Assembly (NCBI GenBank): GCA_017503375.1 | Contig: JAFVTF010000071.1 | Coordinates: 3,036-67,035 of the forward strand | Reading direction: 5' to 3' | Length of the DNA stretch: 64,000 bases | Source: Lentisphaeria bacterium | GTDB lineage: Bacteria > Verrucomicrobiota > Lentisphaeria > Victivallales > UBA1829 | Part shown: piece after piece, positions 1 to 64,000 of the stretch | How the letters are laid out: the number at the start of each line of letters is the position of its first letter | How positions within the stretch are numbered: position 1 is the first letter of the stretch | Program-made: the position numbers and the translations under genes | Notes under the pieces: model-generated | Told to the model about the DNA's origin: nothing | What the model saw: the letters and a program-made list of their open reading frames with translations, nothing else | The model's database searches: none

Positions 1-229
1 AAAGTCTGTGTGCGATCCCGAAATAGATCGCCGGTGTTTCCAGACATTTTACACCGTCTTTTTCAATGATTTTGTATGTCTTTGCATCCGGAGTTTTTTT
101 CTTGACATCCATCCATCCGGCGAGCGGTTTTGCGGACCCGAACTGACTCTGGAAGAGAACTTTTTCAGCAGCGTTTACAGTGAAACCGATACCGATTGTC
201 AGCAATACAGTAATTAAAGACCTTTTCAT
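1..229 (-). CDS. secreted hypothetical protein, N-terminal part only (gene runs off the left edge)
   Basis: ATG at 229-227 on the minus strand gives MKRSLITVLLTIGIGFTVNAAEKVLFQSQFGSAKPLAGW..., a signal-peptide-like N-terminus. The frame stays open to position 1. It lies 18 nt downstream of the DUF1559 gene on the same strand. It is absent from the ORF track because it is truncated, and the plus-strand ORF 8..217 is its shadow. Confidence 0.5.
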   Translation of the reverse strand, partial: MKRSLITVLLTIGIGFTVNAAEKVLFQSQFGSAKPLAGWMDVKKKTPDAKTYKIIEKDGVKCLETPAIYFGIAHRL

Positions 230-247
230 GATAGGAGATTCCTGTAA

Positions 248-967
248 TTAATATTTGATATTGTCGAAAGCCTTGGGCATGTTCCCCATTGTTTCATAGG
301 CATACATATTCGGCATTTTAGATTCTGCATGACCATCCAGGAAAGCAAGGTTTGCTCTGTTTTGAGTGTGGATTCGCAGGTTGATCGCTTTACTTCCGCC
401 TGTCTGAACGCAGCGCATGATAAAGGCTCCGGGATTATCTTTTGCACGCATACGGGTTTTTACCCCGTAGGATTTCCATGTCATACCGCCGATATAGCTG
501 TAGGTCATGCATCCTTCCCAATAAAGATGTTTCAATGTGCTATGATTATATCTTGGTTTGGTTGTCAAACAGTAGAGGGGGCCTTTGTCGATATATCCTC
601 CGGCAAGATTCAAACCGAAGTTTTTATAATTTCCATTGGTGGCATGGAACTGATCTTTGTAAACATTATCTCCGCTGCTGTAAGTTTTTTCAGGGACAAA
701 CGGATCTTCTGTTTCTTTCGTGGAGTTCCCCGGAGTGATATAATCATCATTATCCCCTGCGTAAAGATGACAAGCCTGAGCATTCTGCTTCAAGTTGTTG
801 ATACAGCTTGCGGATCTTCCTTTTTCACGAGCCTGATTCAGAGCCGGGAGTAACATTCCGGCGAGAATTGCGATGATTGCAATCACAACCAGAAGTTCAA
901 TCAGCGTGAAGCACGCGTGCTTCATCCCTGTACACAGGGATAAAATGTCTTTACTTGCTTTTTTCAT
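248..967 (-). CDS. DUF1559-family GspG-like pseudopilin-type protein (prepilin-type N-terminal domain)
   Basis: The N-terminus ...[38 protein letters not shown] is a class III signal/pilin-like helix with Glu at +5. The C-terminal [10 protein letters not shown] motif is typical of PVC DUF1559 (H-X9-DG-type) proteins. ATG start. Confidence 0.85.
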
Positions 968-985
968 TTTTTGTTCCTTTTGTTA

Positions 986-1789
986 TTAGTTTATATCTTC
1001 ATTACCATGTTCAAACATCCATTTGCGAAAATATTCCGGAGCTTCCAATCCGGTATCGGCGATCGTATTGGAACAGACGATCACACCTTTGATTTTACCG
1101 TCCAGAAGGAAACGGTAATATAAATCCAGCTGGAATTTCATTTCATCGGAAGTGAGCGGTTTGCAATCTCCGTAACTGTAAAGATAACATCCGGCGTAAT
1201 GTTCTTTTCCGGGAGTCATGCTGATGATCCGGTTCAGATTGTTTTCTGCTTGAGCCAACTGTTCATTGTTCCAGGACCAGAAGGTGATTCCGTCGACAGC
1301 ATCCAGCCACGGAGTGTAATCAATGTCAAAAAGTCCTGCATAATAAACCAGCCACAACGATAATCTGCGGGGCGCATTGTGGAGCCGTTCAGCGATTCTG
1401 TGAAGTTCATCCGGCGTCAGACGGGCATCTTTTGTTGCCGGGCGGAACAGATCATCCAGAACACCGCCGACGATGTTCTGATATTTTTCTGCCTGCCGCA
1501 GAACTTCAGCCAGATCATCTCCGTTTTTGTCATTGCGTTTCGATGAAGCATCTCCCAGAACGGACCATATTACTTTTTTGAAATTTTTGAGTTTTTCAGA
1601 TTCTTCGTCAAAGGGAGGTTCAGGAATTCCATTGAATACAACACGGCAGCAGTTCGGAATCCCGAGATATTCCGCTCCTTCCCATGGTCCCATTCTGTTT
1701 TCTCCGGGAATTTTATATGCCGCTGCATCTCCGGTATGATGGCATCCTGCATGGTGTCCCCATATCCAGAAATGATCTTTTAGCTTCAT
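986..1789 (-). CDS. conserved hypothetical protein of an uncharacterised family (distant paralog at 45962..46984)
   Basis: 267-aa ORF with an ATG start, co-directional with and tightly packed between GH127 and the DUF1559 gene. It shares collinear motifs with the 45962..46984 product: HFWIWG/NLWVWG, GAEYLGIPN/GADYFGAKN, QNIVGGVLDD/PNIVGAMCDD, DGITFWSWN/DVINLWFWN, KIKGVIVCSN/GIVEGVVILGD. Confidence 0.7.
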   Translation of the reverse strand: MKLKDHFWIWGHHAGCHHTGDAAAYKIPGENRMGPWEGAEYLGIPNCCRVVFNGIPEPPFDEESEKLKNFKKVIWSVLGDASSKRNDKNGDDLAEVLRQAEKYQNIVGGVLDDLFRPATKDARLTPDELHRIAERLHNAPRRLSLWLVYYAGLFDIDYTPWLDAVDGITFWSWNNEQLAQAENNLNRIISMTPGKEHYAGCYLYSYGDCKPLTSDEMKFQLDLYYRFLLDGKIKGVIVCSNTIADTGLEAPEYFRKWMFEHGNEDIN

Positions 1790-1885
1790 GTGAAAACTCC
1801 TGTAAGTGTTAATTTAACATACCATAATATAATATGTCGCAGCTGCAATGTCAAATCCTTTTCAGAAAAAGTCCGGAAACAGAGA

Positions 1886-3733
1886 TTATTTTCTCCGTAT
1901 CCAGACAGCCATATTCGTTGCCCCGCGGTTTTGCCATAAAGCGTATGGAACAGCGTAAAATTCTGTTTCCGTATATTCCGGCGGATTCGTGTGGTAAAGT
2001 TCTTCTCCGGCAAATGTTTCTCTGACCGCTTTCCCTTTGATAACGGGCGTTCCTTCCGGCAGGTCGCAATGATTTTGAATGACTTCCAGCGGCTCTTTCG
2101 TATCCAGAATCAATTCCCGGACAGGTCCTGTCTGGTCTATTTCCTCCAATGCATAAACCACCGGCCCCCGCATGATTGCGATTCTTCCAGTATTTGTCGT
2201 GACGCGCGGATTTGCATAAATCCATTCCGCAGGCATATCCAGATTTAATTCCAAAACATCTCCGGCGTTCCACTGTCTGACAATATGAAGATTCGTGATT
2301 GCTTCTCCATTGAGTTTGGCGTTCCATTTTCTGCACCAGCCCGGAATCCGGCATTTCAGAGAAAATTCACTTTCAGAAACGATCTTTATAATGATTTTTC
2401 CATCGTAAGGATAATTTCCTTCAATATCAATTTTGACATTTTTACTATTGAGATTCAGTGTTGCATGATTGGATACCGGGATATTCAATGTGATTTCATT
2501 TTCTTCATCATTGACGGAATAAATGAATTTTCCCAGCTGAGGCAGGAATCTTGAAAAACTGGTCGGACAGCAGGAGCAGTTGAACCAGGGCTGCCGTTCT
2601 TTGGAAACGACCGACGGTTTCAGGTTCTCATCCACTTCAAGATAATTGGTATAGAAGAATTTGTTTCCATCCAGACTGATTCCCGAAAGAATTCCATTAT
2701 AAATGCAGCGTTCCACTGTATCAAGATATTTTGTGTTGCCTGTAATATTGAACATACGGATTGCAAAAAGAGCAAAGCCCATTGCCGCACAGCTCTCTGC
2801 ATACATGAGTCCTCCATTGGAAAGATCATAATCCACAGAGAATTTTTCCTGAAAGAAGTAAGAACCGATTCCGCCGGTCAGATACATCTGCTTTGAAACG
2901 ATATGATCGTGAAGCCGTTCGCAGACTGCAAGAAGCGATTCATCCTGATCGATTTCCGCAAGATCCGCCATGCCGCAGCAAAGATAGATCTGTCTGACCG
3001 CATGCCCGGTCCCGGCTGTCTGTTCTCTGACTGGCACATCTGCCTGCGCATATTTCCGTGGAGCAGGATCTTTTTCCACTTCTTCATAATAGTTCGGTTC
3101 CGTTCCCCGGTCATTGATAAAATATTGAAGGAGTTTCCGGTACTCTTCTTTTTTGGTCAGACGGTAAAGTTTTGCCAGAGCAAGTTCGATCTCTTCGTGT
3201 CCGGGCCAGCCGCGGCGTTTGCCTTCCTCAAAACCGAAAACGGAGCAGAGATAATCCGCATAACGGCAGAGACAATCCAGCAGTTTTGTTTTCCCAAGCG
3301 CCTGATACCCTGCAACGGCAGCTTCGATCAGGTGTCCGGCGCAATATAATTCATGGGCATAGGAAAGATGTTTGAACCGTTCTTCCGGCTTGACAACAGT
3401 GAAATAAACATTGAGATACCCGTCCGGCTGCTGAGCAGAACAGATGAGATCAACCCATTCATCGTATATTTTTTCCAATGCCGGATCCGGATTGAGGGCG
3501 AGAGCGTAAGCCATTCCTTCCAGAACTTTTGCCACATCAGAATCCCAGAAAATATGCGGGCGGTTCGGCATCCCTTCTTTCCAGTTAAGAGCAAATGCCT
3601 GGATCCGTCCGGTGTCGATGGTTTGTTTGATACACTGTGGGATGGTTGCGGCGTAACAATTTTTCTGGCGCGGTGCCATGACGGAGTCTTTCAGCAAGAC
3701 TGATTTCAGTTCCGGTGCAGTAAATTTTTTCAT
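1886..3733 (-). CDS. glycoside hydrolase family 127 (beta-L-arabinofuranosidase-like, DUF1680)
   Basis: 615 aa. The family-typical motifs are present: HELYCAGHLIEAAVA, MYAESCAAMG and the Cys cluster WFNCSCCPTSFSRF (the GH127 Cys/Zn site). A GGAGGGAG RBS sits upstream of the ATG. Confidence 0.85.
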   Translation of the reverse strand: MKKFTAPELKSVLLKDSVMAPRQKNCYAATIPQCIKQTIDTGRIQAFALNWKEGMPNRPHIFWDSDVAKVLEGMAYALALNPDPALEKIYDEWVDLICSAQQPDGYLNVYFTVVKPEERFKHLSYAHELYCAGHLIEAAVAGYQALGKTKLLDCLCRYADYLCSVFGFEEGKRRGWPGHEEIELALAKLYRLTKKEEYRKLLQYFINDRGTEPNYYEEVEKDPAPRKYAQADVPVREQTAGTGHAVRQIYLCCGMADLAEIDQDESLLAVCERLHDHIVSKQMYLTGGIGSYFFQEKFSVDYDLSNGGLMYAESCAAMGFALFAIRMFNITGNTKYLDTVERCIYNGILSGISLDGNKFFYTNYLEVDENLKPSVVSKERQPWFNCSCCPTSFSRFLPQLGKFIYSVNDEENEITLNIPVSNHATLNLNSKNVKIDIEGNYPYDGKIIIKIVSESEFSLKCRIPGWCRKWNAKLNGEAITNLHIVRQWNAGDVLELNLDMPAEWIYANPRVTTNTGRIAIMRGPVVYALEEIDQTGPVRELILDTKEPLEVIQNHCDLPEGTPVIKGKAVRETFAGEELYHTNPPEYTETEFYAVPYALWQNRGATNMAVWIRRK

Positions 3734-3838
3734 AAGGATCTCCCTCCTGTTTTGTTCTTTTTTAATATATTTTACAGAAAGCTGACTTGCAAATGATTTT
3801 CAAGGGGACTATATTACAGAAAAAGGAGATAAACTCGT

Positions 3839-4606
3839 ATGTTGTATGAAATTTATAACGGTGGAAGATTCATTTCCAGAGGGAAAGGGGAACACCCGAC
3901 CCGGATCATTGATACGGATGAGCTGATTTTTGTTCTTCAGGGAACCCTTGATATGTTTGAGTGCGAACAGCAGTTCAATGTCCGGAAAGGGGAATGGCTG
4001 ATCCTTCACCGTGGAAAACGGCATGGGGGCAAGGCGTTATACCCGAAAAATCTCTCCTTTTTCTGGCTTCATTTCCGGGATCTTGACGGCTGGCTTGAGA
4101 GACTCCCGCAACAAGGACAAGTGGAAAATCCCTCTGTCATTTCCGGTTACATCCAGAATTTTCTCAATGAACAGACCCGTTTGGAACCTGACAAAAATAT
4201 TTTGGATCTTCTTTTTCAGCTGATTTTTGCCGAATTGCGGCGGAAAACTGTTCCGGAACCGGACCGGACTCCTCTTGCTATCGCTGCAAAAAATTATGTT
4301 GATCTTCATTTTATGGAACCTGTCAATTTGTGTTCTGCTGCGGAAGAACTCAAGTGCAATACAGAATATCTCGGCAGATTGTTTCATCGGTGTTACGGAG
4401 AATCTTTTGTGGCTTATCTGAACCGGAAACGGATCGAACGGGCAGCAGGATATCTTGCTGATGGAGCATATTCTGTGAAAGAGATCATAGAGCTTTGCGG
4501 GTTTCGGGATCCAGCCTATTTCCGGCGGAAGTTCCGTTCCTGTTACAATCAATCTCCGGGGGAATACAGAGATAACCACAGCGGCGGACACCGTAATACT
4601 CTTTAA
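3839..4606 (+). CDS. AraC-family transcriptional regulator (cupin sensor + HTH)
   Basis: The N-terminal region is cupin-like (LIFVLQGTLDMFE...WLILHRGKRHGG). The C-terminal AraC HTH reads SVKEIIELCGFRDPAYFRRKFRSCYNQSPGEYR. It is divergent from GH127 and upstream of the 4852 operon, with an AAAGGAG RBS. Confidence 0.85.
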   Translation: MLYEIYNGGRFISRGKGEHPTRIIDTDELIFVLQGTLDMFECEQQFNVRKGEWLILHRGKRHGGKALYPKNLSFFWLHFRDLDGWLERLPQQGQVENPSVISGYIQNFLNEQTRLEPDKNILDLLFQLIFAELRRKTVPEPDRTPLAIAAKNYVDLHFMEPVNLCSAAEELKCNTEYLGRLFHRCYGESFVAYLNRKRIERAAGYLADGAYSVKEIIELCGFRDPAYFRRKFRSCYNQSPGEYRDNHSGGHRNTL

Positions 4607-4851
4607 GGTGCAGGATAATAGAAAGTTTTATCACAAAAAGTGTGTTTTAACATAAAAAAGCTGAAAAAATAGCAGATAATTCTATTTTTATCATAATTAG
4701 TTCTAGAAAATATGTTGATTATGGGTTATAGTATGACATGAAAGAGAATAAATTTTTACATTAAGAGGTAATTTCAAAAGTCCGGCAAGAATTTTCAGAC
4801 ATTTTTGAAGCCTTTTGAAAATGCCTCTAAGAAAAATAGAAAGGAAGACCA

Positions 4852-7800
4852 ATGGTCAAGAGTTGTCTGTCTTTTGCGGCTCTCGCCGCTGTTGTTGGTT
4901 TATTCGCAAACCAGAAATTGTCGGATAAAACGATCCTGCGCATGGCTCCTATGCCGAAAGCTCCCGTTATTGATGGCAAAATCAGCACGGATGAATGGCG
5001 TTATGCATCAACAACCTACGGCGGAATATCACCTGTCAGCGGATTGATGACCCGCCGTCAGAATGATTTCCGGTTCGGATATGATGCAAACAACATTTAT
5101 CTTTCCATAACAAGTGAAATGCCGCTGGCTCCGCAGCCGTTGACTTCCGATGACCGGGTGGAATTCCGTTTTCAGGCTCCCGGAAAAACAACCCCGGTTA
5201 TCATCAATTTTGACAGTAAAGGAAAAGGAAAGATTCCTGCCGGAGTGAAAATTGCAAACAGATTCGGTATATCTCTGATGAACTCTGAACAGGGACCGTG
5301 TTGGACAACTGAAGTCGCAATTCCGCTTTCTGTTTTTGGTGTTTCAGCTGTCGAAGATGGAAAAGAATGGAAATTCCAGATGATGCGCCACTGGTCCAGT
5401 CAGAAGGAAACCGGATATTTCCACAATCCGAAATATGGAGATGGTATGGCGACATTCATCCCGGACAAAAAATCTGTGACTGTCAGTTTCGATGGATTCG
5501 GACATCATATGTATCCGGCAACGGGGAATTACAACTGGACCTACCGTGTGGAAAGCCAGCTGAATACCAACGTTCATGTTCATTCCAACTGTTTCCGTTC
5601 CGGTTTGGACGGCGCTCCCACGCTTGATATCAACAATCCGGATCTGTTCGGAAAAGAAAAGAGAATCCGGATCGGTTACAGCGTGCTGGCGGAAAAAGGC
5701 ATCAGCAAATATTTCGAGTTGTATATGATGGCCCAGTTCCCCGGAAAACCCCGTTGTCTTTACTCTCAAATCGTTGCAAATGACAGAAAAACTGTTTATT
5801 ATCAGCGTTTGATGTTCTGGGATACTTCCATTGCTCAGCGAGCCGCAACCTATAAAGATTCCGTCGGTTATCCTTACTTGAGCAGCGCATTTTATCCTTC
5901 TTACGGAAACAAACTGCGAGTGGCCGCCACATTCAATAAGAAACTGCCCATCGGTTATGCGGAAATCAACGTGCGTGATTCCAAAGGAAAAGTTCTTCAC
6001 ACATTCAAAAAATCCGCTTTCGGAAATCCTCTGAATGATTTTGAAGATCAGACGGTTCTGAAAAATCTTCCCCTGGGTGATTACACTGTAACAATGGATA
6101 CCATTGCATTGGACGGCAGAAAATTCAGCCATCAGAGAACGTTCTCCATCCGGAAATTTGCATGGCAGGGATTGAACCTCGGAAAAGACCGGGTGATCAT
6201 TCCTCCGTTCAAACCCTTGAAACACTCTTCATGGAAAAAAGAAGTCCATGCACTTATGACAGGTTATAAAATCGGAGAAGGTATCTGGAGCAAAGTGTAT
6301 GCGGAAGGTGAAAATATTCTGGCGGCTCCCATTCAGCTTTTCCTTGATGGTAAACCGGTAAAAGCCGGAAAAATCAAACTGATTTCCGAAGAAAAAGACC
6401 GCGTGGTTTATGAAATGACCTCTCAGACCGGTAAAGTGAATTTCCGGATCACGCAGGATTATGATTATGACGGATTCTGCAAACTGACCGTGAAAGTCAT
6501 TCCTCAGGGAACTGTCAAGGTGAAATCCTTTGATCTCCGCGTGCCTGTCAAAGATGAATATGTCAAATATTACATGACCCTTGATGCAAACAGGAAACGC
6601 GCTTTGGGAAAACCGGACTGGACCGTTCAGAAAGGGCAGGGCGAGCTGAGCCTTGCTTCCGGACTCCGGTACAAAGGAAGAATCCAGAACTATTTCTGGT
6701 TCGGCGATGGTCGGAAAGGGATCAGCTGGATCATTGATACCCAGAAAGGATTCACACTGGATAAAAACACCTATCCGTACAAATTTATCCGTGAAGGTAA
6801 GACCGTCACTTATATTCAGCAGATGGTGAACGTTCCGACGGAATGGGATAAACCCTGGGAATTTGAAATGGGCTTTTCTCCCACACCTGTCAAACCTCAG
6901 GCAATGGGATACCGCAGCATCTCCCAGAATATGTATGATTATCCGACCGCAAAAGGTTCCGTTGCCGCCGGTATCATGAATATTACCCAGTGGCCCCTTT
7001 CTTATTACTATCCCATCAACATGTTCCCCAATGGCGATGATACCTATTGGAAAACAATACTTGCTTCCCGCGGGAAACAAGTTACCGAAGCTCAGCGGAA
7101 AAAATGGGCGGCTGATTATTATGCAAGACATAAGGACTGGCTGCTGAAAAATGCTCCGCTGATGGATCATTCCCGCTTCAAACGGCATTTGCTTGACCGC
7201 CGGGCATACAGTGATGATTATTTCCTGATTTATCATAACCCCGCATATTATTCAAAACGCTGGGCAGAAGCGGAAATGTACAAGGCAGAATGGCTCCCGT
7301 GGGATTATCCTGTGGATGATGCTCATAACGAATATATCGCATGCCAGACACCGGAATATATTGATAAACTCATGTGGGAAATGCAGACACAGATCAAGTA
7401 TGGTTTCGACGGTATGAACTTTGACTGTTTCCCGCTGGGCGGCGGATTCAATACAGTTTCCATGAAGGCATTCCGTGAAAAACCGGGACATGTGCCCATT
7501 ATCAACAATGCCAATATGCTTCAGATTGCTTCACCGGGAATCCGTTCTGCAAAGAATCTTTTCGGTTGGCGCGAACTGATGAAACGGACTGCTCATCTGC
7601 TCTATGTCAATAACCGACTGGTGTTCGGTGTGCCCTGGGTGGAAGTTCATTCTACAAATGCAACTGTCCCCTCGGTCGCAGCATTCTGTTCCACGGTGAT
7701 CACCACCGAATGTGCTTCCAAGGGCGGACATTACTTTGACCGTTTCCCGGACAGTTACACGCTCAGTGATTTGGTCGGAGCTGCCTCCGGTGTGATTCCC

Positions 7801-8253
7801 AGACCGATTTTCTCCACTCACTCAACCACAGTTTCTGTTCCGGAACAGATCAAGACTTTGATTTCCTTCTCCTTCGCATACGCTTTGATGAACCATGTTG
7901 ACCAGGGAATTGCACGCGGTTACAAAGAATATCAGACCATGCGTGATGAAGTATTCTCTTTCGGTTACGGACGTCCGGAAAACAAGACCATTGCGTTCTA
8001 TGACAGGGAAAAGCAGCCTGTTACATGCAATGCAGAAAATATCCGTACAACACAGGTGATCCGTCCTGATGGAAAGGCTCTTCTGATGGTTGGAAATCTT
8101 GGCGGTAAGGTCAAAGCAAAGTTTGATCTCTCCGGATTGAATTACAAGAAATTCAAAATCACGGATGTTTTCACCGGAAAAGTTCTTTCGACACCGGAGA
8201 TCGAAGTCGATACCCGTGGTTATGCTTTGCTGAAAATTGAAAAAATTAACTGA
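4852..8253 (+). CDS. large secreted protein, paralog 1 of 3: N-terminal CBM9/DOMON-like module plus uncharacterised C-terminal region
   Basis: 1133 aa with a signal-peptide-like start MVKSCLSFAALAAVVGLFA. The CBM9-like pattern is PVIDGKISTDEWRYAS...FRFGYDANNIYLSI...DDRVEFRF...CWTTEVAIPLSVFG. It is collinear with the next two ORFs over its full length. Confidence 0.85.
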   Translation: MVKSCLSFAALAAVVGLFANQKLSDKTILRMAPMPKAPVIDGKISTDEWRYASTTYGGISPVSGLMTRRQNDFRFGYDANNIYLSITSEMPLAPQPLTSDDRVEFRFQAPGKTTPVIINFDSKGKGKIPAGVKIANRFGISLMNSEQGPCWTTEVAIPLSVFGVSAVEDGKEWKFQMMRHWSSQKETGYFHNPKYGDGMATFIPDKKSVTVSFDGFGHHMYPATGNYNWTYRVESQLNTNVHVHSNCFRSGLDGAPTLDINNPDLFGKEKRIRIGYSVLAEKGISKYFELYMMAQFPGKPRCLYSQIVANDRKTVYYQRLMFWDTSIAQRAATYKDSVGYPYLSSAFYPSYGNKLRVAATFNKKLPIGYAEINVRDSKGKVLHTFKKSAFGNPLNDFEDQTVLKNLPLGDYTVTMDTIALDGRKFSHQRTFSIRKFAWQGLNLGKDRVIIPPFKPLKHSSWKKEVHALMTGYKIGEGIWSKVYAEGENILAAPIQLFLDGKPVKAGKIKLISEEKDRVVYEMTSQTGKVNFRITQDYDYDGFCKLTVKVIPQGTVKVKSFDLRVPVKDEYVKYYMTLDANRKRALGKPDWTVQKGQGELSLASGLRYKGRIQNYFWFGDGRKGISWIIDTQKGFTLDKNTYPYKFIREGKTVTYIQQMVNVPTEWDKPWEFEMGFSPTPVKPQAMGYRSISQNMYDYPTAKGSVAAGIMNITQWPLSYYYPINMFPNGDDTYWKTILASRGKQVTEAQRKKWAADYYARHKDWLLKNAPLMDHSRFKRHLLDRRAYSDDYFLIYHNPAYYSKRWAEAEMYKAEWLPWDYPVDDAHNEYIACQTPEYIDKLMWEMQTQIKYGFDGMNFDCFPLGGGFNTVSMKAFREKPGHVPIINNANMLQIASPGIRSAKNLFGWRELMKRTAHLLYVNNRLVFGVPWVEVHSTNATVPSVAAFCSTVITTECASKGGHYFDRFPDSYTLSDLVGAASGVIPRPIFSTHSTTVSVPEQIKTLISFSFAYALMNHVDQGIARGYKEYQTMRDEVFSFGYGRPENKTIAFYDREKQPVTCNAENIRTTQVIRPDGKALLMVGNLGGKVKAKFDLSGLNYKKFKITDVFTGKVLSTPEIEVDTRGYALLKIEKIN

Positions 8254-8276
8254 TAATATATAAAGGAAAACAGAAA

Positions 8277-11200
8277 ATGCAGAAAACTCTTTTTGCTCTG
8301 TTGGCAGCAACGGCTGTCGGTGCATTCGGAAATACGATTTCCAATGAAACACTGCTGCGCTTTGCGCCCATGCCGAAGGCTCCTGCCATTGATGGAAAAA
8401 TCGGCTATGATGAATGGAAGTATGCTTCCACTACGTTCGGCGGGATTTCTCCGAAAACAAAGTTGATGACCCGCCGTCAGAATGATTTCCGGTTCGGATA
8501 TGACCAGAAGTATGTTTACTTCTCCATTACAAGCGAAATTCCTCTTCCGCCGCAGTCTCTTTCCGGCGATGATAAAGTGGAATTTCAGCTTCTGCCTCCC
8601 GGAAAAACAAAACCTGTTGTGATTGCCTTTGATATCAACCGGAAAGGAACCATTCCTGCCGGAACCATCATTGCTGACAGTATTGGTTACGCAACCATGA
8701 ATGCAGAACAGGGAAAATGCTGGATCGTTGAAGTTGCAATTCCTTATTCCGTTCTCGGTGTATCCGGATTCAAAGATGGCGAAAAATGGGGATTCCAGAT
8801 GATCCGCCACTGGTCCAGCCAGAAAGAAACCGGATATTTCCACCTTCCCAAAAAAGCCGGAGAAATGGCAACGTTCATTCCCGATACCAAAGCTCCGATC
8901 ATCAGTTTTGACGGCTTCGGTCTCCTGATGTATCAGGCAACCGGAAACTATAACTGGACTTACCGCATTGAAAATACGCAAAAGCAGAAAATCGGTGTTC
9001 ATTCCAACAGTTACCGTTCCGGTGTCAATGCTGCGGCAACTCTGGATATCAACAATCCGGATCTTTTCGGAAAAGAAGAAAAAGTTGCGATCGGTTACAG
9101 TCAGACGATCGAACCCGGAAAGACTGGTTTGTTCCAGCTGCACATGATGGCTCAGTTCCCTGGAAAACCCCGCTTGCTTTATTCTCTTCTGAAAGGATAT
9201 AACAATGTTGTCTATTATAAACGCACCATGTTCTGGGATGTCCTTCTTTCCCACAGAGCAGCTGTTTATAAAGATGAAAAAGGACTGCCTTATCTCAATG
9301 CCGGTTATTATCCTTCTTACGGAGAAAAACTCCGTGTGGCAGCTTCTTTCAATAAGAAATTGCCCATTGCTAATGTAACGATCACTGTCAGAAATTCCAA
9401 AGGAAAAGTGCTGCATACCTTTGCCAGATCCGGTTTCGGTCGTCCGTTGGAAGATTTTGAAGATCAGACAGTTCTCAAAAATCTTCCTCTGGATGATTAT
9501 ACTGTGACTATGGAATCCATGGATATGAACGGGAAGAAATATGTTCATGTGAGAACTTTCTCCATTGCCAAGTTCCCGTGGCAGGGATTGAATCTCGGGA
9601 AAGAACGGATCATTATTCCGCCGTTTAAACCTTTGAAAGTGGATAAGAAAAAGCAGGAAGTCCACGCATTGCTGACCGGTTATAAAATCGGCAGCGGTAT
9701 CTGGGATGCAATTTATGCCGATGGAGAAAATATTCTTGCGGCTCCCATTCAGTTTGTGCTTGATGGAAAGCCTGTTCCTGCAGGAAAAACCAAACTGATC
9801 TCTGCAGAAAAGGACCGCGTTGTTTATGAAACAACCGTCAAAAACGGAAAAGTCAAATTTATCCTGAATCAAGATTATGATTACGATGGATTCTGTAAAT
9901 TGACAACCAAAGTTGTTCCTGAAGGACCTGTCAAAATTTCTTCTTTCCAGTTGTTGATTCCCATGAAGGCCGAATATGCAAAATACTATTCTGCCCTTGG
10001 CTTCGGAAACAGGACTCGCGGACAGGGAAAACCAGATACGACCATTCCCGCAGGGCAAGGGGAACTCAAGTTGAATATCAATCAGCGGAAGGGTTTTATC
10101 CTGAATTATTTCTGGTTCGGGACTGCTTACAAAGGTTTCAGCTGGATCATTGACACCCAGAAAGGGTTCGCTCTTGACAAGAAAAAATACCCGCACCGTA
10201 TGGAACGGAAGGGAAATACAGTTCTCTTTATGCAGGACATTGTGAATATGCCGACCATTTGGGATAAACCGTGGGAATTCACGTTCGGCTTCTCACCCAC
10301 ACCTGTGAAACCCATCAATAAGAACTATCGCAGTCTTTCCACCTGGATGTATGACTATAAGCCTGCCAAAGGTTCTGACAAAGCCAATATGTCGATCCAG
10401 CAGCTGCCTCTTGGAGAGTATTATGATATTCAGGCGACACCTCCCGGGGGAGAAAGTTACTATCTGGACATTGTCAGAAACCGCGGCAGATTTGTTCCCC
10501 CGGCAGAACGCAAAAAAATGGCAGATGAGTACATTGCCAAACACAAAGACTGGATTCTGAAGTATGCACCGTTGGCAGATTTTGCTCTGCTTCGGAAAAT
10601 GTTTGAAGATCAGCGCGTTTGGGGGGATCATTACTTCCTTGTTTACAATGACCCTGCACATTATTCCTATCGCTGGAAAGAAGCTGAAATGTATAAGGCT
10701 GAGTGGCTTCCGTGGGATTATCCGGTAGATGATGCTCTGAACGAATATATCGCATGCAAAACACCGCAGTATATTGACAAAATGCTTTATGATATGCGGC
10801 GGTACGCCCGCTGGGGAATCGAAGGCATGAACTTTGACTGCTTCCCGCTGGGCGGCGGAAGAAATACCGTTTCCCGTGGAGCTTTCCGTGAAGAACCCGG
10901 TCCTGTGCCTTTGATTTACAATCACAATATGCTTCAGATCGTTCCTTACGGAATCGTCCCCTGCCGGGATCTTTTCGGCTGGCGTGAACTTACCAAGAGA
11001 ACTGCACACATGCTTTACACCGAAGGACGGCTTGTTCACGGGGTGCCCTGGGTGGAACTCCACTCCACAGATTCCGCAGTTCCGGCTGTTACCGCATTTT
11101 GTTCTACTGTGATTACAACCGAATGTGCATCTCATGGCGATCACTATTTTGATCGCTTCCCGGAAAGTTATGTGTTGAGCGATCTCGCCGGACTTCAGGC

Positions 11201-11663
11201 AGGAGTTATGCCCCGTCCCATCGTTTCAACCCGTTCTTCCAAACTGCCCCGTGCGGAGCAGGTCAAATCTCTGATCTCATGGTCCTTTGCCAACGGATTG
11301 ATGACACATTGTGACCAGGGCGTGCTGAGAGGACAGAAAGATTTCCAGGTCATGCGTGATGAAATCTTCAGTTTCGGTTTCGGCAGACCTCAGAACAAGA
11401 CCATTGCGTTCTATGACAAGGAAAAACAGCCCATCACCTGCAATGCCGCAAAAGTCCGCACAACTCAGGTGATCCGTCCGGATGGAAAAGCTCTTCTGAT
11501 GATCGGTAATACCGGAGATAAAGTCAAAGCCAAATTTGATCTTTCCGGTTTGAAGTATGGAAAATATAAAGTGACGGATGTCTTTACCGGAAAGGTTCTG
11601 ACAAGTACAGAAATTGAACTGCCCCGTCATGGTTATGCTCTTTGGAAGATCGAAAAGAACTGA
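8277..11663 (+). CDS. large secreted protein, paralog 2 of 3 (CBM9-like N-terminus plus uncharacterised region)
   Basis: 1128 aa, starting 23 nt after paralog 1. Signal-like start MQKTLFALLAATAVGAFG. It aligns end to end with paralogs 1 and 3, for example the shared YKAEWLPWDYPVDDA.NEYIA and GMNFDCFPLGGG. Confidence 0.85.
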   Translation: MQKTLFALLAATAVGAFGNTISNETLLRFAPMPKAPAIDGKIGYDEWKYASTTFGGISPKTKLMTRRQNDFRFGYDQKYVYFSITSEIPLPPQSLSGDDKVEFQLLPPGKTKPVVIAFDINRKGTIPAGTIIADSIGYATMNAEQGKCWIVEVAIPYSVLGVSGFKDGEKWGFQMIRHWSSQKETGYFHLPKKAGEMATFIPDTKAPIISFDGFGLLMYQATGNYNWTYRIENTQKQKIGVHSNSYRSGVNAAATLDINNPDLFGKEEKVAIGYSQTIEPGKTGLFQLHMMAQFPGKPRLLYSLLKGYNNVVYYKRTMFWDVLLSHRAAVYKDEKGLPYLNAGYYPSYGEKLRVAASFNKKLPIANVTITVRNSKGKVLHTFARSGFGRPLEDFEDQTVLKNLPLDDYTVTMESMDMNGKKYVHVRTFSIAKFPWQGLNLGKERIIIPPFKPLKVDKKKQEVHALLTGYKIGSGIWDAIYADGENILAAPIQFVLDGKPVPAGKTKLISAEKDRVVYETTVKNGKVKFILNQDYDYDGFCKLTTKVVPEGPVKISSFQLLIPMKAEYAKYYSALGFGNRTRGQGKPDTTIPAGQGELKLNINQRKGFILNYFWFGTAYKGFSWIIDTQKGFALDKKKYPHRMERKGNTVLFMQDIVNMPTIWDKPWEFTFGFSPTPVKPINKNYRSLSTWMYDYKPAKGSDKANMSIQQLPLGEYYDIQATPPGGESYYLDIVRNRGRFVPPAERKKMADEYIAKHKDWILKYAPLADFALLRKMFEDQRVWGDHYFLVYNDPAHYSYRWKEAEMYKAEWLPWDYPVDDALNEYIACKTPQYIDKMLYDMRRYARWGIEGMNFDCFPLGGGRNTVSRGAFREEPGPVPLIYNHNMLQIVPYGIVPCRDLFGWRELTKRTAHMLYTEGRLVHGVPWVELHSTDSAVPAVTAFCSTVITTECASHGDHYFDRFPESYVLSDLAGLQAGVMPRPIVSTRSSKLPRAEQVKSLISWSFANGLMTHCDQGVLRGQKDFQVMRDEIFSFGFGRPQNKTIAFYDKEKQPITCNAAKVRTTQVIRPDGKALLMIGNTGDKVKAKFDLSGLKYGKYKVTDVFTGKVLTSTEIELPRHGYALWKIEKN
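11352..11593 (+). repeat. near-identical 242-nt tract shared with 14928..15169 (inside paralogs 2 and 3)
   Basis: Aligning by hand gives 7 mismatches in 242 nt. A similarly protein-conserved segment (9361..9640 vs 12934..13213) gives 32 mismatches in 280 nt. Confidence 0.7.
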
Positions 11664-11737
11664 GGTTTTGTTTTATATACCGGAGTTTTTGACCGTTTAC
11701 TGAAAAAATGTAAAAAACTCCGGAAACAGAATTTATC

Positions 11738-11782
11738 ATATCTGTAAAAAAAATATATAATATTGCATTTTTTTACAGATAT
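11738..11782. repeat. perfect 15-bp AT-rich inverted repeat in the paralog 2/3 intergenic region
   Basis: The arm ATATCTGTAAAAAAA (11738..11752) pairs with TTTTTTTACAGATAT (11768..11782). The 15-nt loop contains TATATAAT. The repeat lies about 70 nt upstream of the 11850 start. Confidence 0.6.
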
Positions 11783-11849
11783 GGTTCTTGTTTTTCTCAG
11801 TATAATGGAGTATAATAACCGGGAATATTATTTTGAGGAGATTTCTCGA

Positions 11850-14800
11850 ATGAAAAAATGTATTTTTGCCGCATTTGCGGCAGTCATGAGCAGTGTCGTT
11901 GGAAACACACTTTCCGATGAGACATTGCTTCGTTTTGCACCGATGCCGAAAATCCCTGTAATTGATGGGAAAATTGGTTATGACGAATGGAAATATGCTT
12001 CCACTACGTTCGGCGGGATCTCTCCGAAAACAAAATTGATGACATTCCGTCAAAATGATTTCCGGTTCGGTTATGATGCAAAAAATGTTTATTTCTCCAT
12101 TACAAGTGAAATCCCTCTTGCGCCGCAGTCTCTTGATAAAGATGATTGTGTGGAGTTTCAGCTTTTGCCTCCGGGAAAAACAAAACCTTTTGTGATCCAA
12201 TATGATATTACCGGAAAAGGCCAAGTTCCTGCCGGGGCAAAATTGAAAAACTCTATCGGTTATGCAATCATGAATGCAGAGCAGGGGAAATGCTGGATTA
12301 CTGAAATTGCAATTCCTTATTCTGCTTTGGGCGTGACCGGATTCAAAGACGGGGAAAAATGGGGACTTCAGATGATCCGTCACTGGTCCAGTCAGAAGGA
12401 AACCGGATACTTCCATCTTCCGAAAAAAGCCGGGGAAATGGCAACCTTCATTCCTGACTCCCAGGCTCCGATTATCAGTTTTGACGGATTTGGACAGCTG
12501 ATGTATCAGAATGCCGGAAACTATATTTGGACCTACCGTGTTGAGAACACTCAGAAACACAAATTCGGAGTGATCTCAAAAAGTTACCGTGCAGGTGTGA
12601 GCGGTGCTGCAACCCTGGATATCAATAATCCGGACCTGCTTGGAACTTCTGTGAAAGCCGCAATCGGCGGAAATGCCATGGTCGAACCCGGGAAAACGCA
12701 TTTGTTCCAGCTGCACATGGTGGCCCAGTTTGCCGGAAAGCCCCGTCTGCTTTATTCTCATTTGAAAGGATACAACAATATTGATTATTATAAACGAGTC
12801 ATGTTCTGGGACACTTCCATTTCTCAGAGAGCTGCTGTTTATAAAGATGAGATCGGTTTGCCTTATCTCAACGCCGGTTATTATCCGAACTATGGAGAAT
12901 TGCTCCGTGTTTCTGCTTCATTCAACAAAAAACTGCCCATTGCAAATGTCACGATCACCGTGAGAAATTCCAAGGGGAAAGTCCTGCATACCTTTGCCCG
13001 TGCCGGTTTCGGACGTCCTGTGGAAGATTTTGAAGATCAGACTGTTCTGAAAAATCTCCCGGTTGATGATTATACCGTGACCATGGAATCCATGGATATG
13101 AAAGGGAAGAAATATTCTCATGTGAGAACGTTCTCCATTGCAAAGTTCCCGTGGCAGGGATTGAATCTCGGAAAGGAACGGATCATTATTCCGCCGTTCA
13201 AACCCTTGAAGCTGGATCAGAAAAAACAGGAAATCCATGCTCTCATGACCGGTTATAAGCTCGGCGGGAAGGGAATCTGGGATGCAGTTTATGCCGATGG
13301 CGAAAATATTCTTGCAGCTCCCATTCAGTTTGTTCTTGACGGAAAGCTGATTCCCGCCGGAAAACTGAAATTGATTGAATCTGCCAAAGACCGTATCATT
13401 TATGAATCTTCCGTTTCCTCCGGAAAAGTCAAATTCATTCTGAATCAGGAATATGATTATGACGGTTTCTGTAAACTGAATGTAAAAGTTATTCCTCAGG
13501 GACCTGTCAAAGTGAAATCATTTGAATTGCGTGTCCCCATGAAAGATGAATACGCAAAATATTATGCAACGATTCGCGGAAACCGTCCCCGCGCACAGGG
13601 AAAACCGGATACAACCATCCCGGCAGGGCAGGGCGTGCTTGATATCAAAGGTGCTTTGCAGGAAAAAGGACGGGTCATGAATTATTTCTGGTTCGGAACC
13701 ACTTACAAAGGTTTCAGCTGGATCATCGACACACAGAAAGGTTTCTCCATCGAAAAGACAAAATATCCTCACCGGATGGAACGCAAAGGAAAAACTGTCA
13801 CTTTCATTCAGGATATTGTGAATAAACAGACAATTTGGGATAAACCCTGGGAATTTACCTTCGGATTCTCTCCCACACCGGTGAAGCCCATAAACAAAAA
13901 TTACCGAACTCTTACCACATGGATGTATGATTATCCCAAAGCAAAAGGGTCTGATAAATGCAACATGCAAGTGGAACAGCTCCCGCTCGGAGATTATTAT
14001 GATGTTCAGGCAGTTCCCGATGGCGATGATTATTATTACAGACAGATCATTGCCAGCCGCGGAAAAGTTATTTCCGAAGCAGAACGGAATAAAATGGCGG
14101 ATGAGTACATCGCAAAGCATAAAGATTGGATTCTGAGAAATGCACCGCTGGCAGATTTCAGCCTGATCCGCAAGCTGTTCACCACCAAGCGTGCATGGGG
14201 CGATGATTATTTTCTGATGTATAACGATCCCGCATATTATTCCTACCGCTGGAAAGAAGCGGAAATGTACAAAGCAGAATGGCTTCCTTTTGATTATCCT
14301 GTGGATGATGCACTGAATGAATATGTTGCAAACAAAACACCGGAATATATTGATAAGATGCTTTATGAAATGCGCCGTTATGTCCGCTGGGGACTCGATG
14401 GCATGAACTTTGATTGTTTCCCGCTTGGCGGCGGAAGAAATATGATTTCCATGGGCGCATTCCGTGAAAAACCGGGCAGAGTACCTTTGATGTACAATCA
14501 CAATATGCTTCAGTTTGTGCCGGAAGGAATTATTTATGCCAGAAACTTCTTCGGCTGGCGCGAACTCACCAAACGCACAGCTCACATGCTTTACACCGAA
14601 GGGAAACTTATTCATGGAGTCCCATGGGTGGAACTTCACGCAACCGATGCCGCTGTTCCTGCAGTTGCCGCTTTCTGTTCTACTGTGATTACAATGGAAT
14701 GCGGTTCCATGGGCGGAAACTATTATGATCGCTTCCCCGACAGTTATGTGCTGAGTGATCTTGCCGGAACACAGGCTGGAGTTGTGCCCCGGACGATCGT

Positions 14801-15239
14801 TTCAACCCATTCTTCCAAACTTTCCCGCGCAGAACAGGTCAGATCTTTGATCAGCTGGTCCTTTGCCAACGGGATGCTGAATCATACAGATCAGGGCGTA
14901 TTGAAAAATCAGAAAGATTACCGCATTATGCGTGATGAAATCTTCAGTTTCGGTTTCGGCAGACCTCAGAACAAGACCATTGCGTTCTATGACAGGGAAA
15001 AACAGCCCATCACCTGCAATACCCCAAAAGTCCGCACAACTCAGGTGATTCGTCCGGATGGAAAAGCTCTTCTGATGATCGGTAATACCGGAGATAAAGT
15101 CAAAGCCAAATTTGATCTTTCCGGTTTGAAGTATGGCAAATATAAAGTGACGGATCTGTTTACCGGAAAAGAAATCGTAAAACCGGAAATTGAACTGCCC
15201 CGTCATGGCTATGCCCTTTGGAAAATAGAAAAACTTTAA
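11850..15239 (+). CDS. large secreted protein, paralog 3 of 3 (CBM9-like N-terminus plus uncharacterised region)
   Basis: I chose ATG 11850 (MKKCIFAAFAAVMSSVVG, with a GAGGAG RBS 9 nt upstream) over the track start 11763. That start would add 29 AT-rich non-homologous residues. The protein is very similar to paralog 2 throughout. Confidence 0.8.
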   Translation: MKKCIFAAFAAVMSSVVGNTLSDETLLRFAPMPKIPVIDGKIGYDEWKYASTTFGGISPKTKLMTFRQNDFRFGYDAKNVYFSITSEIPLAPQSLDKDDCVEFQLLPPGKTKPFVIQYDITGKGQVPAGAKLKNSIGYAIMNAEQGKCWITEIAIPYSALGVTGFKDGEKWGLQMIRHWSSQKETGYFHLPKKAGEMATFIPDSQAPIISFDGFGQLMYQNAGNYIWTYRVENTQKHKFGVISKSYRAGVSGAATLDINNPDLLGTSVKAAIGGNAMVEPGKTHLFQLHMVAQFAGKPRLLYSHLKGYNNIDYYKRVMFWDTSISQRAAVYKDEIGLPYLNAGYYPNYGELLRVSASFNKKLPIANVTITVRNSKGKVLHTFARAGFGRPVEDFEDQTVLKNLPVDDYTVTMESMDMKGKKYSHVRTFSIAKFPWQGLNLGKERIIIPPFKPLKLDQKKQEIHALMTGYKLGGKGIWDAVYADGENILAAPIQFVLDGKLIPAGKLKLIESAKDRIIYESSVSSGKVKFILNQEYDYDGFCKLNVKVIPQGPVKVKSFELRVPMKDEYAKYYATIRGNRPRAQGKPDTTIPAGQGVLDIKGALQEKGRVMNYFWFGTTYKGFSWIIDTQKGFSIEKTKYPHRMERKGKTVTFIQDIVNKQTIWDKPWEFTFGFSPTPVKPINKNYRTLTTWMYDYPKAKGSDKCNMQVEQLPLGDYYDVQAVPDGDDYYYRQIIASRGKVISEAERNKMADEYIAKHKDWILRNAPLADFSLIRKLFTTKRAWGDDYFLMYNDPAYYSYRWKEAEMYKAEWLPFDYPVDDALNEYVANKTPEYIDKMLYEMRRYVRWGLDGMNFDCFPLGGGRNMISMGAFREKPGRVPLMYNHNMLQFVPEGIIYARNFFGWRELTKRTAHMLYTEGKLIHGVPWVELHATDAAVPAVAAFCSTVITMECGSMGGNYYDRFPDSYVLSDLAGTQAGVVPRTIVSTHSSKLSRAEQVRSLISWSFANGMLNHTDQGVLKNQKDYRIMRDEIFSFGFGRPQNKTIAFYDREKQPITCNTPKVRTTQVIRPDGKALLMIGNTGDKVKAKFDLSGLKYGKYKVTDLFTGKEIVKPEIELPRHGYALWKIEKL
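14928..15169 (+). repeat. partner of the 11352..11593 near-identical tract
   Basis: See 11352..11593. Confidence 0.7.
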
Positions 15240-15269
15240 CATAAAGAACAAATAGAAAGGAACCGAAAA

Positions 15270-16046
15270 ATGAAAAAATCATTTTTGATCGCCGCAGCTG
15301 TTTTCGCCGCAAGTTTTGCCGGAGCCGCAGAATATCTTTTTGATTCACAGGCCGATTGTGAACTTCAATCCAGGAAAAAATTGGAATTCAAGAACGGCGC
15401 TCACGTCTTGAAAGGTGCTTGTCACTTCTGGACAACCAAGATGTTCAAACATGATCCTGCAAAGAAATATACCATTTCAGCAGAAATTATGACGGATTGC
15501 AAGGAAAAAGTTTCCGGATTGACATTTGGGCTTGTTTATTTCGATGACAAAGGAAGATTCATCCAAACCCGTGAATATCTGGTAGATCCCAAAGGATTCA
15601 CAGAACTTGCCAAGAAGATGGAACCCACTGACACCACAATTGTGATCAAGACCCCGGCAGGATTCAAGAAACACTCCGGCTGGCCCTATGTGCTTGCATT
15701 TGAAGCGAAAGATGATCTTTCCGATCTTCCGAATCCCAAGGTTACGACTAAAATCAAGAAAATGGATATTACGCCGGAGACCATTACTTTGACTCTTGAA
15801 AAACCGACTTTTGCTTCTTATCCTGCAGGAACTAAAGTCAGACTCCATTATTCACTTCAGTTCTATCATCCGGTAAATATCAATAGGTTCTATGAACATC
15901 CGACTGCCCAGTGGAGAAAGATCGGTGGAACCATCAAGATTCCCCGCGGTGTGAAAAATTTCAAACCTGCAGTGATCTATTATGACTGGAAAAAGAATAC
16001 CACCCGGTATGTCTATCTCCGCAACTTCAAGCTCATTGAGGAATAA
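15270..16046 (+). CDS. secreted hypothetical protein, possibly a CBM-like jelly-roll
   Basis: Signal peptide MKKSFLIAAAVFAASFAGAAE. The beta-rich sequence (HVLKGACHFWTTKMFKHDPAKKYTISAEIM...FGLVYFDDKGRFI) is reminiscent of CBM4/9-type modules. It starts 30 nt after paralog 3, with an AAAGGAA RBS. Confidence 0.65.
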   Translation: MKKSFLIAAAVFAASFAGAAEYLFDSQADCELQSRKKLEFKNGAHVLKGACHFWTTKMFKHDPAKKYTISAEIMTDCKEKVSGLTFGLVYFDDKGRFIQTREYLVDPKGFTELAKKMEPTDTTIVIKTPAGFKKHSGWPYVLAFEAKDDLSDLPNPKVTTKIKKMDITPETITLTLEKPTFASYPAGTKVRLHYSLQFYHPVNINRFYEHPTAQWRKIGGTIKIPRGVKNFKPAVIYYDWKKNTTRYVYLRNFKLIEE

Positions 16047-16053
16047 CTGAAAA

Positions 16054-17190
16054 ATGAAAAAGATCCAAACTGCTGTTTATTATTTCCCGAACTATCATGT
16101 GGATCCCCGGAATGAGGCCATTCATGGTACCGGGTGGACAGAATGGGAACTCATGAAGCTGGCACGCCCCCGTTTTGAGGGACATGATCAGCCGAAAGTT
16201 CCCGCCTGGGGATATGAAGATGAAGCAGACCCGCAGGTCATGGCAAAAAAAATCGATGTCGCCGTGGAACATGGTGTGGATGCTTTTGTTTTTGACTGGT
16301 ATTGGTATGAAGGTCCTTATCTGGAACGCTGCCTGAAGGAAGGATTCCTCGGCGCGCCCAATAATGACAAAATGAAATTTGCTCTCATGTGGGCAAATCA
16401 TGACTGGAAGAATTTTCATCCGGGCGGACGGGATACGAAAAATTATCCCATCAACTTCCCCTGGAGTGTCCGGAGAGAAACTGTCGGTTTTGTTTGGGAT
16501 TATATCATTGAAAACTTTATGACCAAACCCAATTACTGGCGTGTCGGTGGACTTCCTTATTTCTCCATTTACGCAGTCAACCGTTTTATCGGCCAGATGG
16601 GCGGCGTGGAGGCAACCGCAGAAGTTCTGGCAGATTTCCGTGCAAAAGCAGTCAAAGCCGGATTGCCCGGTATTCATATCGGCGGAATCTGGTTCGATGT
16701 GCTTGACAGTCATCCGGTTTACTCCGAGTGTCCTCAGGCAGACTGGGCAAACAAACTCGGCTTCTCAAGCTACACCAGCTACAATAACTGCTGTACAACC
16801 GATGAATGGTTCCGGGATTTTCCGAACATTGATTACGACAAAGCCGCAGAAGAGTATTATCAGATCGCCCGGAAGGCAATGACGACTCTTCCTGCACCGT
16901 ATCATCCGGTTGTGACTGCAGGTTGGGATTCCACCCCGCGCTGTATTCAGTCTGAAGTCTATGATAAGAAACCGGGTTATCCCTATCTCGATGTGATGCA
17001 GCCGACTCCCGAAAAATTCGGAAATGCTGTTGCTGAAACAGTGAAGATTTTGAAGCAGTATGCAGCCGATGATCCCATTTTCTTCATTAACGCATGGAAT
17101 GAATGGACCGAAGGCAGTTATCTTGAACCGGATACCCGGTTCGGAATGGCTGTTCTGGAAGCTTTGAAGAAAGAACTTTCCTTACAATAA
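16054..17190 (+). CDS. WbsX-family protein (Glyco_tran_WbsX / GH99-like fold)
   Basis: The N-terminus VYYFPNYHVDPRNEAIHGTGWTEWELMKLARPRFEGHDQPKVPAWGYEDEADPQVMAKKIDVAVEHGVDAFVFDWYWY is the characteristic WbsX-family signature. There is no signal peptide. Confidence 0.75.
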   Translation: MKKIQTAVYYFPNYHVDPRNEAIHGTGWTEWELMKLARPRFEGHDQPKVPAWGYEDEADPQVMAKKIDVAVEHGVDAFVFDWYWYEGPYLERCLKEGFLGAPNNDKMKFALMWANHDWKNFHPGGRDTKNYPINFPWSVRRETVGFVWDYIIENFMTKPNYWRVGGLPYFSIYAVNRFIGQMGGVEATAEVLADFRAKAVKAGLPGIHIGGIWFDVLDSHPVYSECPQADWANKLGFSSYTSYNNCCTTDEWFRDFPNIDYDKAAEEYYQIARKAMTTLPAPYHPVVTAGWDSTPRCIQSEVYDKKPGYPYLDVMQPTPEKFGNAVAETVKILKQYAADDPIFFINAWNEWTEGSYLEPDTRFGMAVLEALKKELSLQ

Positions 17191-17214
17191 AATTTACAGA
17201 AAAGAGGTTTTATT

Positions 17215-17997
17215 ATGAAAAGTATGAGTGTAAGACAAGACTGTTTTACCTTGATCGAGCTTCTGGTTGTGATTGCGATCATTGCAATTCTTGCCGGAAT
17301 GCTGCTGCCTGCATTGAACAATGCCAGAGAAGCGGGAAGAAAATCATCCTGTATGAACAATCTGAAATCAATCGGAACGGCTCAGGCAATGTATTCCGCA
17401 GATCATAATGATTGGATTCTTCCCTGCAGAATGCCGAACTATGAAGATTCTCAGGACCAGTGGTTTATGGTTCTTTCCGGTGTCGACAGTTCCGGTGTGA
17501 AAAGCAAAAGATATGCCGGATGGGGAACCGCTTTTTATGGACTGAAGCAGCGTAAAGGAACTTATTATTGTTCTTCAGCCAATCCTCAGAAGTCTTATGG
17601 TTGTACGACATATGGAATCAACCGTTTTTTGCTTGGTGATGATGGCACAAATTTCTTTGCCAGAAAAACTTCTTGCGTGACATCCGCAACTTCAACCGTT
17701 TTTGCAACAGACACCGCTCATACCGGAACATACCGTATGCATGATGCCGGTTCTTTTGCATTCCGGCATGGAGCAGGGGACCCCGGAGATGGTGTCCGTG
17801 GACTTGGGTCCGGTTACAGCTTAAAAAGCGGCGGTTCTGGTTATACCCCTGCAGGAAATACAAATGTTCTTTACTTTGATGGTCATGTCTCCCCTCTTAC
17901 TCTAAAACAGGTAACGATTCTTGATGGTGGAGTCAGCACCCATAAAGTTTTAAAGACTGGGTATAATATGGATCAGAAAAGTCAGCCTTGGAACTGA
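17215..17997 (+). CDS. DUF1559-family GspG-like pseudopilin-type protein
   Basis: N-terminus [52 protein letters not shown], with a C-terminal [10 protein letters not shown] motif. It is the last gene of the 4852..17997 plus-strand run. Confidence 0.85.
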
Positions 17998-18016
17998 TAA
18001 AGTCCGATTATCAGAG

Positions 18017-18057
18017 AAAACTCCGGCAGATTCATCTTCCGGAGTTTTTCTTTTTTC
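18017..18057 (+). terminator. rho-independent terminator
   Basis: Stem AAAACTCCGG (18017..18026) / CCGGAGTTTT (18039..18048), followed by a T-rich run, about 20 nt after the stop at 17997. Confidence 0.7.
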
Positions 18058-18060
18058 TGC

Positions 18061-18089
18061 TTGACAAATTATTTGATTTATGCTAAATT
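18061..18089 (+). promoter_or_regulatory. sigma70-like promoter (TTGACA-17-TAAATT with an upstream TGc)
   Basis: TTGACA at 18061..18066, a 17-nt spacer ending in TGC, and TAAATT at 18084..18089. This supports ATG 18131 as the gene start rather than the track start 18080. Confidence 0.45.
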
Positions 18090-18130
18090 GTTTGAGAGAA
18101 AATAGAACTTTCAAAAAAGGATTTTTTTAT

Positions 18131-19735
18131 ATGAGAGATTCCCGTGTAACTGATTATATTTCCCCAGTCAGGATCATTGCAACAGAAAAATGTTCCGGCG
18201 GTGATGTGCTTTTGAAAGAATGTCCGGGCCAGGCAACGACTGCCCCCCGTCCGGAGTGTGTATTGGAACCCGGCGGCTGGATCGTTCTGGATTTCGGCAA
18301 TGAATATTACGGAGGGATCGAATTGACCGTCGGCGGATATGATGCCGGAGAACGCAAACTGCTGCTGACGTTCGGGGAATCTGTTGCAGAAACCTTTTCT
18401 CATCCGGATCATTCTCATGCAATACAGGAAACGAAATTACGTTTGACTCCGTGGTCTGTTCTGTCATTTGGTAAACTCGGATTCCGCTTTGTGAAACTGG
18501 AAAATCCGGAAACATTTTCCATTGGAATTCAGGGAATCCGCTGTTGTTATGTTCACCGGGAATTTCCTGTTCAGGGATCATTCAAGTGCTCCGATCAGAG
18601 ATTGAACGATATCTGGGATGCCTCTGTCCGAACGTTAAGTTTGTGTATGCAGGGCTTTATGTGGGATGGCGCAAAGCGGGATCAGCTGGTTTGGATGGGG
18701 GATCTTTATCCGGAAATTTTTGCCTGTGCAACGATTTTCGGAAAACAGGATGTTGTGGAAAAAAGTCTTGATTTTCTTCGTGATGAAACTCCATTGCCCC
18801 GGATGATGAATGGTTGCGGAACTTATTCTTTCTGGTGGATCCTTGCACAGCGTTACTGGTATCGCCGCTTCGGTTCTCTGAAATATCTGAAAGAACAGCA
18901 GAATTACTTGAAAGATTTGTTGACTCATCTTTCCGGAATGGTCTCTGAAAGCGGAGAATTGGATTTTACCGGAGGTTATCTCCTTTTGGATTGGGCAACC
19001 GGAATCAGTCTTGAATCCGGTCCTTCTATCAGGAACGGTTCTCATGCTGTATTGCGGCTGGCGATGCTTGCTGGTGCGGAACTTTGTCATATTCTGGGGG
19101 AAGATGAAACCGCAGCTCTTTGTGAAAAAACGTCAGAAAATCTTTTGAAAAAAGAACTTCCCCTGAGTGATTGCAGTGCCGCCGCCAATGCGTTTCAGGT
19201 TCTTGCCGGATACCGGGATGCGAAAACCGTTTATGACAGCTGTTTTGCAGGAAAACTGCCTCACGGATTATCAACATTCCTCGGCTGTTTTATTCTGGAT
19301 GCCTGTGTAAAAGCCGGACACCGGAAAGAGGCTTTGGATTATATGCGTGAATATTGGGGCGGAATGCTTTCAACCGGTTCTACAACCTTTTGGGAGCATT
19401 TTGATATAGACTGGCTGAAAGATGCCGGAAGAATTGATGAAATCGTTCCGGCAGGAAAACACGATATTCACGGGGAATATGGAGAAGGTTGTTTTACAAG
19501 TTACCGGAACAGTTTCTGTCACGGCTGGGGTTCCATGCCTGCGGAGTGGCTGATCCGTCAGATTTGCGGAGTTGATTTTGTTGATTCCCGGACGGTCCGT
19601 TTTACACCGGATTTATGCGGTCTTGATTGGGTCGAAGCTCATATTCCGACAGAATTCGGGATGATTGATATTTCCATTGCTCCGGGAAAAAGTGAATTGA
19701 ATCTTCCGGATGAAATTCAACTCAAAGAGGAATAA
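18131..19735 (+). CDS. GH78-like alpha-L-rhamnosidase-type six-hairpin glycosidase
   Basis: MWDGAKRDQLVWMGDLYPE matches the DGAKRDR.VW.GD motif of rhamnosidase (alpha/alpha)6 domains. The C-terminal TFWEHFD...SFCHGWGSMPAEWL also fits. The start is set at MRDSRV (18131), downstream of the predicted promoter. Confidence 0.65.
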   Translation: MRDSRVTDYISPVRIIATEKCSGGDVLLKECPGQATTAPRPECVLEPGGWIVLDFGNEYYGGIELTVGGYDAGERKLLLTFGESVAETFSHPDHSHAIQETKLRLTPWSVLSFGKLGFRFVKLENPETFSIGIQGIRCCYVHREFPVQGSFKCSDQRLNDIWDASVRTLSLCMQGFMWDGAKRDQLVWMGDLYPEIFACATIFGKQDVVEKSLDFLRDETPLPRMMNGCGTYSFWWILAQRYWYRRFGSLKYLKEQQNYLKDLLTHLSGMVSESGELDFTGGYLLLDWATGISLESGPSIRNGSHAVLRLAMLAGAELCHILGEDETAALCEKTSENLLKKELPLSDCSAAANAFQVLAGYRDAKTVYDSCFAGKLPHGLSTFLGCFILDACVKAGHRKEALDYMREYWGGMLSTGSTTFWEHFDIDWLKDAGRIDEIVPAGKHDIHGEYGEGCFTSYRNSFCHGWGSMPAEWLIRQICGVDFVDSRTVRFTPDLCGLDWVEAHIPTEFGMIDISIAPGKSELNLPDEIQLKEE

Positions 19736-20607
19736 TGATGAAACAATATCTTTCCAGCAGAATGTTTTCAGAACCGGATTTTCCGATTGCGGTATCCCGG
19801 CTTCTTCAGCGGTCACAGATGACGCCGCATACCCACGATTTTATAGAATTCGTTCTGGTCGCGGAAGGACATACGATTCATCAGGTCGGTTCAGAAGCCG
19901 AACAGCTTTCCTACGGCTTGATTCAGGGGGATTGTTTTACGATTCTGCCGGGAGAGGTTCATGCTTATTCTGAAAGTAAAAATCTTGTTTTATACAACGT
20001 TGCTTTCAAGGAAGAACTTCTGCAGAGTGAACTTGCTGAATTGAGATCACTTCCTTTATGGAACCGTCTGTTTGAATCAAAAAAATCTCCGTTGAGTAAG
20101 CGTTTGCATTTGCTGCCGCACGAACGGATCCGGGCAGAAAGCTTTTTGCGGAAGATGATGCTTGAGTTTTCCTACCGGAGACCCGGTTATAAATTCCGTG
20201 TAAAACTGGCTTTATTGGAAACATTATGTGCTGTTGATGAAGCAAATATTGTGGAATGGCAGCCGTATGATGTGGAACCGTACAGCGGTTTGCTGAAGAC
20301 TCTGGATTATCTGGAAAAAGTGGAATCCGAACCATTTGAGCTTTCAGAACTTGCCAGAATGGCAGGAATGAGTGTTTCTTCCTATACAAAAAAATTCCGG
20401 GAAATGATCGGGGATTCCCCCTGTGAATATTTTCTGGGAATCAAACTGGAAAAAATCCGGAGTGAATTGCTCCGGAGTGATATATCCGTTTCGGAACTCG
20501 CGTTTAAATATGGCTTTTGTGATACGTCGTATATGATAAAATTATTCCGGCGCAGACATGGTTTGACCCCGTCACGCTACCGGAATATTGTTTTGTCCAA
20601 AGGTTGA
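19735..20607 (+). CDS. AraC-family transcriptional regulator
   Basis: Cupin part HTHDFIEFVLVAEGHTIHQV...GDCFTILPGEVHAY, then HTH part VSELAFKYGFCDTSYMIKLFRRRHGLTPSRYR. Its ATG overlaps the GH78-like stop by 1 nt. Confidence 0.85.
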   Translation: MMKQYLSSRMFSEPDFPIAVSRLLQRSQMTPHTHDFIEFVLVAEGHTIHQVGSEAEQLSYGLIQGDCFTILPGEVHAYSESKNLVLYNVAFKEELLQSELAELRSLPLWNRLFESKKSPLSKRLHLLPHERIRAESFLRKMMLEFSYRRPGYKFRVKLALLETLCAVDEANIVEWQPYDVEPYSGLLKTLDYLEKVESEPFELSELARMAGMSVSSYTKKFREMIGDSPCEYFLGIKLEKIRSELLRSDISVSELAFKYGFCDTSYMIKLFRRRHGLTPSRYRNIVLSKG

Positions 20608-20617
20608 CCGGTATCGT

Positions 20618-22189
20618 TTATTTCAATACCTTTTTCAAATCATTCCACGCCAGTTTCGGTTTGCGGTATTCATCGACCAAACCTTTGTTGTTATAACCGC
20701 GCGGACGCATCATGATCCGTCCGTTGTCATCAACCTGTGAGTTGCAGAACTGCCAGAAAAGAACGCCACTGTAACGGGAATCTTTCCGGATGAGTTCCAG
20801 TGTTGTCAGAATCAGCTGACTCTGATATTCTTCGGACCAGCGTCTGCCGCTGTGATCTCCGGGGAGGGCGGCTGCTCCGATTTCGCTGATGATCATTGGC
20901 ATTTCTGCCAGTTCCGGAGTGTTCCTGACAAACTCCGCAATCCTGTCAAGTTCCGCTTCGACGATGTTCGGGTCAAAGAAAGTGAATGTTCCATTGTACC
21001 ATCCGGGATATGTATTGAATGCGGCAATATCCACGATATCCAGACATTTGTCACGGTCAGACATCATCGTTGCAAAAGTGATAAGACGGGAAGTGTCTTC
21101 CTCTTTGATCGTTTCCGTCAGTTCTCTGACACATCTGCGGGCGGATTCATCATCGGTGATCGCTTCATTGAGGAATCCCCAGAAGACAATGGACGGATGA
21201 TTGATGCTGTTGCGGATCATCCGCTTCAGACCTGATTTCTGTCTACGGATAAACTCTTCGTTATTGAGTGAATCCAGGGGATTTTCCCAGCCGAGCGTTT
21301 CATCCCAGACGAGCAATCCCAATTCATCTGCCAGATCCAGCATGAGTTCAGATTGCGGATAATGAGAACCTCTGATAAAGTTCATTCCTTCCGCTTTGAT
21401 CATCTGCAAATCTGTTTTCAGCTGTTCATAGGGTATTGCCGCTCCGGTCAGCGGATAAACATCGTGACGGTTTACTCCGACAATAAAAAGTTCTTTTCCA
21501 TTGAGATAGAGTTTTCTGTTTTTTGATTCGATGGACCGCAGACCGAAACGGGTTTTATAAACCTCATCTCCGCAAGAGATTGTCACAGAATAAAGATTCG
21601 GTTCTTCCGGAGACCAGAGTTCCGGTTCCGGAATAACAAACTCAAAATCACCGGAGCCCGGAAATTCAATGGTTTGACCGTTGGAAATCTGCATTGAAAC
21701 CGATTTTTCCGGTCCATCGAGTTCAATATGAAGCTGAACTTTTCCGGCAAACGGATCAACGGGAATAACCTTGACATAAGAAAAGCTGGTTTCCGGGAGT
21801 TCCCGCAGGGTGACATCTCTGTAAATTCCACCGAATCCGTAAAAATCATAAAATCTGCGGAATTCAGATTCCGGAGTTTCTTCAATGGTGTTATCACAAA
21901 TAATTTTCAGTTCATGATTTCCTTTTTCTCCGGCATCGAAACGCAGCGTGAGCGGTGTGTATGCTGTCAACTCTTCTCCGATTTTCTTTCCATCCCAGAA
22001 AATTTCTGCCCGGAGTCCGATACCTTCCAGATGCAGTTCCACATATCCGCCGCAGACAACTTCCCGCCAATAGGCAGCCTTTCCCCTTTGACTGAAAAAT
22101 TCTCCGGCAGCATCAAAACATCCCGGAACGGGCATCTTTATTGTTTTTCCGTTTTCAAATGAAAAATTCCAAAGACCATTCAAAAGCAT
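20618..22189 (-). CDS. GH2 glycosidase, beta-glucuronidase-like
   Basis: GH2 motifs are present: NRHDVYP, IRGSHYPQSELMLDLADELGLLVWDE, the acid/base motif FWGFLNEA and the nucleophile motif MIISEIGA. The C-terminal GYNNKGLVDEYRKPK resembles the GUS N-x-K glucuronate-binding motif (E. coli GGNKKGIFTRDRKPK). Confidence 0.7.
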   Translation of the reverse strand: MLLNGLWNFSFENGKTIKMPVPGCFDAAGEFFSQRGKAAYWREVVCGGYVELHLEGIGLRAEIFWDGKKIGEELTAYTPLTLRFDAGEKGNHELKIICDNTIEETPESEFRRFYDFYGFGGIYRDVTLRELPETSFSYVKVIPVDPFAGKVQLHIELDGPEKSVSMQISNGQTIEFPGSGDFEFVIPEPELWSPEEPNLYSVTISCGDEVYKTRFGLRSIESKNRKLYLNGKELFIVGVNRHDVYPLTGAAIPYEQLKTDLQMIKAEGMNFIRGSHYPQSELMLDLADELGLLVWDETLGWENPLDSLNNEEFIRRQKSGLKRMIRNSINHPSIVFWGFLNEAITDDESARRCVRELTETIKEEDTSRLITFATMMSDRDKCLDIVDIAAFNTYPGWYNGTFTFFDPNIVEAELDRIAEFVRNTPELAEMPMIISEIGAAALPGDHSGRRWSEEYQSQLILTTLELIRKDSRYSGVLFWQFCNSQVDDNGRIMMRPRGYNNKGLVDEYRKPKLAWNDLKKVLK

Positions 22190-22369
22190 GGCGACGATCC
22201 TTTCTGTATAATTGTGTACGGAGTACTATAATTCAACACAATAAAAAATTCCAGAAATATTTCGTAAAAAAAAACAGAATTTTTTGCTTTTTTTATCGTG
22301 GAAAAATTTGAAAAAATATGAAAATATGTTAGAGTATCCGGAAAACATAAATGAAGGGAGAGATTATTT

Positions 22370-23008
22370 ATGACACTGAAAGATTGTGGAAAAACATTAC
22401 TGAATGCAATTTTGTCCGGTATGTTTATCGGGATTGGAGGAACGATTTATCTGGCTTGCCCCAGTTCCATTGTCGGCGCGTTCCTGTTCACCATCGGATT
22501 GATGATGATTGTCTGTTACGGGTTTAATCTTTACACAGGGGCGATCGGTTATCTGGTTCAGCATGGAAGTGATTTCGGGGCATATCTTTTGAAATTGCTT
22601 CTGATCTGGCTTGGAAACTTTGCCGGATGCTGGCTGGTTGGCAATGCGATCCGTTTGACACGGACATTTGCAAAAGTTGGAGTAAAGATTCAGACTGTTT
22701 GCGGGGATAAAATGAATGATTCCGTTCTGAGTCTGTTCATCCTTTCCATATTCTGCGGACTTCTGATGTATATGGCTGTTGAGACGTACCGCCGGGAAGA
22801 TTTGCCGCCGATTTTCCGGTTCGGTGGTCTTTTTCTCTGTATTTCCGTATTTATCATGAGCGGTTTTGAGCACTGTATCGCCAATATGTACTATTTTTCA
22901 CTGGGAAATATGTGGTCTTGGAATGTTCTCGGATTGGTTTTGGTAATGACTCTCGGGAATTCTGTCGGAGGCTGGATTGTTCCTCTGGCGGATAAAGTCC
23001 GGAAATGA
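22370..23008 (+). CDS. formate/nitrite transporter (FNT) family channel, short form
   Basis: LSGMFIGIGGTIYLA and the hallmark SGFEHCIANMYYF are present, in a multi-TM hydrophobic profile. GGGAGAG RBS. At 212 aa it is shorter than typical FocA/NirC. Confidence 0.7.
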   Translation: MTLKDCGKTLLNAILSGMFIGIGGTIYLACPSSIVGAFLFTIGLMMIVCYGFNLYTGAIGYLVQHGSDFGAYLLKLLLIWLGNFAGCWLVGNAIRLTRTFAKVGVKIQTVCGDKMNDSVLSLFILSIFCGLLMYMAVETYRREDLPPIFRFGGLFLCISVFIMSGFEHCIANMYYFSLGNMWSWNVLGLVLVMTLGNSVGGWIVPLADKVRK

Positions 23009-23151
23009 ATCTGAGAAAAAACGGAAAAAAGAGCTGTGATTTGTAAAAAGAGCTTGAAAAACTCTTTGAACGGTGTATATTTCGGGTGATATGTTATAAG
23101 AACAGGGAATTTGAGTTCCCGCTGAGCATATAATGGGGAAAGGATAATTAT

Positions 23152-24384
23152 ATGAGCGAAAGAGTTGTTATTACCGGATGTGGCCTTGTGACACCGTTGG
23201 GAAATGGGCTTGCTGCAAATATTGCATCTTTGAAAGCCGGAAAAAGCGGTATTGCACCTATGCCGGAATGGGCAGAAGTCGGATTGGATACAACGATTGC
23301 AGGACGTTCTGATCATGACGTGGAATGTCCGGTTTTTACCCAGAAAAATAAGCGGTTCATGTCTCCGAACTCTATTTTTGCAGTGGCGGCAGCTTATGAA
23401 GCGCTCACAGAAGCCGGATTTACAATGGAATCTTTTGCTGCCCGTACGCCTGCGTTAATCAATGGCTGTGCCGGCAGTTCTTATCTTACCGTTTACGGAA
23501 ACAGCCGTACATTTGAAGAAACAAAAAGAATCCGCAGAGTGACCCCGTTTGCAGTTCCCCGTGTGATGCCGTCTTCTGCTGTTGCAAACATTTCTCTTCT
23601 GTTTGGAATCAAGGGTGAAAGTTATGATATCAGTGCCGCTTGTACAAGCAGTGCTCTGACAATTATTGCCGGTGCCCGTTTGATTCTTACCGGAGAATAT
23701 GATTGTGTGATGGTCGGCGGTTCCGAAGAAGTCAGCTGGCAGCAGGCACTCGGATTCAGTGCAATGCGCGCGCTCTCCCACTCTTACAATGATGCTCCGG
23801 AAACAGCCAGCCGTCCGTTCGATAAGAGCCGTGATGGATTTGTTCTGGGCGAAGGTGCCGGAATGTTGATTATGGAATCCGAATCCTCCGCAAAGAAACG
23901 CGGCGCAAAGATTCTGGCATATCTTTCCGGTTTTGCAACCAACAGTAACGCCGCTGATATGGTTGTTCCCGATGCGGAATCCAGCGCAGATGTTATGCGC
24001 CGGGCTGTAAAAAATGCCGGTTTGACACCTGCAGATATTGATTATATCAACACTCATGGAACAGCAACCCCCGTTGGAGATCCGGTGGAAATGGAAGCAA
24101 TCCGCAAGGTTTTTGAAGATTCCAGGGTTGCAATCAACAGTACAAAGAGTATGACCGGACACATGATCGGTGCTGCCGGTGCTGTGGAAGCAATCTTCTC
24201 AATTCTGATGATGCAGAATTCATTCCTTTGTCCGACAGCCAACCTGAAGGAGCCGGAAGAAGCGTTTGCCTGGGCAGACCTCGTCAGAGAAACCCGTGAA
24301 GGTGTCAATATCCGTCACTCCCTGAGCAACAGCTTCGGGTTCGGCGGTTCCAATGCCTGTCTGGTATTCTCCAAACCGGAGTAA
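23152..24384 (+). CDS. fabF: beta-ketoacyl-ACP synthase II
   Basis: The sequence shows ERVVITGCGLVTPLGNG, the active-site Cys in ISAACTSS, the His motifs NTHGTATPVGD and SMTGHMIGAAGAVEA, and a C-terminal NSFGFGGSNACLVF. Confidence 0.85.
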   Translation: MSERVVITGCGLVTPLGNGLAANIASLKAGKSGIAPMPEWAEVGLDTTIAGRSDHDVECPVFTQKNKRFMSPNSIFAVAAAYEALTEAGFTMESFAARTPALINGCAGSSYLTVYGNSRTFEETKRIRRVTPFAVPRVMPSSAVANISLLFGIKGESYDISAACTSSALTIIAGARLILTGEYDCVMVGGSEEVSWQQALGFSAMRALSHSYNDAPETASRPFDKSRDGFVLGEGAGMLIMESESSAKKRGAKILAYLSGFATNSNAADMVVPDAESSADVMRRAVKNAGLTPADIDYINTHGTATPVGDPVEMEAIRKVFEDSRVAINSTKSMTGHMIGAAGAVEAIFSILMMQNSFLCPTANLKEPEEAFAWADLVRETREGVNIRHSLSNSFGFGGSNACLVFSKPE

Positions 24385-24390
24385 TTATTC

Positions 24391-25278
24391 ATGGAAGATA
24401 AATCATTCCGTCCCAAGCTCCCGCCCTGGATCCGGGTCCGTGTTTCCTGCGGAGCTGTTTCTGAAAAAGTGGACAGCCTTGTCAAAGGATTGGCATTGAA
24501 CACCGTCTGTCAGGGCGCACAATGTCCAAACCAGGGAGAATGCTGGGGCAGGGGAACTGCTGCTTTCATGATTTTAGGAAGCCGTTGTACACGGAATTGC
24601 AAGTTTTGTGCTGTTGGTGAAGTGAAACAGCCGCTGCCCCCCGATCCGGAGGAACCGGAACGTTTGGCTCAGGCCGCCGCTCAGATGAATCTGAAATACG
24701 TTGTTGTAACATGTGTGACCCGGGACGATCTTCCGGATGGCGGTTCATCGGCATTTGCAGCGACAACCGCCGCTTTGAAACGGGCTGTTCCCGGAATTAA
24801 AGTAGAAGTTTTGACATCCGATTTTCAGGGTGTTGAGAAAGATATTGCCACAGCAATGCAGGGCGTGGATGTTTTCAACCACAATCTTGAAACTGTGGAA
24901 CGTATGACACCCCTTGTCAGAAGTAAAGCACAGTACCGCCGTTCTCTGGAAGTTCTTTCCACAGCAGCCCGCCTTTCCGGCGGAACAGTTCCTGTAAAAT
25001 CCGGAATTATGGTCGGATTGGGGGAAACTGATGCTGAGGTGGAACAGACAATTCTTGATTTGCGTGAGGCAGGAGTTTCCCTTTTGACCATCGGACAATA
25101 TCTGCCTCCGTCCAAAGATCACTGGAAACTGGATCGGTTTGTAACACCGGAGCAGTTTGCCGCTTGGGGAAAATTTGCGAAAGAGGCTGGATTTACCCAT
25201 GTAGCCTCCGGTCCGCTGGTCCGCAGCAGTTATCATGCGGATCTTCTTGCCGCAGGGAAAGAAGATGCTCTATCCTGA
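24391..25278 (+). CDS. lipA: lipoyl synthase
   Basis: It has the N-terminal cluster CQGAQCPNQGEC, the radical-SAM motif CTRNCKFC and the C-terminal GPLVRSSYHA. It starts 6 nt after fabF. Confidence 0.9.
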   Translation: MEDKSFRPKLPPWIRVRVSCGAVSEKVDSLVKGLALNTVCQGAQCPNQGECWGRGTAAFMILGSRCTRNCKFCAVGEVKQPLPPDPEEPERLAQAAAQMNLKYVVVTCVTRDDLPDGGSSAFAATTAALKRAVPGIKVEVLTSDFQGVEKDIATAMQGVDVFNHNLETVERMTPLVRSKAQYRRSLEVLSTAARLSGGTVPVKSGIMVGLGETDAEVEQTILDLREAGVSLLTIGQYLPPSKDHWKLDRFVTPEQFAAWGKFAKEAGFTHVASGPLVRSSYHADLLAAGKEDALS

Positions 25279-26263
25279 GGACGCTCTGCTTCTGGCGCCG
25301 CTCGCCGGTTATACAGATCAGGCAATGCGCCGGGCATCTGCACGTCACGGTTGCCGCTATTCTTTTGCGGAAATGATTGATGCAGGATCCCTTGTTTACG
25401 GAAATGAAAAAACATTCCGTCTCGCTGAGCGTGCTGCCGATGAAAAATTTCTGGGTATCCAGCTCGTAGGTTCCGAACCGGAACTGTTGAAAAAAGCTGT
25501 TGAGATCGTCAACAGCAAAGATTATGATGTATTGGATTTCAACTTGGGATGTCCGGCACCGAAAGTCGAAAAAAAATGTGAGGGCGCAGCATTTGCATTG
25601 CATCGTCCGGAAGAAGCTGTGCGGATGACCGAACTTCTGGTGAAACATTCCCGTATTCCTGTAACAGTAAAGACTCGCATTTTATCAAGAGAAAACCCGG
25701 AACAGACGATCTCTTTCTTGAAGCGTCTGGAAGCAACCGGTATTTCCGCATTGACACTTCACGGGCGGATTGCGAAAGAGTTCTATTCCGGAGAGCCTGC
25801 CCGTGAGATTATATCTGCAGTCCGCGAGGCTTTGCAGATTCCTTTGATTGCCAATGGCGGTATAATGTGCAAAGCGGATTACAGGATTATGAGAAAAGAA
25901 TCCGGCTGTTCCCGTGTGATGCTGGCCCGTGGAGCCATGGGAAACCCCTGGCTGTTTGAAGAGCTGACCAATCCGGAATTCCGGCCTCCGACTGTGGAGG
26001 AGCTTGCAGAAGAAATCCGGCTTCATGTGGAAGATATGCTTGATTGGTACGGCGATGAAGTCGGTTTCAGAGCTTGCCGGAAAGTAGTATTGGAATATTT
26101 GCGGGGCAGGGGATATCCCGGTTCTCTGCGTGCAACTGCATCTTTTTTGAGCAGCCGTGAAGGATTGGCCGAATTGCTGAAGGAGGTCCGGAAGGGGCCT
26201 GCGGAAGGTTTTTGGACTTTTTTGAAAAATAATCCGGAATCAGCACGGCAACTTTCACAATAA
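25265..26263 (+). CDS. tRNA-dihydrouridine synthase
   Basis: LLLAPLAGYTDQAMRR, FNLGCPAPKV and TVKTRI are Dus-family motifs. I prefer ATG 25265 over 25235. It overlaps the lipA 3' end by 14 nt. Confidence 0.8.
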   Translation: MLYPEDALLLAPLAGYTDQAMRRASARHGCRYSFAEMIDAGSLVYGNEKTFRLAERAADEKFLGIQLVGSEPELLKKAVEIVNSKDYDVLDFNLGCPAPKVEKKCEGAAFALHRPEEAVRMTELLVKHSRIPVTVKTRILSRENPEQTISFLKRLEATGISALTLHGRIAKEFYSGEPAREIISAVREALQIPLIANGGIMCKADYRIMRKESGCSRVMLARGAMGNPWLFEELTNPEFRPPTVEELAEEIRLHVEDMLDWYGDEVGFRACRKVVLEYLRGRGYPGSLRATASFLSSREGLAELLKEVRKGPAEGFWTFLKNNPESARQLSQ

Positions 26264-26271
26264 AATACGGA

Positions 26272-26859
26272 ATGTATCGTTTTATGAGCATGGAACAGAA
26301 GATATCAGAGCAGGTGGCGGACGGAGAATTGATCCGCGCATATCTCTCCGGGGATGCGGAATCATTCGAGATTCTCTACAGCAGATACCGGAAGCCTCTC
26401 TATGCCTTCTTGAACCGGCTCCTTGAGAATTCTATTGTTGCGGATGATCTTTTTCAGCAGACCTGGCTGAAGGCAATCCGGAATTTTCCGGCGTATGAAA
26501 ACAAGCAGAAATTTTTTGCTTGGCTTTCAACGATTGCCCACAATCTTGTGATGGATTATTTCCGGTCGCAGAAACGTGCTGCGGAACAGCCTTTGGATGA
26601 AGGCGTTTTAAATGACCGCTGCACAGATGGCAGTGAGGCATGGTCTCAAATGAACGATGAAGAATTTGAGACGGCTTTTGAAAATGCTGTCAATGAATTA
26701 CCAAGTGAGCAGAAGGAAGTTGTAATCCTGCGGAGGGATGGACTTTCTTTCAAAGAGATCGCTGAGATTCAGAAATGTCCCCTGAATACAGCTCTCGGAA
26801 GAATGAATTATGCATTGAAATCATTACGAAACAGCCTGCGGGCGTGGAGGGATTCATGA
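26272..26859 (+). CDS. ECF-type RNA polymerase sigma-70 factor
   Basis: Region 2 reads FEILYSRYRKPLYAFLNRLL...DDLFQQTWLKAIRN. Region 4 reads LSFKEIAEIQKCPLNTALGRMNYALKSLR. Confidence 0.85.
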   Translation: MYRFMSMEQKISEQVADGELIRAYLSGDAESFEILYSRYRKPLYAFLNRLLENSIVADDLFQQTWLKAIRNFPAYENKQKFFAWLSTIAHNLVMDYFRSQKRAAEQPLDEGVLNDRCTDGSEAWSQMNDEEFETAFENAVNELPSEQKEVVILRRDGLSFKEIAEIQKCPLNTALGRMNYALKSLRNSLRAWRDS

Positions 26860-27338
26860 ATATATGTGAACAAACAAAAATCAAGATGTTGGAAGGTGTC
26901 TCTCTTTCTGTTGAGGAACAGAGTCATCTTGAATCCTGTGCGGATTGCCGGATGAGTGCTGAACTGCTCAAACGGATGGAACAGCTCCCGGTAATGGAAG
27001 AGGATGTTCCTGCATATCTTGATAAAACTGTTCTTCAGGCTGCATCAGCAGCACTCCCGAAACGTCGTTGGAAACCCGTCATTTGGAAAGTTGCAGTTCC
27101 AATGGCCGCAGCTTTTGCGTTCGCTGCAGGTTTGCTCTTTTATCAGCCGTCTGAAAAACAGGATGTTCAGGTTGTTTTCAGTAAGGTTCCTGTTGTAAAA
27201 ACGAGGCATGTTTATGAGCTGAATGATGAAAACTTTGATGAAAAAGTTCTGGCATTGGCAATTGATGTCGGCAGCGGAATGGATTCTTTGACAGAATCCG
27301 TTGAATCAGTGAATGATGAATTGGATTTTATAATATAA
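26856..27338 (+). CDS. anti-sigma factor (zf-HC2 type, single-pass membrane)
   Basis: ATGA start/stop overlap with the sigma gene. It has the H-x3-C-x2-C motif HLESCADC and a TM segment WKVAVPMAAAFAFAAGLLFY. The track start 26775 is rejected because it lies inside the sigma gene. Confidence 0.7.
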   Translation: MNICEQTKIKMLEGVSLSVEEQSHLESCADCRMSAELLKRMEQLPVMEEDVPAYLDKTVLQAASAALPKRRWKPVIWKVAVPMAAAFAFAAGLLFYQPSEKQDVQVVFSKVPVVKTRHVYELNDENFDEKVLALAIDVGSGMDSLTESVESVNDELDFII

Positions 27339-27350
27339 GGGGATAACTGA

Positions 27351-27953
27351 ATGAAAATTTTTCTGACAATTTTGTTTGCAGCAGCGATACTTTGCTCTCA
27401 TGCCCAGAGACTTGTGCATAAAAGAGGTCCGGGAATGAGAAATCATCCGCAGATGCATCCGTTGATTTCTGTTTTGGAATCAGATATGTTTACTCCGGCA
27501 GAACGGACCCGCTTGAAAGATCTGGCTGAAAAAGACAGGAAAGCGTTTGCTCTGGAAATGCGGAAACATTTTATGAAGCATAGAAAGGCTGAAGCTGAAA
27601 AGATTCTGACTCTTCGTAAACAGGTGATAGAAGCAAAAGATCCGGCAGTCAGGAAAAAAGCTGAAGACGAGCTGAAAGTTCTTCTCCGGAAGAAAGCTGA
27701 TCAGCGTTTGGCTTTTCATAAAAAAATTCTTGATGAAACAGTTCGCAATATTCAGCATATGCAGCGGCGTTGTGATATGCTCCGGAAGGAATATGACAAC
27801 AGAAAGAATAATAAGGAACAGCTTGTAGAAAAAGAGCTGGAAAAAATTCTCTCAGCTGAACCTCCCGCTTATTTGAAACGGAATGCCGCCTGGGATCCGT
27901 CAAAACCGCTTCCCCCGCCTCCGATGATGAGGATGGATAAAAAAAATAAGTGA
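27351..27953 (+). CDS. secreted Lys/Glu-rich helical protein (possibly Spy/CpxP-like), third gene of the ECF operon
   Basis: Signal peptide MKIFLTILFAAAILCSHAQ, then a long charged helical sequence and a Pro-rich C-terminus. The functional call is weak. Confidence 0.55.
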   Translation: MKIFLTILFAAAILCSHAQRLVHKRGPGMRNHPQMHPLISVLESDMFTPAERTRLKDLAEKDRKAFALEMRKHFMKHRKAEAEKILTLRKQVIEAKDPAVRKKAEDELKVLLRKKADQRLAFHKKILDETVRNIQHMQRRCDMLRKEYDNRKNNKEQLVEKELEKILSAEPPAYLKRNAAWDPSKPLPPPPMMRMDKKNK

Positions 27954-27973
27954 CATTTTTCAAAAAAATCTGA

Positions 27974-28001
27974 AAAGCCCGGAAAAACTGGGCTTTTTTT
28001 T
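27974..28001 (+). terminator. rho-independent terminator
   Basis: Stem AAAGCCC (27974..27980) / GGGCTTT (27990..27996), followed by a T-run. Confidence 0.65.
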
Positions 28002-28103
28002 CTTTTTTACACCTGATATTTTTTTCTTATGCTCTTGAAAGTTGCACAATATAGGTGTAAATTACCGGATAAAGAAAAACAACCCATTAAGGAGAATTCA
28101 GAA

Positions 28104-29033
28104 ATGAAGAAAGTTTTGATTCCGACAAAGCTTGATAAAGTTGTCAAGCAGATCCTCGAAGAAAAAGGTTTTACTGTTGTTCAGGACAAGGATACCCCCC
28201 TTGCTGATCTTGCAAAAGCAAATGCTGATGCTTGTGCGGTGATCGTCCGCAGTGAAAAAGTTCCCGCAGAAATCATTGATCTCCTTCCTTCCTTGAAGCT
28301 CGTGGTCCGCGCCGGTGCCGGTTTCGATAATATTGATACAAAGTATGCCCGTACAAAAAATATCGATGTGATGAACACTCCCGGAGCAAACTCCAACGCT
28401 GTTGCTGAAGAAGTTGTTGCAATGATTCTTACAGCTTATCGCAAACTCGTTCCAGCTGACATTTCCACCCGCGCTGGAAAATGGGAAAAATCCAAATTCA
28501 TGGGCCGTGAGCTGACCGGTAAGACACTCGGTATTCTCGGTCTCGGTCACATTGGCCGTCTTCTCGCGAAACGCGTTTCCGGTTTTGAAGTCAAAGTTCT
28601 TGCTTTCGACCCCTTCGTTACCGCTGAAGCAGCAGAAAAAATGGGTGTAACCCTTTGTTCCGTTGAAGAAATTTTCAGTCAGGCAGATATCATTTCTCTT
28701 CACATTCCGGAAAATGATTCCACCCGCGGCATGGTCAATGAAAAACTTCTTGCTCTTATCAAGAACGGCGCAATGATCGTTAACTGTGCACGTGCAGGTA
28801 TTGTGGATGAAGATGCTCTCCGCAAAGCAAAAGCTGAAAAAGAACTGATCTATTGCAATGACGTTTACAAGAAAGATGCCGAAGGTGAAAAATCCATTGC
28901 AGATGTGGCAGATGTCATGGCTCCCCATCTTGGCGCAAACACCTATGAAGCAAACTTTGTTGCAGCCCGCCGCGCAGCAGAACAGACCGTTGATTACTTT
29001 GAACAGGGAAATACTTCCTGCGTCGTTAACTGA
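28104..29033 (+). CDS. serA: D-3-phosphoglycerate dehydrogenase, catalytic (substrate + NAD) portion, ending at an in-frame TGA
   Basis: AAGGAG RBS before ATG 28104. It has the NAD motif GILGLGHIGRLLAKR, plus NCARAGIVDE and the catalytic-His region APHLGANT. It stops at TGA 29031..29033, where long-form PGDHs continue. Confidence 0.8.
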   Translation: MKKVLIPTKLDKVVKQILEEKGFTVVQDKDTPLADLAKANADACAVIVRSEKVPAEIIDLLPSLKLVVRAGAGFDNIDTKYARTKNIDVMNTPGANSNAVAEEVVAMILTAYRKLVPADISTRAGKWEKSKFMGRELTGKTLGILGLGHIGRLLAKRVSGFEVKVLAFDPFVTAEAAEKMGVTLCSVEEIFSQADIISLHIPENDSTRGMVNEKLLALIKNGAMIVNCARAGIVDEDALRKAKAEKELIYCNDVYKKDAEGEKSIADVADVMAPHLGANTYEANFVAARRAAEQTVDYFEQGNTSCVVN

Positions 29034-29045
29034 GCCGAGGATGTA

Positions 29046-29675
29046 ATGGGATCGCATCAGGAATATCAGCAGCTGGCAGAAATTCTTGCAAATCTTGCAG
29101 GGTGTGCTCTGGGGAAAAACAGAAGTTTCAATAAAATAGAAGTCAGTTTCTATGGTGAACTCCATGATTCTGCAGAAGCCCTGTTTCTTTCTGTCTGCGC
29201 CGGTATATTCACAGATGCAGATCCCTTTCAGAACGGCAGAAAAGCTCAGGAATATCTTGACAGCAAAGGTATTGTATTTGAAAATCGTGAAGTGGACGAA
29301 TCCAAGAAGTATGGAGAGTCCATCACACTGGATCTGCTGGATGGCGAAAATTGTCTTGTTTCGGTTCGCGGAACTTTTACAGAAAACAAGATGATGATAT
29401 CCCGGATCAATGATTTTGATAATCTTTACCTTATTCCTCATGGCAGCAATATCTTTTTTGAATATGAAGATAAACCCGGTGTGATTGCAAAGTTATCCGG
29501 GATTCTCAGCATATCCGGAATCAATATTGCAGATATAAGAGCACCGCAGGTCAAGACTGGAGCATTCCCCCGTTCTCTGGCAGCAATTAAAACGGATACG
29601 GAAGTTTCTGATGAACTTTTGAATAAGATGGCGGATTTTGTCAATGCAATCTCAGCATTCAAATTCAATTGTTAA
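29046..29675 (+). CDS. ASB-like + ACT regulatory portion of long-form phosphoglycerate dehydrogenase, as a separate ORF
   Basis: It is in the same frame as 28104..29033 and starts 12 nt after that ORF's TGA, with GAGGA 4 nt upstream of the ATG. The sequence is collinear with the B. subtilis-type SerA C-terminal half. The ACT signature is FFEYEDKPGVIAKLSGILSISGINIADIRAPQ. Confidence 0.7.
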   Translation: MGSHQEYQQLAEILANLAGCALGKNRSFNKIEVSFYGELHDSAEALFLSVCAGIFTDADPFQNGRKAQEYLDSKGIVFENREVDESKKYGESITLDLLDGENCLVSVRGTFTENKMMISRINDFDNLYLIPHGSNIFFEYEDKPGVIAKLSGILSISGINIADIRAPQVKTGAFPRSLAAIKTDTEVSDELLNKMADFVNAISAFKFNC

Positions 29676-30168
29676 TGAATCCGAACAGCGAAGCACCGGG
29701 AATTTCAATCCGGTGCTTCTTTCTTTCGGTGGAAATATTGCCGGAACACTGGAACGTTTTGAACGTGCATTACAGCTTCTAAGCCAGCGCGGATTCCGGA
29801 TTCTGAGCGTATCAGAACCATTGATAAATCCGGCAATCGGCTGTGAGCCGGGGGCTGCAGATTTCACAAATCTGTGTGTGCTTGGGGAGTGGCAGGGAAC
29901 ACCGCTTGAATTATTGGATTTGACACAATCTATTGAAGTGGAAGAAGGCCGTCCGGCGGATCACCCCCATTGGGTATCCCGGACTTTGGATATTGATATT
30001 ATTCTGATGGGGTATGTGAAAATTGATCTGCCCCGTCTGAAAGTACCGCATCCTCTGGCATCTGTCCGTGATTTCGTGATGAAGCCTGCCCGAGAAATCC
30101 TGCCGGAAGATTTGATAAAATTCCTTGAAAATCAGGCGGAAATTTATAAAAAAGAAGACAAGTTTTGA
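29638..30168 (+). CDS. folK: 2-amino-4-hydroxy-6-hydroxymethyldihydropteridine diphosphokinase (HPPK)
   Basis: LLSFGGNIAGTLERFERALQLL, RTLDIDIILMG and LKVPHPLASVRDFVMKP are HPPK motifs. The start is uncertain: ATG 29638 overlaps the upstream ORF by 38 nt, whereas GTG 29713 would give the usual short N-terminus. Confidence 0.8.
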   Translation: MSMQSQHSNSIVNESEQRSTGNFNPVLLSFGGNIAGTLERFERALQLLSQRGFRILSVSEPLINPAIGCEPGAADFTNLCVLGEWQGTPLELLDLTQSIEVEEGRPADHPHWVSRTLDIDIILMGYVKIDLPRLKVPHPLASVRDFVMKPAREILPEDLIKFLENQAEIYKKEDKF

Positions 30169-30218
30169 AAAATATCGGGATAATCGTTGATAATCTTGAA
30201 AAAAAGTAAATTTCAGAC

Positions 30219-30246
30219 TTGCAAAAATATGTTACCGTGATATATT
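30219..30246 (+). promoter_or_regulatory. candidate sigma70-like promoter for rpsD (TTGCAA-16-TATATT)
   Basis: TTGCAA at 30219..30224 and TATATT at 30241..30246, preceded by TGA. This would leave a ~100-nt leader. Confidence 0.35.
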
Positions 30247-30353
30247 ACCAAGATATTCTGCAATTCGGCAGAAGAGTTGTCTGAGAGGTCCCTGTCTTTG
30301 CTTGACACCTCCGGACAAAGAAACAGAACCTTTTCAAGAAGAAAGGAATCGGG

Positions 30354-30956
30354 ATGAAACAAGTTCAGGCTAAACACAAAATGTGCCGTCGGCTCGGATA
30401 TTGTATCTGGGGTGCGGCTAAGTGCCCGAGCGCAAAGAGACCCTATGCTGCAGGTCAGCAGGGAAGTAACGCCAAGAAGAAAAAACTTTCCACCTATGGC
30501 GTCATGATGCAGGAAAAACAGAAGCTGAAAGCACACTACTGTCTTACAGAAAAACAGCTTCGCAACATCTTCCTTGAAGCAAAACGCCGTCCGGGACAGA
30601 CAAACGAAGTTCTCATGCAGCTCATCGAGCTCCGTCTCGTTTCCGCTGTTTACCATGCTGGATTTGCTCCCACAATCTTCGCAGCAAAACAGTATGTTGC
30701 TCACCGTCATATCCTCGTTGATGGAAAAATCGTCGACCGTCCTTCCTATCAGCTGAAGCCCGGTCAGGTTCTTTCCGTGAACGTTGAAAAGTCCGCTAAG
30801 ATTGCTGAAGCTATCAAGGCAATTGATTATGTGGTTCCCGCCTACTTTGAATCCAACAAGGATGACATGAAGGTCACAATTCTCCGTGAACCCATGATCG
30901 ACGAAATTCCCGCCAAAGTCGAAACCATGCGCGTGGTCGAATACTACGCACGGTAA
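30354..30956 (+). CDS. rpsD: 30S ribosomal protein S4
   Basis: The sequence shows KMCRRLGYCIWGAAKCPS, YGVMMQEKQKLKAHYCLTEKQLRNIF and the S4 domain LELRLVSAVYHAGFAPTIFAAKQYVAHRHILVDGKIVDRPSYQLKPGQV. Confidence 0.92.
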   Translation: MKQVQAKHKMCRRLGYCIWGAAKCPSAKRPYAAGQQGSNAKKKKLSTYGVMMQEKQKLKAHYCLTEKQLRNIFLEAKRRPGQTNEVLMQLIELRLVSAVYHAGFAPTIFAAKQYVAHRHILVDGKIVDRPSYQLKPGQVLSVNVEKSAKIAEAIKAIDYVVPAYFESNKDDMKVTILREPMIDEIPAKVETMRVVEYYAR

Positions 30957-31036
30957 TTTTCCGCTTTGGAACAGAAAGGATCCCGGCACAGTTTTGTATC
31001 GGGGTCTTTTCCGGAATCATCCGGATCCGTTTCGCT

Positions 31037-31594
31037 ATGAACGATGCAGAACCGAAGAAGTCGAAAAGAACCAAAATAAAGCGTTCTCCTCTGGAGATGG
31101 CGGCAATGATGTTATCTGTCAGGCCGCTGAGCCGTGCAGAACTCAAAAAAAAGCTGCATGACAAAGAATTGTCCTGGGAGGTCGCTGAAAATACAGTTCT
31201 TGAATGTGAACGTCTTGGGTTCGTGAATGATCCGGATACCGCAGAGTCTTATGTAAGATCTATGCGGAACCGTGGAGACGGCACCAGAAAAATCCGAATG
31301 AAACTGCGGGTTCGCGGATTCAAAAAGGATGATGTGGAAAATGCCTTTCTGCGGGAAGAAGAAGCATCGGAAAGAAGCGAAACAGATGTCGCCCTAAGCG
31401 TGTTAAACCGCAGAAGGCTGACATTGGAACGTGAGGATAATATACTGAAACGGAAGAACAAGGCGTTGCGGATTTTGGCATCAAGAGGTTTTACTCCGGA
31501 TGCATCATTCAAAGCTTTGGATCTTTTTTTCGGAAGAGCAGATAATCTGGTCTTGGAAGATGAGGAGTTCCCGCAAGGGCAGCAGGATTGCTGA
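31037..31594 (+). CDS. recX: recombination regulator RecX
   Basis: LSVRPLSRAELKKKLHDKELSWEVAENTVLECERLGFVNDPDTAESYVRSMRNRGDGTRKIRMKLRVRGF shows the typical RecX repeat pattern. Confidence 0.75.
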   Translation: MNDAEPKKSKRTKIKRSPLEMAAMMLSVRPLSRAELKKKLHDKELSWEVAENTVLECERLGFVNDPDTAESYVRSMRNRGDGTRKIRMKLRVRGFKKDDVENAFLREEEASERSETDVALSVLNRRRLTLEREDNILKRKNKALRILASRGFTPDASFKALDLFFGRADNLVLEDEEFPQGQQDC

Positions 31595-31620
31595 AAAATC
31601 CTGATTTTTCAAAAAGTTGT

Positions 31621-31648
31621 TTGCAATTTGAAAAATGCCGTGTATATT
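31621..31648 (+). promoter_or_regulatory. candidate sigma70-like promoter for rpmE (TTGCAA-16-TATATT)
   Basis: TTGCAA at 31621..31626 and TATATT at 31643..31648, preceded by TG. It has the same architecture as the rpsD candidate. Confidence 0.4.
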
Positions 31649-31725
31649 ATTTTAACGTGGAAACAAACGGGATGGGGAAACCCTTCTCACACAATAAACT
31701 ACAACTTAAGTAAGGTTTCAGAATC

Positions 31726-31938
31726 ATGAAAGAAGATATTCATCCTAATTTCGGTCCTGCCAAAGTGATTTGCGCTTGCGGCAAAGTTTGGGATATTTAT
31801 TCCACCAGAAAAGAACAGCGCGTTGGTATCTGTGCAGATTGCCACCCGTTCTTCACCGGTAAAAAGAAATTTGTTGACGTCGCTGGCCGTGTTGACAAAT
31901 TCAACAAACGTTACGGAAACGTCAAGTTCTCCAAGTAA
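31726..31938 (+). CDS. rpmE: 50S ribosomal protein L31 (Zn-binding C+ form)
   Basis: The sequence is [64 protein letters not shown], with the CxC...CxxC Cys pairs. Confidence 0.92.
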
Positions 31939-31951
31939 TTTTGTTTTTTTT

Positions 31952-32015
31952 CTGTCGTTTCAACCTCGAGTGCGTCCCCCCCATGCATTGGAGTTGAAAC
32001 GACAGTTTTTTTTTT
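31952..32015 (+). terminator. rho-independent terminator
   Basis: 13-bp stem CTGTCGTTTCAAC (31952..31964) / GTTGAAACGACAG (31993..32005), with partial pairing inside the loop, then T10. Confidence 0.8.
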
Positions 32016-32040
32016 ATTACCTCTCTCTGTAGGATTTTTT

Positions 32041-33150
32041 ATGACGCCCTCTGATATCGCACCTCATATTGATTTGATGAAAGTCCGTTTTTCCGAATTG
32101 GAAAAAGAGTTGGCGTCGCCTGATATTTATGCAAAACCAGCAGAATGTAAACGCCTGACTTCAGAACGGAGAAGAATTGCCAACATATTGGAATTGTATT
32201 CTGCTTGGTCTGCTGCACTCAACGATATTGTTTCTAATACAGAATTTCTTGAAACAGAAACAGATCCTGAATTCCGTTCTCTGATTGAAAACGATCTCTC
32301 TGATTGCCAGAAAAAATCTGAAGAGCTGGAAAATCAATTGATGAGTTCTCTTGTTCCTCCCATGCCGCAGGATGATCGCAATACGATCGTTGAAATTCGT
32401 CCAGCCGCTGGCGGTGATGAAGCCGCTTTGTTTGCTGGGGAATTGTTCCGGGCTTATCTGAAGTTTGCGGAACAGAAAGGATGGAAACATGAAGTGCTTG
32501 ATTCTACCGAAACAGATTTGGGCGGAATCAAGGAAGCTGTTTTTTCTCTTTCCGGTGATGATGTTTATTCTTACATGAAGTTTGAAAGCGGGGTTCACCG
32601 GGTGCAGCGTGTTCCCACAACAGAATCCGGCGGAAGAATTCATACTTCTACGATTACAGTATCAGTCTTGCCGGAAGCGGAAGAAGTTGACAGCATTGAT
32701 TTCCGTCAGGAAGACTTGGAAGTTTCCACCTTCCGGGCATCCGGGGCAGGAGGACAGCATGTGAACCGGACAGATTCAGCTGTACGTATTGTTCACAAGC
32801 CGACCGGGATTACAGTGGCCAGTCAGCAGGAGCGTTCACAGCTCCGTAACAAAGAAATCTGTTTGCGTATTTTGAAAGCGAAACTTCTTGAGATGCGTAT
32901 GCGTGAAGAAGCGGAAAAACATGCTTCTGATAAACGGGCTCAGGTTGGAACCGGAGATCGGAGTGAACGGATTCGTACTTACAATTTTCCCCAGAGCCGT
33001 GTAACCGATCACCGGTACGGGATTTCAGCGTTTGATCTGCCCGGGCTTATGGAGGGCGATCTTGGACAAATCCTTGATCCGATCCGGGAGTCTTTGAATC
33101 AGGAAGCCGTACAGAATCTTCTCTCTGGTCTGAGTTCATCCGGACAATAA
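32041..33150 (+). CDS. prfA: peptide chain release factor 1
   Basis: It has the GGQ motif RASGAGGQHVN and the RF1-type tripeptide region RVQRVPTTESGGRIHTST (P-x-T). Confidence 0.9.
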   Translation: MTPSDIAPHIDLMKVRFSELEKELASPDIYAKPAECKRLTSERRRIANILELYSAWSAALNDIVSNTEFLETETDPEFRSLIENDLSDCQKKSEELENQLMSSLVPPMPQDDRNTIVEIRPAAGGDEAALFAGELFRAYLKFAEQKGWKHEVLDSTETDLGGIKEAVFSLSGDDVYSYMKFESGVHRVQRVPTTESGGRIHTSTITVSVLPEAEEVDSIDFRQEDLEVSTFRASGAGGQHVNRTDSAVRIVHKPTGITVASQQERSQLRNKEICLRILKAKLLEMRMREEAEKHASDKRAQVGTGDRSERIRTYNFPQSRVTDHRYGISAFDLPGLMEGDLGQILDPIRESLNQEAVQNLLSGLSSSGQ

Positions 33151-33190
33151 AAAAACTCTTCTCCACACATGCTGCAGGAAAAGAGTTTTT
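33151..33190. terminator. bidirectional terminator between convergent prfA and the SGNH gene
   Basis: AAAAACTCTTCTCC...GGAAAAGAGTTTTT: a 10-bp stem with one mismatch, flanked by an A-run and a T-run. Confidence 0.6.
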
Positions 33191-33207
33191 CGTTATGACA
33201 GCGTTTC

Positions 33208-33840
33208 TTATTTGATCAAATCTGCTGCTGCTTTCATCCATTCTTTCTGAATGAGTCGATGTCCTGCAGGGGCCGGATGAATGCCATCGGACATCCAATA
33301 TTCCTGGGGAGCATCTTTCAATGCCGCGTCGAAAATGCTTTGCAGAGGAATAAAGATCTGTTTGTAATCTTCTGCAATTTTTCTGACGACTTCCTGACGT
33401 TTTTTGACATCAACGATCCATTCATCATTAACATTTCCCATTGGGAATACGAAAGGTTCCATCAGAATGAACTTTGTATCCGCCTTTGTTTCCAGAGTCC
33501 AATCCATGATCATACGGTAAATCATATCATAGCGGGGAACTTCCACGCCATTCTGACTGCAGATTTCGTGTCCGGTATCGTTGACCCCAATCAGAATACT
33601 GATGATATCCGGACGGAAATTGAGCGCATCGATTCTCCATCTGGCATAAAGATCAACGATTCTGTTTCCGCTGATTCCGCGGTTGATAACTTCCCATTTA
33701 CCGGGCTGATCACCCATGAGCTGTGTTGCGATCATTCCTGCATAGCCGGGACCCCAGAGGTCTTTCGGATAACCTGCGCCGCCGGAAGTGATTCTTCCGC
33801 AATCTGTGATGGAATCTCCCTGAAATAACAATGTTTTCAT
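33208..33840 (-). CDS. SGNH/GDSL-family hydrolase (tandem copy 1)
   Basis: Block I is LLFQGDSITDCGR, followed by GISGNR, and the C-terminal catalytic block is DGIHPAPAGHRL. Confidence 0.85.
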   Translation of the reverse strand: MKTLLFQGDSITDCGRITSGGAGYPKDLWGPGYAGMIATQLMGDQPGKWEVINRGISGNRIVDLYARWRIDALNFRPDIISILIGVNDTGHEICSQNGVEVPRYDMIYRMIMDWTLETKADTKFILMEPFVFPMGNVNDEWIVDVKKRQEVVRKIAEDYKQIFIPLQSIFDAALKDAPQEYWMSDGIHPAPAGHRLIQKEWMKAAADLIK

Positions 33841-33852
33841 GAAAAAACCTCT

Positions 33853-34473
33853 TTATTTAATCAGATCTGCGGCGGCTTCAAGCCATGCTTTCTGGATCAG
33901 ACGGTGTCCGGCTGGGGTGGGGTGAACGCCATCGCGGAGCCAGTATTCCTGCGGAGCCCGTTTCAGAGCATCATTGAACACACTTTGCAGGGGGACAAAG
34001 ACTGTTTTATAATCCTCGGCAATTTTTCTGACGACAGCTCGGCGTGCATCCATTTCAGGGAGCCAGGATTCTTCCACGGCACCGAAGGGGAGAACAAAAG
34101 GTTCCAGCAGAACGATTTTGACATCCGGCAAAGCTTCGAGAGTCCAATCCATGAGCATACGATAGAACTTATCGTAGCGGGGAACTTCCACGCCGTTTTG
34201 ACGGCATTCGTGCCATGTGTCGTTAACACCGATGAGGATACTGAGGATATCGGGCTTGAAGTTGAGAGTATCTATTTTCCAGCGTGCGTAAAGATCAACG
34301 ACTCTGTGTCCGCTGATTCCGCGGTTGATGATGTTCCATTCTTTTTCCGGCTGATCGCCAAGAAGCTGAGCAGCAATAAAACTGGGATAACCGAGTCCCA
34401 TGTTATTGCCGTCTCCTATTGCAGTCCTTCCGCAATCAGTGATAGAGTCTCCTTGAAATACCAATGTCTTCAT
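33853..34473 (-). CDS. SGNH/GDSL-family hydrolase (tandem copy 2)
   Basis: LVFQGDSITDCGR, GISGHR and DGVHPTPAGHRL are present, and the protein is collinear with copy 1. The start is set at ATG 34473 (AGGAG RBS) rather than the track start 34539. Confidence 0.8.
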   Translation of the reverse strand: MKTLVFQGDSITDCGRTAIGDGNNMGLGYPSFIAAQLLGDQPEKEWNIINRGISGHRVVDLYARWKIDTLNFKPDILSILIGVNDTWHECRQNGVEVPRYDKFYRMLMDWTLEALPDVKIVLLEPFVLPFGAVEESWLPEMDARRAVVRKIAEDYKTVFVPLQSVFNDALKRAPQEYWLRDGVHPTPAGHRLIQKAWLEAAADLIK

Positions 34474-34623
34474 AAAATTTTTCTCCTGATTTTTAGAGTG
34501 ATATTCCATTAATTTACCCTCACTGAGCAATATATTCAAGGCGTTTTTCTTCCGAAAAAGTGAAAAATAAAAAAAAAGTGAACGTTTTATCGTATTTTTT
34601 TGCTATTTTCTTGCTTGCGGAGG

Positions 34624-34652
34624 TTGCTTTTTTCAAAATAGGGATATATTAT
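34624..34652 (+). promoter_or_regulatory. candidate promoter for the pseudopilin operon (TTGCTT-17-TATTAT)
   Basis: TTGCTT at 34624..34629 and TATTAT at 34647..34652, about 40 nt upstream of ATG 34692. Confidence 0.3.
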
Positions 34653-34691
34653 ACAACAAATGAACCAGACAAAAAACAAGGAGGATGATGT

Positions 34692-35369
34692 ATGAGAAAA
34701 AAAAGACATCTTTCCAAATTCAACTTGATTGAAATCGTGCTTGCCATAGGAGTGGTTGCTTTAGGTATGACAGCGGTCCTTGCTCTGCTGCCTCCCGCGC
34801 TGAATGCAAATATTGATTCCCAGGGCGATGCAAATGCCGCTGAAATTGCATCCAATGTGATTACCTATATAGATAAAATTGCTCAAGAGAGTGCAAAAGA
34901 TACTTCTGAATTCAAAAAAGTAGAAGGCGATACCCGGACGGCTGCTGAGATTGCCGCTGCGGATGAAACAGCGTGGAAAACAACTTTAGAGAATCATTTT
35001 GAGACAACTGCTCCTGCAGAAGATTCTGTAAAAGTTTCCGGGGAAAGTTTTGGAAACAAAATGGCTGCTCCGTTTTCTCAATTTAATATTGAATCCGGAA
35101 CTCCAACAAAACCCGGCTGGATGACTTATGTAAAAACGGAAGCTGACGGAACGGAAACAGCTGTCGCTAATGTTTATGTCTGGATGAAAAATATTACAGC
35201 CGGTGCAGCAGATCATGAAAAAATCAACGGCATCGGTTCCGTAACTGTTGTCCGCAGCTGTTACCGTTTCTATATCAAAGTCTGCTGGCCCGCTGATGCA
35301 CCCGCCGATGCAGAGAACCGTCAGGAGCGTACTTATGTCCATGAAGTCCTCCGTCCTGTAAAGAATTGA
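34692..35369 (+). CDS. GspI-like minor pseudopilin (enlarged)
   Basis: The N-terminus MRKKRHLSK-FNLIEIVLAIGVVALGMTAVLALLPPAL is a pilin-type helix with Glu+5. AAGGAGG RBS. First gene of a tightly coupled seven-gene operon. Confidence 0.7.
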   Translation: MRKKRHLSKFNLIEIVLAIGVVALGMTAVLALLPPALNANIDSQGDANAAEIASNVITYIDKIAQESAKDTSEFKKVEGDTRTAAEIAAADETAWKTTLENHFETTAPAEDSVKVSGESFGNKMAAPFSQFNIESGTPTKPGWMTYVKTEADGTETAVANVYVWMKNITAGAADHEKINGIGSVTVVRSCYRFYIKVCWPADAPADAENRQERTYVHEVLRPVKN

Positions 35370-35387
35370 TAACGCAGGAGAAAGTTT

Positions 35388-36191
35388 ATGACAAAAACAA
35401 TGAAAAAACGGATTCTGAAATTTACAATCGTTGAAATTCTTGTTGCGATGTCTGTTTTCGCAATTTTGATGCTGATTATCATGCAGATATTCGGTTCTCT
35501 TCAAAGCGTTTGGACAACCACATCGAACCGGACCCGGACAGCACAGAATGCCAATGTTATCATGAATATGCTGGTCGCAGATTTCCAGTCGGCTTATTAC
35601 AGTTTGGATGCAAAAGCCGAAAGTTCCTGGTGTTATTATCAGGGAGGAGCGGAATTGAGTGCATCCCAACCTCTCTGGTTCATAACAAGCCGTCAGAAAT
35701 CAATCCAGTCTGCAAACAGTGCTCAGGTGTTGACGGGCTACTGGATTGAAGAGGTAAAAAAAGATGATGTGGATTTGTTGGTATTGAAAAATCTGACAAT
35801 CTCCAATATGGATTATAAGATGATAGATGGAAGTGCTTTGAAAACATCTGAACTTTTCAACTATAAGTCTGTGAGCGAACCGGATGCAAAATTGAAAAAT
35901 GTTGACAGCTCGCTTAAGAAAATTGCTGTGGCGGTTGATGACAACATTGTTTCTTTCACGATTACACCGTATGTTAAAAGTGTAAATTCAACAAGTGGAG
36001 CAGTAAATTTCACCCAGCAGAGCGGACTTTGTAAAAAATTACCGTCTTATGTGGAAATTAAATTGCAGATACTTGATGATGATCCCTCTGTCAGAGAGGC
36101 TTATAAAGATGCCACTACTGATGAACGGAAGAAAATGATCCGGACATATACCCGCATTATCGAGATCAATCGCGGTCAATACTATGAATAA
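35388..36191 (+). CDS. GspJ-like minor pseudopilin
   Basis: MTKTMKKRILK-FTIVEILVAMSVFAILMLIIMQIFGSLQSVWTTTSNRTRTAQNANVIMNMLVADFQSAYY follows the GspJ N-terminal pattern. CAGGAG RBS. Confidence 0.7.
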   Translation: MTKTMKKRILKFTIVEILVAMSVFAILMLIIMQIFGSLQSVWTTTSNRTRTAQNANVIMNMLVADFQSAYYSLDAKAESSWCYYQGGAELSASQPLWFITSRQKSIQSANSAQVLTGYWIEEVKKDDVDLLVLKNLTISNMDYKMIDGSALKTSELFNYKSVSEPDAKLKNVDSSLKKIAVAVDDNIVSFTITPYVKSVNSTSGAVNFTQQSGLCKKLPSYVEIKLQILDDDPSVREAYKDATTDERKKMIRTYTRIIEINRGQYYE

Positions 36192-36205
36192 TCAGGAGGT
36201 GCAGT

Positions 36206-39200
36206 ATGAGAAAGATTAAATTCCTGAAAAACACAAAGAAATCCCAGCGCGGAGTTGCGTTGATATTTGCCCTGAGCATTCTCGGTTTGATGGTTGTCCT
36301 CGGGCTGACATTTGCTTCTCTTTCATTTTCAGAGCAGGCTGTTTCCCGCGGAAGTTCTGAACAGGAAGCCGCAAAGATCATGGCAAAGTCTGCCGTGAAC
36401 CGGATTATTGCTCTTTTGGAGAATAATACGGCAATTACGGAATCCGATAAAATTGTTTCCGGCGGCGATCCGAATAACTCCAATCACTACGATTTTCTGT
36501 GGAAAATGATTGCCTATCACGGGGATGTTCCCGGGGCTGGGGATATGCAGAAAAAGCTGGAAGACCGGATTAAAAACGGAACAGATTCTCCGTATTGGCA
36601 GTATATCATTGCTCCGAACAAAGATGGAGAGGATGAGATCGTGGGAAGATTTGCTTATGCCGCTTATCAGCCGGTCGGTCTGCTGGATCCTTATGTATCT
36701 GCTAAAAAAGCAACGGAAGGTTCCTCTCCAATCACCCGATTTGGGATGACACCAGATGAAATTGATTTGAAAGCTCTTGTTGGTGTAACAGTTCCCGGCG
36801 GTTCCGGGAATTTATCTGCCGATGATATTAATACACTTGGCTCAAAGAACGCTGACTCCGGCGTTTCTTCAGATATCGGCACTCCTGCGGCTCTTTTTGA
36901 GAGATTTTCTGCAACCACCATGACAGCCTTAAATTCAAACCTTCAATATCTTCCGTTAAGAAATAAATTGACGGCCTCCTGGTTCAGTATTCCGAGAACG
37001 CCTGCTTTGCCGGAACGGTACTACTACAAACTTCCGGCTGAGACAAATGAAAAAGAATATCATCGTTTTCCATTGAACCTTACACCTGTCGATTGGGGAA
37101 AAATTGGCATGGATCAGTTTACTTTGCAAAAGATGGATGATTCTGCTAATCCATCAGCGACTCTTTATGATGAATCTGCAGCCGCAAATGAAAAGGCTTC
37201 TCTCGGTATCCCGTGGTTCAATAAGGCCGATGATGATACCCGTCAAATTGCTGCAAACTTCCTGAGTTATTTCTCTCCGATTCCGGAGAATCTGACAGAA
37301 AAGAAATACTGGAGCGCAGATAATGAATCTGCGACATACACCGCAAACATGCGTACCCCGTACATCAATGACCTTTTGATGCATGTAAAACTGAATATGC
37401 TGGTTACTGACAAAATTGATGGTGATGTAGATAATCCTCAATACAAAAAGATTTTTACGGTTGAGATCAAACCGGAAATAGATGTTTATATCGAACTGGC
37501 AGATCTCTACGGAAAATCTCTGGACAGTATCTCATCTCTGACATTCAAGATGAAAGCCTTGAAAGACTTAAAAGCGAAACAAACGGCAAATGCTGTCATC
37601 TCTTTCAATGGCGGAGATATGCTTGCTGAAAATGCAATGCTGAAAGATATAAACTTTACAGTTACGAGTCCATCCGGTAATAAGTTCAATGCGGCAAATG
37701 GCGATATTTCCAATGTTTTCCCGGTGTTCCAAAAGACTGTAACAGCAACAAAGCCTTTTACAGCAACGATCACTGTACAGATGACACGTCCGGAGCTTGA
37801 AGGCGGCGGCTACGGTGATGCAACTTGTGATCCTGTTGAATTCAATGAGCCGCTGCAGACTTTCGTTATGGAAAAGCTCTCTCTGCTCATGTCTGCTAAA
37901 TTCAACGGCCGCTCTGCAGAACTCCCCATAGATTTGGCGAATATTTCGCTTGAAAAGACTGTTCCGGTTCTGGGTGCGGAGATCCCTCCGTCAAATCAGG
38001 TTTCTGATAAATGGGCTCCCTTCAAGCTGAATATCAATAACAAGGGAGAATATGAAGATGCCTCCCAGAAAGAACAGGAACGCAGTGTAATGTTCCGTTA
38101 CCGTGCAATAGATTCCGCAGCGAACCTGAAGCAGGAACACTGGGTGGAGTCCACCCCCGAATTTTTCAAGGATTCCGTTGATATTACGACGATTGATTCC
38201 TATCCCGGGTTGAACAATTTTTCAGAATTGAAAGCAGAAGGTCTGCTGACTCTTACAAAAAATGATGCACTTGATTATCATACATTGACCGCCAAAGTCA
38301 ATGGAACTGACAAGACATTCTTTGTAGATAAAGAAAAAGAACCTGCGGATAAAAATGCCGTGGAGGGGTATGGTGCGGTTCTTTCCACATCTTACATCCG
38401 TGGGCAGGTTTCCAATACAACGGAAGTTCAGTCTCCCTGGGAAATCGGCTTTATCCATCGCGGCATGCCGTACCAGACATTGAACATCAAACGGTTCAAT
38501 AAAAATTCTGCGGAAATCGGAAAATATGAAGATGGCGATGCGAATATTTTCGATTATATCAAAATCCTTCAGAAAGAAGATGATGGAACGGTTGCCGAAG
38601 AAAACAAAATTCATGCAAGAGGTCTTGTCAATCTTCAGAAGATTTCCCATCAGAATGAAAATTCTGAAAATGGTGGAAATCTTCCGGCAGCATACGCATT
38701 TTTCTCCAATATTGATCTTGGCTGGAAAATGGATAAGAATAACAATAAATTTGAACCGAAGACTGGGATAACATGGGAAAATACGCTGGCGCAGGCAAAA
38801 AATATTGTCAAAGAAATTGTAAAAGTCGTTGACAAGCCGAATTTTGCATTGAAGTCCAGAGCGGCAATTCTTGATCCTGTTTTGAATTTGCAAAAAGTTC
38901 TGGCAGTCGGGGATGATGATGCGGCAAAAGAAGAATTGATCGGCCGTTTTATCATGCTGACAACAGCAGATCCGGCAAAGGTGAATCTGTTCTCTGATTT
39001 CCTTGTTGTGACAGCGATTGCACAGCGGATTCAAATCGGTTCATCCATGTTCCCGGATAAGGAATGGCTGAATGACGGAACATTTGATTCCTTCCCGAAT
39101 AATCCGCCGTCGAATCTTCCGAACAATCTGACTGACAGAATTCAGCAGAATGCATGGATCGAAGCCGGTTACGGATATCGGAATTACAATGAATTCTGGC

Positions 39201-39388
39201 GGTTCAAGAAGAATGATTTTGTGAGTGCTGTAATGAAGCCGGATAAAAATGATTTAACTGCAGCGAATCGCAAAAAGAAGTTTTATCCAGGCTATGACAG
39301 AATTCTTTCCACTCAGAAAGTAATCGCATGGCTCCGGAAGAATGCAAATGGAAAATGGTATATTGAAAGGTTGGATTATGTTGATTAA
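36206..39388 (+). CDS. giant GspK/PilX-like minor pseudopilin (1060 aa)
   Basis: The N-terminus KKSQRG-VALIFALSILGLMVVLGLTFASLSFSEQAVSRGSSEQEAAKIMAKSAVNRIIALL matches the GspK/PilX_N pattern QRGvAL..vL and lacks Glu+5, as GspK does. It is followed by about 1000 aa with no recognisable motif. AGGAGG RBS. Confidence 0.7.
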   Translation: MRKIKFLKNTKKSQRGVALIFALSILGLMVVLGLTFASLSFSEQAVSRGSSEQEAAKIMAKSAVNRIIALLENNTAITESDKIVSGGDPNNSNHYDFLWKMIAYHGDVPGAGDMQKKLEDRIKNGTDSPYWQYIIAPNKDGEDEIVGRFAYAAYQPVGLLDPYVSAKKATEGSSPITRFGMTPDEIDLKALVGVTVPGGSGNLSADDINTLGSKNADSGVSSDIGTPAALFERFSATTMTALNSNLQYLPLRNKLTASWFSIPRTPALPERYYYKLPAETNEKEYHRFPLNLTPVDWGKIGMDQFTLQKMDDSANPSATLYDESAAANEKASLGIPWFNKADDDTRQIAANFLSYFSPIPENLTEKKYWSADNESATYTANMRTPYINDLLMHVKLNMLVTDKIDGDVDNPQYKKIFTVEIKPEIDVYIELADLYGKSLDSISSLTFKMKALKDLKAKQTANAVISFNGGDMLAENAMLKDINFTVTSPSGNKFNAANGDISNVFPVFQKTVTATKPFTATITVQMTRPELEGGGYGDATCDPVEFNEPLQTFVMEKLSLLMSAKFNGRSAELPIDLANISLEKTVPVLGAEIPPSNQVSDKWAPFKLNINNKGEYEDASQKEQERSVMFRYRAIDSAANLKQEHWVESTPEFFKDSVDITTIDSYPGLNNFSELKAEGLLTLTKNDALDYHTLTAKVNGTDKTFFVDKEKEPADKNAVEGYGAVLSTSYIRGQVSNTTEVQSPWEIGFIHRGMPYQTLNIKRFNKNSAEIGKYEDGDANIFDYIKILQKEDDGTVAEENKIHARGLVNLQKISHQNENSENGGNLPAAYAFFSNIDLGWKMDKNNNKFEPKTGITWENTLAQAKNIVKEIVKVVDKPNFALKSRAAILDPVLNLQKVLAVGDDDAAKEELIGRFIMLTTADPAKVNLFSDFLVVTAIAQRIQIGSSMFPDKEWLNDGTFDSFPNNPPSNLPNNLTDRIQQNAWIEAGYGYRNYNEFWRFKKNDFVSAVMKPDKNDLTAANRKKKFYPGYDRILSTQKVIAWLRKNANGKWYIERLDYVD

Positions 39389-40133
39389 GAAATTCACAGT
39401 TGTTTTTCTGACCGTGATTGCGGCGGGGCTTTCTGCTCAGTCTCTGAAACCGATGACTCAGGAAGAATTCAGGTACTATGAGTATCAGGTGTCTTCCGGA
39501 AAAATTGAACAGTACAGGAATCCTACCATGAATGAACAGGCTTGGAAGGATTTGATGAATGATATTATTGCTCAAATCATAGAAGTTCATGTTCCGCAGA
39601 ATATCCGTGATTGGAAACAGAAAGGCTCTGCCAAGGTTCCCAGCCGGAATAAAATCCGGCTTCTCGCACATCGTCTGCGGACATTGATTGAGAATCCCGA
39701 ACTGGTAGAAGTTTCCAGACAGCAGCTGAATTGGTTCAAAAATATTGGAAATGGATTCATCGAACTGGAAAATATCCAGACAAAAATGGTTCGTGCTGTC
39801 ATGGGTGGAAACGAAAAAGCATACAAAGAGCTGCTTTATCAGTACATGATGACTTCAAAAAAACTTAAAAAGCTGATGGATGACCGGGAAAAATGGCAGT
39901 TGTCCCGGAAAGAACTTGATTTCGTCCGCAAAAAAAATCTTGCTGTCCGCAGGAAAAAAGCAGAGGAACTCAAACGGCGGTATGAATTGACCAGAAAACT
40001 GTTGAAAGAAGGAAAACTGACTTGGACCATAAAGCCGAAGAATTCTGATAAATCCAATCAGAAAAATGATAAGAAAGCCGGACAGAAAGAAAATAAGAAG
40101 CAGATGAACAATAGAAGAGGAGCAGGACGATGA
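39378..40133 (+). CDS. secreted helical, Lys-rich hypothetical protein inside the pseudopilin operon
   Basis: The start is set at MLIKKFTVVFLTVIAAGLSAQS (signal peptide), overlapping the previous stop by 11 nt. The C-terminus is highly basic (KKAGQKENKKQMNNRRGAGR). Confidence 0.6.
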   Translation: MLIKKFTVVFLTVIAAGLSAQSLKPMTQEEFRYYEYQVSSGKIEQYRNPTMNEQAWKDLMNDIIAQIIEVHVPQNIRDWKQKGSAKVPSRNKIRLLAHRLRTLIENPELVEVSRQQLNWFKNIGNGFIELENIQTKMVRAVMGGNEKAYKELLYQYMMTSKKLKKLMDDREKWQLSRKELDFVRKKNLAVRRKKAEELKRRYELTRKLLKEGKLTWTIKPKNSDKSNQKNDKKAGQKENKKQMNNRRGAGR

Positions 40134-40963
40134 AAAGAGTTTCATGTTATTCACTGGTCGAACTTCTGACCGTTATTGTGATTGCCTCCATATTAATGGC
40201 TATAGCAGTCCCTGCAGTTTCCAGTATGATCCGGGGCAGTGCAACAACTCAGGCCGGACGGGAATTGATGAGCCGTATCCGTATTGCCAAAGGGTATGCT
40301 GTTTCCCGGCAGACTCCTGTTGCAATCGTGTTTTATACAACTGAAAAACCTTCCGGGGAAACTCTTTCTTCCAATTATGCATGTTCTGCATACCGGATCT
40401 GTTCTGTGAAATATGTTGAACCCAACAGCAAGAACAATATGTGGCAGGGATGGGTCTTCCAGGATTGGGTCAGTGAATGGTATTTCCTTCCGCGTGGAAT
40501 CGCAGTTGGTTTACCTGAAACAATGACAGCTGCTTTGCCTGCTGAATTGAGCAATGTTCTTCCGGGTACCGCTGAATCAGCAGATTCTTTGATCCGTATT
40601 GTAAAGGACAGCTCTTCTGAAGAAGATTTTTTCAAGGTGAGTACAGAAAAAGGGAGCGGAGTCTCTCCTGTTTACAACTGTGATCTTTCTGATATTTACC
40701 CGGAAAACAATAATCCTGTTGTTACATTCCGGAATGCGATCGTATTTAATGCTAACGGCATGATGGAAAAACCGAAGAATCTGACAAAGAAAGAGAATGA
40801 TGACGGAGCCCTTTATCCGGAAAAAGCGGTTATCATCCCCCTCAGAACTGCACTGATAGAGGATAACACTGTAACAGTGGAGGGCGCAGCTAACGAGTAT
40901 ATTCCTGTCAGAGTTGATCCTTCCGGAAAAACATATTTCTATGATGGTTATGTCAGTTATTAA
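40130..40963 (+). CDS. GspH/FimT-like minor pseudopilin (enlarged)
   Basis: ATGA overlap with the upstream gene. MKRVSC-YSLVELLTVIVIASILMAIAVPAVSSMIRGSATTQAGRELMSRIRIAKGYAVSRQTPVAIVF follows the GspH pattern. Confidence 0.7.
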   Translation: MKRVSCYSLVELLTVIVIASILMAIAVPAVSSMIRGSATTQAGRELMSRIRIAKGYAVSRQTPVAIVFYTTEKPSGETLSSNYACSAYRICSVKYVEPNSKNNMWQGWVFQDWVSEWYFLPRGIAVGLPETMTAALPAELSNVLPGTAESADSLIRIVKDSSSEEDFFKVSTEKGSGVSPVYNCDLSDIYPENNNPVVTFRNAIVFNANGMMEKPKNLTKKENDDGALYPEKAVIIPLRTALIEDNTVTVEGAANEYIPVRVDPSGKTYFYDGYVSY

Positions 40964-40980
40964 GGGTGGTGTTCTTTTTT

Positions 40981-41244
40981 ATGAAGCTTGAAAGATTGAT
41001 ATTGGGGCTGCTTCTGCTTCCCCTGGTTATTGCGATTTTTGTTATCTTATTTCCGCTGATTCTGATCTTCGGGATCATTGCGCTTTTCTTGCGCGGAAAT
41101 ACGGTTCGTACATTTGTCAAAACGAAAACACTCCGCAGTCAGACGTCAGAACCAAATCGGGAAGATGACGTGATTGATGTTGAAGTGATACGTTCCGAAG
41201 ATATCGGAGAAAAGAATGATATATCCGGACGGTCGCTCCGCTAA
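40981..41244 (+). CDS. small membrane protein
   Basis: MKLERLILGLLLLPLVIAIFVILFPLILIFGIIALFL gives two predicted TM helices. The track start, GTG 40966, is an alternative. Confidence 0.5.
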   Translation: MKLERLILGLLLLPLVIAIFVILFPLILIFGIIALFLRGNTVRTFVKTKTLRSQTSEPNREDDVIDVEVIRSEDIGEKNDISGRSLR

Positions 41245-42262
41245 ATGGTATCATAATCAGAGAACCATTAAAATTCTTTTATTCTCGACAGTTCTTGTCA
41301 TTGCAGGATTTCTCTTTTGGTTTTTCAATAAGCCGGCTGTTCTGGAGGATTTATCCGGAGGGAAATATCCGGAAACATTCCGTACAGTTTATCGTCCTTT
41401 GCAGAAGGAACTCCTTTTACTGCATGCAGAAGGTTTTTTTGAGCCTTCTGCAGCTCAAAGTGCTGTACCTGCCGTGTTTTTGGAATGGTATATGGCTCCC
41501 GAAACGCGATTGATCATTCATGAAAAAGATTTTTCTCCTGATATGTACCATTTACAGATCCGGAAGAGTCTGCAAACCGGAATGCGGGAAAAATGTATTT
41601 TCTTTTCCGAACCTTTGGAGAATCCGGTTCCCGGTGATTTATTCCGGACACTGACAGGTTGTTTCAATAAATATCTGGCACGGAAAAATTATAAAAAATG
41701 TGTTGATTTACTTGAGGATATGTTCTGTTTTTCCTCGCTTATATTGAATTCAAATGTTGCAGAAAGCTATTTTCTGTCAGAAAGTGTTAAGTATGGCAAA
41801 TTGTATGAACAGACTTTTGAAAAAAATCAGAAAGCTGCGTCGTTCTGGCGGAAAGTAAAATGGAAACTGGCTGGAAAATATCTTTTTTCCATGCATGGAA
41901 TCTATCGTCTGGAATGTCAGAAAATTATGGCTGACTACGAAAAAATCCGTATCAGCGGAATTCACATCTTTGATGAGAAGCCTGAAGGCAGTTCTCAATT
42001 TTTGGATGGCGTTGCAACATTTTCTGTTACCAGAATGATAGACGGCATTTCAACTTCGATCACTGATTATTTTTATGATGTTGATCGGGATCAAACCATG
42101 ACTCTTTCCATGTTGAGACGATTGCTCAACGACGGGATTTCTCCGGCGATGCTGGAACGTCCGAACCGGAAGATGAGCATCCGTTGTTTCCGCCGGATCA
42201 CAGATGATGCGGAAATTCTGTCATCTGCAATCCTTTATCTTGCCAATTCTTCGGATAAGTAA
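41216..42262 (+). CDS. membrane-anchored hypothetical protein, last gene of the pseudopilin operon
   Basis: 348 aa with one N-terminal TM segment (IKILLFSTVLVIAGFLFWFF) and no recognisable motifs. It overlaps the upstream ORF. Confidence 0.6.
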   Translation: MIYPDGRSAKWYHNQRTIKILLFSTVLVIAGFLFWFFNKPAVLEDLSGGKYPETFRTVYRPLQKELLLLHAEGFFEPSAAQSAVPAVFLEWYMAPETRLIIHEKDFSPDMYHLQIRKSLQTGMREKCIFFSEPLENPVPGDLFRTLTGCFNKYLARKNYKKCVDLLEDMFCFSSLILNSNVAESYFLSESVKYGKLYEQTFEKNQKAASFWRKVKWKLAGKYLFSMHGIYRLECQKIMADYEKIRISGIHIFDEKPEGSSQFLDGVATFSVTRMIDGISTSITDYFYDVDRDQTMTLSMLRRLLNDGISPAMLERPNRKMSIRCFRRITDDAEILSSAILYLANSSDK

Positions 42263-42265
42263 CTT

Positions 42266-42907
42266 TTATTTTCCGAGATCTGCATTCAAAACGGGAGCAT
42301 CTGCCGGACGGGACGAAATGATATCTCTGATGATATCTTCTTTTTCTGCAGTAGCATGACCATCTACATAAAGGATAACGCCGCGTCCGTTGTGACGGCC
42401 TGTGAATCTTGTGTCGTCATTTGCAGAACTGGCTGTATGGACGTAGTATGCCCGCTTATTTTCAAACATATATCCCTTGGATGATGGAGCTTTGATCTTT
42501 GTTACTTTTGCTTTGATCGTACCATCATCTTTGCCATGGATTCCCAACAGGTAAATACCAAAAGAGAAATACTGTTTTCCGGGATTCCAGTCATTGGGAT
42601 CTGTCAGAGATGGACACTTATAATATTTAACAAATTCTGTTTCCGGAACGAATCCACTGTATCTTGCATAGTAAAGAGTTGAGGGAGTTCCTCCGACGCG
42701 GTGGGCAAGAATAAAGTCATCATTGTTCTGAAAATACATTGTCAAATAGAGTCCGACCTGTTTTTTATTGGAAATACAATTAGCCTGGCGTCCGGATTCT
42801 CTTGCGTTATTCAACGCAGGAAGCAGCATCCCTGCAAGGATTGCAATGATTGCAATCACAACCAAAAGTTCGATCAATGTAAAACTTCTCTTGAAAAAGA
42901 TTTTCAT
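42266..42907 (-). CDS. DUF1559-family GspG-like pseudopilin-type protein
   Basis: [44 protein letters not shown]. The C-terminal [16 protein letters not shown] fits H-X9-DG exactly. It is convergent with the pseudopilin operon, with 3 nt between the stops. Confidence 0.85.
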
Positions 42908-42962
42908 GCTGTCCGATTCCTGTGTTATTTTAATCTGTTTAATCTGTTACTACTGTTATATA

Positions 42963-42991
42963 TTATAACACAAAAAGTGAATTTTGTCAAG
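42963..42991 (-). promoter_or_regulatory. consensus sigma70 promoter TTGACA-17-TATAAT for the DUF1559 gene
   Basis: The minus strand reads TTGACAaaattcactttttgtgtTATAAT (plus-strand TGTCAA at 42986..42991, ATTATA at 42963..42968). It lies about 55 nt upstream of ATG 42907. Confidence 0.55.
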
Positions 42992-43067
42992 TAGTTACAG
43001 CAAAAAAAATATTATTTTGTACCTTGTAAAACTAATCTGACAAACTTGCATTTACTTTTTCAAATAA

Positions 43068-43115
43068 CCAAAAATTATCAGTCCCGCTTGAAAAAGATAT
43101 TCTCAGACGGGACTG
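43068..43115 (-). terminator. terminator downstream of the P-type ATPase
   Basis: Stem CAGTCCCG (43079..43086) / CGGGACTG (43108..43115). On the minus strand it is followed by ATAATTTTTGG. Confidence 0.5.
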
Positions 43116-43141
43116 CTTTTGTTCAGATGGTGTTTTTCAGC

Positions 43142-45742
43142 TCAGCGTCTGGAAAAAATAAAGTTTCTGATTGTTTCCAGCGGGATCACAAGGAATGCCA
43201 GCAGAACACAGATTCCCCAGGATTGAGCAGAGAGCGGTGTGACAGAAAGTACTTTTCCGCCGAATGTCACAAAGAGGAACTGCAGGCAGATGATGCCCAG
43301 CATGACAAAGATAAAGTTCGGATTTTTGCTCAAACCTTTCACCGGGTTGAAATGAGTGCTGCGTGCATTGAAGCCGTTGAAGGTGATCGCCATCATAAAG
43401 GTTGCAAAAACAGCAGACCGCAGATAGGTGATATCTGTTGTTCCGAACAGTTTCCGGATGGGATCCCAGAAGAGAATCGCAAGACAGATGAATGTGATAT
43501 ATGCCGCATTGAAGATAATTTCAAAGAACATGTCTCCGTTCACGATACTTTCAGAACGGGGAATGGGTTTGTCTTTCATGTAATCCTTCAATGCAGGTTC
43601 GCTGCCGAATGCAATCGCTGCGAGAGTATCCATGGCAAGGTTGACCAGCAAAAGCTGAACAACTGTCAGAACCACATTGTCTTTCACTCCGATCATAGGT
43701 CCGAGGAAGCAGGTGAGAACAGCTGCAACGTTGACCGTCAGCTGGAAGATCAGGAATTTACGGATGCTCTGGAACATGGTACGTCCGTAGAGAATCGCCT
43801 TTTCAATGGAGAGAAAGTTGTCGTCGAGAATTGTGATATCTCCGGCAGCTTTGGCAACTTCTGTCCCGCTGCCCATTGCGAATCCGACGTCAGCTTTTTT
43901 CAGGGCAGGGGAGTCATTGACACCGTCTCCAGTCATACCGACGACCAGGTTCAATTCCTGTGCGATACGGACCAATCGGCTCTTATCTGTGGGAAGAGAA
44001 CGTGCAACAACTCGCAAGTTCGGGAGAATCTGCTTCAGTTCATCATCGCTCTTTTCCGCCATTTCAGCAGAGGTGAGTGCAACATCCTGCGGTGAGGTGA
44101 GCAATCCGGATTCTTTTGCAATGGCAACTGCGGTTTCTTTTCTGTCACCGGTGACTATGACAACCTGAATTCCTGCATTCTGAACCTCCCGGATTGCTTC
44201 AACAGCTTCTTTCCGGACATTGTCGCGGATGCTGAGAAGGCAGACAAGGGTCAGGTTTTCATCATGGTTATCGCCGATTGCCTTTGCAACAGCCAGAAGA
44301 CGCATGGAACGTCCTGCTTGAGTATCAATATATGCTGTCAGAAAATTCTTTTCAACAAGTTCTTTTTCCGCACCGTTTTCATCAATGTAACGGGCACATT
44401 TTTCCAGAATCTTTTCCGGCGCACCTTTGATATAGGTGATATTTGCACCGTCACGGCTGACTGTTACGCTGGAATATTTTTTGCTGGAATCAAAGGGGTC
44501 AAAAGAGCGGACTTCTGATTTGTTCATGCTTTTATCAAGTTTTGAATCAACCAGAAATGACATGAGCGCACGGTCTGTGCTGTTTCCGCCGATGATATTT
44601 CCATTGCTGACAGAGGCACTGTTGTTGACTCCGATTCCTGTAATGACATCCAAAGCCAGGGAGGACGGCATTTCTTTCAGTGACTGGAACGGACGGACAT
44701 TTCCTGTAACCAGTTCCACAACAGAAAGTCTGCCTTCTGTAATCGTTCCTGTTTTATCTGTAAAGAGCAGAGAAAGACTTCCGGCTGTTTCCAAACCGTT
44801 GATTTTGCGGACAAGCACATTGTCTTTTGCCATCTTCAAACTTTGCAGAGAAAGCAGGATGGATGTCAGCATGGGCAATCCTTCGGGAACGGCACAAACG
44901 ATAATCGTGACAGCCACCGTAACAGCATTCATCAGCAGGCTGATCCATTCGAGGACCCCACTGGGTGAATCGCCGGTGACAATTGTCCGGATGATAATTC
45001 CGGCAACAATGGCAATTGCTCCGATATATCCGAACGTGGAAATCTGTTTGGCAAGTTTCGCAAGTTTTACCTGAAGCGGGGTTGCACGGGTGGCTTCCTG
45101 AACTTCCAGAGCCAATTCTCCGAACAGTGTTCTATCCCCGACAACTTTCACTTCCATATATGCTTCTCCGCCGCAGACAACTGTACCGCGATAGACATAA
45201 TGTTTGTTCAGAAGATCTTTAACATTATATTCTGTTCCGGGTTCGCAAACCTTCTTTGTCGCTTCTTCGGTTTCTCCGTTCAGAACAGCCTGATCGACTT
45301 TGACTTCATTCCAGATGATTTCACCATCGGCACAAATCTTATCGCCTGCCTGAAGGAAAACGATGTCTCCGACAACAACATCATTGACATGCAATTCAAT
45401 AAGTTCACCATTCCGGAAGACTTTTGCCATTTCTTTGGCTTCTTCTTCCGCTTTCAGGGCTGAGGCTTTCCGTTCCTGGCTGCTTTCACTGATGGAAGAA
45501 ACCCCGTTGGCAATCACAATGGCAATCAGAATACCGACAGGTTCAAACCATTCGGCTTTCCCGAGGAAACACATCACGACCTGCACAATCAAGGCCACGA
45601 TCAGGATCATAATCATCGGATCGGTAAAACCATGCAGAATTTTCTTCCACAGCGGATCCGGCGGGATTTGGGTCAACACATTGGAACCATGTTCCTTGCG
45701 GCTTTTTTCTACAGCTTCTGTACTGAGACCTTGGGGTGTCAT
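43142..45742 (-). CDS. P-type ATPase, type II (calcium-translocating type)
   Basis: It has the phosphorylation site DKTGTITEG, the TM4 motif VPEGLP, the hinge MTGDGVNDSPALKKADVGFAMG, and the N-terminal cation-ATPase-N-like GLSTEAVEKSRKEHGSNVL. Confidence 0.85.
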   Translation of the reverse strand: MTPQGLSTEAVEKSRKEHGSNVLTQIPPDPLWKKILHGFTDPMIMILIVALIVQVVMCFLGKAEWFEPVGILIAIVIANGVSSISESSQERKASALKAEEEAKEMAKVFRNGELIELHVNDVVVGDIVFLQAGDKICADGEIIWNEVKVDQAVLNGETEEATKKVCEPGTEYNVKDLLNKHYVYRGTVVCGGEAYMEVKVVGDRTLFGELALEVQEATRATPLQVKLAKLAKQISTFGYIGAIAIVAGIIIRTIVTGDSPSGVLEWISLLMNAVTVAVTIIVCAVPEGLPMLTSILLSLQSLKMAKDNVLVRKINGLETAGSLSLLFTDKTGTITEGRLSVVELVTGNVRPFQSLKEMPSSLALDVITGIGVNNSASVSNGNIIGGNSTDRALMSFLVDSKLDKSMNKSEVRSFDPFDSSKKYSSVTVSRDGANITYIKGAPEKILEKCARYIDENGAEKELVEKNFLTAYIDTQAGRSMRLLAVAKAIGDNHDENLTLVCLLSIRDNVRKEAVEAIREVQNAGIQVVIVTGDRKETAVAIAKESGLLTSPQDVALTSAEMAEKSDDELKQILPNLRVVARSLPTDKSRLVRIAQELNLVVGMTGDGVNDSPALKKADVGFAMGSGTEVAKAAGDITILDDNFLSIEKAILYGRTMFQSIRKFLIFQLTVNVAAVLTCFLGPMIGVKDNVVLTVVQLLLVNLAMDTLAAIAFGSEPALKDYMKDKPIPRSESIVNGDMFFEIIFNAAYITFICLAILFWDPIRKLFGTTDITYLRSAVFATFMMAITFNGFNARSTHFNPVKGLSKNPNFIFVMLGIICLQFLFVTFGGKVLSVTPLSAQSWGICVLLAFLVIPLETIRNFIFSRR

Positions 45743-45881
45743 AAATTACCTTTCTTTGAGTTATAGCATTTTATTAAAATCATCATCCCTGAAATATACT
45801 TCAACTTTATGAAAATGCAATGTACTGTAAAAAAACTTTTATTGATATTTTCTTTTTTTTCAAAAATCTATTTTTGCTGTT

Positions 45882-45910
45882 TGACAATTCTTCGTTTCAG
45901 TGCTAATTTT
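45882..45910 (+). promoter_or_regulatory. sigma70-like promoter (TTGACA-17-TAATTT with an upstream TGc)
   Basis: TTGACA at 45882..45887 and TAATTT at 45905..45910. It lies downstream of the track start 45809, which supports ATG 45962 as the gene start. Confidence 0.45.
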
Positions 45911-45961
45911 GTTAGAACGGAATTTTTTTCATCAAACAACAATCTGATAGAGGTTTTTCTT

Positions 45962-46984
45962 ATGAAACTCACCCGTGAACAACGAATGAAACTGCATATT
46001 GCTCTTGAACATCTTCTGATCAAGGTCAGAGAAATGAAAAAAGCACATCCGGAAATCAAGGAGGGTACAACAGAAGCTCCCCGTCCGGAAGGTTATGTGG
46101 AAGATGATCCCCTGAGATACCCCGGAAATACAGAGTGGGTCAATCTCATCAATCCGGAAAATGAAGAATTTGACAAGGTTATTCTGGAGATATTGGCAAC
46201 GGCTCCGAAACCGGATCCTGCAAAAATGGCAAAACTGACTGATGAAAATTTGTGGGTCTGGGGCGGTCCGACGCCTTCCTGGTGCGGATCCATGGCAGAT
46301 GATACACTCGTGCGCGGTGCCGATTATTTCGGCGCAAAAAATGTCGTTTATGTTTACGGTCCGACAAATGAACACATGATGCAGATGCACAGCAAGTATA
46401 ATAAGATGCTTTGTCAGATCAACAGCAATTGCCGGACAGCCGGTGCTCAAGGCAATCTCACAGATGAGGAAAATGCTGAATATCTGAGCAAACTCTCTCT
46501 GCAATATCCCAATATCGTCGGTGCAATGTGCGATGATGTATCTGTCAAATTCCTCAATATCGCTCTTCCGGAAGGGTTTGCAGAACGTTATCATGCACTG
46601 AAAAAATACAACAGCAAGTTGAAAATGTACGGAACCATTTATGTCGGGGAACCGGAAACAAAAGACTTGTCTCTGATCGAACCGTATCTGGATGTGATCA
46701 ACCTCTGGTTCTGGAACAAAGATTCCATTCTTTTCTATGATGAACACATTGAAGCTTGTCAGAAAGCATTCCCCGGAAAGCCTATCCTTCAGGGAATCTT
46801 CATGCATGAATACGGCAGAACCAATGCCGGAAATCTGATTGAACTGCTGAAATATCAGCTTGATAAGGCGCGTGAATATATGGCAAAGGGAATTGTGGAA
46901 GGTGTCGTGATCCTCGGTGACCGTGAAATCAAAAAATGGCCGGCAGTTGCAGAAGCACTCCGGGAATATCTTCAGAATCAATAA
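45962..46984 (+). CDS. conserved hypothetical protein, same uncharacterised family as 986..1789, with an extra N-terminal helical segment
   Basis: The start is set at MKLTREQRMKLHIALEHL. See the shared motifs listed for 986..1789. Confidence 0.7.
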   Translation: MKLTREQRMKLHIALEHLLIKVREMKKAHPEIKEGTTEAPRPEGYVEDDPLRYPGNTEWVNLINPENEEFDKVILEILATAPKPDPAKMAKLTDENLWVWGGPTPSWCGSMADDTLVRGADYFGAKNVVYVYGPTNEHMMQMHSKYNKMLCQINSNCRTAGAQGNLTDEENAEYLSKLSLQYPNIVGAMCDDVSVKFLNIALPEGFAERYHALKKYNSKLKMYGTIYVGEPETKDLSLIEPYLDVINLWFWNKDSILFYDEHIEACQKAFPGKPILQGIFMHEYGRTNAGNLIELLKYQLDKAREYMAKGIVEGVVILGDREIKKWPAVAEALREYLQNQ

Positions 46985-47019
46985 CGGTTCCGCAATCGGT
47001 TTGAAGTTGGAGGCAAGGT

Positions 47020-47508
47020 ATGATTTATTCCTGTCCAGTTTGTAAAACGAAACTTATTCTTCAGCCGGAACATTCCGGACAGGAAGTCCAGTGTCCGGAA
47101 TGTGAAAACACGTTCATCCCGGAAAAAGTGCCGCCTGTGGAAGTCTATTGTCCGGAATCTGCACCTGTCAGCTTTTTCAGAATTTTTCAGATCGTGATCT
47201 ATTCCGTTCTTTCTGTTCTGATCATCGGAATCGTCTGTCTGGTATTGTTCTTATCGGCAAAAAGCATGTTCCCGGAATATTTCAAAATGCAGGAACCCGG
47301 GATGAAATATTCTGAATTACAGAAAGCCCGGCAGACAGCTTTGGAGGAAGAAGATCGGAAACAGCGAAATGCTGTAAATTACGAACGGAGAATCCAGCTG
47401 CAGCGATTTGCTGAAAATGAGGAAGAACGTTCGATCAGAGAGAAAAATCAGGAAGCTGAAAAGGCTTTTCTGAGGGAATTTGACCGTATGCAGAAGGAGA
47501 AAAAATAG
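47020..47508 (+). CDS. zinc-ribbon membrane protein with a charged C-terminal helix
   Basis: It has the motif CPVCKTKL...CPECENTF (CxxC-x17-CxxC), a TM segment FRIFQIVIYSVLSVLIIGIVCLVLFL, and then a Glu/Lys/Arg-rich tail. Confidence 0.6.
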   Translation: MIYSCPVCKTKLILQPEHSGQEVQCPECENTFIPEKVPPVEVYCPESAPVSFFRIFQIVIYSVLSVLIIGIVCLVLFLSAKSMFPEYFKMQEPGMKYSELQKARQTALEEEDRKQRNAVNYERRIQLQRFAENEEERSIREKNQEAEKAFLREFDRMQKEKK

Positions 47509-49220
47509 TGATAAGAAAAATTTTTTTCGCAGCCATTTTTATTATCGGAAGTTTGACAGTTGATGTGTATGGAGACAATATGAAAAAAATAAAAAACACC
47601 ATTGAAAAACAACAATTCAGCGGAGTTGTTCTTCCTGCAGAATGGAAGTTGTTCCGTTCGGACTTTTTCACCAGTCAGGATGCCGCCGCAGCACGTTTTG
47701 AGGATGATTTCCTGATTCCGTTTCAGGGAAAGGATAAAATCAAGCCGGTTATCCTGAAACCTGCCAGGATTCTTGATCTGACACTCGGAAAAAAACATGC
47801 CAGAGAAAACCGTGCAATCCTTGCCGGGGTGATTTATTCCGAAAAACCGCAGACGATTTATGTCGGTTTCGGGGCAGACTGGTGGATTGACGGTTTCTGC
47901 AACGGTGCTTACATCGGCGGAACTGATGTCGGCGGAAATGACAACTGGCCGCCATCAGCACAGGACCGTGTTTTCCCGCTGAATTTGAGAGCCGGCCGGA
48001 ATGATCTGACATTTTTTGTTACTCCGGGAAGCGGTTCCTGGGGTGTTGCTGTTGAGTTCTTTGCAAAATGCGATGATCCCGATATTCCGCCGCGCCGTTT
48101 GCCGGAACCGGGAATCGCATTCCAGCCTTATATTACAAATCTTGCTGAGGATTCTGTAACGATCACATATCTTCTCAATGGAAGACAGCCCCTTCAGCTG
48201 GAGTACCGTCAGGCAGGAACAAAAGAATGGAGCACAATGAGCAAACTGAGAGGCGGACAGATCATTGATGAAAAACCGATCTTGCAATTCAAATTGACCG
48301 GATTGAAACCGGATACGACTTATGAATACAGAGCATTGCGGAGAGTTCCTCCTTATTATTTTGGGGGATCCCGTGAAAAAATCCATACCTTCAGAACATG
48401 GTCCGGAAAGAGCCAGAGCTATACATTCTTCCTCATGGGCGATACTCAGGATACCAGCAAAAAGAAAAATCTTGCCCGGATGAGAATCGTACAGAAAGCG
48501 TTTCCCGAAGTGAAAAAATGCAGTTTTTTTGTTCATGTGGGAGATTTTCATGGAGTGATCAATCACTTCCGCAACGATGTATTTGACAGTGTCCTGAAAA
48601 CGATTCCCAGCGAAATGTATATCGTTGCTGCCAGAGGAAATCATGAATTTGAAGGAGCGGAAGCTCAGCAGTGGGTCGATCATTTCAGCTACAGCACCGG
48701 AAAGAGTTACGGTATGTTCCGTGCCGGAGAAGTCTGCTATATTGTGCTTGATACCGGACATCATCTGGGAAAATATTCCAGAAATTCCCACAATGTACAT
48801 ATGGGATTGAATTACCTTGATACCCTTTTGGAAGAGCAGACCGCATGGCTGAAAGAAGCTGTAAAAAGTCCGGAATTTCAAACAGCCAAGTTCCGGATCG
48901 CCATCGCTCACGTAGCACCGCATGGTCAGTCCGACAGTTTCAAGCACATGGTTCCCCGGACTCAGAAAATGGTTCAGGATGTATTCAAAAATTCCAAATA
49001 TCCTCTTGATCTCTGGCTTGCGGGACATACTCATGTTTACAAGCGGATACCGGCTCATCCGGAATGGAACTTCCCAGTGATCGTTGTCGGCGGCGGTGGC
49101 CCCAATGCCGAAAAACGCCCCGGTCTGGCATTGTTGTTCGATGTTCAGCCCGGAAAGATCACGATGAAAGCTTTGAATGCAGATGGTTCCGTTTGCGATA
49201 CCTTTGAGCTGAAAAAGTAA
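47508..49220 (+). CDS. calcineurin-like metallophosphoesterase (purple-acid-phosphatase-like) with an N-terminal accessory domain
   Basis: The metallophosphoesterase blocks FFLMGDTQD, VHVGDF, ARGNHE, IAIAHVAP and LAGHTHVY are present. The N-terminus is signal-like (IRKIFFAAIFIIGSL). The GTG start overlaps the upstream TAG by 1 nt. Confidence 0.75.
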   Translation: MIRKIFFAAIFIIGSLTVDVYGDNMKKIKNTIEKQQFSGVVLPAEWKLFRSDFFTSQDAAAARFEDDFLIPFQGKDKIKPVILKPARILDLTLGKKHARENRAILAGVIYSEKPQTIYVGFGADWWIDGFCNGAYIGGTDVGGNDNWPPSAQDRVFPLNLRAGRNDLTFFVTPGSGSWGVAVEFFAKCDDPDIPPRRLPEPGIAFQPYITNLAEDSVTITYLLNGRQPLQLEYRQAGTKEWSTMSKLRGGQIIDEKPILQFKLTGLKPDTTYEYRALRRVPPYYFGGSREKIHTFRTWSGKSQSYTFFLMGDTQDTSKKKNLARMRIVQKAFPEVKKCSFFVHVGDFHGVINHFRNDVFDSVLKTIPSEMYIVAARGNHEFEGAEAQQWVDHFSYSTGKSYGMFRAGEVCYIVLDTGHHLGKYSRNSHNVHMGLNYLDTLLEEQTAWLKEAVKSPEFQTAKFRIAIAHVAPHGQSDSFKHMVPRTQKMVQDVFKNSKYPLDLWLAGHTHVYKRIPAHPEWNFPVIVVGGGGPNAEKRPGLALLFDVQPGKITMKALNADGSVCDTFELKK

Positions 49221-49268
49221 ACCGTATCTTTCAGAAGGGACTGTGAAAAAGCAGTCCCGTGGAATAAC

Positions 49269-49309
49269 AGACTTTGAATGGATATATGTTTCTGTTCAAA
49301 GTCTTTTTT
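49269..49309 (+). terminator. rho-independent terminator
   Basis: Stem AGACTTTGAA (49269..49278) / TTCAAAGTCT (49295..49304), followed by TTTTT. Confidence 0.6.
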
Positions 49310-49348
49310 ATCGGAAAATTTTGTATTCAGGGTAAAAATCCCCGAACA

Positions 49349-49936
49349 TTATTTCAAAATGATTTTTCCGTTTCCAGCTTCCTGAAGGATTTTTTCCAGA
49401 AGAGGAAATTGTTCCTCCGGCAATGTTCCGGTGATTGTGATGTCATCGGAAAAATCCTCTCCGGTACGCTCAAATCCAAGCGGAGCCATTCTGTTCAGAA
49501 CTGTATTGTAAAGCGGATATGGAATTGTGATGCTGACATTCCGCATCGGTATCAGTTCTTTGGTTTCAGCGAGTTCAATTACAGCTTTTGCGGCATCGCT
49601 GTACGCATGAACCAAACCTCCCGTGCCGAGTTTTGTTCCACCGAAATAACGGGCAATTGTGATAAGGGTATTTGTCAAACCGCTGCCTTTCAGTACCGCC
49701 AGAACCGGACGTCCTGCGGTTCCGGAAGGTTCTCCATCATCAGAACAGCCGCAGATATTCTGCTGGGGGCCAAGTGTAAAGGCATAGACGATATGACCTC
49801 CATTATCGTAAGTTTCCTTTTTATGTTTCCACAAAGCCTTTGCTTCTTCGGGGGTATGAACGGTATGAAGTTCAGCAACAAACCGGGAATTTTTGACTTT
49901 TGTTTCCGCTTTCGGTTCATTTTTCAGGATAAGCAT
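49349..49936 (-). CDS. YigZ / IMPACT-family protein
   Basis: The sequence shows KNSRFVAELHTVHTPEEAKALW, GGHIVYAF, SDDGEPSGTAGRPVL and IARYFGGTKLGTGGLVHAY. Confidence 0.8.
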   Translation of the reverse strand: MLILKNEPKAETKVKNSRFVAELHTVHTPEEAKALWKHKKETYDNGGHIVYAFTLGPQQNICGCSDDGEPSGTAGRPVLAVLKGSGLTNTLITIARYFGGTKLGTGGLVHAYSDAAKAVIELAETKELIPMRNVSITIPYPLYNTVLNRMAPLGFERTGEDFSDDITITGTLPEEQFPLLEKILQEAGNGKIILK

Positions 49937-49947
49937 GGCAACACCTC

Positions 49948-50781
49948 TTATGTCCGGAAATTACCGGGTGTTTTTCCATAGTGCTGCCGGAATATTTTTA
50001 TAAAATAACTGCTGTCTTTGAATCCGCATCGGTATGCGATTTCTGCAATCTGCAATGCAGTGTGATGCAGCAGAGAAACTGCATTTTCCAGCCGGATTGT
50101 GGTCAGATATGTGGAAAAACTCACCCCGAATTCCCGTTGGAACAATCTGCTCAGATAAGAGGGACTGATTCCCAGTTTCACGGACGTTTGTTCCAGCGTG
50201 ATTTCCGAAGCATAATTTTGCGTGATAAAAAATTTCGCCTGCTGAATCAGTTTGGAATGTCCCAGATTTGTATTTATCTGTTCTTTTGCCTTCGCCGCAT
50301 GAACGATCGAACAGTAAAACAGCAGCAGAAGTGCATGCAGCTGAACCTGTGCATTCGGAGTACTGATCAGCTTTTTTGACCATAGTTCATAAAGAAAATC
50401 CAGCCGTCTGCGAACTTCTGAGCGTGTTGCAAAATCCAGCCGGTGAAGTTCCACATTGTTGACGGTATTGAAAAAGAGATCAGCCTCCTGCCAGGTGAAA
50501 GAGATCATCATGATCCGCAATCCGCGCAGCGGTTCAAACACATCTCTGTGAAGAACGTGACGCGGAATGAGCAGAAAATCCCCCGCTACAGCCGGATACG
50601 CCAATCCTTCTCCGATTTCCAACGTGCATTTTCCATCAAGAACATACAAAAGTTCATTATTCGCGGATATATGTTTTTCCCGCCAGACATTTTCGTAGTC
50701 TATGACACGAAATGAACTCAGTTCCGGTTGTATGGTCCAGAATTTTTCTTTTTTTTCTCCGTTCACTGATCGCCTTTCCAT
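49948..50781 (-). CDS. AraC-family transcriptional regulator
   Basis: The cupin part is LLYVLDGKCTLEIGE...GDFLLIPRHVLHRD. The HTH part is IAEIAYRCGFKDSSYFIKIFRQHYGKTPGNFR. I prefer ATG 50781 (MERRSV...), because the 32 residues added by the track start 50877 are AT-rich and look non-coding. Confidence 0.75.
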   Translation of the reverse strand: MERRSVNGEKKEKFWTIQPELSSFRVIDYENVWREKHISANNELLYVLDGKCTLEIGEGLAYPAVAGDFLLIPRHVLHRDVFEPLRGLRIMMISFTWQEADLFFNTVNNVELHRLDFATRSEVRRRLDFLYELWSKKLISTPNAQVQLHALLLLFYCSIVHAAKAKEQINTNLGHSKLIQQAKFFITQNYASEITLEQTSVKLGISPSYLSRLFQREFGVSFSTYLTTIRLENAVSLLHHTALQIAEIAYRCGFKDSSYFIKIFRQHYGKTPGNFRT

Positions 50782-51003
50782 GATTGAGTATTCTTCTGGT
50801 AATGTAATCTCATTATGAATTTTTGCAAATGGATTTTTTATAAAACGTTTTTTCTGAAAAAAAACAGTAAAGGTCATAAAAGTTATATAATTGTCAAAAA
50901 AATGTTATTGTTTGAATGTTGATTTTCATAAAACAGCAGATATATTAAACGCAGAGAATGAATTAACCCTTTCATAAAAACCAAAAAGAAAAGGAATTTC
51001 AAA

Positions 51004-52314
51004 ATGTCCGAACAACTCGCAATTTATGGTGGAACCCCGTCCGTTGATGTCAGCAAAGTCGCTCCCTGGCCGCCTGTCAACGAAATTGATGAAAAACTTG
51101 TTCTTGAAACTCTTCGCGGAAGAGTTCAGACCCGTGGTGAACAGAACCTTGCATTTGAAAAAGAATTCCGTGAATGGAATGGGAATGATTTTGCCCTTTT
51201 CACAAACTCCGGAACAGCAGCTCTGCACATGTGTCTCGTCGGCTGCGGAATCGGGGCAGGGGACCATGTTCTGGTGACAGCATACAGCTGGAGTTCCAGT
51301 GCAACCTGTATTCTTCACCATGATGCTATTCCGATTTTTGTTGATATTGATCCCGAAACCTTCCTGATGGATCCGGATAAGATCGAAGCAGCAATCACCC
51401 CGCGTACCAAAGCGATCATCGTTGTTCAGCTCCATGGTCTCTGCAACGATATGGACAAGATCAATGCGATTGCAAAGAAACACAATCTGAAAGTCATCGA
51501 AGATGCATGTCAGGCACACGGTGCAATGTACAAAGGCAAAAAAGCCGGTACTCTCGGTGACTGTGCAGCATTCAGTTTCAATCAGAACAAGTGCTTGAGC
51601 TGCGGCGAAGGCGGTATGTTTGTAACCAACAGCCAGGAAATTTTTGATCAGGCTGCAAAACTCTGGAGTTTCGGAGAAACTGCACGTCCGGAACAGCGCC
51701 GTGACTATCACGCTTATGCACTCGGCTGGATGTACCGCAACAATGAAATCACTGCAGCTTACGGACGCGCTCAGCTTTCCAAATATGATTTCTATTTCAA
51801 CACACTTCGCAACAATGGCGAATATCTGCTGAAGAATCTTGCCGGAACCCCGAATCTGATGCTTCCCTATGAACCGGAATGGGCAACTCATAACTGGTAT
51901 AACTTCAACCTCCGTGTTGATTTCGCCAAGATGGGCGTGACGGATCCTGCTGAACAGGTCAAATTCCGTGATGCAGTTGCGGCGGCTCTTTGCGATGAAG
52001 GTATCGTTGCAAGTGTCTGGCAGCGGTTCATTCTTCCTGAAATGACAGTGTTCGCTGCCAAGAATGCTTACGGTATGGGTTATCCCTGGAGCATTCCCGG
52101 CGCAGATGAAGGTGTTGATTACAGTCTTGAAAAATTCCCGAATGCTCTGGAATACAGCCGGAAACATATTTCCATCGTTCACACTCTGCGCGCTCCCAAC
52201 GGGCTTGACATTGCTGAACAGGTTCGTCAGGGTATCGCAAAAGTCTTCAACAACCTTGACAAGATTGATCCTGAAAAGATTCAGGCAATTGTGGAAGCCC
52301 GGAGAAAAAAATAA
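51004..52314 (+). CDS. DegT/DnrJ/EryC1/StrS-family PLP-dependent aminotransferase
   Basis: FEKEFREWNGNDFALFTNSGTAALHM, IIVVQLHGLCNDMDKI, and the PLP-lysine region AFSFNQNKCLSCGEGGM are present. Confidence 0.8.
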   Translation: MSEQLAIYGGTPSVDVSKVAPWPPVNEIDEKLVLETLRGRVQTRGEQNLAFEKEFREWNGNDFALFTNSGTAALHMCLVGCGIGAGDHVLVTAYSWSSSATCILHHDAIPIFVDIDPETFLMDPDKIEAAITPRTKAIIVVQLHGLCNDMDKINAIAKKHNLKVIEDACQAHGAMYKGKKAGTLGDCAAFSFNQNKCLSCGEGGMFVTNSQEIFDQAAKLWSFGETARPEQRRDYHAYALGWMYRNNEITAAYGRAQLSKYDFYFNTLRNNGEYLLKNLAGTPNLMLPYEPEWATHNWYNFNLRVDFAKMGVTDPAEQVKFRDAVAAALCDEGIVASVWQRFILPEMTVFAAKNAYGMGYPWSIPGADEGVDYSLEKFPNALEYSRKHISIVHTLRAPNGLDIAEQVRQGIAKVFNNLDKIDPEKIQAIVEARRKK

Positions 52315-53975
52315 TGAAAAAATCAGTTGCATTGTTTTTAACAATTGCAGCAGCTTGTTTTTTAAGTGCGTGTAAATCATTTGATGCCTGTGACAAGCAG
52401 GCATCAGATGCCGGACTTAAAATAGGCTGGGGCAAGCGTTCGATTGCTCAAAAGGGGCCTGTTCCCATTACTGGTCAGTTCCATTTAAGGGTTTCCCAAG
52501 GGGAGTTCACTCCGGTGATTGCAAGTGCTCTTGCGATATCCAATGAAAAAGATTCTGTGATCTTTGTAACTTTGGATGTTGTTTCTTTTTCTGCTGTTGC
52601 TCTGAAAGAAATTCAGGAAACCCTGAAAAAAGAAGCTCCGGAGATTCCTGTGGAAAAAATCATTATCAATTCCACTCATACTCATGCTGGACCTTCTGCT
52701 GCCGGTCATTTCAAAGGATTCCCCATTGATGTCAAAGTCATTCCGTCTGAAGATGTACGGAAGTTTCAGGTTCGTCAGGTTTCTGATGCGATTAAAGACG
52801 CATGGAAAAACCGGGCTTCCGGTTCCATTTCCTATGGTTACGGTTTTGCAACCACCGGACACAGCCGCCGTGCTGTTTACCTGAAAGATGTCGGCAGAAT
52901 TTTCGGCGGAACTTCCGGAATGGCAATGAACGGTAAAGCTGTTATGTACGGCAGAACGAACTATGAATTGTTTGACGGTTATGAAGCCGGAACCGATGCG
53001 TTCATCAACTTGCTTTATACTTTTGATAAAAAAGGAAAACTGACAGGTGCAATCATTAATGTACCGTGTCCATCCCAGACAAACGAAAGTGTCTGGATGC
53101 TTCATGCAAGTTTCTGGCATAATGTCCGTGAAAAACTTACAGCCAAGTATGGGAATATCGGTGTAATCGGTCAATCCGCAGCAGCCGGGGATCTTTCTCC
53201 GCGTCAGCTTCACTATAACAAAGCGGAACTCCGCCGTTACAAGCTGAAGTATAAGGATAAGATCGAAGCGTATTGCAAAAATCCGATGAAGAATCCTTTT
53301 GCCCGGAACTGGACGAAAGAAGAAGTCCGCGCCCAGGCAGAATCTGATGCCGTGGAACTGATGCGGGCGGAAGATATTGCAAACCGTATCGTGGCTGCCT
53401 TTGATGAAGTGCTGAGCTGGGCAGGTCAGGAAAAGTTCAGTAATCCTGAATTGAAACACGAAATCAAGACAGTCAAGCTTTCCCGCAGATTGTTCCCGAA
53501 AGTTCTTGTTGATGAAGAAAAACAGAAACATGCCGAAGTCATGAAACTGAAATTCAAGACTGACGGAAATGAATGGGAACGTCTTGTCCACAACAGCCGT
53601 CTCAACAGCCGCAGAAGAAGAATCGGCGGAATTCTCACCCGCTACGAAAATCAGGCAAAGAATCCGACTCTTACTACAGATATCCATGTGGTCAGACTTG
53701 GAAATATTGCGTTTGCGACCAACCGTTTTGAACTGTTCCTGGATTATCAGCACCGGATTCAGGCGCGCAGTCCTTTTGAACAGACTTTTATCGTTCAGCT
53801 CGTGACCGATGTCAATGGTGTCGGAAGTTATCTCGCCACTGAAAAAGGTGTTGCCAATAAAGGTTACAGTGCCACACCTTACTGCAACCAGGTTTCTCCC
53901 AAAGGCGGACAGGAACTTGTAGAAGAAACTTTGAAGGCTCTTGATGGTATAAAACCTCAAAAAATAAAGGAGTAA
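52314..53975 (+). CDS. neutral/alkaline-ceramidase-N-terminal-domain-like hydrolase, lipoprotein form (tandem copy 1)
   Basis: The lipoprotein-like signal MKKSVALFLTIAAAC/FLSAC offers two possible lipoboxes. LKIGWGKRSI...PITGQF...VIFVTLDVVSF...IINSTHTHAGP matches the ceramidase N-domain pattern. Its ATG overlaps the DegT stop by 1 nt. Confidence 0.65.
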   Translation: MKKSVALFLTIAAACFLSACKSFDACDKQASDAGLKIGWGKRSIAQKGPVPITGQFHLRVSQGEFTPVIASALAISNEKDSVIFVTLDVVSFSAVALKEIQETLKKEAPEIPVEKIIINSTHTHAGPSAAGHFKGFPIDVKVIPSEDVRKFQVRQVSDAIKDAWKNRASGSISYGYGFATTGHSRRAVYLKDVGRIFGGTSGMAMNGKAVMYGRTNYELFDGYEAGTDAFINLLYTFDKKGKLTGAIINVPCPSQTNESVWMLHASFWHNVREKLTAKYGNIGVIGQSAAAGDLSPRQLHYNKAELRRYKLKYKDKIEAYCKNPMKNPFARNWTKEEVRAQAESDAVELMRAEDIANRIVAAFDEVLSWAGQEKFSNPELKHEIKTVKLSRRLFPKVLVDEEKQKHAEVMKLKFKTDGNEWERLVHNSRLNSRRRRIGGILTRYENQAKNPTLTTDIHVVRLGNIAFATNRFELFLDYQHRIQARSPFEQTFIVQLVTDVNGVGSYLATEKGVANKGYSATPYCNQVSPKGGQELVEETLKALDGIKPQKIKE

Positions 53976-53978
53976 AAA

Positions 53979-55532
53979 ATGGCAAATCAATTGAAAATCG
54001 GATGGGGAAAACGTTCCATCGCACCGGATGCAGCCACGCCCATTCCCGGACAGTTCAATATGCGGGTATCTCTGGGCAGTTTCACGCCGGTGCTTGCAAA
54101 CGCTCTTGTGCTGGAAAATGGCGATGATGCAGTGATCTTTGTTTCCTGCGATGCTGTTTCAATTTCTGTTGAAATTCTCAAGAAAGCGCAGGCTTTTCTG
54201 GCAGAAGATATTCCCGGATTCCCCGTGGACAAGATCATTCTGAACTCCACTCATACCCATGCCGGACCGGGTGACAGAGATATGTCTCCGTATCCCCACA
54301 GCATAGATGTTCTCGGTCCGGAAGATGTAAAAAATTTCATCGGACGTCAGATTGCTGATGCGGTCAAAGAGGCATGGGAAAAACGTGCCCCCGGTGCAAT
54401 TTCCTACGGCTACGGATTTGCCGTTACCGGACACAGCCGCCGGGTAATTTACAGCGATGACTACGGTCTGCGCGGAAATGGAAAGCCCGGTCTTGCCATC
54501 AATGGTCATGGCGTAATGTACGGCAATACCAATGATGACAAGTTTGAAAGCTATGAAGCCGGAACCGATGCTTTCATCAACCTGCTTTATACCTTCGATG
54601 CCAACGGAAAACTTTCCGGAGCGATCGTCAACGTGCCGTGTCCCTCCCAAACAAACGAACATGCGTGGGTGTTCCATGCAAGTTTCTGGCACAATGTCCG
54701 GGAAAAACTTACTGCCAAGTATGGTGATATCGGAGTTGTCGGACAGGCTGCGGCTGCAGGGGACCTCTCTCCCCGTCAGCTTCATTACAGAGAAGCTGAA
54801 GCCCGCCGTTACCGTTTGAAGTATAAAGATAAGATCGATGCTTATATGAAGAACCCGATGTCTTTGCCCGGTGCTGAAAACTGGACCCCGGAACAGCGTC
54901 GTGTACAGAGTGAATATGAAGCGATTGAACAAATGCGTGCTGAAGATATTTCCAGCCGTATTGTTGCAGCATTCGATGAAGTGCTGAGTTGGGCTGATCA
55001 GGAAAAATTCTCTGCACCCGTTCTCAAGCATGAAGTCCGCACTGCTGAACTTTCACGCCGCATGTTCCCGAAAGAAATGATGGAAGAGGAAAAACGGAAT
55101 CTCGAAACCTTCATGGCTGAAGAGTATCTTACAGAGGGCGATAAGTGGGATGTCCTTTATAACAACTCTATTCTTCACAGTAAACGGTTCCGCTGCGGCG
55201 GTGTTGTTTCCCGTTATGAAATCCAGGAAAAACAGCCGACGATCACTTCTGATATCCATGTCGTCCGGATCGGAGATATTGCGTTCGCAACCAACCGGTT
55301 TGAACTTTACATGGATTATCAGCACAGGATTCAGGCACGCAGTCCCTTTGAACAGACCTTTATCGTTCAGCTTGTGACCGGACCCAATGGTATCGGCAGT
55401 TATCTGGCAACGGAACGCGGGGAAAAGAATAAAGGGTACAGCGCATCTCCGTACTGCAATCAGGTTTCCCCGAAAGGCGGGCAGGAACTGGTGGAAGAAA
55501 CGTTGAAAATCCTTAACGAGGTAAAAGAATAA
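53979..55532 (+). CDS. neutral/alkaline-ceramidase-N-terminal-domain-like hydrolase, no signal peptide (tandem copy 2)
   Basis: It starts MANQLKIGWGKRSIAPDAATPIPGQF with no hydrophobic leader. ILNSTHTHAGP is present. It is collinear with copy 1 (FINLLYTFD, NVPCPSQTNE, HASFWHNVREKLTAKYG). Confidence 0.65.
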   Translation: MANQLKIGWGKRSIAPDAATPIPGQFNMRVSLGSFTPVLANALVLENGDDAVIFVSCDAVSISVEILKKAQAFLAEDIPGFPVDKIILNSTHTHAGPGDRDMSPYPHSIDVLGPEDVKNFIGRQIADAVKEAWEKRAPGAISYGYGFAVTGHSRRVIYSDDYGLRGNGKPGLAINGHGVMYGNTNDDKFESYEAGTDAFINLLYTFDANGKLSGAIVNVPCPSQTNEHAWVFHASFWHNVREKLTAKYGDIGVVGQAAAAGDLSPRQLHYREAEARRYRLKYKDKIDAYMKNPMSLPGAENWTPEQRRVQSEYEAIEQMRAEDISSRIVAAFDEVLSWADQEKFSAPVLKHEVRTAELSRRMFPKEMMEEEKRNLETFMAEEYLTEGDKWDVLYNNSILHSKRFRCGGVVSRYEIQEKQPTITSDIHVVRIGDIAFATNRFELYMDYQHRIQARSPFEQTFIVQLVTGPNGIGSYLATERGEKNKGYSASPYCNQVSPKGGQELVEETLKILNEVKE

Positions 55533-56320
55533 TGAAATTTTCCATGATGACTTATACTATGATGCGTCAGCCGGGATATACTCCCGCTGATTGTGTCAGA
55601 GTTGCAGCTGAATTGAAAATGGATGGAATCGACTGGGTTACGACCTATGGCGAAGACCCCGAACTTTTGAAGAAAATGAGTGATGATGCCGGTTTGGTTG
55701 TCGCTGCTCATACGTTCTTTGTTCCCGGCAATAATCTTGCGGAAAAAATCAGCAATGCAGAAAAATCTCTTGATGATGCCTGTGTTTTAGGCGCACCTCT
55801 GGTAATGATTCCGCCCTGTCCGTTCGCAGATGTCCCGGAACCGGAAGAAAACCGCAAACGCTGGATTGAGATCCTGGTCGAAGTCGCTCCGCTTGCAGAA
55901 AAACGGAATCTGATTCTGACCGTGGAAAACTTCCCCGGAGCAGCAAGCTGTTTCGTGACCGCCGATGATTTCTACGAAGCAAAAAAAATCATTCCGTCTC
56001 TCAAATTGACCTTTGACAACGGGAATGCCGCAAGCGGTGAAGATCAGATCGAAAGTTTGAAACGCTGTTTCAAAGATATCGTTCACGTTCACTTCAAAGA
56101 TTGGGATATTTCCACTGAAGCAAAAGAAGGATGGCGGCAAATGCGCGACGGCCGTTATTACACTCCTGCTTTGATCGGTGAAGGGGATATCGACAGCAAA
56201 GCAACTCTTTCTGCCCTGGAAGAACTGGGATATCAAGGTTTCATCAATATTGAGTATGAAAACAACAAATATCCTGCAGATGAAGGAATTCGCAGAGTCC
56301 TGGAATATTTGAGAGGATAA
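55532..56320 (+). CDS. sugar phosphate isomerase/epimerase (xylose-isomerase-like TIM barrel)
   Basis: The family-typical pattern is LILTVENFPG, IVHVHFKDW, GEGDID and GYQGFINIEYE. Its ATG overlaps the upstream stop by 1 nt. Confidence 0.75.
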   Translation: MKFSMMTYTMMRQPGYTPADCVRVAAELKMDGIDWVTTYGEDPELLKKMSDDAGLVVAAHTFFVPGNNLAEKISNAEKSLDDACVLGAPLVMIPPCPFADVPEPEENRKRWIEILVEVAPLAEKRNLILTVENFPGAASCFVTADDFYEAKKIIPSLKLTFDNGNAASGEDQIESLKRCFKDIVHVHFKDWDISTEAKEGWRQMRDGRYYTPALIGEGDIDSKATLSALEELGYQGFINIEYENNKYPADEGIRRVLEYLRG

Positions 56321-56347
56321 TTTCCGGATTTCAAAAATCTGCCTCAA

Positions 56348-56384
56348 GGGACTGTTATCAGCACAGTCCCTTTTTTGTTTTTTT
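56348..56384 (+). terminator. rho-independent terminator of the 51004..56320 operon
   Basis: Stem GGGACTGT (56348..56355) / ACAGTCCC (56363..56370), followed by TTTTTTGTTTTTTT. Confidence 0.75.
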
Positions 56385-56388
56385 ATAC

Positions 56389-56429
56389 AAAAAAAAACTG
56401 CTGCAAATTTTTCGTTGCAGCAGTTTTTT
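56389..56429. terminator. bidirectional terminator serving rho on the minus strand
   Basis: A9, then stem CTGCTGCAA (56398..56406) / TTGCAGCAG (56415..56423), then T6. On the minus strand the hairpin lies 18 nt after the rho stop and is followed by U9. Confidence 0.7.
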
Positions 56430-56441
56430 GTATCAGAATTC

Positions 56442-58580
56442 TTACTGTTGAAGTGTCAGAAGAAATTCGATGTTTGTCTTGATCTTCTTGAGTTTTCCAA
56501 CAATGAGTTCCATTGCTTCCACCGGAGGCACTCCGTTCATGGCTTTCCGGAGAGTCCAAATCCGCTGTAATTCGTCCGGATGCAGCAGCAATTCTTCTTT
56601 TCTGGTACCGGAACTTTCAATATCAATTGCAGGATAAACACGCTTGTCAACGAGACGTCTGTCAAGATGCAGTTCCATGTTTCCGGTACCTTTGAATTCT
56701 TCAAAGATAACTTCATCCATACGGCTTCCGGTATCGATCAGAGCTGTTGCAAGAATGGTCAGACTTCCATGCCCCTCAATATTTCTTGCGGCACCGAAGA
56801 AACGTTTCGGTTTATGGAGTGCATTGGAATCCACACCGCCGGAGAGAATTTTCCCGCTGTGGGGAGCCAGTGTGTTATAGGCTCTTGCCAGACGGGTGAT
56901 GGAGTCCAGAAGAATCACAACATCTTTTCCGTATTCCACCATGCGTTTTGCTTTTTCGATGACCATTTCAGCAACCTGAACGTGGCGTTCGGGCGGTTCG
57001 TCAAAAGTTGAACTGACAACTTCGGCATCGACGACCCGTTTCATATCGGTAACTTCTTCGGGGCGTTCGTCAATAAGAAGAACGATCAAATGAACTTCCG
57101 GATTATTCTTGCGGATGGCATTTGCCATCTTCTGCATGAGAACCGTTTTCCCGGTTCTGGGAGGAGCAACGATCAAACCGCGTTGTCCTTTTCCGATGGG
57201 AGTGACCAAATCTACGACACGCATGGAAATTTCATCGGGAGCGTGTTCCATCATGAGCCGTTCAGTGGGGAAATACGGTGTCAAGCTGGCAAACGGAATG
57301 ATATTGCGTTTCTTTTCCGGCGGTTCGTTGTTGATCGTATCAATTTTCATGATGGCAAAGAACCGTTCTTTTTCTCTGGGAGGACGGATCTGACCGCGGA
57401 CAAAGTCGCCTGTTTTCAGAGAGAATTTACGGATTTGAGCCTGATGGACATAAATATCTTCAGAGGACGGCATATAGCTGTAAGCTGCGGAACGGAGAAA
57501 TCCGTAGCCATCGGGAAGAATTTCCAGAAAACCGCTGCCGTAAACGGCTCCGCTGCGTTCGGTTGTTACCCGCAGGATTTCAAAGACAAGACGGGATTTT
57601 TCCAATGCGCCCAGTCCTTCGATTCCCAGATTGCGCGCCATATCACTCAATTCCATCATGGATTTTTCCTGGAGTTCAGTGATATCAATATCCGGAGCTT
57701 TTTCAAAGACCTGCGGCTGTTCGGGATCGACCGGCACCGTTCCATCAGCGGGAACCATCTGCGGAGGCATTTGCGGCTGCATCTGACGGGGCTGCATGTT
57801 GTTGTAATGCTGCATCATCCGGTCAGGATTCTGGTTCATCTGACGGTAACGGTTATTGTTTCCTCCATTATTGAAACGCCCGTTATTGTTATTATTGCGG
57901 TTATTATTCCGGTTGTTGTTATTGTTCCGGTTATTCTGGAAGTGACCGTTCCGGTTGTTCTGATTCTGCCGCTGCGGGGGTCTTTCGGAATATTCTCTGA
58001 AAAGGATGGCCGCAGAATCATCAATCATTTGAGGTTTCTGCTGCTGAGCTGCCGGCGCCGCCGGGGCAGGGGAATCATCAAAATCATTTTCGGCATCATC
58101 GGAGTGGTAGACGGAGATTTGTTCCTGCTGCTGTTGCTTTTCCGCTTCGTAGCGCAGAATTTCCTGTTGTTCCTGAGCTTCTTTCAGCATGATCTGCTGT
58201 TCTCTCTGTTCGAGAATTTCAGCCCGTTCTTCGCTGTTGAGATTGGCTGAGAGTTCGGGAAGTCTGTCGGGAATTGTCTGGCGTCTGTGTGCCGGAGCCG
58301 TTGCCGGGACGGAATCTTCAACAGAAACGACCAGCTGATCCGGGCGGATATCTTCCGGGATTGATATATCATTGATATCTTCAGCGGGAGCGGTTCTCTT
58401 ACGTCTCTGAGGGACTGTTTTTTCTTCTTCAGCGGGAAGAGCCTGCACATCAGCTGCTGGTGTTCTGCGTGGTCTGCCGCGTTTAGGTTTTTCGGGGGCG
58501 GCTGGCATCGCTGTTTCAGCAGGCGCAGCGTTTTCTTCGGGGATGATGTTCTGGTTGAGTTCGTTTTCTTCGTTAGCCAT
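56442..58580 (-). CDS. rho: transcription termination factor Rho with a ~300-aa N-terminal extension
   Basis: The canonical Rho core runs from [23 protein letters not shown]. It includes [14 protein letters not shown] (the CSD-like RNA-binding domain), Walker [13 protein letters not shown] and the C-terminal [18 protein letters not shown]. The start is set at MANEENE (ATG 58580, GGAGAG RBS) rather than the track start 58598. Confidence 0.9.
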
Positions 58581-58665
58581 TCGTCTCTCCATTTTCATTT
58601 AGAAAAGGGGGGTGATACTGTTCCGTTGTGTCATAAAGAAAATAATGGAATTTTCTGAAAGGATG

Positions 58666-59259
58666 TCAACTGAACAGGAATACCTTGTTGTTTATATATT
58701 TACATTGTTGTTCCAATTTTTCCATGGATTCATCGTTGATGATACCGTAATCTGCGAGTTCCAGTTTTTTATCAGCAGAAAATTGAGCGGTACATCTCCG
58801 GGCAGATTCTTCCGGGGACCATCCCCGTTCAGAAAGGCGTCTCATCTGAATTTCAGGTGGACTCCATACTGCGATTGTTCCGGTTAATCCGATGTTCCAT
58901 TTCCGTTCAAAGAGCAAGGGGATTTCAAAGACTGCCACAGAATTTTCCGGCAGTTGTCTGAAAAATAAGTCAGCCTGTTCTGTCATGGCCGGATACAATT
59001 GACCTTCCAGCCAGCTCAATTCTGACGGATCAGAAAAAACGATTTCAGCGATTTTCTGTTTATCTGTAGTTCCATCAGATTTCAGAGCAGAATTTCCCCA
59101 ACGTTCCCGGAGCTTCTCATGAAAGACACCTCCGGGTGTGTTGTGTATGGATGCACATAACGAATCTGCATCCAGCGTATAGCGTCCCAAATCGGAAAAA
59201 AGTTTCAGAACTGTTGATTTTCCGCATCCGGGAGCACCTGTCAATCCATAAACTCTCAT
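58666..59259 (-). CDS. coaE: dephospho-CoA kinase
   Basis: MRVYGLTGAPGCGKST (P-loop) and IPLLFE are present. ATG 59259 is preferred. The track start 59277 is a TTG that would add 6 residues. Confidence 0.8.
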   Translation of the reverse strand: MRVYGLTGAPGCGKSTVLKLFSDLGRYTLDADSLCASIHNTPGGVFHEKLRERWGNSALKSDGTTDKQKIAEIVFSDPSELSWLEGQLYPAMTEQADLFFRQLPENSVAVFEIPLLFERKWNIGLTGTIAVWSPPEIQMRRLSERGWSPEESARRCTAQFSADKKLELADYGIINDESMEKLEQQCKYINNKVFLFS

Positions 59260-59463
59260 GGTCGGCAGCTCCATCAATTTTAATGAAAATCTGTTTGCCC
59301 GTCAGGACTTTCAGCAAGTGAATTGCAAAGGTAGATAAGTAAAAACCGAAAAAAAACGGAAAAATATCTAAAAAAAACTGCAAACTGACAGGACAGTTTC
59401 GTTAAACGATGCTATATTATACACGCATTTTGAAAAAAGTCAAATCGTAAGGAGTATTTTTTT

Positions 59464-60018
59464 ATGAGAATTTGCAAAGAAACATTGCTGGGTGAGGGAA
59501 AATTCCTTGCTCTGCATGAATTGGAATATGAAGACCGTCATGGTGTGAAACGGAAATGGGAACGCGCTTCCCGCAGAAGAAATTGCGGAGCAGTTGTCAT
59601 TATCGCAACACTCATCCCTTCCGGAAAACTCGTAATGATCCGGCAATACCGTCCGCCTGCAGGAAGGACAGTATTGGAATTTCCGGCAGGCTTGATGGAA
59701 AATAACGAAGCTCCGGAATTGACAGCTTTACGGGAACTCCGGGAAGAAACCGGATACATCGGAACCGTGGATTCTGTTTCCGCTATGGGTTATTCTTCTC
59801 CCGGTATGATCGGAGAAACCGCTTATCTTGTCAAAATGAGTATTCCCGAAGAAAATCAGACGGATTTGCAAACAGACTTTGATGAGGCGGAAGATATAGA
59901 AACCATTCTGATCGAACCGGAACAGTTGAACGATTTTATCCGGCAGGAAGAAGCCGCTGGAAATGGAATCGACCTCAAAGTTGTTGCTTATGCGGCGGCT
60001 CTTCCCCGGGGAGTGTGA
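59464..60018 (+). CDS. NUDIX hydrolase (ADP-ribose pyrophosphatase-like)
   Basis: The Nudix box is present: FPAGLMENNEAPELTALRELREETGY (G-x5-E-x7-REUxEExGU). TAAGGAG RBS. Confidence 0.8.
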   Translation: MRICKETLLGEGKFLALHELEYEDRHGVKRKWERASRRRNCGAVVIIATLIPSGKLVMIRQYRPPAGRTVLEFPAGLMENNEAPELTALRELREETGYIGTVDSVSAMGYSSPGMIGETAYLVKMSIPEENQTDLQTDFDEAEDIETILIEPEQLNDFIRQEEAAGNGIDLKVVAYAAALPRGV

Positions 60019-60021
60019 TTT

Positions 60022-61206
60022 ATGGCAAATCTGGCAGTCCGTTTGAACCCGAAAGCTGCGTTGGCTGTCCGGAAGGGACACCCGTGGGTTTTCTCTGATT
60101 CTATTGTAAAAATCTCCAGAGAAGGAACCCGCGGCGATGTTGCAATCGCTTTTGATCAAAGCGGAAAAAACTGGCTCGGGGCAGGGCTCTATGATCCGGA
60201 ATCTCCGGTGCGGGTCAGAATCCTTACTATCAGACGCAATGATCCGCCTGTGGGAAAAGAGCTGTTCCGAACCTTGTTGAAACGGGCTTTGGAACGCCGT
60301 TTGGAGCATATTCCCGCTGAAACAAATGCCTGGAGAATTATTAACGGGGAATCCGATTCCTTTTCCGGTTTGGTGGCCGATAAATATGCTGATCATGCCG
60401 TCTTGAAAATTTATTCTGCAGCATGGATTCCATATACAACTGTCCTCCGGGAACTTTTGACAGAAGAAGTTCCCGGTGTTACGGCAACCGTTTTGCGTTT
60501 TTCCAGAGAACTGGCAAAATATAAGGAATGTGTTGAAGAGGGAAATTCCGAACCTGTGGAATTCCTTGAAAACGGAATCCGTTTTCAGGCAGATTTGCTG
60601 CGCGGACAAAAGACCGGATTCTTTCTGGATCAGCGTGATAACCGGTATGAAGTGCGGACTCTTTCCAAAGGGAAAAAAGTCCTGAATGTGTTTTCGTTTT
60701 CCGGCGGATTTTCTCTTTCAGCGGCGAAAGGCGGTGCCTCCAAAGTCGTCAGTGTAGATGCCGATGGTCATGCTCTGGATGCGTGCGATCTTCATTTCAG
60801 AATCAACAGGGAGTCCGGGAATATTCCGGATTGTGTTCACTTTGAATTGAAAGGGGATGCTTTTGATATTATGCGAGGGCTCATCGAAAAGAAAGAAAAA
60901 TTCGATATCGTGATCGTGGACCCTCCTTCCTTTGCAAAGTCAAAAGCGGAAGTGCCGACAGCATTGAATACATACAGCCGTCTGGCTTCTTTGGCAGTGA
61001 AACTCTGTGTTCCCGGAGGAATGTTGATCTTTGCATCCTGTTCCAGCCGGGTCTATGCTGATGAATTGTTTGAACGGGTAAAGAGTGTAGCTTCAGCCGC
61101 AGGGCGTCCGCTCCGGGAATGGAAACGGACAGCCCATGCGTTTGATCATCCTGCACTGTTTGCAGAATCCTCTTATCTGAAGTGTATGTATGCGGAAGTC
61201 CGCTGA
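60022..61206 (+). CDS. class I SAM-dependent rRNA methyltransferase (RlmI/RlmK-like, PUA + MTase)
   Basis: The sequence shows the N-terminal KGHPWVFSDSI, GQKTGFFLDQRDNR, the SAM-binding VLNVFSFSGGFSL and IVIVDPPSFAKS. Confidence 0.8.
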   Translation: MANLAVRLNPKAALAVRKGHPWVFSDSIVKISREGTRGDVAIAFDQSGKNWLGAGLYDPESPVRVRILTIRRNDPPVGKELFRTLLKRALERRLEHIPAETNAWRIINGESDSFSGLVADKYADHAVLKIYSAAWIPYTTVLRELLTEEVPGVTATVLRFSRELAKYKECVEEGNSEPVEFLENGIRFQADLLRGQKTGFFLDQRDNRYEVRTLSKGKKVLNVFSFSGGFSLSAAKGGASKVVSVDADGHALDACDLHFRINRESGNIPDCVHFELKGDAFDIMRGLIEKKEKFDIVIVDPPSFAKSKAEVPTALNTYSRLASLAVKLCVPGGMLIFASCSSRVYADELFERVKSVASAAGRPLREWKRTAHAFDHPALFAESSYLKCMYAEVR

Positions 61207-61207
61207 A

Positions 61208-63109
61208 TCATTTTTCCAATTCAGCAAGCCATTCTTCAGCGGAAGCATCCGAGGGCATCTTCCAATCAGTTCGCGGTGAAAGGGCAATGGAACCGACTTT
61301 CGGACCATCCTGACAGCAGCTGCGTTTGAACTGCTGACTGAAGAATCTGCGGAAGAATAAACCGAGGAACTTCCGGATATTTTCTTCCGGGTAATCTGCC
61401 CCGAACGCCTTACCGGCAAGGAACAGCAGTTTATCCGGAGACGTATGATACTTTATAAAGTGGTACAGGAAGAAATCGTGCATTTCGTATGGTCCGATGA
61501 TATCTTCCGTTTTCTGCTTGATCTCTCCGCCGGATGATGCCGGGAGCAATTCCGGACTGACCGGGGTTTCCATAATGTCCTGCAGAATATTCCGGATATT
61601 TTCCGGCATATTTCTGCTTGCTCTGGAAATAATCGGACGGATCAATGTTTTCGGCACATCGCAATTGACGGAGTACATGGCAATATGGTCACCATTGAAT
61701 GTACACCATCCCATAGCCGCTTCGGAAAGGTCGCCTGTTCCGATACAGAGCCCACCCACGCCATTGGCAATATCATGCAGGATCTGGGTGCGTTCCCGTG
61801 CCTGTGTGTTTTCATAAACCACATTCCGGTTTTCCGGATCATGTCCGATATCTTCAAAGTGCTGCAAACATGCTTTGCTGATATTGATTTCCCGCAATTC
61901 AGTTCCCAAACCCTTGCAAAGCCCGACCGCATTATCGTATGTTCTGTCTGTTGTACCGAATCCGGGCATTGTGACAGCTATGATATCAGAAGCCGGAAAA
62001 TTCAATTTTTTCATGACGTTATTGCAAACCAGCAGAGCCAGCGTGGAATCAAGACCGCCGGAAATTCCGAGAACCAGTTTTTTTGCTCCGGTGTGTTCCA
62101 TCCGTTTGGCAAGCCCGGCTGTCTGAATTTCAAAAATCTCATCACAGCGTTCTGCTCTTTCCGTTTCATCTGCGGGAATAAACGGCGTTCTTTCGACGGG
62201 GGACAGCTCCCCATCGGATTCCGGAAGAAGGTTCAGCTCGACTTTCCGGAAATGTTCCTGTGCAAACATTTCTGAATGGGCGAGATACTGTCTGTCGGAA
62301 AGCCGTGCGGTATCAATCTGCTCCATATCAACATCGAAGAAATAGAGCATATCATCCCGTTCAAAACGCGGGGAGTTCAGGAGTTCTTTTCCCAGCGAAA
62401 ATGCAGCACAATGTCCGCTGCAAACTCCATCGGTTGTGGATTCTGAAACTCCGGCTGAAGCATAAATTCTGCCTGTAAAACTCTGACGGGACTGCACGGC
62501 AAGTCTCTGCAACCGTTTCCGTGCCTGATCTGCAAATTCAATGTCGGCTGCCGGGTTGAGAATCAGATTTGCACCGGAAAGGGCAAGAGCTGCACCCGGC
62601 GCGATCAGACATTCTGCATCATCTCCGATTTCCAGCCCGATCCTGACACCGTTTTCCGATTCAAAGAGAAGTTCTGTTCCGAACGGAACGGTCATTCCGG
62701 CATAGAAAATATCGCGGCCTTCCACTCCGTTTCCTGCTGCAAAAACAGCATTGGCGGAACGGCAGCTTTTCGGGACGATTCCGCAGATCATTCCGTTCTG
62801 TACAAGAATACTGCAATCATAAATTCTGTTTTTTTCTTCCACCGGTGCTCCGAGAACGAACAATGTGGAAAACTCCGCAGTTTTTTCTGCAAATTCTGCA
62901 ACTGCTTTTTCTGCCTGTTTCAGCAGAATTCTATCCCGGAAAAGATCTCCGCATGAAGCGGACGTCAATGATAATTCGGGAAATAAAACAACTGCGCTTC
63001 CCTGTTTTGCGGCAGCTTCTGCATGAGTCAGAAGTTTGTTCAAATTCCAGGAAACATTCCCGACTTTTCCGGCGGGAACGCATGCGGCACATCTGATAAA
63101 ACCGTACAT
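61208..63109 (-). CDS. nadE: glutamine-dependent NAD+ synthetase (CN-hydrolase domain + synthetase domain)
   Basis: The N-terminal nitrilase-like part has VVLFPELSLTS. The synthetase P-loop is LVLGISGGLDSTL. The 633-aa length fits the long form. Confidence 0.85.
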   Translation of the reverse strand: MYGFIRCAACVPAGKVGNVSWNLNKLLTHAEAAAKQGSAVVLFPELSLTSASCGDLFRDRILLKQAEKAVAEFAEKTAEFSTLFVLGAPVEEKNRIYDCSILVQNGMICGIVPKSCRSANAVFAAGNGVEGRDIFYAGMTVPFGTELLFESENGVRIGLEIGDDAECLIAPGAALALSGANLILNPAADIEFADQARKRLQRLAVQSRQSFTGRIYASAGVSESTTDGVCSGHCAAFSLGKELLNSPRFERDDMLYFFDVDMEQIDTARLSDRQYLAHSEMFAQEHFRKVELNLLPESDGELSPVERTPFIPADETERAERCDEIFEIQTAGLAKRMEHTGAKKLVLGISGGLDSTLALLVCNNVMKKLNFPASDIIAVTMPGFGTTDRTYDNAVGLCKGLGTELREINISKACLQHFEDIGHDPENRNVVYENTQARERTQILHDIANGVGGLCIGTGDLSEAAMGWCTFNGDHIAMYSVNCDVPKTLIRPIISRASRNMPENIRNILQDIMETPVSPELLPASSGGEIKQKTEDIIGPYEMHDFFLYHFIKYHTSPDKLLFLAGKAFGADYPEENIRKFLGLFFRRFFSQQFKRSCCQDGPKVGSIALSPRTDWKMPSDASAEEWLAELEK

Positions 63110-63134
63110 AAATCAAAAGTCCTGTGATAAAAAA

Positions 63135-63833
63135 TTATTCGTGTACACTGGAAGCGGAAACCACGCGGGAATGACATTCCCGGATATACTCCATCGCTTC
63201 TTCCGGAGTATCAACGACAACAAAAAGGTCCAAATCCTCTTCAGAGATCATTCCTTCTGCGAGCAATGTGTTTTTGAACCAATCCAGGAGAGGTCCCCAG
63301 AATTTTTTATCAACCAGCACAAGTGGAACCGGATTGATCTTGTTTGTCTGGATCAGGGTCAGCGTTTCACTCATTTCATCCAGTGTTCCGAATCCGCCGG
63401 GATAAATGACGACCGCAGAGGAATATTTCAGAAAACACAATTTCCGGATGAAAAAGTACCGGAAATCCAGAGATGCTTTCTGGTAAGGATTCGGCTGCTG
63501 TTCCATGGGAAGTTTAATATTCAAACCGACGGAATTTCCACCGTTTTCAAAAGCACCTTTATTTCCGGCTTCCATGATACCGGGGCCGCCTCCTGTCAGA
63601 ACGCCATAACCAAAATCTGTAAGCAGCTTTGCCAGTTTTTCCGCTGATTGATAATCCGCATTTTCCGGCTTCGTTCTGGCTGAACCGAATATGGAAACCA
63701 GAGGTCCCTGTTTTGACATATCTTCAATTGCTTCAACCAGTTCCGCCATGATGCGGAATACTCTCCAGGGTTCATCCTGCAGAAAATCCTGATTTGAACA
63801 GACAGGTACGGTAATCTTTTCTGTTTCACTCAT
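63135..63833 (-). CDS. LOG-family / TIGR00730 Rossmann-fold nucleotide-binding protein
   Basis: VSIFGSAR, LTGGGPGIMEAGNKGA and YPGGFGTLDEMSE are the LOG signature motifs. Confidence 0.85.
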   Translation of the reverse strand: MSETEKITVPVCSNQDFLQDEPWRVFRIMAELVEAIEDMSKQGPLVSIFGSARTKPENADYQSAEKLAKLLTDFGYGVLTGGGPGIMEAGNKGAFENGGNSVGLNIKLPMEQQPNPYQKASLDFRYFFIRKLCFLKYSSAVVIYPGGFGTLDEMSETLTLIQTNKINPVPLVLVDKKFWGPLLDWFKNTLLAEGMISEEDLDLFVVVDTPEEAMEYIRECHSRVVSASSVHE

Positions 63834-64000
63834 TTTATATCTCCGGGGGTTATTTTCATCAGTTTCATAACTTCTTCATCAGAACATCCATGATTGTTTC
63901 CGCTGTACTTCAAATGGATTTTTTTTACAGCAGAGGAACGGGCCAGGGCAGGAGGATAAGAGGCTTTTACATAATTCTTGACTTCCGCATCCATTTCAGC
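63830..64000 (-). CDS. C-terminal 56 residues of an unidentified protein (gene runs off the right edge)
   Basis: The minus-strand frame is open from 64000 to the TGA at 63832..63830, which forms an ATGA overlap with the LOG gene start. The translation is ...AEMDAEVKNYVKASYPPALARSSAVKKIHLKYSGNNHGCSDEEVMKLMKITPGDIK. I recognise no family. Confidence 0.45.
   Translation of the reverse strand, partial: AEMDAEVKNYVKASYPPALARSSAVKKIHLKYSGNNHGCSDEEVMKLMKITPGDIK

Follow-up and report, generated by a model that had tools for sequence, protein, structure and literature searches.

The window, a stretch of 64,000 nucleotides of DNA from a gut Lentisphaeria bacterium, carries three large genes arranged head to tail (Table 1). 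The original prediction had described three collinear open reading frames with signal-like N-termini at this site, and both their coordinates and their sizes were borne out, as were the six conserved blocks it quoted, all of which were found in the paralog sequences. Paralog 1 has a 100% identity to P0012, a protein from a Lentisphaeria bacterium MAG (IKB25_09095). ORF 3 is open already from a TTG at 11763, and alignment with the other paralogs and with homologs supports the ATG at 11850 as its start, which would give the 1129-aa product. The short hydrophobic N-termini (MVKSCLSFAALAAVVGLFA/NQ, MQKTLFALLAATAVGAFG/NT and MKKCIFAAFAAVMSSVVG/NT) are signal-like as read from the sequence, and the three paralogs are predicted to be secreted. 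A 1060-aa ORF at 36206 was considered as a fourth paralog and rejected.

Over approximately 1127 aligned residues, almost without gaps, identity was 64.4% between paralogs 1 and 2, 62.6% between paralogs 1 and 3 and 79.1% between paralogs 2 and 3, in agreement with the earlier view that paralog 1 is the most diverged. A dS of 0.95-1.45 together with a dN/dS of 0.15-0.22 among the three paralogs indicates old genes, all three still intact, on which purifying selection acts.

Table 1. Features of the array and of its surroundings, in positions of the window.
Feature	Position	Strand	Remarks
AraC-family regulator	3839..4606	+	HTH_18 1.2e-20, HTH_AraC, AraC_binding (Pfam); 245 bp 5' of paralog 1
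Paralog 1, clade A	4852..8253	+	1133 aa
Paralog 1 candidate D858	7423-7425	+	
Paralog 1 candidate E953	7708-7710	+	
Paralog 2, clade B	8277..11663	+	1128 aa; copy used for AF2 modelling
Paralog 2 signal-like N-terminus, residues 1-18	8277..8330	+	Low-pLDDT helix 2-15 in model
Paralog 2 CBM9-like beta-sandwich, residues 21-202	8337..8882	+	Homology via distant relatives
Paralog 2 two Ig-like beta-sandwiches, residues 208-320 and 339-430	8898..9566	+	DSSP of model
Paralog 2 beta-supersandwich, residues 433-680	9573..10316	+	PF19543 320-600 match; contains invariant D537
Paralog 2 predicted (beta/alpha)8 barrel, residues 700-1035	10374..11381	+	DSSP strand/helix order, Foldseek
Paralog 2 D854, candidate nucleophile	10836..10838	+	GMNFD/CF, directly after barrel strand 4 (850-853)
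Paralog 2 E949, candidate general acid/base	11121..11123	+	VITTE, two residues past barrel strand 6 (944-947)
Paralog 2 C-terminal Greek-key beta-sandwich	11397..11657	+	Melibiase_C 23.7 bits, residues 1069-1125
AT-rich spacer, paralogs 2/3	11664..11849	+	186 bp; inverted repeats, promoter-like site
Paralog 3, clade B	11850..15239	+	1129 aa
Paralog 3 candidate D855	14412-14414	+	
Paralog 3 candidate E950	14697-14699	+	
Secreted 258-aa protein	15270..16046	+	No Pfam or PDB match
WbsX-family protein (PF14307)	16054..17190	+	E 2.1e-53
Prepilin-type N-methylation/DUF1559 pseudopilin-like protein	17215..17997	+	SBP_bac_10 29 bits, N_methyl 21.5 bits
GH78-like six-hairpin protein (Bac_rhamnosid6H)	18080..19735	+	E 5.7e-18
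Second AraC-family regulator	19735..20607	+	Start abuts stop codon of GH78-like gene

Gene neighbourhood of the array

Judged by strand and spacing only, with gaps of 23, 186, 30, 7, 24 and 82 bp from paralog 1 onward, the co-directional cluster may form an operon. The AraC-headed operon of the original prediction was confirmed as regards the AraC regulator, the secreted protein, the WbsX-family protein and the DUF1559 protein, but it does not end with the last of these, which is followed by the GH78-like gene and the second AraC regulator. The paralogs are probably co-expressed with the WbsX-like and GH78-like proteins, the small secreted protein and the pseudopilin, under AraC control. Across related loci, of which L005 is the locus of the window itself, the same AraC gene lies 5' of the array in L005 and L006, and in L001, L004 and L005 the large gene or array is followed by the 258-aa secreted protein. 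Downstream, L001 and L005 each conserve the WbsX gene and L004 has two copies of it; the GH78-like gene is conserved in L001 and L004, and the second AraC regulator is also present in L001. The 258-aa protein is unrelated to a 267-aa protein beside the other pseudopilin, and the pseudopilin-like protein downstream of the array also carries a 16-residue motif. A literature search on WbsX in combination with glycoside hydrolases found nothing.

In the spacer between paralogs 2 and 3, positions 11737-11752 and 11768-11783 form a perfect 16-nt inverted repeat, and positions 11680-11698 and 11705-11723 a 19-nt repeat. The sigma-70-like site of the spacer (11733-11761) matches at 10 of 12 positions, no better than chance for the region, and the promoter and terminator scans gave matches at chance level only.

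Domain architecture and predicted fold

The AF2 model of full-length paralog 2 reached a pLDDT of 91.9 and a pTM of 0.90. Foldseek with this model returned mostly low-TM GH2 matches, which were uninformative, and the core (residues 430-1128) was modelled alone instead (pLDDT 95.0, pTM 0.95). In the models, a predicted signal peptide comes first, then the CBM9-like module and a pair of Ig-like sandwiches, followed by a beta-supersandwich of mutarotase-like form, a (beta/alpha)8 barrel and, at the C-terminus, a further beta-sandwich. The original prediction had proposed looking beyond the N-terminal module for a TIM-barrel or (alpha/alpha)6 catalytic core and for conserved acidic pairs; the C-terminal ~700 aa contain the former, as predicted by modelling, and a conserved acidic pair in it.

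The first ~170 aa had been described as CBM9/DOMON-like. The isolated N-terminal modules of all paralogs gave no match to the CBM9 models (CBM9_1, PF06452; CBM9_2, PF16011), even at E<=10. An HMM of the module (residues 21-205) built from the close subfamily did, however, match distant relatives, namely P0067 (residues 54-222, 48.6 bits) and P0064 (50-211, 39.5 bits) and, more weakly, P0061 (27-186, 31.9 bits) and P0066 (30-191, 24.9 bits). These matches overlap the Pfam CBM9_1/CBM9_2 calls in the same relatives, and mapping through the alignment agrees. The module is thus homologous, by position and statistics, to the CBM9_1 domains of these four proteins; the CBM9 description holds transitively only.

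The Ig-like domains gave weak CopC and bMG3 matches only, and PDB searches with the paralogs (phmmer and profile) likewise returned only marginal Ig-like matches, e.g., CopC and RbmA. For the supersandwich, Foldseek gave alignments of ~300 columns with LacZ chains and with the mutarotase-related protein 3dcd. No Pfam catalytic family matched the barrel and no NCBIfam model matched the paralogs. For the C-terminal sandwich, the Melibiase_C score of paralog 2 lies just over the cut-off of 22.9 bits and that of paralog 3 (21.2 bits) below it, and in relatives GLGE_C and Malt_amylase_C match at the same place. None of the characterised GH or PL families claims these proteins, as the original prediction had held.

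PF19543 and the GH123 label

Of the Pfam families, only PF19543 (formerly DUF6067, now "GH123_N") passed its threshold in every paralog, with scores of 42.6, 36.0 and 42.4 bits for paralogs 1, 2 and 3 against a gathering cut-off of 22 (residues 436-643 in paralog 1), and it matched 42 of 43 diverse relatives. Labels in Pfam and NCBI accordingly suggest GH123-type beta-N-acetylgalactosaminidases that act by substrate-assisted catalysis. Genuine GH123-clan proteins match PF19543 too, and the GH123 enzymes (CpNga123, BvGH123, NgaP; groups 1-3 of Sumida et al.) likewise combine a beta-sandwich with a TIM barrel; only the label is common to both. The window proteins cover positions ~320-600 of the 969 in PF19543, whereas GH123-clan proteins cover 189-313, with no overlap. 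The catalytic model GH123_cat/DUF4091 (PF13320), for which genuine members score 78-90 bits, had no match at E<=1 in the paralogs nor in the 43 diverse relatives, and the GH123 N-terminal beta-sandwich (PF22680) had none at E<=1 in the paralogs. GH123 is further marked by a DE motif, consecutive catalytic Asp and Glu residues that close barrel strand 4 (Sumida et al., 2024; PMC11087588). In an alignment of 146 diverse homologs reaching down to ~20% identity, the strand-4 Asp is followed by N in 95, C in 23, D in 18 and E in 2, so that strand 4 closes with D-C in paralog 2 (D854-C855) and with D-N/C/D in the family, not with the catalytic D-E. Comparison of the family core with a GH123 group-1 alignment gave an hhalign probability of 0.1%, and no GH123 chain was among the best 50 Foldseek PDB matches listed. 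The non-overlapping PF19543 range and the missing GH123_cat and DE motif together indicate that the paralogs are not GH123 enzymes; that reading is largely refuted and in our judgement highly improbable, and the "GH123" label that databases attach to these proteins is misleading. Metagenome annotation already uses PF19543/IPR045711 to mark GH123 (PMC13355591). If the paralogs are active, that annotation would stand corrected, since proteins matching positions 320-600 of PF19543 lack everything that defines GH123.

The canonical PF19543 protein DSSM_1, listed as 'not tested' by Sumida et al. (2024; PMC11087588), has no DE motif and its barrel was likened in that work to the GH66 CITase (3WNM). 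Like the paralogs, it is a multi-domain protein of ~1000 aa with a TIM barrel and is uncharacterised. The first 399 aa of DSSM_1, the portion compared, cover PF19543 positions 2-337 with 409 bits, and the two are collinear on the model (DSSM_1 reaches position 337 with its residue 398, and paralog 2 position 323 with its residue 432). The supersandwich segment of the window proteins scores above the gathering threshold of PF19543, but their N-terminal ~430 aa, comprising the CBM9-like and two Ig-like domains, replace positions 1-320, and Pfam misses their barrel. The motifs EMYKAEW and GMNFDCF set the window proteins apart as a distinct subfamily of Lentisphaerota and Kiritimatiellia.

Candidate catalytic residues and proposed function

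Foldseek placed the core nearest to GH36, followed by GH97, GH129, GH31 and GH27, at ~10% identity and probability 1.00. The best matches were to the GH36 FpGalNase (8x1b/9ayu; E 4.5e-16, TM 0.40-0.44), with further GH36 matches to 2yfn, 2xn0, 6phu and 4fnt (GH36 chains overall E 4.5e-16 to 1e-11, TM 0.37-0.44) and later ones to GH97 (8wg0), GH129 (5opq/5wzn), GH31 (7qqh/5dl0/8t7z) and GH27 (4nx0, TMt 0.48). With clan GH-D (GH27/31/36), GH97 and GH129 the paralogs share a predicted three-part core, in which a beta-supersandwich precedes the (beta/alpha)8 barrel and a C-terminal beta-sandwich follows it; the window proteins have ~430 extra N-terminal residues. After strand 4 the paralogs have an invariant Asp, in N/Y-x-D and not K-x-D, and after strand 6 a conserved Glu and not the Asp of GH36/clan GH-D. 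Catalytic residues of GH27/31/36 and of GH66 sit where barrel strands 4, 5 and 6 end on their C-terminal side, and GH66 has a strand-4 Asp paired with a strand-6 Glu and beta-sandwich domains on both sides of its barrel, N- and C-terminal. The Asp/Glu pattern of the window proteins is compatible with GH66; no GH66 chain was among the best 50 Foldseek matches listed, and no sequence similarity to GH66 was seen.

Across the 146 homologs, D854, R903, R908 and D537 (paralog 2 numbering) are conserved in all, E949 in 145, H929 in 144, W810 and Y790 in 141, T931 in 140, D834 in 139 and E809 in 138, and all of these residues are kept in the three paralogs. DSSP of the models puts D854 at the C-terminal end of barrel strand 4, H929 at that of strand 5 and E949 at that of strand 6. 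Judged by strand topology, D854 and E949 would be equivalent to the catalytic residues of GH36. Conservation of catalytic-type residues across homologs, on which the original prediction had staked its enzymatic reading, is present for the strand-4 Asp, the strand-6 Glu and the strand-5 His.

We consider it fairly probable that the paralogs are secreted six-domain enzymes of an uncharacterised GH-like family, a divergent branch of the PF19543/DUF6067 sphere. With a core built like that of clan GH-D (beta-supersandwich, (beta/alpha)8 barrel and Greek-key beta-sandwich), they would act by a retaining double-displacement mechanism in which the invariant D854 may serve as nucleophile and E949 as general acid/base, while H929, E809 and, from the supersandwich, D537 may help to shape the sugar pocket. 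The matches of the C-terminal domain to Melibiase_C, GLGE_C and Malt_amylase_C, the conserved gene neighbours and the independent description of DSSM_1, with a GH66-like barrel and no DE motif, also speak for this reading. Against a glycosidase reading stand the TM to GH36 of only ~0.4 at ~10% identity, the replacement of the K-x-D motif of GH27/36 by N/Y-x-D, the absence of a Pfam catalytic model on the barrel and the empty hhalign comparison with a vertebrate GH27 alignment (human GLA seed), which was too shallow for a fair test.

The same structural ranking, with GH36 enzymes at its top, and the Melibiase_C match of paralog 2 barely over the cut-off would also suit very divergent members of GH36/clan GH-D, of alpha-galactosidase or alpha-N-acetylgalactosaminidase type, instead of a separate family. 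We regard this as quite unlikely: Melibiase (PF02065) and the GH36 N- and C-terminal Pfam domains are absent from the paralogs and 43 diverse members, identity is ~10% and TM ~0.4, PDB sequence and profile searches yielded no GH36 chain, the Lys of K-x-D is missing, and the putative acid/base is Glu and not Asp. It is unlikely, too, that they lack catalysis and serve in glycan binding or surface display, as pseudo-enzymes with a barrel for carbohydrate binding only that would work with the neighbouring pseudopilin. The CBM9-like and two Ig-like modules, the DUF1559 pseudopilin and small secreted protein that often adjoin and a literature without reported activity would fit such a role, but retention of the strand-4, -6 and -5 Asp, Glu and His in 144-146 of 146 homologs at ~20% identity is typical of active enzymes, and the low dN/dS also argues against it. 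Families of this fold include transglycosylase or cyclising, lyase-type and phosphorylase activities. We give equally little weight to such chemistry on the same fold, be it that of a GH66 CITase, a GH31 alpha-glucan-lyase-type eliminase or a phosphorylase; the two invariant Arg residues (R903, R908) without an assigned role and the comparison of the DSSM_1 barrel with GH66 CITase by Sumida et al. could fit it, and predicted secretion speaks against a phosphorylase.

Returning to the glycosidase reading, residues 701-800 are the least identical stretch between the paralogs, and the beta1-beta2 insertion of the barrel is where they differ most, so that they probably act on related but different glycan linkages and their specificities may have diverged. 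Pectin, gum arabic, ulvan and mucin are guesses as substrates. More tentatively, and with somewhat more doubt than belief, the array may represent founders of a new CAZy GH family, widespread in PVC bacteria, mis-annotated as GH123 and allied in structure to clan GH-D and GH66, with the signature Y/N-x-D, H-x-T and E and a substrate specificity outside those of existing families, whose paralogs here would have divided one complex rhamnose- or arabinose-containing glycan by linkage.

Clustering at 50% identity gives ~16,700 clusters for the wider family (16,733 representatives match with E<=1e-3 and 2,640 with E<=1e-30), among which no characterised member was found, and a literature search on DUF6067 found nothing. 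The claim of an undescribed glycan-active family stands in so far as no biochemical characterisation was found, but the family is already catalogued, through PF19543 and NCBI names such as 'DUF6067 family protein' and 'glycoside hydrolase domain-containing protein', and is very large. Its case as a candidate new GH family is solid all the same, and activity of the paralogs would give a function to thousands of sequence clusters. The taxonomic scan of related loci covered the close subfamily only. Family members sampled in the analysis belong to Lentisphaerota, Kiritimatiellia and a Phycisphaeraceae MAG, and many are from ruminant guts. The array has diversified by duplication, as the original prediction proposed. 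Arrays in relatives hold 1 to 4 tandem copies and offer a natural series for following specificity divergence after duplication. The third copy originated independently in two lineages.

Three tandem paralogs and their relatives

The ORFs of paralogs 1 to 3 were arranged head-to-tail and the encoded proteins were collinear end to end, with gaps nearly absent from the alignment, and both coordinates and full-length alignment thus bear out the tandem triplication of the original prediction. ATG 11850 was taken as the start of paralog 3 because of its alignment with the other paralogs and homologs. Each protein begins with a short hydrophobic signal-like segment, as had been read from the sequence before, and all the conserved blocks quoted at that time were found in the paralogs. 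Pairwise identity was 64.4% between paralogs 1 and 2, 62.6% between paralogs 1 and 3 and 79.1% between paralogs 2 and 3, with dS of 0.95-1.45 and dN/dS of 0.15-0.22 among the three (Nei-Gojobori). These values reject an assembly artefact or decaying copies; the three duplicated long ago and have stayed intact under purifying selection. The lowest identity between paralogs was in residues 701-800 (paralog 2 numbering throughout), the insertion between barrel strands 1 and 2, where paralog 1 shared 46-49% with paralog 2 or 3, and specificity differences would be expected here.

The spacer between paralogs 2 and 3 (11664-11849) is AT-rich and 186 bp long, compared to a gap of only 23 bp between paralogs 1 and 2. 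It contains a perfect 16-nt inverted repeat (11737-11752/11768-11783), an imperfect 19-nt inverted repeat (11680-11698/11705-11723) and a sigma-70-like site (11733-11761; 10/12 match), and could be an internal promoter/operator for paralog 3 or a duplication scar.

Close homologs split in a distance tree into clade A (paralog 1-like) and clade B (paralog 2/3-like). The window array consists of one A and two B copies, whereas a related locus (L001; Victivallales MAG GCA_045639325.1) combines two A copies (85% identical) with a single B copy. This ABB versus AAB content indicates that an A-B pair came first and that each lineage then gained its third copy separately. When GTDB species genomes were scanned for the subfamily motifs EMYKAEW and GMNFDCF, 25 loci with one to four copies each turned up, all from Lentisphaerota save one Kiritimatiellia MAG and many from ruminant guts. 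Copy number differs between arrays, and expansion took place on more than one occasion. Four tandem copies, compared to three in the window, were present in a Lentisphaeria MAG from roe deer caecum (RGIG3871; L009, 1006-15023), and a goat-rumen Victivallales MAG (RGIG3456) carried at least five on separate contigs (L014, L017, L019, L021, L024).

Genes of the window, predicted domains of paralog 2 (DSSP of the AlphaFold2 model) and conserved residues (family alignment, paralog 2 numbering)
Feature	Position	Strand	Detail
Paralog 1	4852-8253	+	1133 aa ORF
Paralog 2	8277-11663	+	1128 aa ORF
Paralog 3	11763-15239	+	ORF open from TTG 11763; ATG 11850 gives 1129 aa
GH78-like six-hairpin protein	18080-19735	+	co-directional, beyond DUF1559 gene
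Second AraC regulator	19735-20607	+	co-directional, beyond GH78-like gene
GH127 beta-L-arabinofuranosidase-like	1886-3733	-	flanking; E 5e-94
GH2	20618-22189	-	flanking
Beta-sandwich	residues 21-202		
Two Ig-like sandwiches	residues 208-320 and 339-430		
Large beta-supersandwich	residues 433-680		
(beta/alpha)8 barrel	residues 700-1035		helical insertion between strands 1 and 2
Greek-key sandwich	residues 1041-1127		
Conserved residues	D537, D854, R903, R908		146/146
Conserved residue	E949		145/146
Conserved residue	H929		144/146
Conserved residues	W810, Y790		141/146 each
Conserved residue	T931		140/146
Conserved residue	D834		139/146
Conserved residue	E809		138/146

Predicted architecture and conserved residues

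AlphaFold2 modelling of paralog 2 from a 65-sequence family alignment gave a pLDDT of 91.9 and a pTM of 0.90 for the full-length protein, and 95.0 and 0.95 for the core (residues 430-1128) modelled alone. DSSP divided the model into six domains beyond the signal segment. When the core was compared to the PDB with Foldseek, GH36 enzymes ranked first (FpGalNase 8x1b/9ayu, E 4.5e-16, TM 0.40-0.44; also AgaSK 2yfn, 2xn0, SpAga 6phu and AgaA 4fnt), followed by GH97, GH129, GH31, GH27 (TMt 0.48) and GH13. Probability was 1.00 throughout, but identity was about 10% and rmsd above 9 Å, so the likeness to all these enzymes is one of fold and architecture and not of family membership. About 300 core columns also aligned to LacZ chains and a galactose-mutarotase-related protein, which fits a predicted mutarotase-like supersandwich.

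Conservation was assessed in 146 of the best 150 family representatives, aligned down to about 20% identity, and all the residues listed in the table are present in the three paralogs. In the model, D854 lies directly past barrel strand 4 (850-853), H929 ends strand 5 (925-929) and E949 is two residues past strand 6 (944-947). Strand 4 and D854 make up the previously quoted block GMNFDCFPLGGG, and VPWVE.HST covers strand 5 with H929 and T931; E809 and W810 sit in YKAEWLPWDYPVDDA.NEY and D537 of the supersandwich in YDYDGFCKL. An Asp at strand 4 and an acid at strand 6 is the layout of retaining clan GH-D enzymes and, where the acid is Glu, of GH66. From the topology of the model we infer that D854 and E949 would be equivalent to this catalytic pair. 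The predicted core appears to share its build with GH36 and clan GH-D, together with a D...E pair of GH66 type. A TIM-barrel core with a conserved acidic pair, originally named among the features to look for, is supported by the AlphaFold2 and Foldseek results and by the conservation of D854 and E949, and the paralogs are very probably enzymes.

No CBM9 model matched the window proteins, even when the isolated module was searched at E<=10. Distant family members, however, show CBM9_1 or CBM9_2 matches in the corresponding N-terminal place, and these map to paralog 2 residues 38-203. An HMM of the close subfamily, restricted to residues 21-205, matched four of these homologs, P0067 (54-222; 48.6 bits), P0064 (50-211; 39.5), P0061 (27-186; 31.9) and P0066 (30-191; 24.9), and overlapped the Pfam CBM9 matches in each. 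The CBM9-like N-terminus proposed earlier is thus supported transitively, though not by a direct model match, as a CBM9 homolog with putative ligand binding.

Family placement and the GH123 label

PF19543 (formerly DUF6067, now "GH123_N") was the sole Pfam family above its curated threshold in all three paralogs (36-43 bits, cut-off 22), matching residues ~430-690 to profile positions ~320-600 of 969; the C-terminus of paralog 2 barely passed Melibiase_C (23.7 compared to 22.9 bits). An NCBIfam search returned no match, and neither sequence nor family-profile searches found a PDB chain. A 5.8-billion-protein collection yielded homologs from Lentisphaeria or Victivallales MAGs, annotated as "hypothetical", "DUF6067 family protein" or "glycoside hydrolase domain-containing protein"; one (P0012; Lentisphaeria bacterium MAG) is 100% identical to paralog 1, and an ENA metagenome locus (L005) corresponds to the window locus itself. 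Searched exhaustively with a profile, the family comprised 16,733 representatives (clusters at 50% identity) at E<=1e-3, of which 2,640 reached E<=1e-30. Nearly all of the best 150 of the 16,733 were about 1000-1400 aa, with most or all of the profile length covered.

GH123-clan references were retrieved with the published DSSM_2 fragment (Sumida et al. 2024, PMC11087588, Supplementary Data 1). These proteins (~609 aa) contain GH123_cat (PF13320; 78-90 bits) and Glyco_hydro_123_N_2, and match PF19543 solely at positions 189-313, compared to solely 320-600 for the window proteins, so the two hit non-overlapping parts of the model. GH123_cat and PF22680 had no match in the paralogs even at E<=1, and a profile-profile comparison of the family core with a GH123 group-1 alignment gave a probability of 0.1%. 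The GH123 catalytic DE pair is missing, with Cys after the strand-4 Asp in the paralogs and N, C or D across the family. GH123 identity was rejected on these grounds; GH123 structures were also absent from the top 50 Foldseek matches of the core. PF19543 is a 969-position multi-domain model, and DUF6067-type proteins match parts other than 189-313 (positions compared for P0331, P0415, P0447 and P0438 and the window paralogs). Judged by these profile matches, the name "GH123" arises artefactually from a long Pfam model that spans several domains. PF19543 serves as a GH123 marker in PMC13355591, a use that will lead to mislabelling of proteins such as these paralogs.

DSSM_1 (1038 aa) was reported as "not assigned" to a family and "not tested", with five domains of which domain 2 alone resembles the GH123 N-terminal domain, and a barrel likened to GH66 CITase in which the DE motif is absent (PMC11087588). 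Its first 399 residues matched PF19543 positions 2-337 with 409 bits, which makes it a canonical DUF6067 protein. The window proteins are collinear with it in PF19543 coordinates (residue ~432 corresponding to position ~323), which makes them a divergent branch of the DUF6067/PF19543 sphere whose N-terminal third differs. The original interpretation holds in part. The paralogs fall outside every characterised GH family compared here, in line with the undescribed enzyme family proposed there, but DUF6067/PF19543 already covers this family, a very large one, which is therefore uncharacterised rather than undiscovered. Most useful among the new points are the artefactual GH123 label, the predicted GH36/clan GH-D-like core with a GH66-type D...E pair, and the repeatedly expanded array.

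Gene neighbourhood

The neighbours were as first described, but the cluster does not end at the DUF1559 gene as had been proposed, since the GH78-like and second AraC genes follow. The AraC start (19735) abuts or overlaps the GH78-like stop, which suggests translational coupling to the cluster end. Downstream of the large gene or array, L001, L004 and L005 all encode a secreted protein of about 259 aa (no Pfam match), WbsX-family protein(s) and a GH78-like protein, and AraC regulators as well as GH2 or GH39 genes lie close by; a prepilin-type pseudopilin (N_methyl/DUF1559) was annotated also in L001 and L005. A more distant single-copy locus retained the pseudopilin and small protein alone. 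This neighbourhood suggests breakdown of some complex glycan. GH127-like and GH2 genes flank the cluster on the opposite strand, and genes for glycan degradation are densely packed here; a DUF4838 protein lies farther upstream in L005.

The DUF1559/N_methyl pseudopilin recurs near glycoside hydrolase genes (window 248-1789 (-) and 15270-17997 (+); L001 17992-19569; L004 4747-5475; L002 13417-15015), often by a protein of about 235-270 aa that no Pfam model matches. BLASTP showed no similarity between the small proteins encoded at 15270 and 986 (E 46). None of six co-directional ORFs at 34692-42262 (+), coding for 225, 267, 1060, 263, 277 and 348 aa, has a Pfam match at E<=1e-3; the 1060-aa product has no relation to the triplicated family and was rejected as a member. 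Finally, adjacent ORFs of 553 and 517 aa at 52314-55532 (+), with sub-threshold matches to the neutral/alkaline ceramidase N-terminal model (28-29 bits, cut-off 32), might represent a further case of diverged hydrolases in tandem.

Follow-up and report, generated by a model that had tools for sequence, protein, structure and literature searches.

A type I D-3-phosphoglycerate dehydrogenase (PGDH, SerA) is normally encoded as one long chain, whereas in a Lentisphaeria bacterium its sequence is found in two consecutive ORFs separated by an in-frame TGA, which raises the question of whether the gene is really split and, if so, whether its regulatory half still serves the catalytic one. An earlier note on this DNA had left four options, namely a genuine two-polypeptide PGDH, UGA readthrough, a recent nonsense mutation and a sequencing error. 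In the 64,000-nt stretch analysed here (the window), the ORF coordinates, the TGA at 29031..29033, the shared frame and the 12-nt gap described in that note all agreed with the sequence, and the locus is arranged as follows.

27351..27953: upstream gene, with a terminator-like hairpin and T-run after its end
27972..27998, + strand: terminator-like hairpin and T-run (11-pair stem, T-rich tail), 5′ boundary of the serA transcription unit
28006..28063, + strand: two overlapping sigma-70-like promoter matches 5′ of ORF1 (TTTACA-16-TATGCT and TTGAAA-17-TAAATT)
28089..28094, + strand: Shine-Dalgarno AAGGAG, 9 nt before the ORF1 ATG, read directly from the sequence
28104..29033, + strand: ORF1, predicted PGDH catalytic subunit, 309 aa, from ATG 28104 to ...QGNTSCVVN and then TGA 29031..29033
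29034..29045, + strand: intercistronic spacer GCCGAGGATGTA, 12 nt (GCC GAG GAT GTA), with Shine-Dalgarno GAGGA at 29037..29041
29046..29675, + strand: ORF2, predicted PGDH regulatory subunit, 209 aa, with TAA at 29673..29675
29046..29420, + strand: ASB/intervening domain, ORF2 residues ~1-125
29421..29672, + strand: ACT domain, ORF2 residues ~126-209
29690..29719, + strand: terminator-like hairpin with T-rich tail (11 pairs, 7 GC), 15 nt past the ORF2 stop
29644..30168, + strand: folK (HPPK), the downstream neighbour, at the same position in all split-clade loci

ORF1 and ORF2 are thus bracketed by terminator-like hairpins, a layout that fits an operon, and they share one reading frame in the window, with the GAGGA tract lying 4 nt before the ORF2 ATG at 29046. 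The putative promoters upstream of ORF1 are consensus matches only (9/12 each) and are proposed tentatively, and the downstream hairpin may serve either to terminate the bicistronic unit or to attenuate it. This hairpin coincides with the 5′ part of folK as called, for which ATG 29644, ATG 29675 and GTG 29713 are candidate starts; the folK profile TIGR01498 does not match before residue 25 of the frame that starts at 29644. No second serA and no ACT/ASB paralogue was found within the 64-kb window.

Judged from its profile and PDB matches, ORF1 represents the catalytic core of a type I PGDH, comprising the substrate-binding and NAD-binding domains. It aligned with positions 1-311 of the 525-position NCBIfam PGDH profile TIGR01327 (E 1.5e-87, 294.6 bits) and scored over the cut-off with both Pfam families, 2-Hacid_dh (PF00389, 94.8 bits) and 2-Hacid_dh_C (PF02826, 159.5 bits); its nearest PDB entries were 6plf, the catalytic unit of human PHGDH (E 4.8e-62), and then 1YGY (E 6.7e-54). 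The arginine of the CARxG motif (here CARAG) and the histidine of PHLG are retained, and where the human enzyme has the glutamate of ‘TEEP’, the alignment places an aspartate of ORF1, in ‘DVYKKD’. The latter change is common to the relatives with a fused gene, which read ‘DVYPKD’, and it therefore has no bearing on the split. Human sPHGDH is active as a dimer (PMC8081924), and by analogy with it, with type III PGDHs and with the truncated C. glutamicum SerA described below, ORF1 by itself should form an active dimer as well.

ORF2, as indicated by sequence profiles and a structural model, is the matching regulatory module of a type I PGDH, composed of ASB and ACT, and its predicted N-terminal peptide is (M)GSHQEYQQLAEILANLAGCALGK. 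It covered positions 324-520 of TIGR01327 (E 1.5e-22, 80.1 bits) and residues 349-520 of the M. tuberculosis PGDH in PDB 1YGY (E 9e-7), exceeded the cut-off of 27 bits for Pfam ACT (PF01842, 29.8 bits) and fell slightly below that of 27 bits for PGDH_inter (24.3 bits). The AlphaFold model of ORF2 (pLDDT 91) superposed on 3DC2, 1YGY and 3DDN with TM scores of 0.82-0.84 over ~210 columns, that for 3DC2 being 0.84. The serine ligands of the M. tuberculosis enzyme are Tyr461, Asp463 and Asn481 (PMC6300728), and these align with Y140, D142 and N160 of ORF2, which are invariant or nearly so in the alignment of relatives (A1); the cationic residues of the M. tuberculosis ASB site, Arg446, His447 and Arg451, are not conserved in the alignment of ORF2 with 1YGY. 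By analogy, ORF2 should fold independently, associate with itself by way of ACT-ACT and ASB-ASB contacts and have its L-serine site at the ACT interface.

The two TIGR01327 segments and the 1YGY alignment uphold the earlier proposal that the ORFs are halves of a long-form ASB+ACT PGDH. Together they carry the four domains of the type I enzymes (M. tuberculosis SerA1, 1YGY/3DC2; B. subtilis; human PHGDH) in the same order, which is substrate-binding, NAD-binding, ASB and ACT. The known type I enzymes, however, are single polypeptides of ~520-530 aa, whereas here a break falls where the catalytic core meets ASB, and the TIGR01327 equivalog cut-off of 454 bits was missed by ORF1, by ORF2 and by their summed score.

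Loci of other samples and lineages were then compared; ORF2 was indexed in 50 blocks of an assembly collection, of which the 23 holding the longest contigs were examined. The junction was identical in all ten inspected loci, which came from independent samples and assemblers (ruminant-gut series such as ERZ285934xx and ERZ286537xx), and in NCBI a Lentisphaeria MAG has two separate protein entries, with ORF2 present on 35 contigs and ORF1 on 33. In all, six split lineages, with ORF2 75-85% identical, have an ORF1 of 309-310 aa followed by an ORF2 of 208-209 aa, the latter being directly 3′ of the former and 8-12 nt apart in every lineage. The spacer itself is variable. Compared with lineage L011, GCCGAGGATGTA differs at 5 of its 12 positions while the flanking codons are conserved, and the variants found among the split lineages are gcaaggtttgta, gcaaggtttgtg, gtaaggtttgtg, gcaaggTAAgag and the 8-nt ggtttgta. 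Its notional translation is AEDV, ARFV, VRFV or AR*E, that is, it changes non-conservatively, between flanks that are invariant (NTSCVVN before and MGSHQEYQQLA after). Every variant has a purine-rich AAGG or GAGG tract ahead of the ATG, which is itself always present.

Two of the junctions are particularly informative. In lineage L017-L019, ORF1 ends in ..VVNK-TAA and is followed by the 8-nt spacer, placing ORF2 in another frame; this 310-aa form of ORF1 was found on 34 contigs. In lineage L102, the spacer after the TGA contains another in-frame stop, TAA. The shared frame of ORF1 and ORF2 is therefore a junction detail of some lineages and not a functional feature, and the sequences indicate that ORF2 is translated independently of TGA readthrough, from its own start codon and purine-rich ribosome-binding tract. 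Independent translation had been considered plausible in view of GAGGA lying 4 nt before the ATG, and the retention of tract and ATG in all lineages, together with these two junctions, strengthens that view.

The earlier note had suggested a comparison of orthologous serA loci in related genomes. Among GTDB species genomes of other Lentisphaerota/Kiritimatiellota, an uninterrupted gene of ~522 aa was found in all 76 informative loci, these being the relatives with enough upstream sequence to judge fusion, which indicates one gene fission in one clade. The nearest relative, L020, is fused, with a 522-aa product that is 91% identical in the ORF1 part and 71% in the ORF2 part, and bootstrap support was 100% for the separation of the fused pair L020/L021 from the six split lineages. 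SIG79 and RGIG3871 are fused sisters of the split clade. In a neighbour-joining tree of ORF1 nucleotides, the window grouped with L014 (92%) and L017 with the fused outgroup L020 (86%); ORF2 trees gave no resolution within the split clade. At the site of the ORF1 stop, the fused relatives have the linker VVN-K-G-V-P-D-G, from which the split junction differs by several substitutions and indels, including an added sixth codon, rather than by a single clean nonsense change. This shifts the emphasis of the earlier description of a gene split by a single in-frame TGA.

A library search with ORF2 returned many ~200-aa PGDH C-terminal pieces, four of which were followed up as possible independent fissions and set aside. 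L103 and L104 are each represented by one short contig with a lone in-frame stop in an unrelated PGDH gene, so error is possible; in L105 the gene is cut by the contig end; and L106 has both halves in one frame on a contig of 69% GC and is therefore probably a mis-called fused gene. No second well-supported split clade was found among these four candidates.

Next, we considered how selection has acted on the two genes. Pairwise dS among the six split lineages was 0.5-1.6 (about 1), and dN/dS within the clade was 0.017-0.037 for ORF1 and 0.06-0.135 for ORF2, values which indicate that both ORFs are under purifying selection. On this comparative sequence evidence the split is genuine, has been inherited and is maintained by selection, and is neither an error nor a dying gene; of the options originally listed, the evidence points to the genuine two-polypeptide PGDH, with its regulatory part translated independently. 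We therefore regard it as very probable that the locus represents a fixed fission of a type I PGDH (SerA) in one clade of animal-gut Lentisphaeria, giving two adjacent genes that would be co-transcribed and separately translated.

How the two products work together is a further step, for which we propose a two-subunit PGDH. With the ORF1 stop and the ORF2 start so close to each other, translation would be coupled, and the two chains would therefore be made together; an ORF2 oligomer would then dock non-covalently onto ORF1 dimers, and this docking would restore serine feedback control in trans. Such an enzyme, a type III-like catalytic dimer carrying a detachable ASB+ACT subunit, with the burst of change in ASB reflecting a new interface, might constitute a fourth architectural type, a proposal to which we give roughly even chances. 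Physical association and effector control in trans are inferred from the conserved adjacency, the 8-12 nt spacing and the selection on both genes. The existing division of PGDHs into types I, II and III takes each subunit to be a single polypeptide (PMC6300728), and a split or two-subunit PGDH was not described in the review consulted or in the literature searched, the coverage of which was incomplete.

Known systems offer parallels on both sides of this proposal. Type III PGDH (E. histolytica) and truncated enzymes have the two catalytic domains only, as in ORF1, and the natural cut removes nearly the same segment as the 197-residue truncation of C. glutamicum SerA, the truncated form of which has been reported as insensitive to serine feedback. 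In those enzymes, however, there is neither a regulatory module nor serine regulation, whereas here the module is kept as an adjacent gene under selection; a type III system has no regulatory module at all, and an ASB+ACT module under purifying selection was found 12 nt downstream of ORF1. The same logic of a catalytic chain and a small ACT chain in one operon is seen in IlvB/IlvN, aspartokinase alpha/beta and SdaAA/SdaAB, and IlvN and aspartokinase regulatory subunits were among the structural matches to the ACT domain of ORF2. These are nevertheless different enzymes in which the two-subunit form is the established norm, and for PGDH the regulation in trans is a proposal.

The most serious alternative is that the halves have become uncoupled, with ORF1 acting as an unregulated, type III-like PGDH and ORF2 as a stand-alone ACT/ASB protein whose role has changed or diminished, such as serine sensing for another partner. 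The domain rates could be read in this way. Among the split lineages, ASB has diverged by 24-34% compared with 2.6-4.2% for the catalytic part, that is, 7-12 times faster, while 35 fused pairs of comparable catalytic divergence showed the opposite trend, with a mean of 5.8% in ASB below the 7.7% of the catalytic part and a maximal ratio of 1.31. Likewise, the median dN/dS of ASB in the split clade was 0.126, compared with 0.07 in the nearest fused pair. The fast change of ASB after the split may record adjustment to a new non-covalent interface, but looser coupling or a changed role of ORF2 would explain it equally well. In addition, truncated catalytic cores are active alone, and ORF2 shows detectable homology to the beta subunit of L-serine dehydratase, which is encoded by a gene of its own (sda_beta, TIGR00719, E 5.5e-8). 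Against uncoupling, this last match reached 33 bits with a cut-off of 161, far below the 80 bits of ORF2 with the PGDH family; the ACT domain (median dN/dS 0.056) and the serine ligands are strongly conserved; ORF2 still adjoins ORF1 at 8-12 nt in every lineage; and the window holds no candidate alternative partner. We consider uncoupling unlikely, though worth keeping in mind.

Another reading is that UGA readthrough, either programmed or tolerated, yields some full-length protein of ~523 aa beside the two chains in the lineages of the TGA type. UGA is generally the leakiest stop codon, and the window, L011, L014 and L100 all have an in-frame TGA and a 12-nt spacer free of further stops. As a requirement, readthrough is excluded because neither L017-L019 nor L102 is able to make the readthrough fusion, and yet L017, with its TAA and shifted frame, and L102, with its second stop, keep ORF2 intact and under selection; low-level readthrough is what is left of this option for the window lineage. 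The non-conservative changes in the notional spacer codons count against it too, and owing to the sixth codon added relative to the fused linker, a readthrough product would not have the ancestral sequence. No stimulatory RNA structure was found 3′ of the TGA, the region 29010..29110 folding at −23 kcal/mol compared with a shuffle mean of −25.95 (z +0.94). A selenocysteine or readthrough element was rejected on the same grounds, with folding no better than shuffles and a UGA that is not conserved (L017-L019, L102). As pointed out previously for the ORFs ending at 8253, 11663, 17997 and 20607, TGA is an ordinary stop in the window, where it terminates 18 of the 46 long ORFs (TAA 28/46); genome-wide recoding of TGA was rejected on this basis, and the same count argues against readthrough, which we judge quite improbable. 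The release factor gene in the window encodes RF1 (prfA), not RF2, and is therefore uninformative on UGA.

That ORF2 is the untranslated, decaying remnant of a recent nonsense mutation is excluded by the conservation seen among the lineages. The stop does sit in what is linker coding sequence in the fused relatives, and sporadic in-frame stops near the same boundary occur on single contigs in unrelated PGDH genes (L103, L104). Decay, however, predicts a dN/dS near 1 and frame-breaking changes, whereas six lineages diverged to a dS of ~1 have kept ORF1 intact together with an ORF2 of 208-209 codons (dN/dS 0.06-0.135), in which the start codon and the ribosome-binding tract before it are conserved. 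Nothing but the prior chance of a single-base error speaks for a sequencing or assembly error at the stop codon, which is excluded by the identical junction in 10/10 independent loci, the presence of ORF2 on 35 contigs and the same architecture in diverged relatives.

PGDH is a textbook allosteric enzyme, and in this clade its regulatory module has been cut off and yet long kept by selection. The split clade is thereby a natural counterpart of truncations made for serine production (C. glutamicum serA without its last 197 codons) and for crystallisation of human PHGDH. Gene fission is a known evolutionary process and the present case is confined to a narrow clade; within that scope, it allows a direct test of whether ACT/ASB can regulate in trans and which surfaces of ASB are important. 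If the two-subunit PGDH is true, it would provide a natural system for studying ACT/ASB-to-active-site allostery without a covalent linker. In NCBI, ORF1 (MBR2440352.1) is labelled ‘hypothetical protein’ and ORF2 (MBR2440353.1) ‘ACT domain-containing protein’, and pathway reconstruction in gut Lentisphaeria could therefore miss serA or mark it as broken.

Phosphoglycerate dehydrogenase (PGDH, SerA) is encoded in this Lentisphaeria window by two genes, translated separately and under selection, a 309-aa catalytic half (ORF1) and a 209-aa regulatory half (ORF2) with the ASB and ACT domains. The coordinates, frame, spacer and GAGGA tract described in an earlier note match the window sequence:

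Features of the two-gene PGDH locus
27972-27998, terminator-like hairpin flanking the ORF1-ORF2 pair upstream
28089-28094, + strand, AAGGAG, Shine-Dalgarno of ORF1, 5′ of its ATG
28104..29033, + strand, ORF1, start ATG 28104, stop TGA 29031..29033, C-terminal end ...QGNTSCVVN
29034..29045, + strand, 12-nt spacer GCC GAG GAT GTA from ORF1 stop to ORF2 start
29037..29041, + strand, GAGGA tract within the spacer
29046..29675, + strand, ORF2, start ATG 29046, stop TAA 29673..29675, same frame as ORF1
29690-29719, terminator-like hairpin flanking the pair downstream

TGA is an ordinary stop elsewhere in the window, as that note says, ending 18 of the 46 long ORFs, with TAA ending 28. TAG ends none of the 46 checked (e.g. 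stops at 8253, 11663 and 33150; GC 45%), which may be simple TAG avoidance in the lineage.

The assignment of the two ORFs to the halves of a long-form PGDH, also made in the earlier note, was borne out by profile, domain and structure matches. TIGR01327 (NCBIfam PGDH, 525 positions) matched ORF1 over profile positions 1-311 (E 1.5e-87) and ORF2 over 324-520 (E 1.5e-22); by Pfam, ORF1 contains 2-Hacid_dh and 2-Hacid_dh_C, and ORF2 contains ACT over the threshold and PGDH_inter slightly under it. The nearest solved structure to ORF1 is a human PHGDH catalytic-unit construct (6plf, E 4.8e-62). ORF2 aligns with residues 349-520 of M. tuberculosis PGDH, its AlphaFold model (pLDDT 91.1) matches the ASB+ACT part of 3DC2/1YGY/3DDN with TM 0.82-0.84 and rmsd 2.3-2.7 Å, and the beta subunit of alpha/beta L-serine dehydratase is a detectable homologue. 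Y140, D142 and N160 of ORF2, invariant or nearly so in the alignment, align with Tyr461, Asp463 and Asn481′, the serine ligands of M. tuberculosis PGDH (PMC6300728). In ORF1, an Asp at 28860..28880 ('DVYKKD') is aligned to the catalytic Glu of the 2-hydroxyacid dehydrogenase active site (human 'TEEP'); the same Glu to Asp position occurs in the fused relatives of alignment A1 ('DVYPKD', L020-L099 equivalents), and the Asp is a clade trait independent of the split.

Five more clusters, of proteins 208-209 aa long that share 79-85% identity with ORF2, came out of a protein search, and in the contigs of all five a 309-310 aa ORF1 lies directly upstream and folK downstream. Domain divergence in this split clade, six lineages with the window's included, was set against that of 35 fused-gene pairs with catalytic divergence <10%:

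Domain divergence in fused and split PGDHs
Fused pairs, means: catalytic 7.7%, ASB 5.8%, ACT 14.7%
Split-clade pairs, ranges: catalytic 2.6-4.2%, ASB 24-34%, ACT 7-13%

The ASB/catalytic divergence ratio was at most 1.31 in the fused pairs and 7-12 in the split clade. With a median dN/dS of 0.126 in the split clade (ACT, 0.056), the ASB is still constrained. Judged from these sequences, the ligand-binding ACT domain is preserved in ORF2, and the ASB appears freed from, or adapting to, an altered contact set.

By analogy with known enzymes, ORF1 by itself would form an active dimer; type III PGDHs are dimeric and without serine regulation (Grant 2018 review, PMC6300728), and human sPHGDH is an active dimer (PMC8081924). 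ORF2, on the same analogy, would fold alone, pair via ACT-ACT and ASB-ASB contacts and bind serine. We infer that ORF2 oligomers would dock on ORF1 dimers, restoring feedback control in trans, an arrangement that would be comparable to acetohydroxyacid synthase and aspartokinase, with their separate ACT subunits, and to the alpha/beta L-serine dehydratase. The main live alternative is that ORF1 and ORF2 are functionally uncoupled, with which the fast ASB evolution is compatible, but the strictly kept adjacency of the two ORFs and the strictly kept serine site speak against it.

Readthrough of the UGA, another option of the earlier note, is decided by the junctions of related split loci (L numbers):

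ORF1-ORF2 junctions in the split clade
Window: ORF1 stop TGA, spacer gccgaggatgta, 12 nt
L011: ORF1 stop TGA, spacer gcaaggtttgta, 12 nt
L100: ORF1 stop TGA, spacer gcaaggtttgtg, 12 nt
L014: ORF1 stop TGA, spacer gtaaggtttgtg, 12 nt
L102: ORF1 stop TGA, spacer gcaaggTAAgag with a second in-frame stop inside, 12 nt
L017-L019: ORF1 stop TAA after ...VVNK, spacer ggtttgta, 8 nt

In L017-L019, whose 310-aa form of ORF1 is found on 34 contigs, the frames of ORF1 and ORF2 differ. A readthrough fusion is impossible there and in L102, and in both ORF2 is still intact and selected. The spacer is variable (notional codons AEDV, ARFV, VRFV or AR*E), whereas NTSCVVN on one side, MGSHQEYQQLA on the other, the ATG and a GAGG/AAGG tract are constant; the RNA 3′ of the TGA has no fold more stable than that of shuffled sequence (z +0.94). 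This junction comparison shows that ORF2 translation is initiated at its own start codon, and its short distance from the ORF1 stop, 8-12 nt, looks typical of translational coupling. Low-level UGA leak-through may occur in the window's own lineage, but it would be superfluous. With the split conserved and ORF2 translated independently, the note's first option, a genuine two-polypeptide PGDH, was right.

Among the split lineages, synonymous divergence was 0.5-1.0 for ORF1 and 1.0-1.6 for ORF2, and dN/dS was 0.017-0.037 and 0.06-0.135, respectively; therefore, both halves are expressed genes under purifying selection. A recent nonsense mutation is ruled out, because five further diverged lineages keep both ORFs with low dN/dS. 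For the same lineage pairs (L011, L014, L017), dS of ORF1 (0.54-1.02) was always below that of ORF2 (1.10-1.38), possibly through stronger codon bias, ORF1-homogenising recombination or saturation noise. In the assembly collection, 50 index blocks contain the exact ORF2 protein, and in the 23 read, which hold the longest contigs and cover several independent studies and assemblers, the junction was the same as the window's in all 10 loci shown. This identity, together with the separate NCBI entries of both products from a Lentisphaeria MAG (ORF1, MBR2440352.1, 'hypothetical protein', 33 contigs; ORF2, MBR2440353.1, 'ACT domain-containing protein', 35 contigs), rules out a sequencing error.

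Scanning GTDB species genomes with an ORF2 alignment gave 80 loci in Lentisphaerota, Kiritimatiellota and other PVC bacteria, two of which were set aside because the start lay too near a contig end. In 72 of the 80, the frame continues upstream without a stop for >300 codons and takes in a full catalytic domain, and in four it reaches a partial catalytic domain ended by the contig end; the gene is fused in all 76 loci that could be judged. The nearest fused relatives are 'Lentisphaerae bacterium SIG79' (L020; 522-aa product, 91% identity to ORF1 and 71% to ORF2) and 'Lentisphaeria bacterium RGIG3871' (L021; roe-deer caecum), from which the six split lineages are separated at 100% bootstrap. 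Branching among the six has poor resolution, and the tree does not fix the ancestral junction type. Compared with the fused linker (VVN-K-G-V-P-D-G-L-N), the split junctions carry several substitutions and +3 or +2 nt, so a single clean nonsense mutation does not account for them. The simplest reading is a single fission in the ancestor of the gut clade.

A library-wide search for PGDH C-terminal pieces established no second robust split clade; it did turn up other pieces of ~200 aa, and the four that were followed comprised a gene cut by the contig end, another that was probably mis-called, and two with an in-frame stop on one contig each. These last two, unrelated type I PGDH genes on short metagenome contigs, have their one stop near the catalytic core/ASB boundary (L103:100-200, TAG; L104:100-180, TAA), with the downstream part called as a 207-208 aa protein; known from one contig each, they may be errors, pseudogenes or further fissions. 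Frame 2 at the left contig end of L104 (1-60) carries the Illumina adapter peptide signature (..FHTRRSSDL..), so this contig has adapter contamination.

The Grant 2018 review (PMC6300728) tells PGDH types I, II and III apart by which domains one polypeptide has and mentions no split form, and none was found in the literature searched, of incomplete coverage. ORF1 and ORF2 together have the domains of type I but not in a single chain, and ORF1 alone resembles type III, from which the system differs by the presence of a regulatory module; we therefore class it as a two-gene type I PGDH rather than as a new kind of system. The finding is real: an allosteric enzyme has been cleanly taken apart in nature and has stayed so for a long time, with its two genes mis-annotated in public records. 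Its reach is limited in that fission of genes is well known, the clade concerned is narrow and any functional consequence is predicted at most.

Neighbouring features of the window
1886..3733, GH127
4852..8253, 8277..11663 and 11763..15239, + strand, three tandem ORFs of ~1130-1158 aa
18080..19735, rhamnosidase-like ORF
20618..22189, GH2
29644..30168, + strand, called folK ORF
56442..58598, - strand, Rho termination factor, 717 aa

The strong hairpin at 29690..29719 (11 pairs, T-rich tail), 15 nt past the ORF2 stop, overlaps the first part of the folK ORF as called. Since residue 25 of this ORF is where the folK family match begins, translation may really start at GTG 29713, and the hairpin could then terminate or attenuate transcription between serA and folK. 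Rho has recognisable domains from residue 307 on, after an N-terminal extension of ~300 aa without a match, and the ORFs at 36206..39388 (1060 aa) and 41216..42262 (348 aa) had no Pfam match at E 1e-5. The three tandem ORFs match the GH123 N-terminal domain only weakly and in part (E 2.6e-9 to 2.5e-11); their position among the other glycoside hydrolases listed and an AraC regulator suggests a polysaccharide-use locus.

Follow-up and report, generated by a model that had tools for sequence, protein, structure and literature searches.

A minor (pseudo)pilin gene set with a giant K-type protein in a gut Lentisphaeria bacterium

The operon analysed here comes from a gut Lentisphaeria bacterium and carries a set of I-, J-, K- and H-type minor (pseudo)pilin genes, in which a 1060-aa protein is, judging from its sequence, the K-type member. 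In Lentisphaerota this subunit is normally a giant one, including a copy beside a T2SS core, and the conserved unit is H-I-J-K, often then X (a secreted partner family), not seven genes. The complete H/I/J/K set fairly probably forms the complex that starts a type IV filament and caps its end. This filament would most likely be a pseudopilus (endopilus), with its T2SS-type machine encoded in another part of the genome.

An ORF check of the window (the whole stretch of DNA analysed, 64 kb) confirmed seven tightly coupled ORFs on the + strand at 34692-42262, as a first-pass annotation had described them, except that the start of g4 was moved to 39378. The features are as follows.

34540-34691, 5' of g1: presumed promoter region, A/T-rich intergenic, 152 nt
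34678..34684, + strand: Shine-Dalgarno-like AAGGAGG 5' of g1, read from the sequence
34692..35369, + strand: g1, putative I-type (GspI/PilV-like) minor pseudopilin, 225 aa (sub-threshold NCBIfam matches and position)
35388..36191, + strand: g2, predicted J-type (GspJ/PilW-like) minor pseudopilin, 267 aa (Foldseek of the AF2 model)
36206..39388, + strand: g3, predicted giant K-type tip subunit, 1060 aa (hhalign, N-terminal motif, conservation)
39378..40133, + strand: g4 ('X'), predicted secreted Lys/Arg-rich helical protein, 251 aa (signal peptide, hhalign)
40130..40963, + strand: g5, putative H-type (GspH/FimU/ComGD-like) minor pseudopilin, 277 aa (sub-threshold profile matches)
40966..41244, + strand: g6, membrane protein of 92 aa starting at GTG, hydrophobic over residues 1-47
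41216..42262, + strand: g7, bitopic membrane protein of 348 aa, a single transmembrane segment predicted at ~16-43

The ORFs g1-g7 measure 225, 267, 1060, 263, 277, 92 and 348 aa, and their junctions are, in order, +18, +14, -11, -4, +2 and -29 nt. For g4, the ATG at 39378 (251 aa, 11-nt overlap with g3) is the likeliest start, the alternative being 39342 (263 aa); it is favoured because it opens straight into a signal peptide and agrees with the gene call in a relative (L002). Shine-Dalgarno-like sequences lie 5' of g1, g2, g3 and g5. A promoter scan upstream of g1 gave scores not above those of shuffled sequence, so no promoter was assigned there. The complete seven-gene order is retained in relatives (L001-L003 and L005-L007) whose g3 is 41-58% identical, which marks them as genuine genes rather than chance ORFs.

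Four of the seven products (g1, g2, g3 and g5) have pilin-type N-termini, each with a single N-terminal hydrophobic segment. The first-pass annotation had remarked that they are larger than the classical proteins, and all four do exceed their counterparts in E. coli K-12, the I-, J-, K- and H-type products having 225, 267, 1060 and 277 aa against 125 for GspI, 195 for GspJ, 327 for GspK and 169 for GspH. Phe+1 and Glu+5 are 100% conserved across the I, J and H families; g1, g2 and g5 are without the canonical Gly at -1, and processing by prepilin peptidase is therefore not assured. The window also encodes three DUF1559 pilin-like proteins, likewise without Gly at -1, whose genes sit among glycoside-hydrolase genes.

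Scores against curated models were all far below cut-off (for example 17.8 against 130 bits for GspK and 20.9 against 64.85 for GspJ), and these matches cover mainly the N-terminal helix. The N-terminus of g1 (...SK/FNLIEIV, the slash separating positions -1 and +1) has Phe+1 and Glu+5, with Lys at -1. Its NCBIfam matches are all sub-threshold (PilV 5.6e-5, Verru_Chthon cassette B 9.5e-5, GspI 0.08), its family profile found no match among PDB sequences, and in a vote of 24 I-like family members cassette B was named by 22, PilV by 15 and XpsI by one. Genes of this family always lie immediately 5' of a J-like gene; with sub-threshold hits only, g1 is a candidate I/PilV-like protein. For g5, NCBIfam matches were again sub-threshold (cassette D 5.7e-12, ComGD 9e-6, GspH 4e-4), as was Pfam GspH (2.2e-3), and the family profile matched type IV pilin helices (best 7e-10), with FimU marginal at 0.18. 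Its gene here follows K-X, whereas in most loci the H-like gene precedes the I-like gene; these hits, too, are only sub-threshold, and g5 may be called H-like.

The J-type member was assessed at the level of its predicted structure. The AF2 model of g2 (pLDDT 80) retrieved the J-type pseudopilins XcpW and EpsJ or TTHA1219 as all of its best 12 Foldseek matches in the PDB (probability 0.99-1.00, TM at most 0.63), and beyond these 12 the probability was below 0.1. Structure prediction thus does show a fold of the GspJ type behind the N-terminal helix of g2, the lack of a pilin fold there being what would have counted against the first-pass reading. Its two NCBIfam matches, cassette C (2.6e-10) and GspJ (2.6e-4), are sub-threshold, and an NCBI 'hypothetical protein' of a Lentisphaeria MAG is identical to g2 (100%).

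The N-terminal helix of g3 (QRG/VALIF) is of the K type and lacks Glu+5, as K-family pilins invariably do (PMC13533445). Aligned by hhalign to a 41-sequence GspK profile, residues 1-74 gave 95% probability (E 2e-8), and in the g3 family Gly-1 and Ala+2 are each present in 72/72 members and Phe at +5 in 67/72. Past the helix, collinear motif alignments to GspK are each non-significant (E 0.04-0.4), and homology there is only suggestive. Searches of Pfam, NCBIfam and the PDB assigned no domain to g3 beyond the helix, its family profile matched no PDB sequence, and GspK was absent from the top 50 of a whole-chain Foldseek search; no PilY1 beta-propeller or vWA signature was detected in g3.

The AF2 model of g3 (pLDDT 86, pTM 0.81) is mixed alpha/beta. 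Conservation is concentrated in blocks at 141-160, 281-300, 341-400, 741-780 and 901-960 and at the extreme C-terminus (1021-1060), and the conservation profile is variable at 441-620, 661-700 and 961-1020. K paralogs of the same genome conserve 721-840 (57-70% identity) and the C-terminus (39-58%), and diverge at 441-620 (12-39%) and 961-1020 (0-31%). The scaffold of K is conserved and its middle regions vary, and the spread of conserved blocks along the chain suggests several insertions within a K-type scaffold. The C-terminus is conserved, 66/72 family members ending in register with g3, which is in keeping with the C-terminal beta-strand in cis known from GspK, ComZ and CpaL.

The giant K family comprises 1836 representative clusters, often with several copies per genome, was found at 79 Lentisphaerota genome loci, and has no Pfam or NCBIfam model. 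Accordingly, the giant K is no peculiarity of a single orphan operon. Across the 79 loci the prevailing order is H-I-J-K, as against I-J-K-X-H in the window. This synteny, together with the N-termini, the g2 fold and the g3 helix, upholds the I-, J-, K-, H-type set that had been proposed. Conservation of gene order thus extends to H-I-J-K(-X) in Lentisphaerota and not to the seven-gene unit, homologs of g6 and g7 occurring at six loci only, all in close relatives. No Pfam or NCBIfam family was matched by g6, and the sole family match of g7 is a weak one of its transmembrane segment to TcpD_dom (1.7e-3, below cut-off).

The g4 product has a signal peptide, 14.3% Lys, and 36% K+R over its last 80 residues; it has no Pfam or PDB match. 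Its orthologs aligned to the family of proteins encoded downstream of K with 97.4% probability (hhalign, E 1.1e-11, 157 columns), and X lies immediately 3' of K in at least 27 of 73 full-length K genes. By profile comparison, g4 is thus a predicted member of a conserved secreted partner family, X, often encoded 3' of the giant K gene.

The operon had been described as devoid of secretion machinery, and a Pfam search of practically every large ORF in the 64 kb likewise gave no match to GspE/PilB, GspF/PilC, a secretin or a prepilin peptidase. Machinery genes are absent within 10 kb of most cassettes, and there are several paralogous cassettes per genome. In one lineage, however, represented by L054, L067 and L077, an H-I-J-K set with a K of 1100-1119 aa lies 2-5 kb upstream of genes for a GspC-like protein, a GspD secretin with an N0 domain and GspE, on the same strand; L074 and L076 retain the nearer part of this cluster.

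In the mechanism proposed by analogy with GspHIJK and PilHIJK, g1 (I) and g2 (J) would dimerise. Lacking Glu+5, g3 (K) could only be the first, apical subunit; it would probably complete its own pilin beta-sheet in cis with its conserved extreme C-terminus, and ~700 residues of extra domains would form a head on the filament tip. The g5 (H) product would connect the I-J-K trimer to the major subunit, g4 (X) may be a secreted K partner, either chaperone or tip accessory, and g6 and g7 may be lineage-specific membrane accessories. Trimer formation, cis strand complementation and the tip location of g3 are proposed here by analogy, and we likewise infer the use of a distant machine by the cassette. 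The g3 head may have a binding or catalytic role, as in the first-pass suggestion of an adhesin or enzyme-sized head.

A possible alternative, to which we give clearly less credence, is that the cassette primes a surface-exposed type IV pilus serving adhesion, motility or uptake instead of a periplasmic T2SS pseudopilus, g3 uniting PilX/PilK and a PilY1/PilC adhesin in one chain. PilV is indeed the best curated match of g1, those of g5 include ComGD and also a PpdD-type pilin, and TTHA1219, among the matches of g2, is a type IV-like pilin of Thermus. A tip protein of ~1000 residues has the size of PilC/PilY1, K may take its last strand from PilY1 or supply it itself (PMC13533445), and ComZ and CpaL already exemplify receptors at a pilus tip that rest on a K-like module. 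Nevertheless, sequence is an unreliable guide to the T2SS/T4P distinction at such distance, the only machinery adjoining a paralogous cassette is T2SS-like, g3 has no PilY1-like signature, and the limited set of loci examined yielded neither PilT-type nor PilMNOPQ genes.

We regard as improbable that these proteins are not filament subunits at all, their helix serving just to anchor them uncleaved in the inner membrane or as a signal for export, with g3 a tethered periplasmic or surface protein, for instance for glycan capture. Such a role would suit the lack, in the I, J and H families and the three DUF1559 proteins, of the Gly-1 that classical prepilin peptidases require, the distance of most cassettes from machinery, and the glycoside-hydrolase neighbourhood of the DUF1559 genes. 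It is at odds with the invariant Phe+1 and Glu+5 of I, J and H, a filament assembly contact signature, with the strictly conserved H-I-J-K order, the fold of g2 and the linkage of a paralogous cassette to GspC-like, GspD and GspE genes, and the K-specific loss of Glu+5 makes sense only for a first-in-filament subunit. That the operon represents a silent or degenerating copy of the functional T2SS-linked set, as its several paralogs per genome and the negative promoter scan might suggest, is very hard to reconcile with seven intact, tightly coupled ORFs with ribosome-binding sites, with ORFs and synteny that persist where g3 is only 41-58% identical, and with invariant N-terminal and K-core functional motifs.

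Among known systems, the nearest curated analogue of the putative pseudopilus set is the pilin-like Verru_Chthon cassette D, B, C, A (TIGR02596, TIGR02598, TIGR02599, TIGR02600) of Verrucomicrobia and Chthoniobacter, which like the Lentisphaerota family belongs to the PVC superphylum. It is the top NCBIfam match for g5, g2 and g3 and second-best for g1, the next matches after D, B, C and A being ComGD/GspH, PilV/GspI, GspJ and GspK; its models also lead at the family level, A being matched by 31/49 K-like and B by 22/24 I-like members. With 1296 positions in the A model, this cassette, too, has a giant K-position protein. However, the scores are far below cut-off (23.6 against 332, 22.6 against 51, 40.1 against 256 and 46.1 against 70 bits), and, also for the seven longest members of the family, matches to A go no further than about position 63, in the N-terminal helix, which makes the Lentisphaerota family a separate, uncurated one by sequence.

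The T2SS tip complex GspH-GspI-GspJ-GspK (E. coli 3CI0; P. aeruginosa XcpUVWX) likewise has four pilin-like subunits, with the gene order of most Lentisphaerota loci. The J fold predicted for g2, the RG/VAL... N-terminus of g3 without Glu+5, extra non-pilin domains comparable to the alpha-domain of GspK, a conserved C-terminus consistent with a last strand in cis, and the paralogous set adjoining GspC-like, GspD and GspE genes all resemble it. Here, however, K has 1060 and not 327 aa, the I, J and H products have 1.4-1.8 times the length of their counterparts and lack Gly-1, none of the curated GspH, I, J or K models was passed, the I-J-K-X-H order of the window is unlinked to machinery, and there are an extra secreted partner X and several cassettes per genome.

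Large tip subunits are also known from pili. ComZ of Thermus thermophilus, whose gene adjoins that of a partner minor pilin, has a GspK-like pilin module with a ~380-residue domain inserted before the last beta-strand, and has been argued on steric grounds to fit only the filament tip (PMC6561018). It resembles the predicted g3 in its GspK-like module and large extra domain, but is about half the size and belongs to a competence pilus, and its insert is a DNA-binding beta-solenoid; the g3 model has no solenoid signature and no sequence or Foldseek match to ComZ. In Tad pili, CpaL/TadG is a ~600-aa tip subunit without the assembly-critical acidic or aromatic residue, in which a pilin-like N-terminal module is followed by a ~470-residue middle adhesin region and an extreme C-terminal strand that completes the pilin sheet (PMC11870444, PMC13533445). 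Oversized and with a pilin-like N-terminus, as is proposed for g3 as a tip subunit, it differs from g3 in its T4c filament class, in having no Gsp-kind H, I and J partners, and in its middle region, a vWA domain with a MIDAS site and two beta-rich domains, g3 giving no vWA signal.

In PilC/PilY1 with PilHIJK or FimU-PilVWX, a ~1000-residue protein stands at the tip of an I-J-K-primed filament, K subunits either taking their last strand from PilY1 or supplying their own (PMC13533445). PilY1 is a non-pilin whose C-terminal strand is donated in trans, whereas g3 would be the K-type pilin itself. M. xanthus reportedly has several alternative minor-pilin/PilY1 clusters. Finally, modular type IV pilins such as PilB and PilC of S. 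sanguinis display a bulky functional module on a pilin module at the tip, and the authors of a survey of such pilins predict many undetected ones with modules lacking a database signature (PMC8179133); their module is C-terminal, on a short linker, and the largest in the survey has 860 aa, in contrast to the conserved blocks spread along g3. The first-pass description of a module not previously described was hence too strong, since ComZ, CpaL and PilB are established (PMC6561018, PMC11870444, PMC8179133, PMC13533445) and an analogous PVC cassette, its A protein spanning ~1300 positions, had already been named in NCBIfam: the cassette is not a new kind of system, large modular tip pilins being already known.

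ORF analysis of the window recovered the seven plus-strand genes that the first-pass annotation had described as an orphan minor-pseudopilin operon, each where it had been placed:

Genes of the seven-gene operon
34692-35369, + strand: g1, I-like protein, 225 aa
35388-36191, + strand: g2, J-like protein, 267 aa
36206-39388, + strand: g3, giant K-like protein, 1060 aa
39342/39378-40133, + strand: g4, secreted partner protein (X), 263/251 aa depending on start
40130-40963, + strand: g5, H-like protein, 277 aa
40966-41244, + strand: g6, 92 aa, GTG start
41216-42262, + strand: g7, 348 aa

Successive junctions from g1 to g7 measure +18, +14, -11, -4, +2 and -29 nt, and AGGAGG-like sites lie upstream of g1, g2, g3 and g5. 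According to hydropathy analysis, each of these four proteins has a single N-terminal hydrophobic segment, while g6 is hydrophobic at residues 1-47 and g7 has one transmembrane segment; a TcpD_dom match in g7 covered this segment only, fell below cut-off, and was discarded. The g4 product carries a signal peptide and is rich in lysine (14.3%), with K+R making up 36% of its last 80 residues. Its true start is most likely ATG 39378, because the signal peptide MLIKKFTVVFLTVIAAGLSAQ opens directly there and the 11-nt overlap is as called in an ortholog. Relatives in which g3 is 41-58% identical preserve the complete layout together with the upstream S4-RecX-L31-RF-GDSL-GDSL genes, and g1-g7 are therefore real, conserved genes. 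An NCBI Lentisphaeria MAG encodes a "hypothetical protein" with 100% identity to g2. A promoter and terminator scan gave signal counts equal to those of shuffled sequence, and no such signal is assigned on its basis.

Pfam scans bore out the claim that the operon comes without machinery, as GspE/PilB, GspF/PilC, secretin and prepilin peptidase were absent across the whole 64 kb; the window thus does not have the classical gsp layout, where minor pseudopilins lie among gspC-G, L, M and O. The other large ORFs are housekeeping and glycoside-hydrolase genes. Three tandem paralogs of 1133, 1128 and 1158 aa (4852-15239, + strand), with weak GH123_N and Melibiase_C matches, look like an expanded glycoside-hydrolase-like array, and two further tandem genes of 553 and 517 aa (52314-55532, + strand) have weak matches to the neutral/alkaline ceramidase N-terminal domain.

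The g3 protein belongs to a very large family, for which an exhaustive profile search returned 1836 representative clusters (50% identity) at E<=1e-3 and 457 at E<=1e-30, most members being 850-1250 aa long. A scan of one genome per species located 79 loci, which lie nearly all in Lentisphaerota or Victivallales MAGs, often with two to four copies per assembly even under a restrictive search pattern, and all named members are "hypothetical proteins" of Lentisphaeria or Victivallis. The family lies outside all Pfam and NCBIfam models; weak PilX_N, TIGR02600 and GspK matches are confined to the N-terminal helix even in its longest members. Model NF037980 was not passed by g3 (17.8 bits, cut-off 130, helix only), which has no Pfam match of its own, including T2SSK (PF03934) and T2SSK_1st (PF21687). 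Among 49 family members, weak matches to T2SSK_1st occur in 4 and to T2SSK in 1.

By its sequence, the N-terminal helix of g3 is nonetheless of the K type, with Gly at -1 and no Glu at +5 relative to the prepilin cleavage site. The window protein reads QRGVALIFAL (cleavage motif QRG↓VALIF) against QRGVALLIVL in E. coli GspK, and among 72 family members Gly-1 and Ala+2 never vary, Phe occupies +5 in 67, and Glu5 does not occur. PilK/GspK homologs invariably lack Glu+5, which marks the apical subunit (Ellison et al., 2026; PMC13533445). Alignment of the family to the single E. coli GspK with hhalign was too weak (40% probability), and a 41-sequence GspK profile was used, with which the g3 N-terminus aligned at 95% probability (E 2e-8). 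Past the helix, the likeness to GspK is suggestive: sub-optimal alignments pair g3 residues 344-394 with GspK 136-186, 656-670 with 176-190, and 723-742 with 213-231 (E 0.04-0.4), and the GspK motifs DWIDxD...GAED (DWxDxD), S-EL-x-V-G and xINxNT are collinear in g3 at the same E range. The K gene directly follows the J gene in the window and in nearly all of the 79 loci.

The AF2 model of g3, a confident one (pLDDT 86, pTM 0.81), places a 63-residue helix at the N-terminus, a beta-hairpin at 132-154, a helical region at 160-356, long beta-hairpins and beta-rich domains at 386-710, and a mixed alpha/beta C-terminal third with final strands at 1031-1045 and 1051-1059. Conservation peaks at 21-60, 141-160, 281-300, 341-400, 741-780, 901-960 and 1021-1060, with minima at 441-620, 661-700 and 961-1020, and the C-terminal end is in register with that of g3 in 66 of 72 members. 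Between paralogs of one genome, identity amounts to 57-70% across 721-840 and to 39-58% over the C-terminus, but to only 12-39% in 441-620 and 0-31% in 961-1020, a pattern suggesting that K is a constant scaffold bearing variable modules. Comparison of the family profile with PDB sequences gave no useful match. Toxin-like and phage-fibre readings were discarded: the best PDB matches of the whole-chain model by Foldseek were leukocidins and Gram-positive pilins at TM 0.04-0.16 and rmsd >19 Å, and the viral structures of BFVD gave no significant match.

None of the smaller pilin-like proteins passes a curated model, yet their best NCBIfam matches are coherent. The ranking for g5 is headed by Verru_Chthon cassette D (5.7e-12), followed by ComGD and GspH, and that for g2 by cassette C (2.6e-10), followed by GspJ; the scores stay below cut-off for the GspJ model TIGR01711 with g2 (20.9 bits, cut-off 64.85) and for TIGR01708 (20.4 vs 80 bits) and PF12019 (18.9 vs 21) with g5. 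For g1, PilV (5.6e-5; 23.6 bits, cut-off 52.2) and cassette B (9.5e-5) precede GspI (E 0.08), PilV being the type IV pilus counterpart of GspI. Cassette B is matched by 22 of 24 members of the g1-like family, PilV by 15 and XpsI by 1, and the family profile found no useful match among PDB sequences. The I-type assignment of g1 rests mainly on its position upstream of the J gene.

Against solved type IV pilins, profiles of the g2 and g5 families match N-terminal helices (best E 7e-10); the globular domains of GspJ and FimU are matched only marginally (E 0.18 for the g5 family against FimU 4ipu). The first-pass annotation held that a lack of any pilin fold behind these helices would speak against it; a check on g2 found a GspJ-type fold instead. 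Its AF2 model, built from a shallow 17-sequence alignment (pLDDT 80), has XcpW, EpsJ or TTHA1219, the latter the Thermus type IV-like counterpart of J-type pseudopilins, as all of its best 12 PDB matches (Foldseek; probability 0.99-1.00, TMt 0.41-0.63), after which the probability drops below 0.1. That the top matches are restricted to these proteins and then collapse argues that the predicted structure behind the g2 helix is the two-lobed, GspJ-type pilin fold.

In alignments of the related loci L006-L084, every sequence of the I, J and H families has Phe/Tyr+1 and Glu+5, and the canonical Gly-1 of the class III signal (GFxxxE) is present in only 2 of 75 sequences. The -1 residue is F/Y/K/N/H in the I-like family, K/F/S/R/N in the J-like family (Gly in 2 of 25) and S/C/R/Y in the H-like family; in g1, g2 and g5 it is K, K and C, respectively, and all three proteins fall below cut-off for TIGR02532 and PF07963. 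Gly-1 is present in all E. coli GspG-K, and is retained as an invariant residue only by the K-type family. The window also holds three DUF1559/N_methyl pilin-like genes with near-identical N-termini, two of them among glycoside-hydrolase and AraC-regulator genes:

DUF1559 pilin-like genes and neighbours
248-967, - strand: DUF1559 pilin-like gene
1886-3733: GH127 gene, neighbour of DUF1559 genes
16054-17190: WbsX-like gene, neighbour of DUF1559 genes
17215-17997, + strand: DUF1559 pilin-like gene
18080-19735: rhamnosidase-like gene, neighbour of DUF1559 genes
42266-42907, - strand: DUF1559 pilin-like gene

The third is convergent with g7, their stop codons lying 4 nt apart, and its sigma-70 consensus at 42990-42962 is perfect (TTGACA-17-TATAAT with TG). 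The -1 residues of the three products are C, C and S. A residue other than Gly at -1 suggests either an altered prepilin-peptidase specificity or unprocessed subunits. Its absence from the I, J and H families and from the DUF1559 proteins of the window gives some scope to a minority view in which the I, J and H proteins escape classical prepilin processing. The loss of Gly-1 also poses a concrete biochemical question on the prepilin peptidase of this lineage.

Gene calling in every fetched locus, with classification by iterated HMMs, showed the predominant order to be H-like, I-like, J-like and giant K, which is the classical GspH-I-J-K order. The window shares its I-J-K-X-H order with its close relatives and with L025, a distant locus from a Lentisphaera sp.; g6 and g7 are confined to the six closest loci. 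In many loci K is followed by a secreted protein of about 145-275 aa, to whose family the g4 orthologs align with 97.4% probability (E 1e-11). At least 27 of 73 full-length K genes have this partner, X, as their immediate downstream neighbour. Neither Pfam nor the PDB holds a relative of X, its family profile giving nothing useful against PDB sequences. The largest K proteins (1162-1246 aa; L040, L045, L048, L049, L051, L061, L064, L068, L069, L073 and L079) are followed, instead of X and in conserved downstream synteny, by a conserved protein of ~206-214 aa (N-terminus 'ILADGEFPR...CCDGAADKL'), which from its motif we take to be thiamine-pyrophosphokinase-like. These were rejected as X, being unrelated housekeeping genes.

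A Victivallaceae chromosome (L031, OY761536.1, about 1-14320) carries the array H-H-I-J-K(996)-X(189)-K(1063)-X(195)-K(940), in which one I-J pair is followed by three giant K genes in tandem, the first two each with an X gene after it, and its K-X modules look as if they were exchangeable. Elsewhere (L024, L030 and L032; MHBE01, CAXXMS01), I-J-K sets stand head-to-head as divergent inverted duplicates, some with I-like genes enlarged to 350-540 aa. Short contigs labelled Oscillospiraceae (L015, CAZZCN01) and Patescibacteria (L027, JBAZWB01) bear typical Lentisphaerota H-I-J-K-X cassettes and are probably mis-binned.

Linkage to T2SS core genes was observed in one group of loci. In L054, L067 and L077, H-I-J-K (K of 1100-1119 aa) is closely followed on the same strand by a guaA-like gene, after which come three proteins (255, 433 and 234 aa), a GspC-like protein, the secretin GspD bearing an N0 domain, and the ATPase GspE; in L074 and L076 the nearer portion of the cluster is retained. 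The three proteins, conserved in these five loci (14816-17623 in L067), have no Pfam match, the 255-aa one being secreted; their position and size would fit divergent platform components of the GspL/GspM or PilM/N/O type. A 155-aa gene upstream of H in L067 was rejected as GspG, since it is deaminase-like and without a pilin N-terminus. In the remaining loci, about 70, the GspC-like/GspD/GspE core was not found within 10 kb, the exceptions being a nearby GspE-like gene at L025 and, close to L010, L013 and L057, weak matches to an ATPase or secretin. Even beside the T2SS core, which adjoins only a paralogous cassette in one lineage, K is thus of the giant form, and a GspK of ordinary size is absent.

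Homology with GspHIJK and PilHIJK, taken together with the model of Ellison et al. (2026), would make g1 and g2 an I-J dimer and g3 the apical K subunit, probably supplying its own terminal beta-strand as GspK, ComZ and CpaL do, with g5 joining as the H adaptor. By analogy, we infer that this complex assembles, nucleates a filament and stays at its tip, with a T2SS-type machine from another part of the genome carrying out polymerisation; the extra residues of g3, some 700, would then form a tip-exposed head, with X as a periplasmic partner of K. The filament may be a surface pilus instead of a periplasmic pseudopilus: g1 and g5 have T4P-flavoured matches, but the sole linked machinery is T2SS-like. 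Going beyond a tip complex on a T2SS-type filament, a joint reading would combine libraries of exchangeable tip cassettes in Lentisphaerota, one re-tippable T2SS-type machine, and a lineage-wide change in prepilin processing. Each H-I-J-K(+/-X) cassette would comprise a ~1000-residue K with constant scaffold and different head, in some genomes with several K-X pairs behind a single I-J pair; the machine would be re-tipped for different substrates or ligands, such as the polysaccharides degraded by these gut bacteria, and every Glu5-bearing subunit would have lost Gly-1, leaving it to K alone. We regard this combination as unlikely.

The usual description of T2SS and type IV pili has a small GspK/PilX cap or a separate PilY1 adhesin, and PVC bacteria carry hundreds of pilin-like genes. 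Here, a ~1000-residue K-type cap appears to be the standard form in a whole phylum common in animal guts, often in several divergent copies per genome, frequently with a conserved secreted partner, and outside Pfam and NCBIfam. Should the variable heads recognise glycans or secretion substrates, the cassettes might account for the way PVC bacteria link secretion or capture to the use of polysaccharides. The family also gives an annotation handle on thousands of "hypothetical proteins" and, for work on type IV filaments, an extreme cis-fusion case from nature on which the 2026 "C-terminal strand licensing" model can be tested.

Tip pilins that are modular or oversized are already a known kind of system. 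GspK itself is one, with its alpha-domain; ComZ joins a GspK-like module to a beta-solenoid of about 380 residues, CpaL (about 626 aa) combines a pilin module, a vWA domain and two beta-rich domains, and PilB and PilC of S. sanguinis are modular tip pilins. More than 1200 modular pilins were counted in a survey whose authors regard this as an underestimate (PMC8179133). The PilC/PilY1 tip adhesin, in contrast, is a non-pilin with a C-terminal beta-propeller, whereas g3 has a pilin-type N-terminal helix, and no Pfam match to a PilY1-type beta-propeller was found in g3 or 49 family members. An analogous PVC cassette, Verru_Chthon A-D, has already been named by NCBIfam, its A model spanning 1296 positions. 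The window proteins fail all four cut-offs: 23.6 vs 332.3 bits for g3 (A, TIGR02600), 22.6 vs 51.4 for g1 (B, TIGR02598), 40.1 vs 256.5 for g2 (C, TIGR02599), and 46.1 vs 70 for g5 (D, TIGR02596). Only the first ~63 positions of cassette A, i.e. the helix, are matched by the g3 family, longest members included (E 1.1e-5 for g3, followed by GspK). In the literature on this cassette and on Lentisphaerae pseudopilins, we found no description of giant-K cassettes or of any of the following points. What is new is a very large, uncurated Lentisphaerota family with K-type subunits of ~1000 aa as the standard form of the lineage, its multi-copy and mostly machinery-unlinked H-I-J-K(-X) cassettes, the conserved partner X, and the altered -1 residue.
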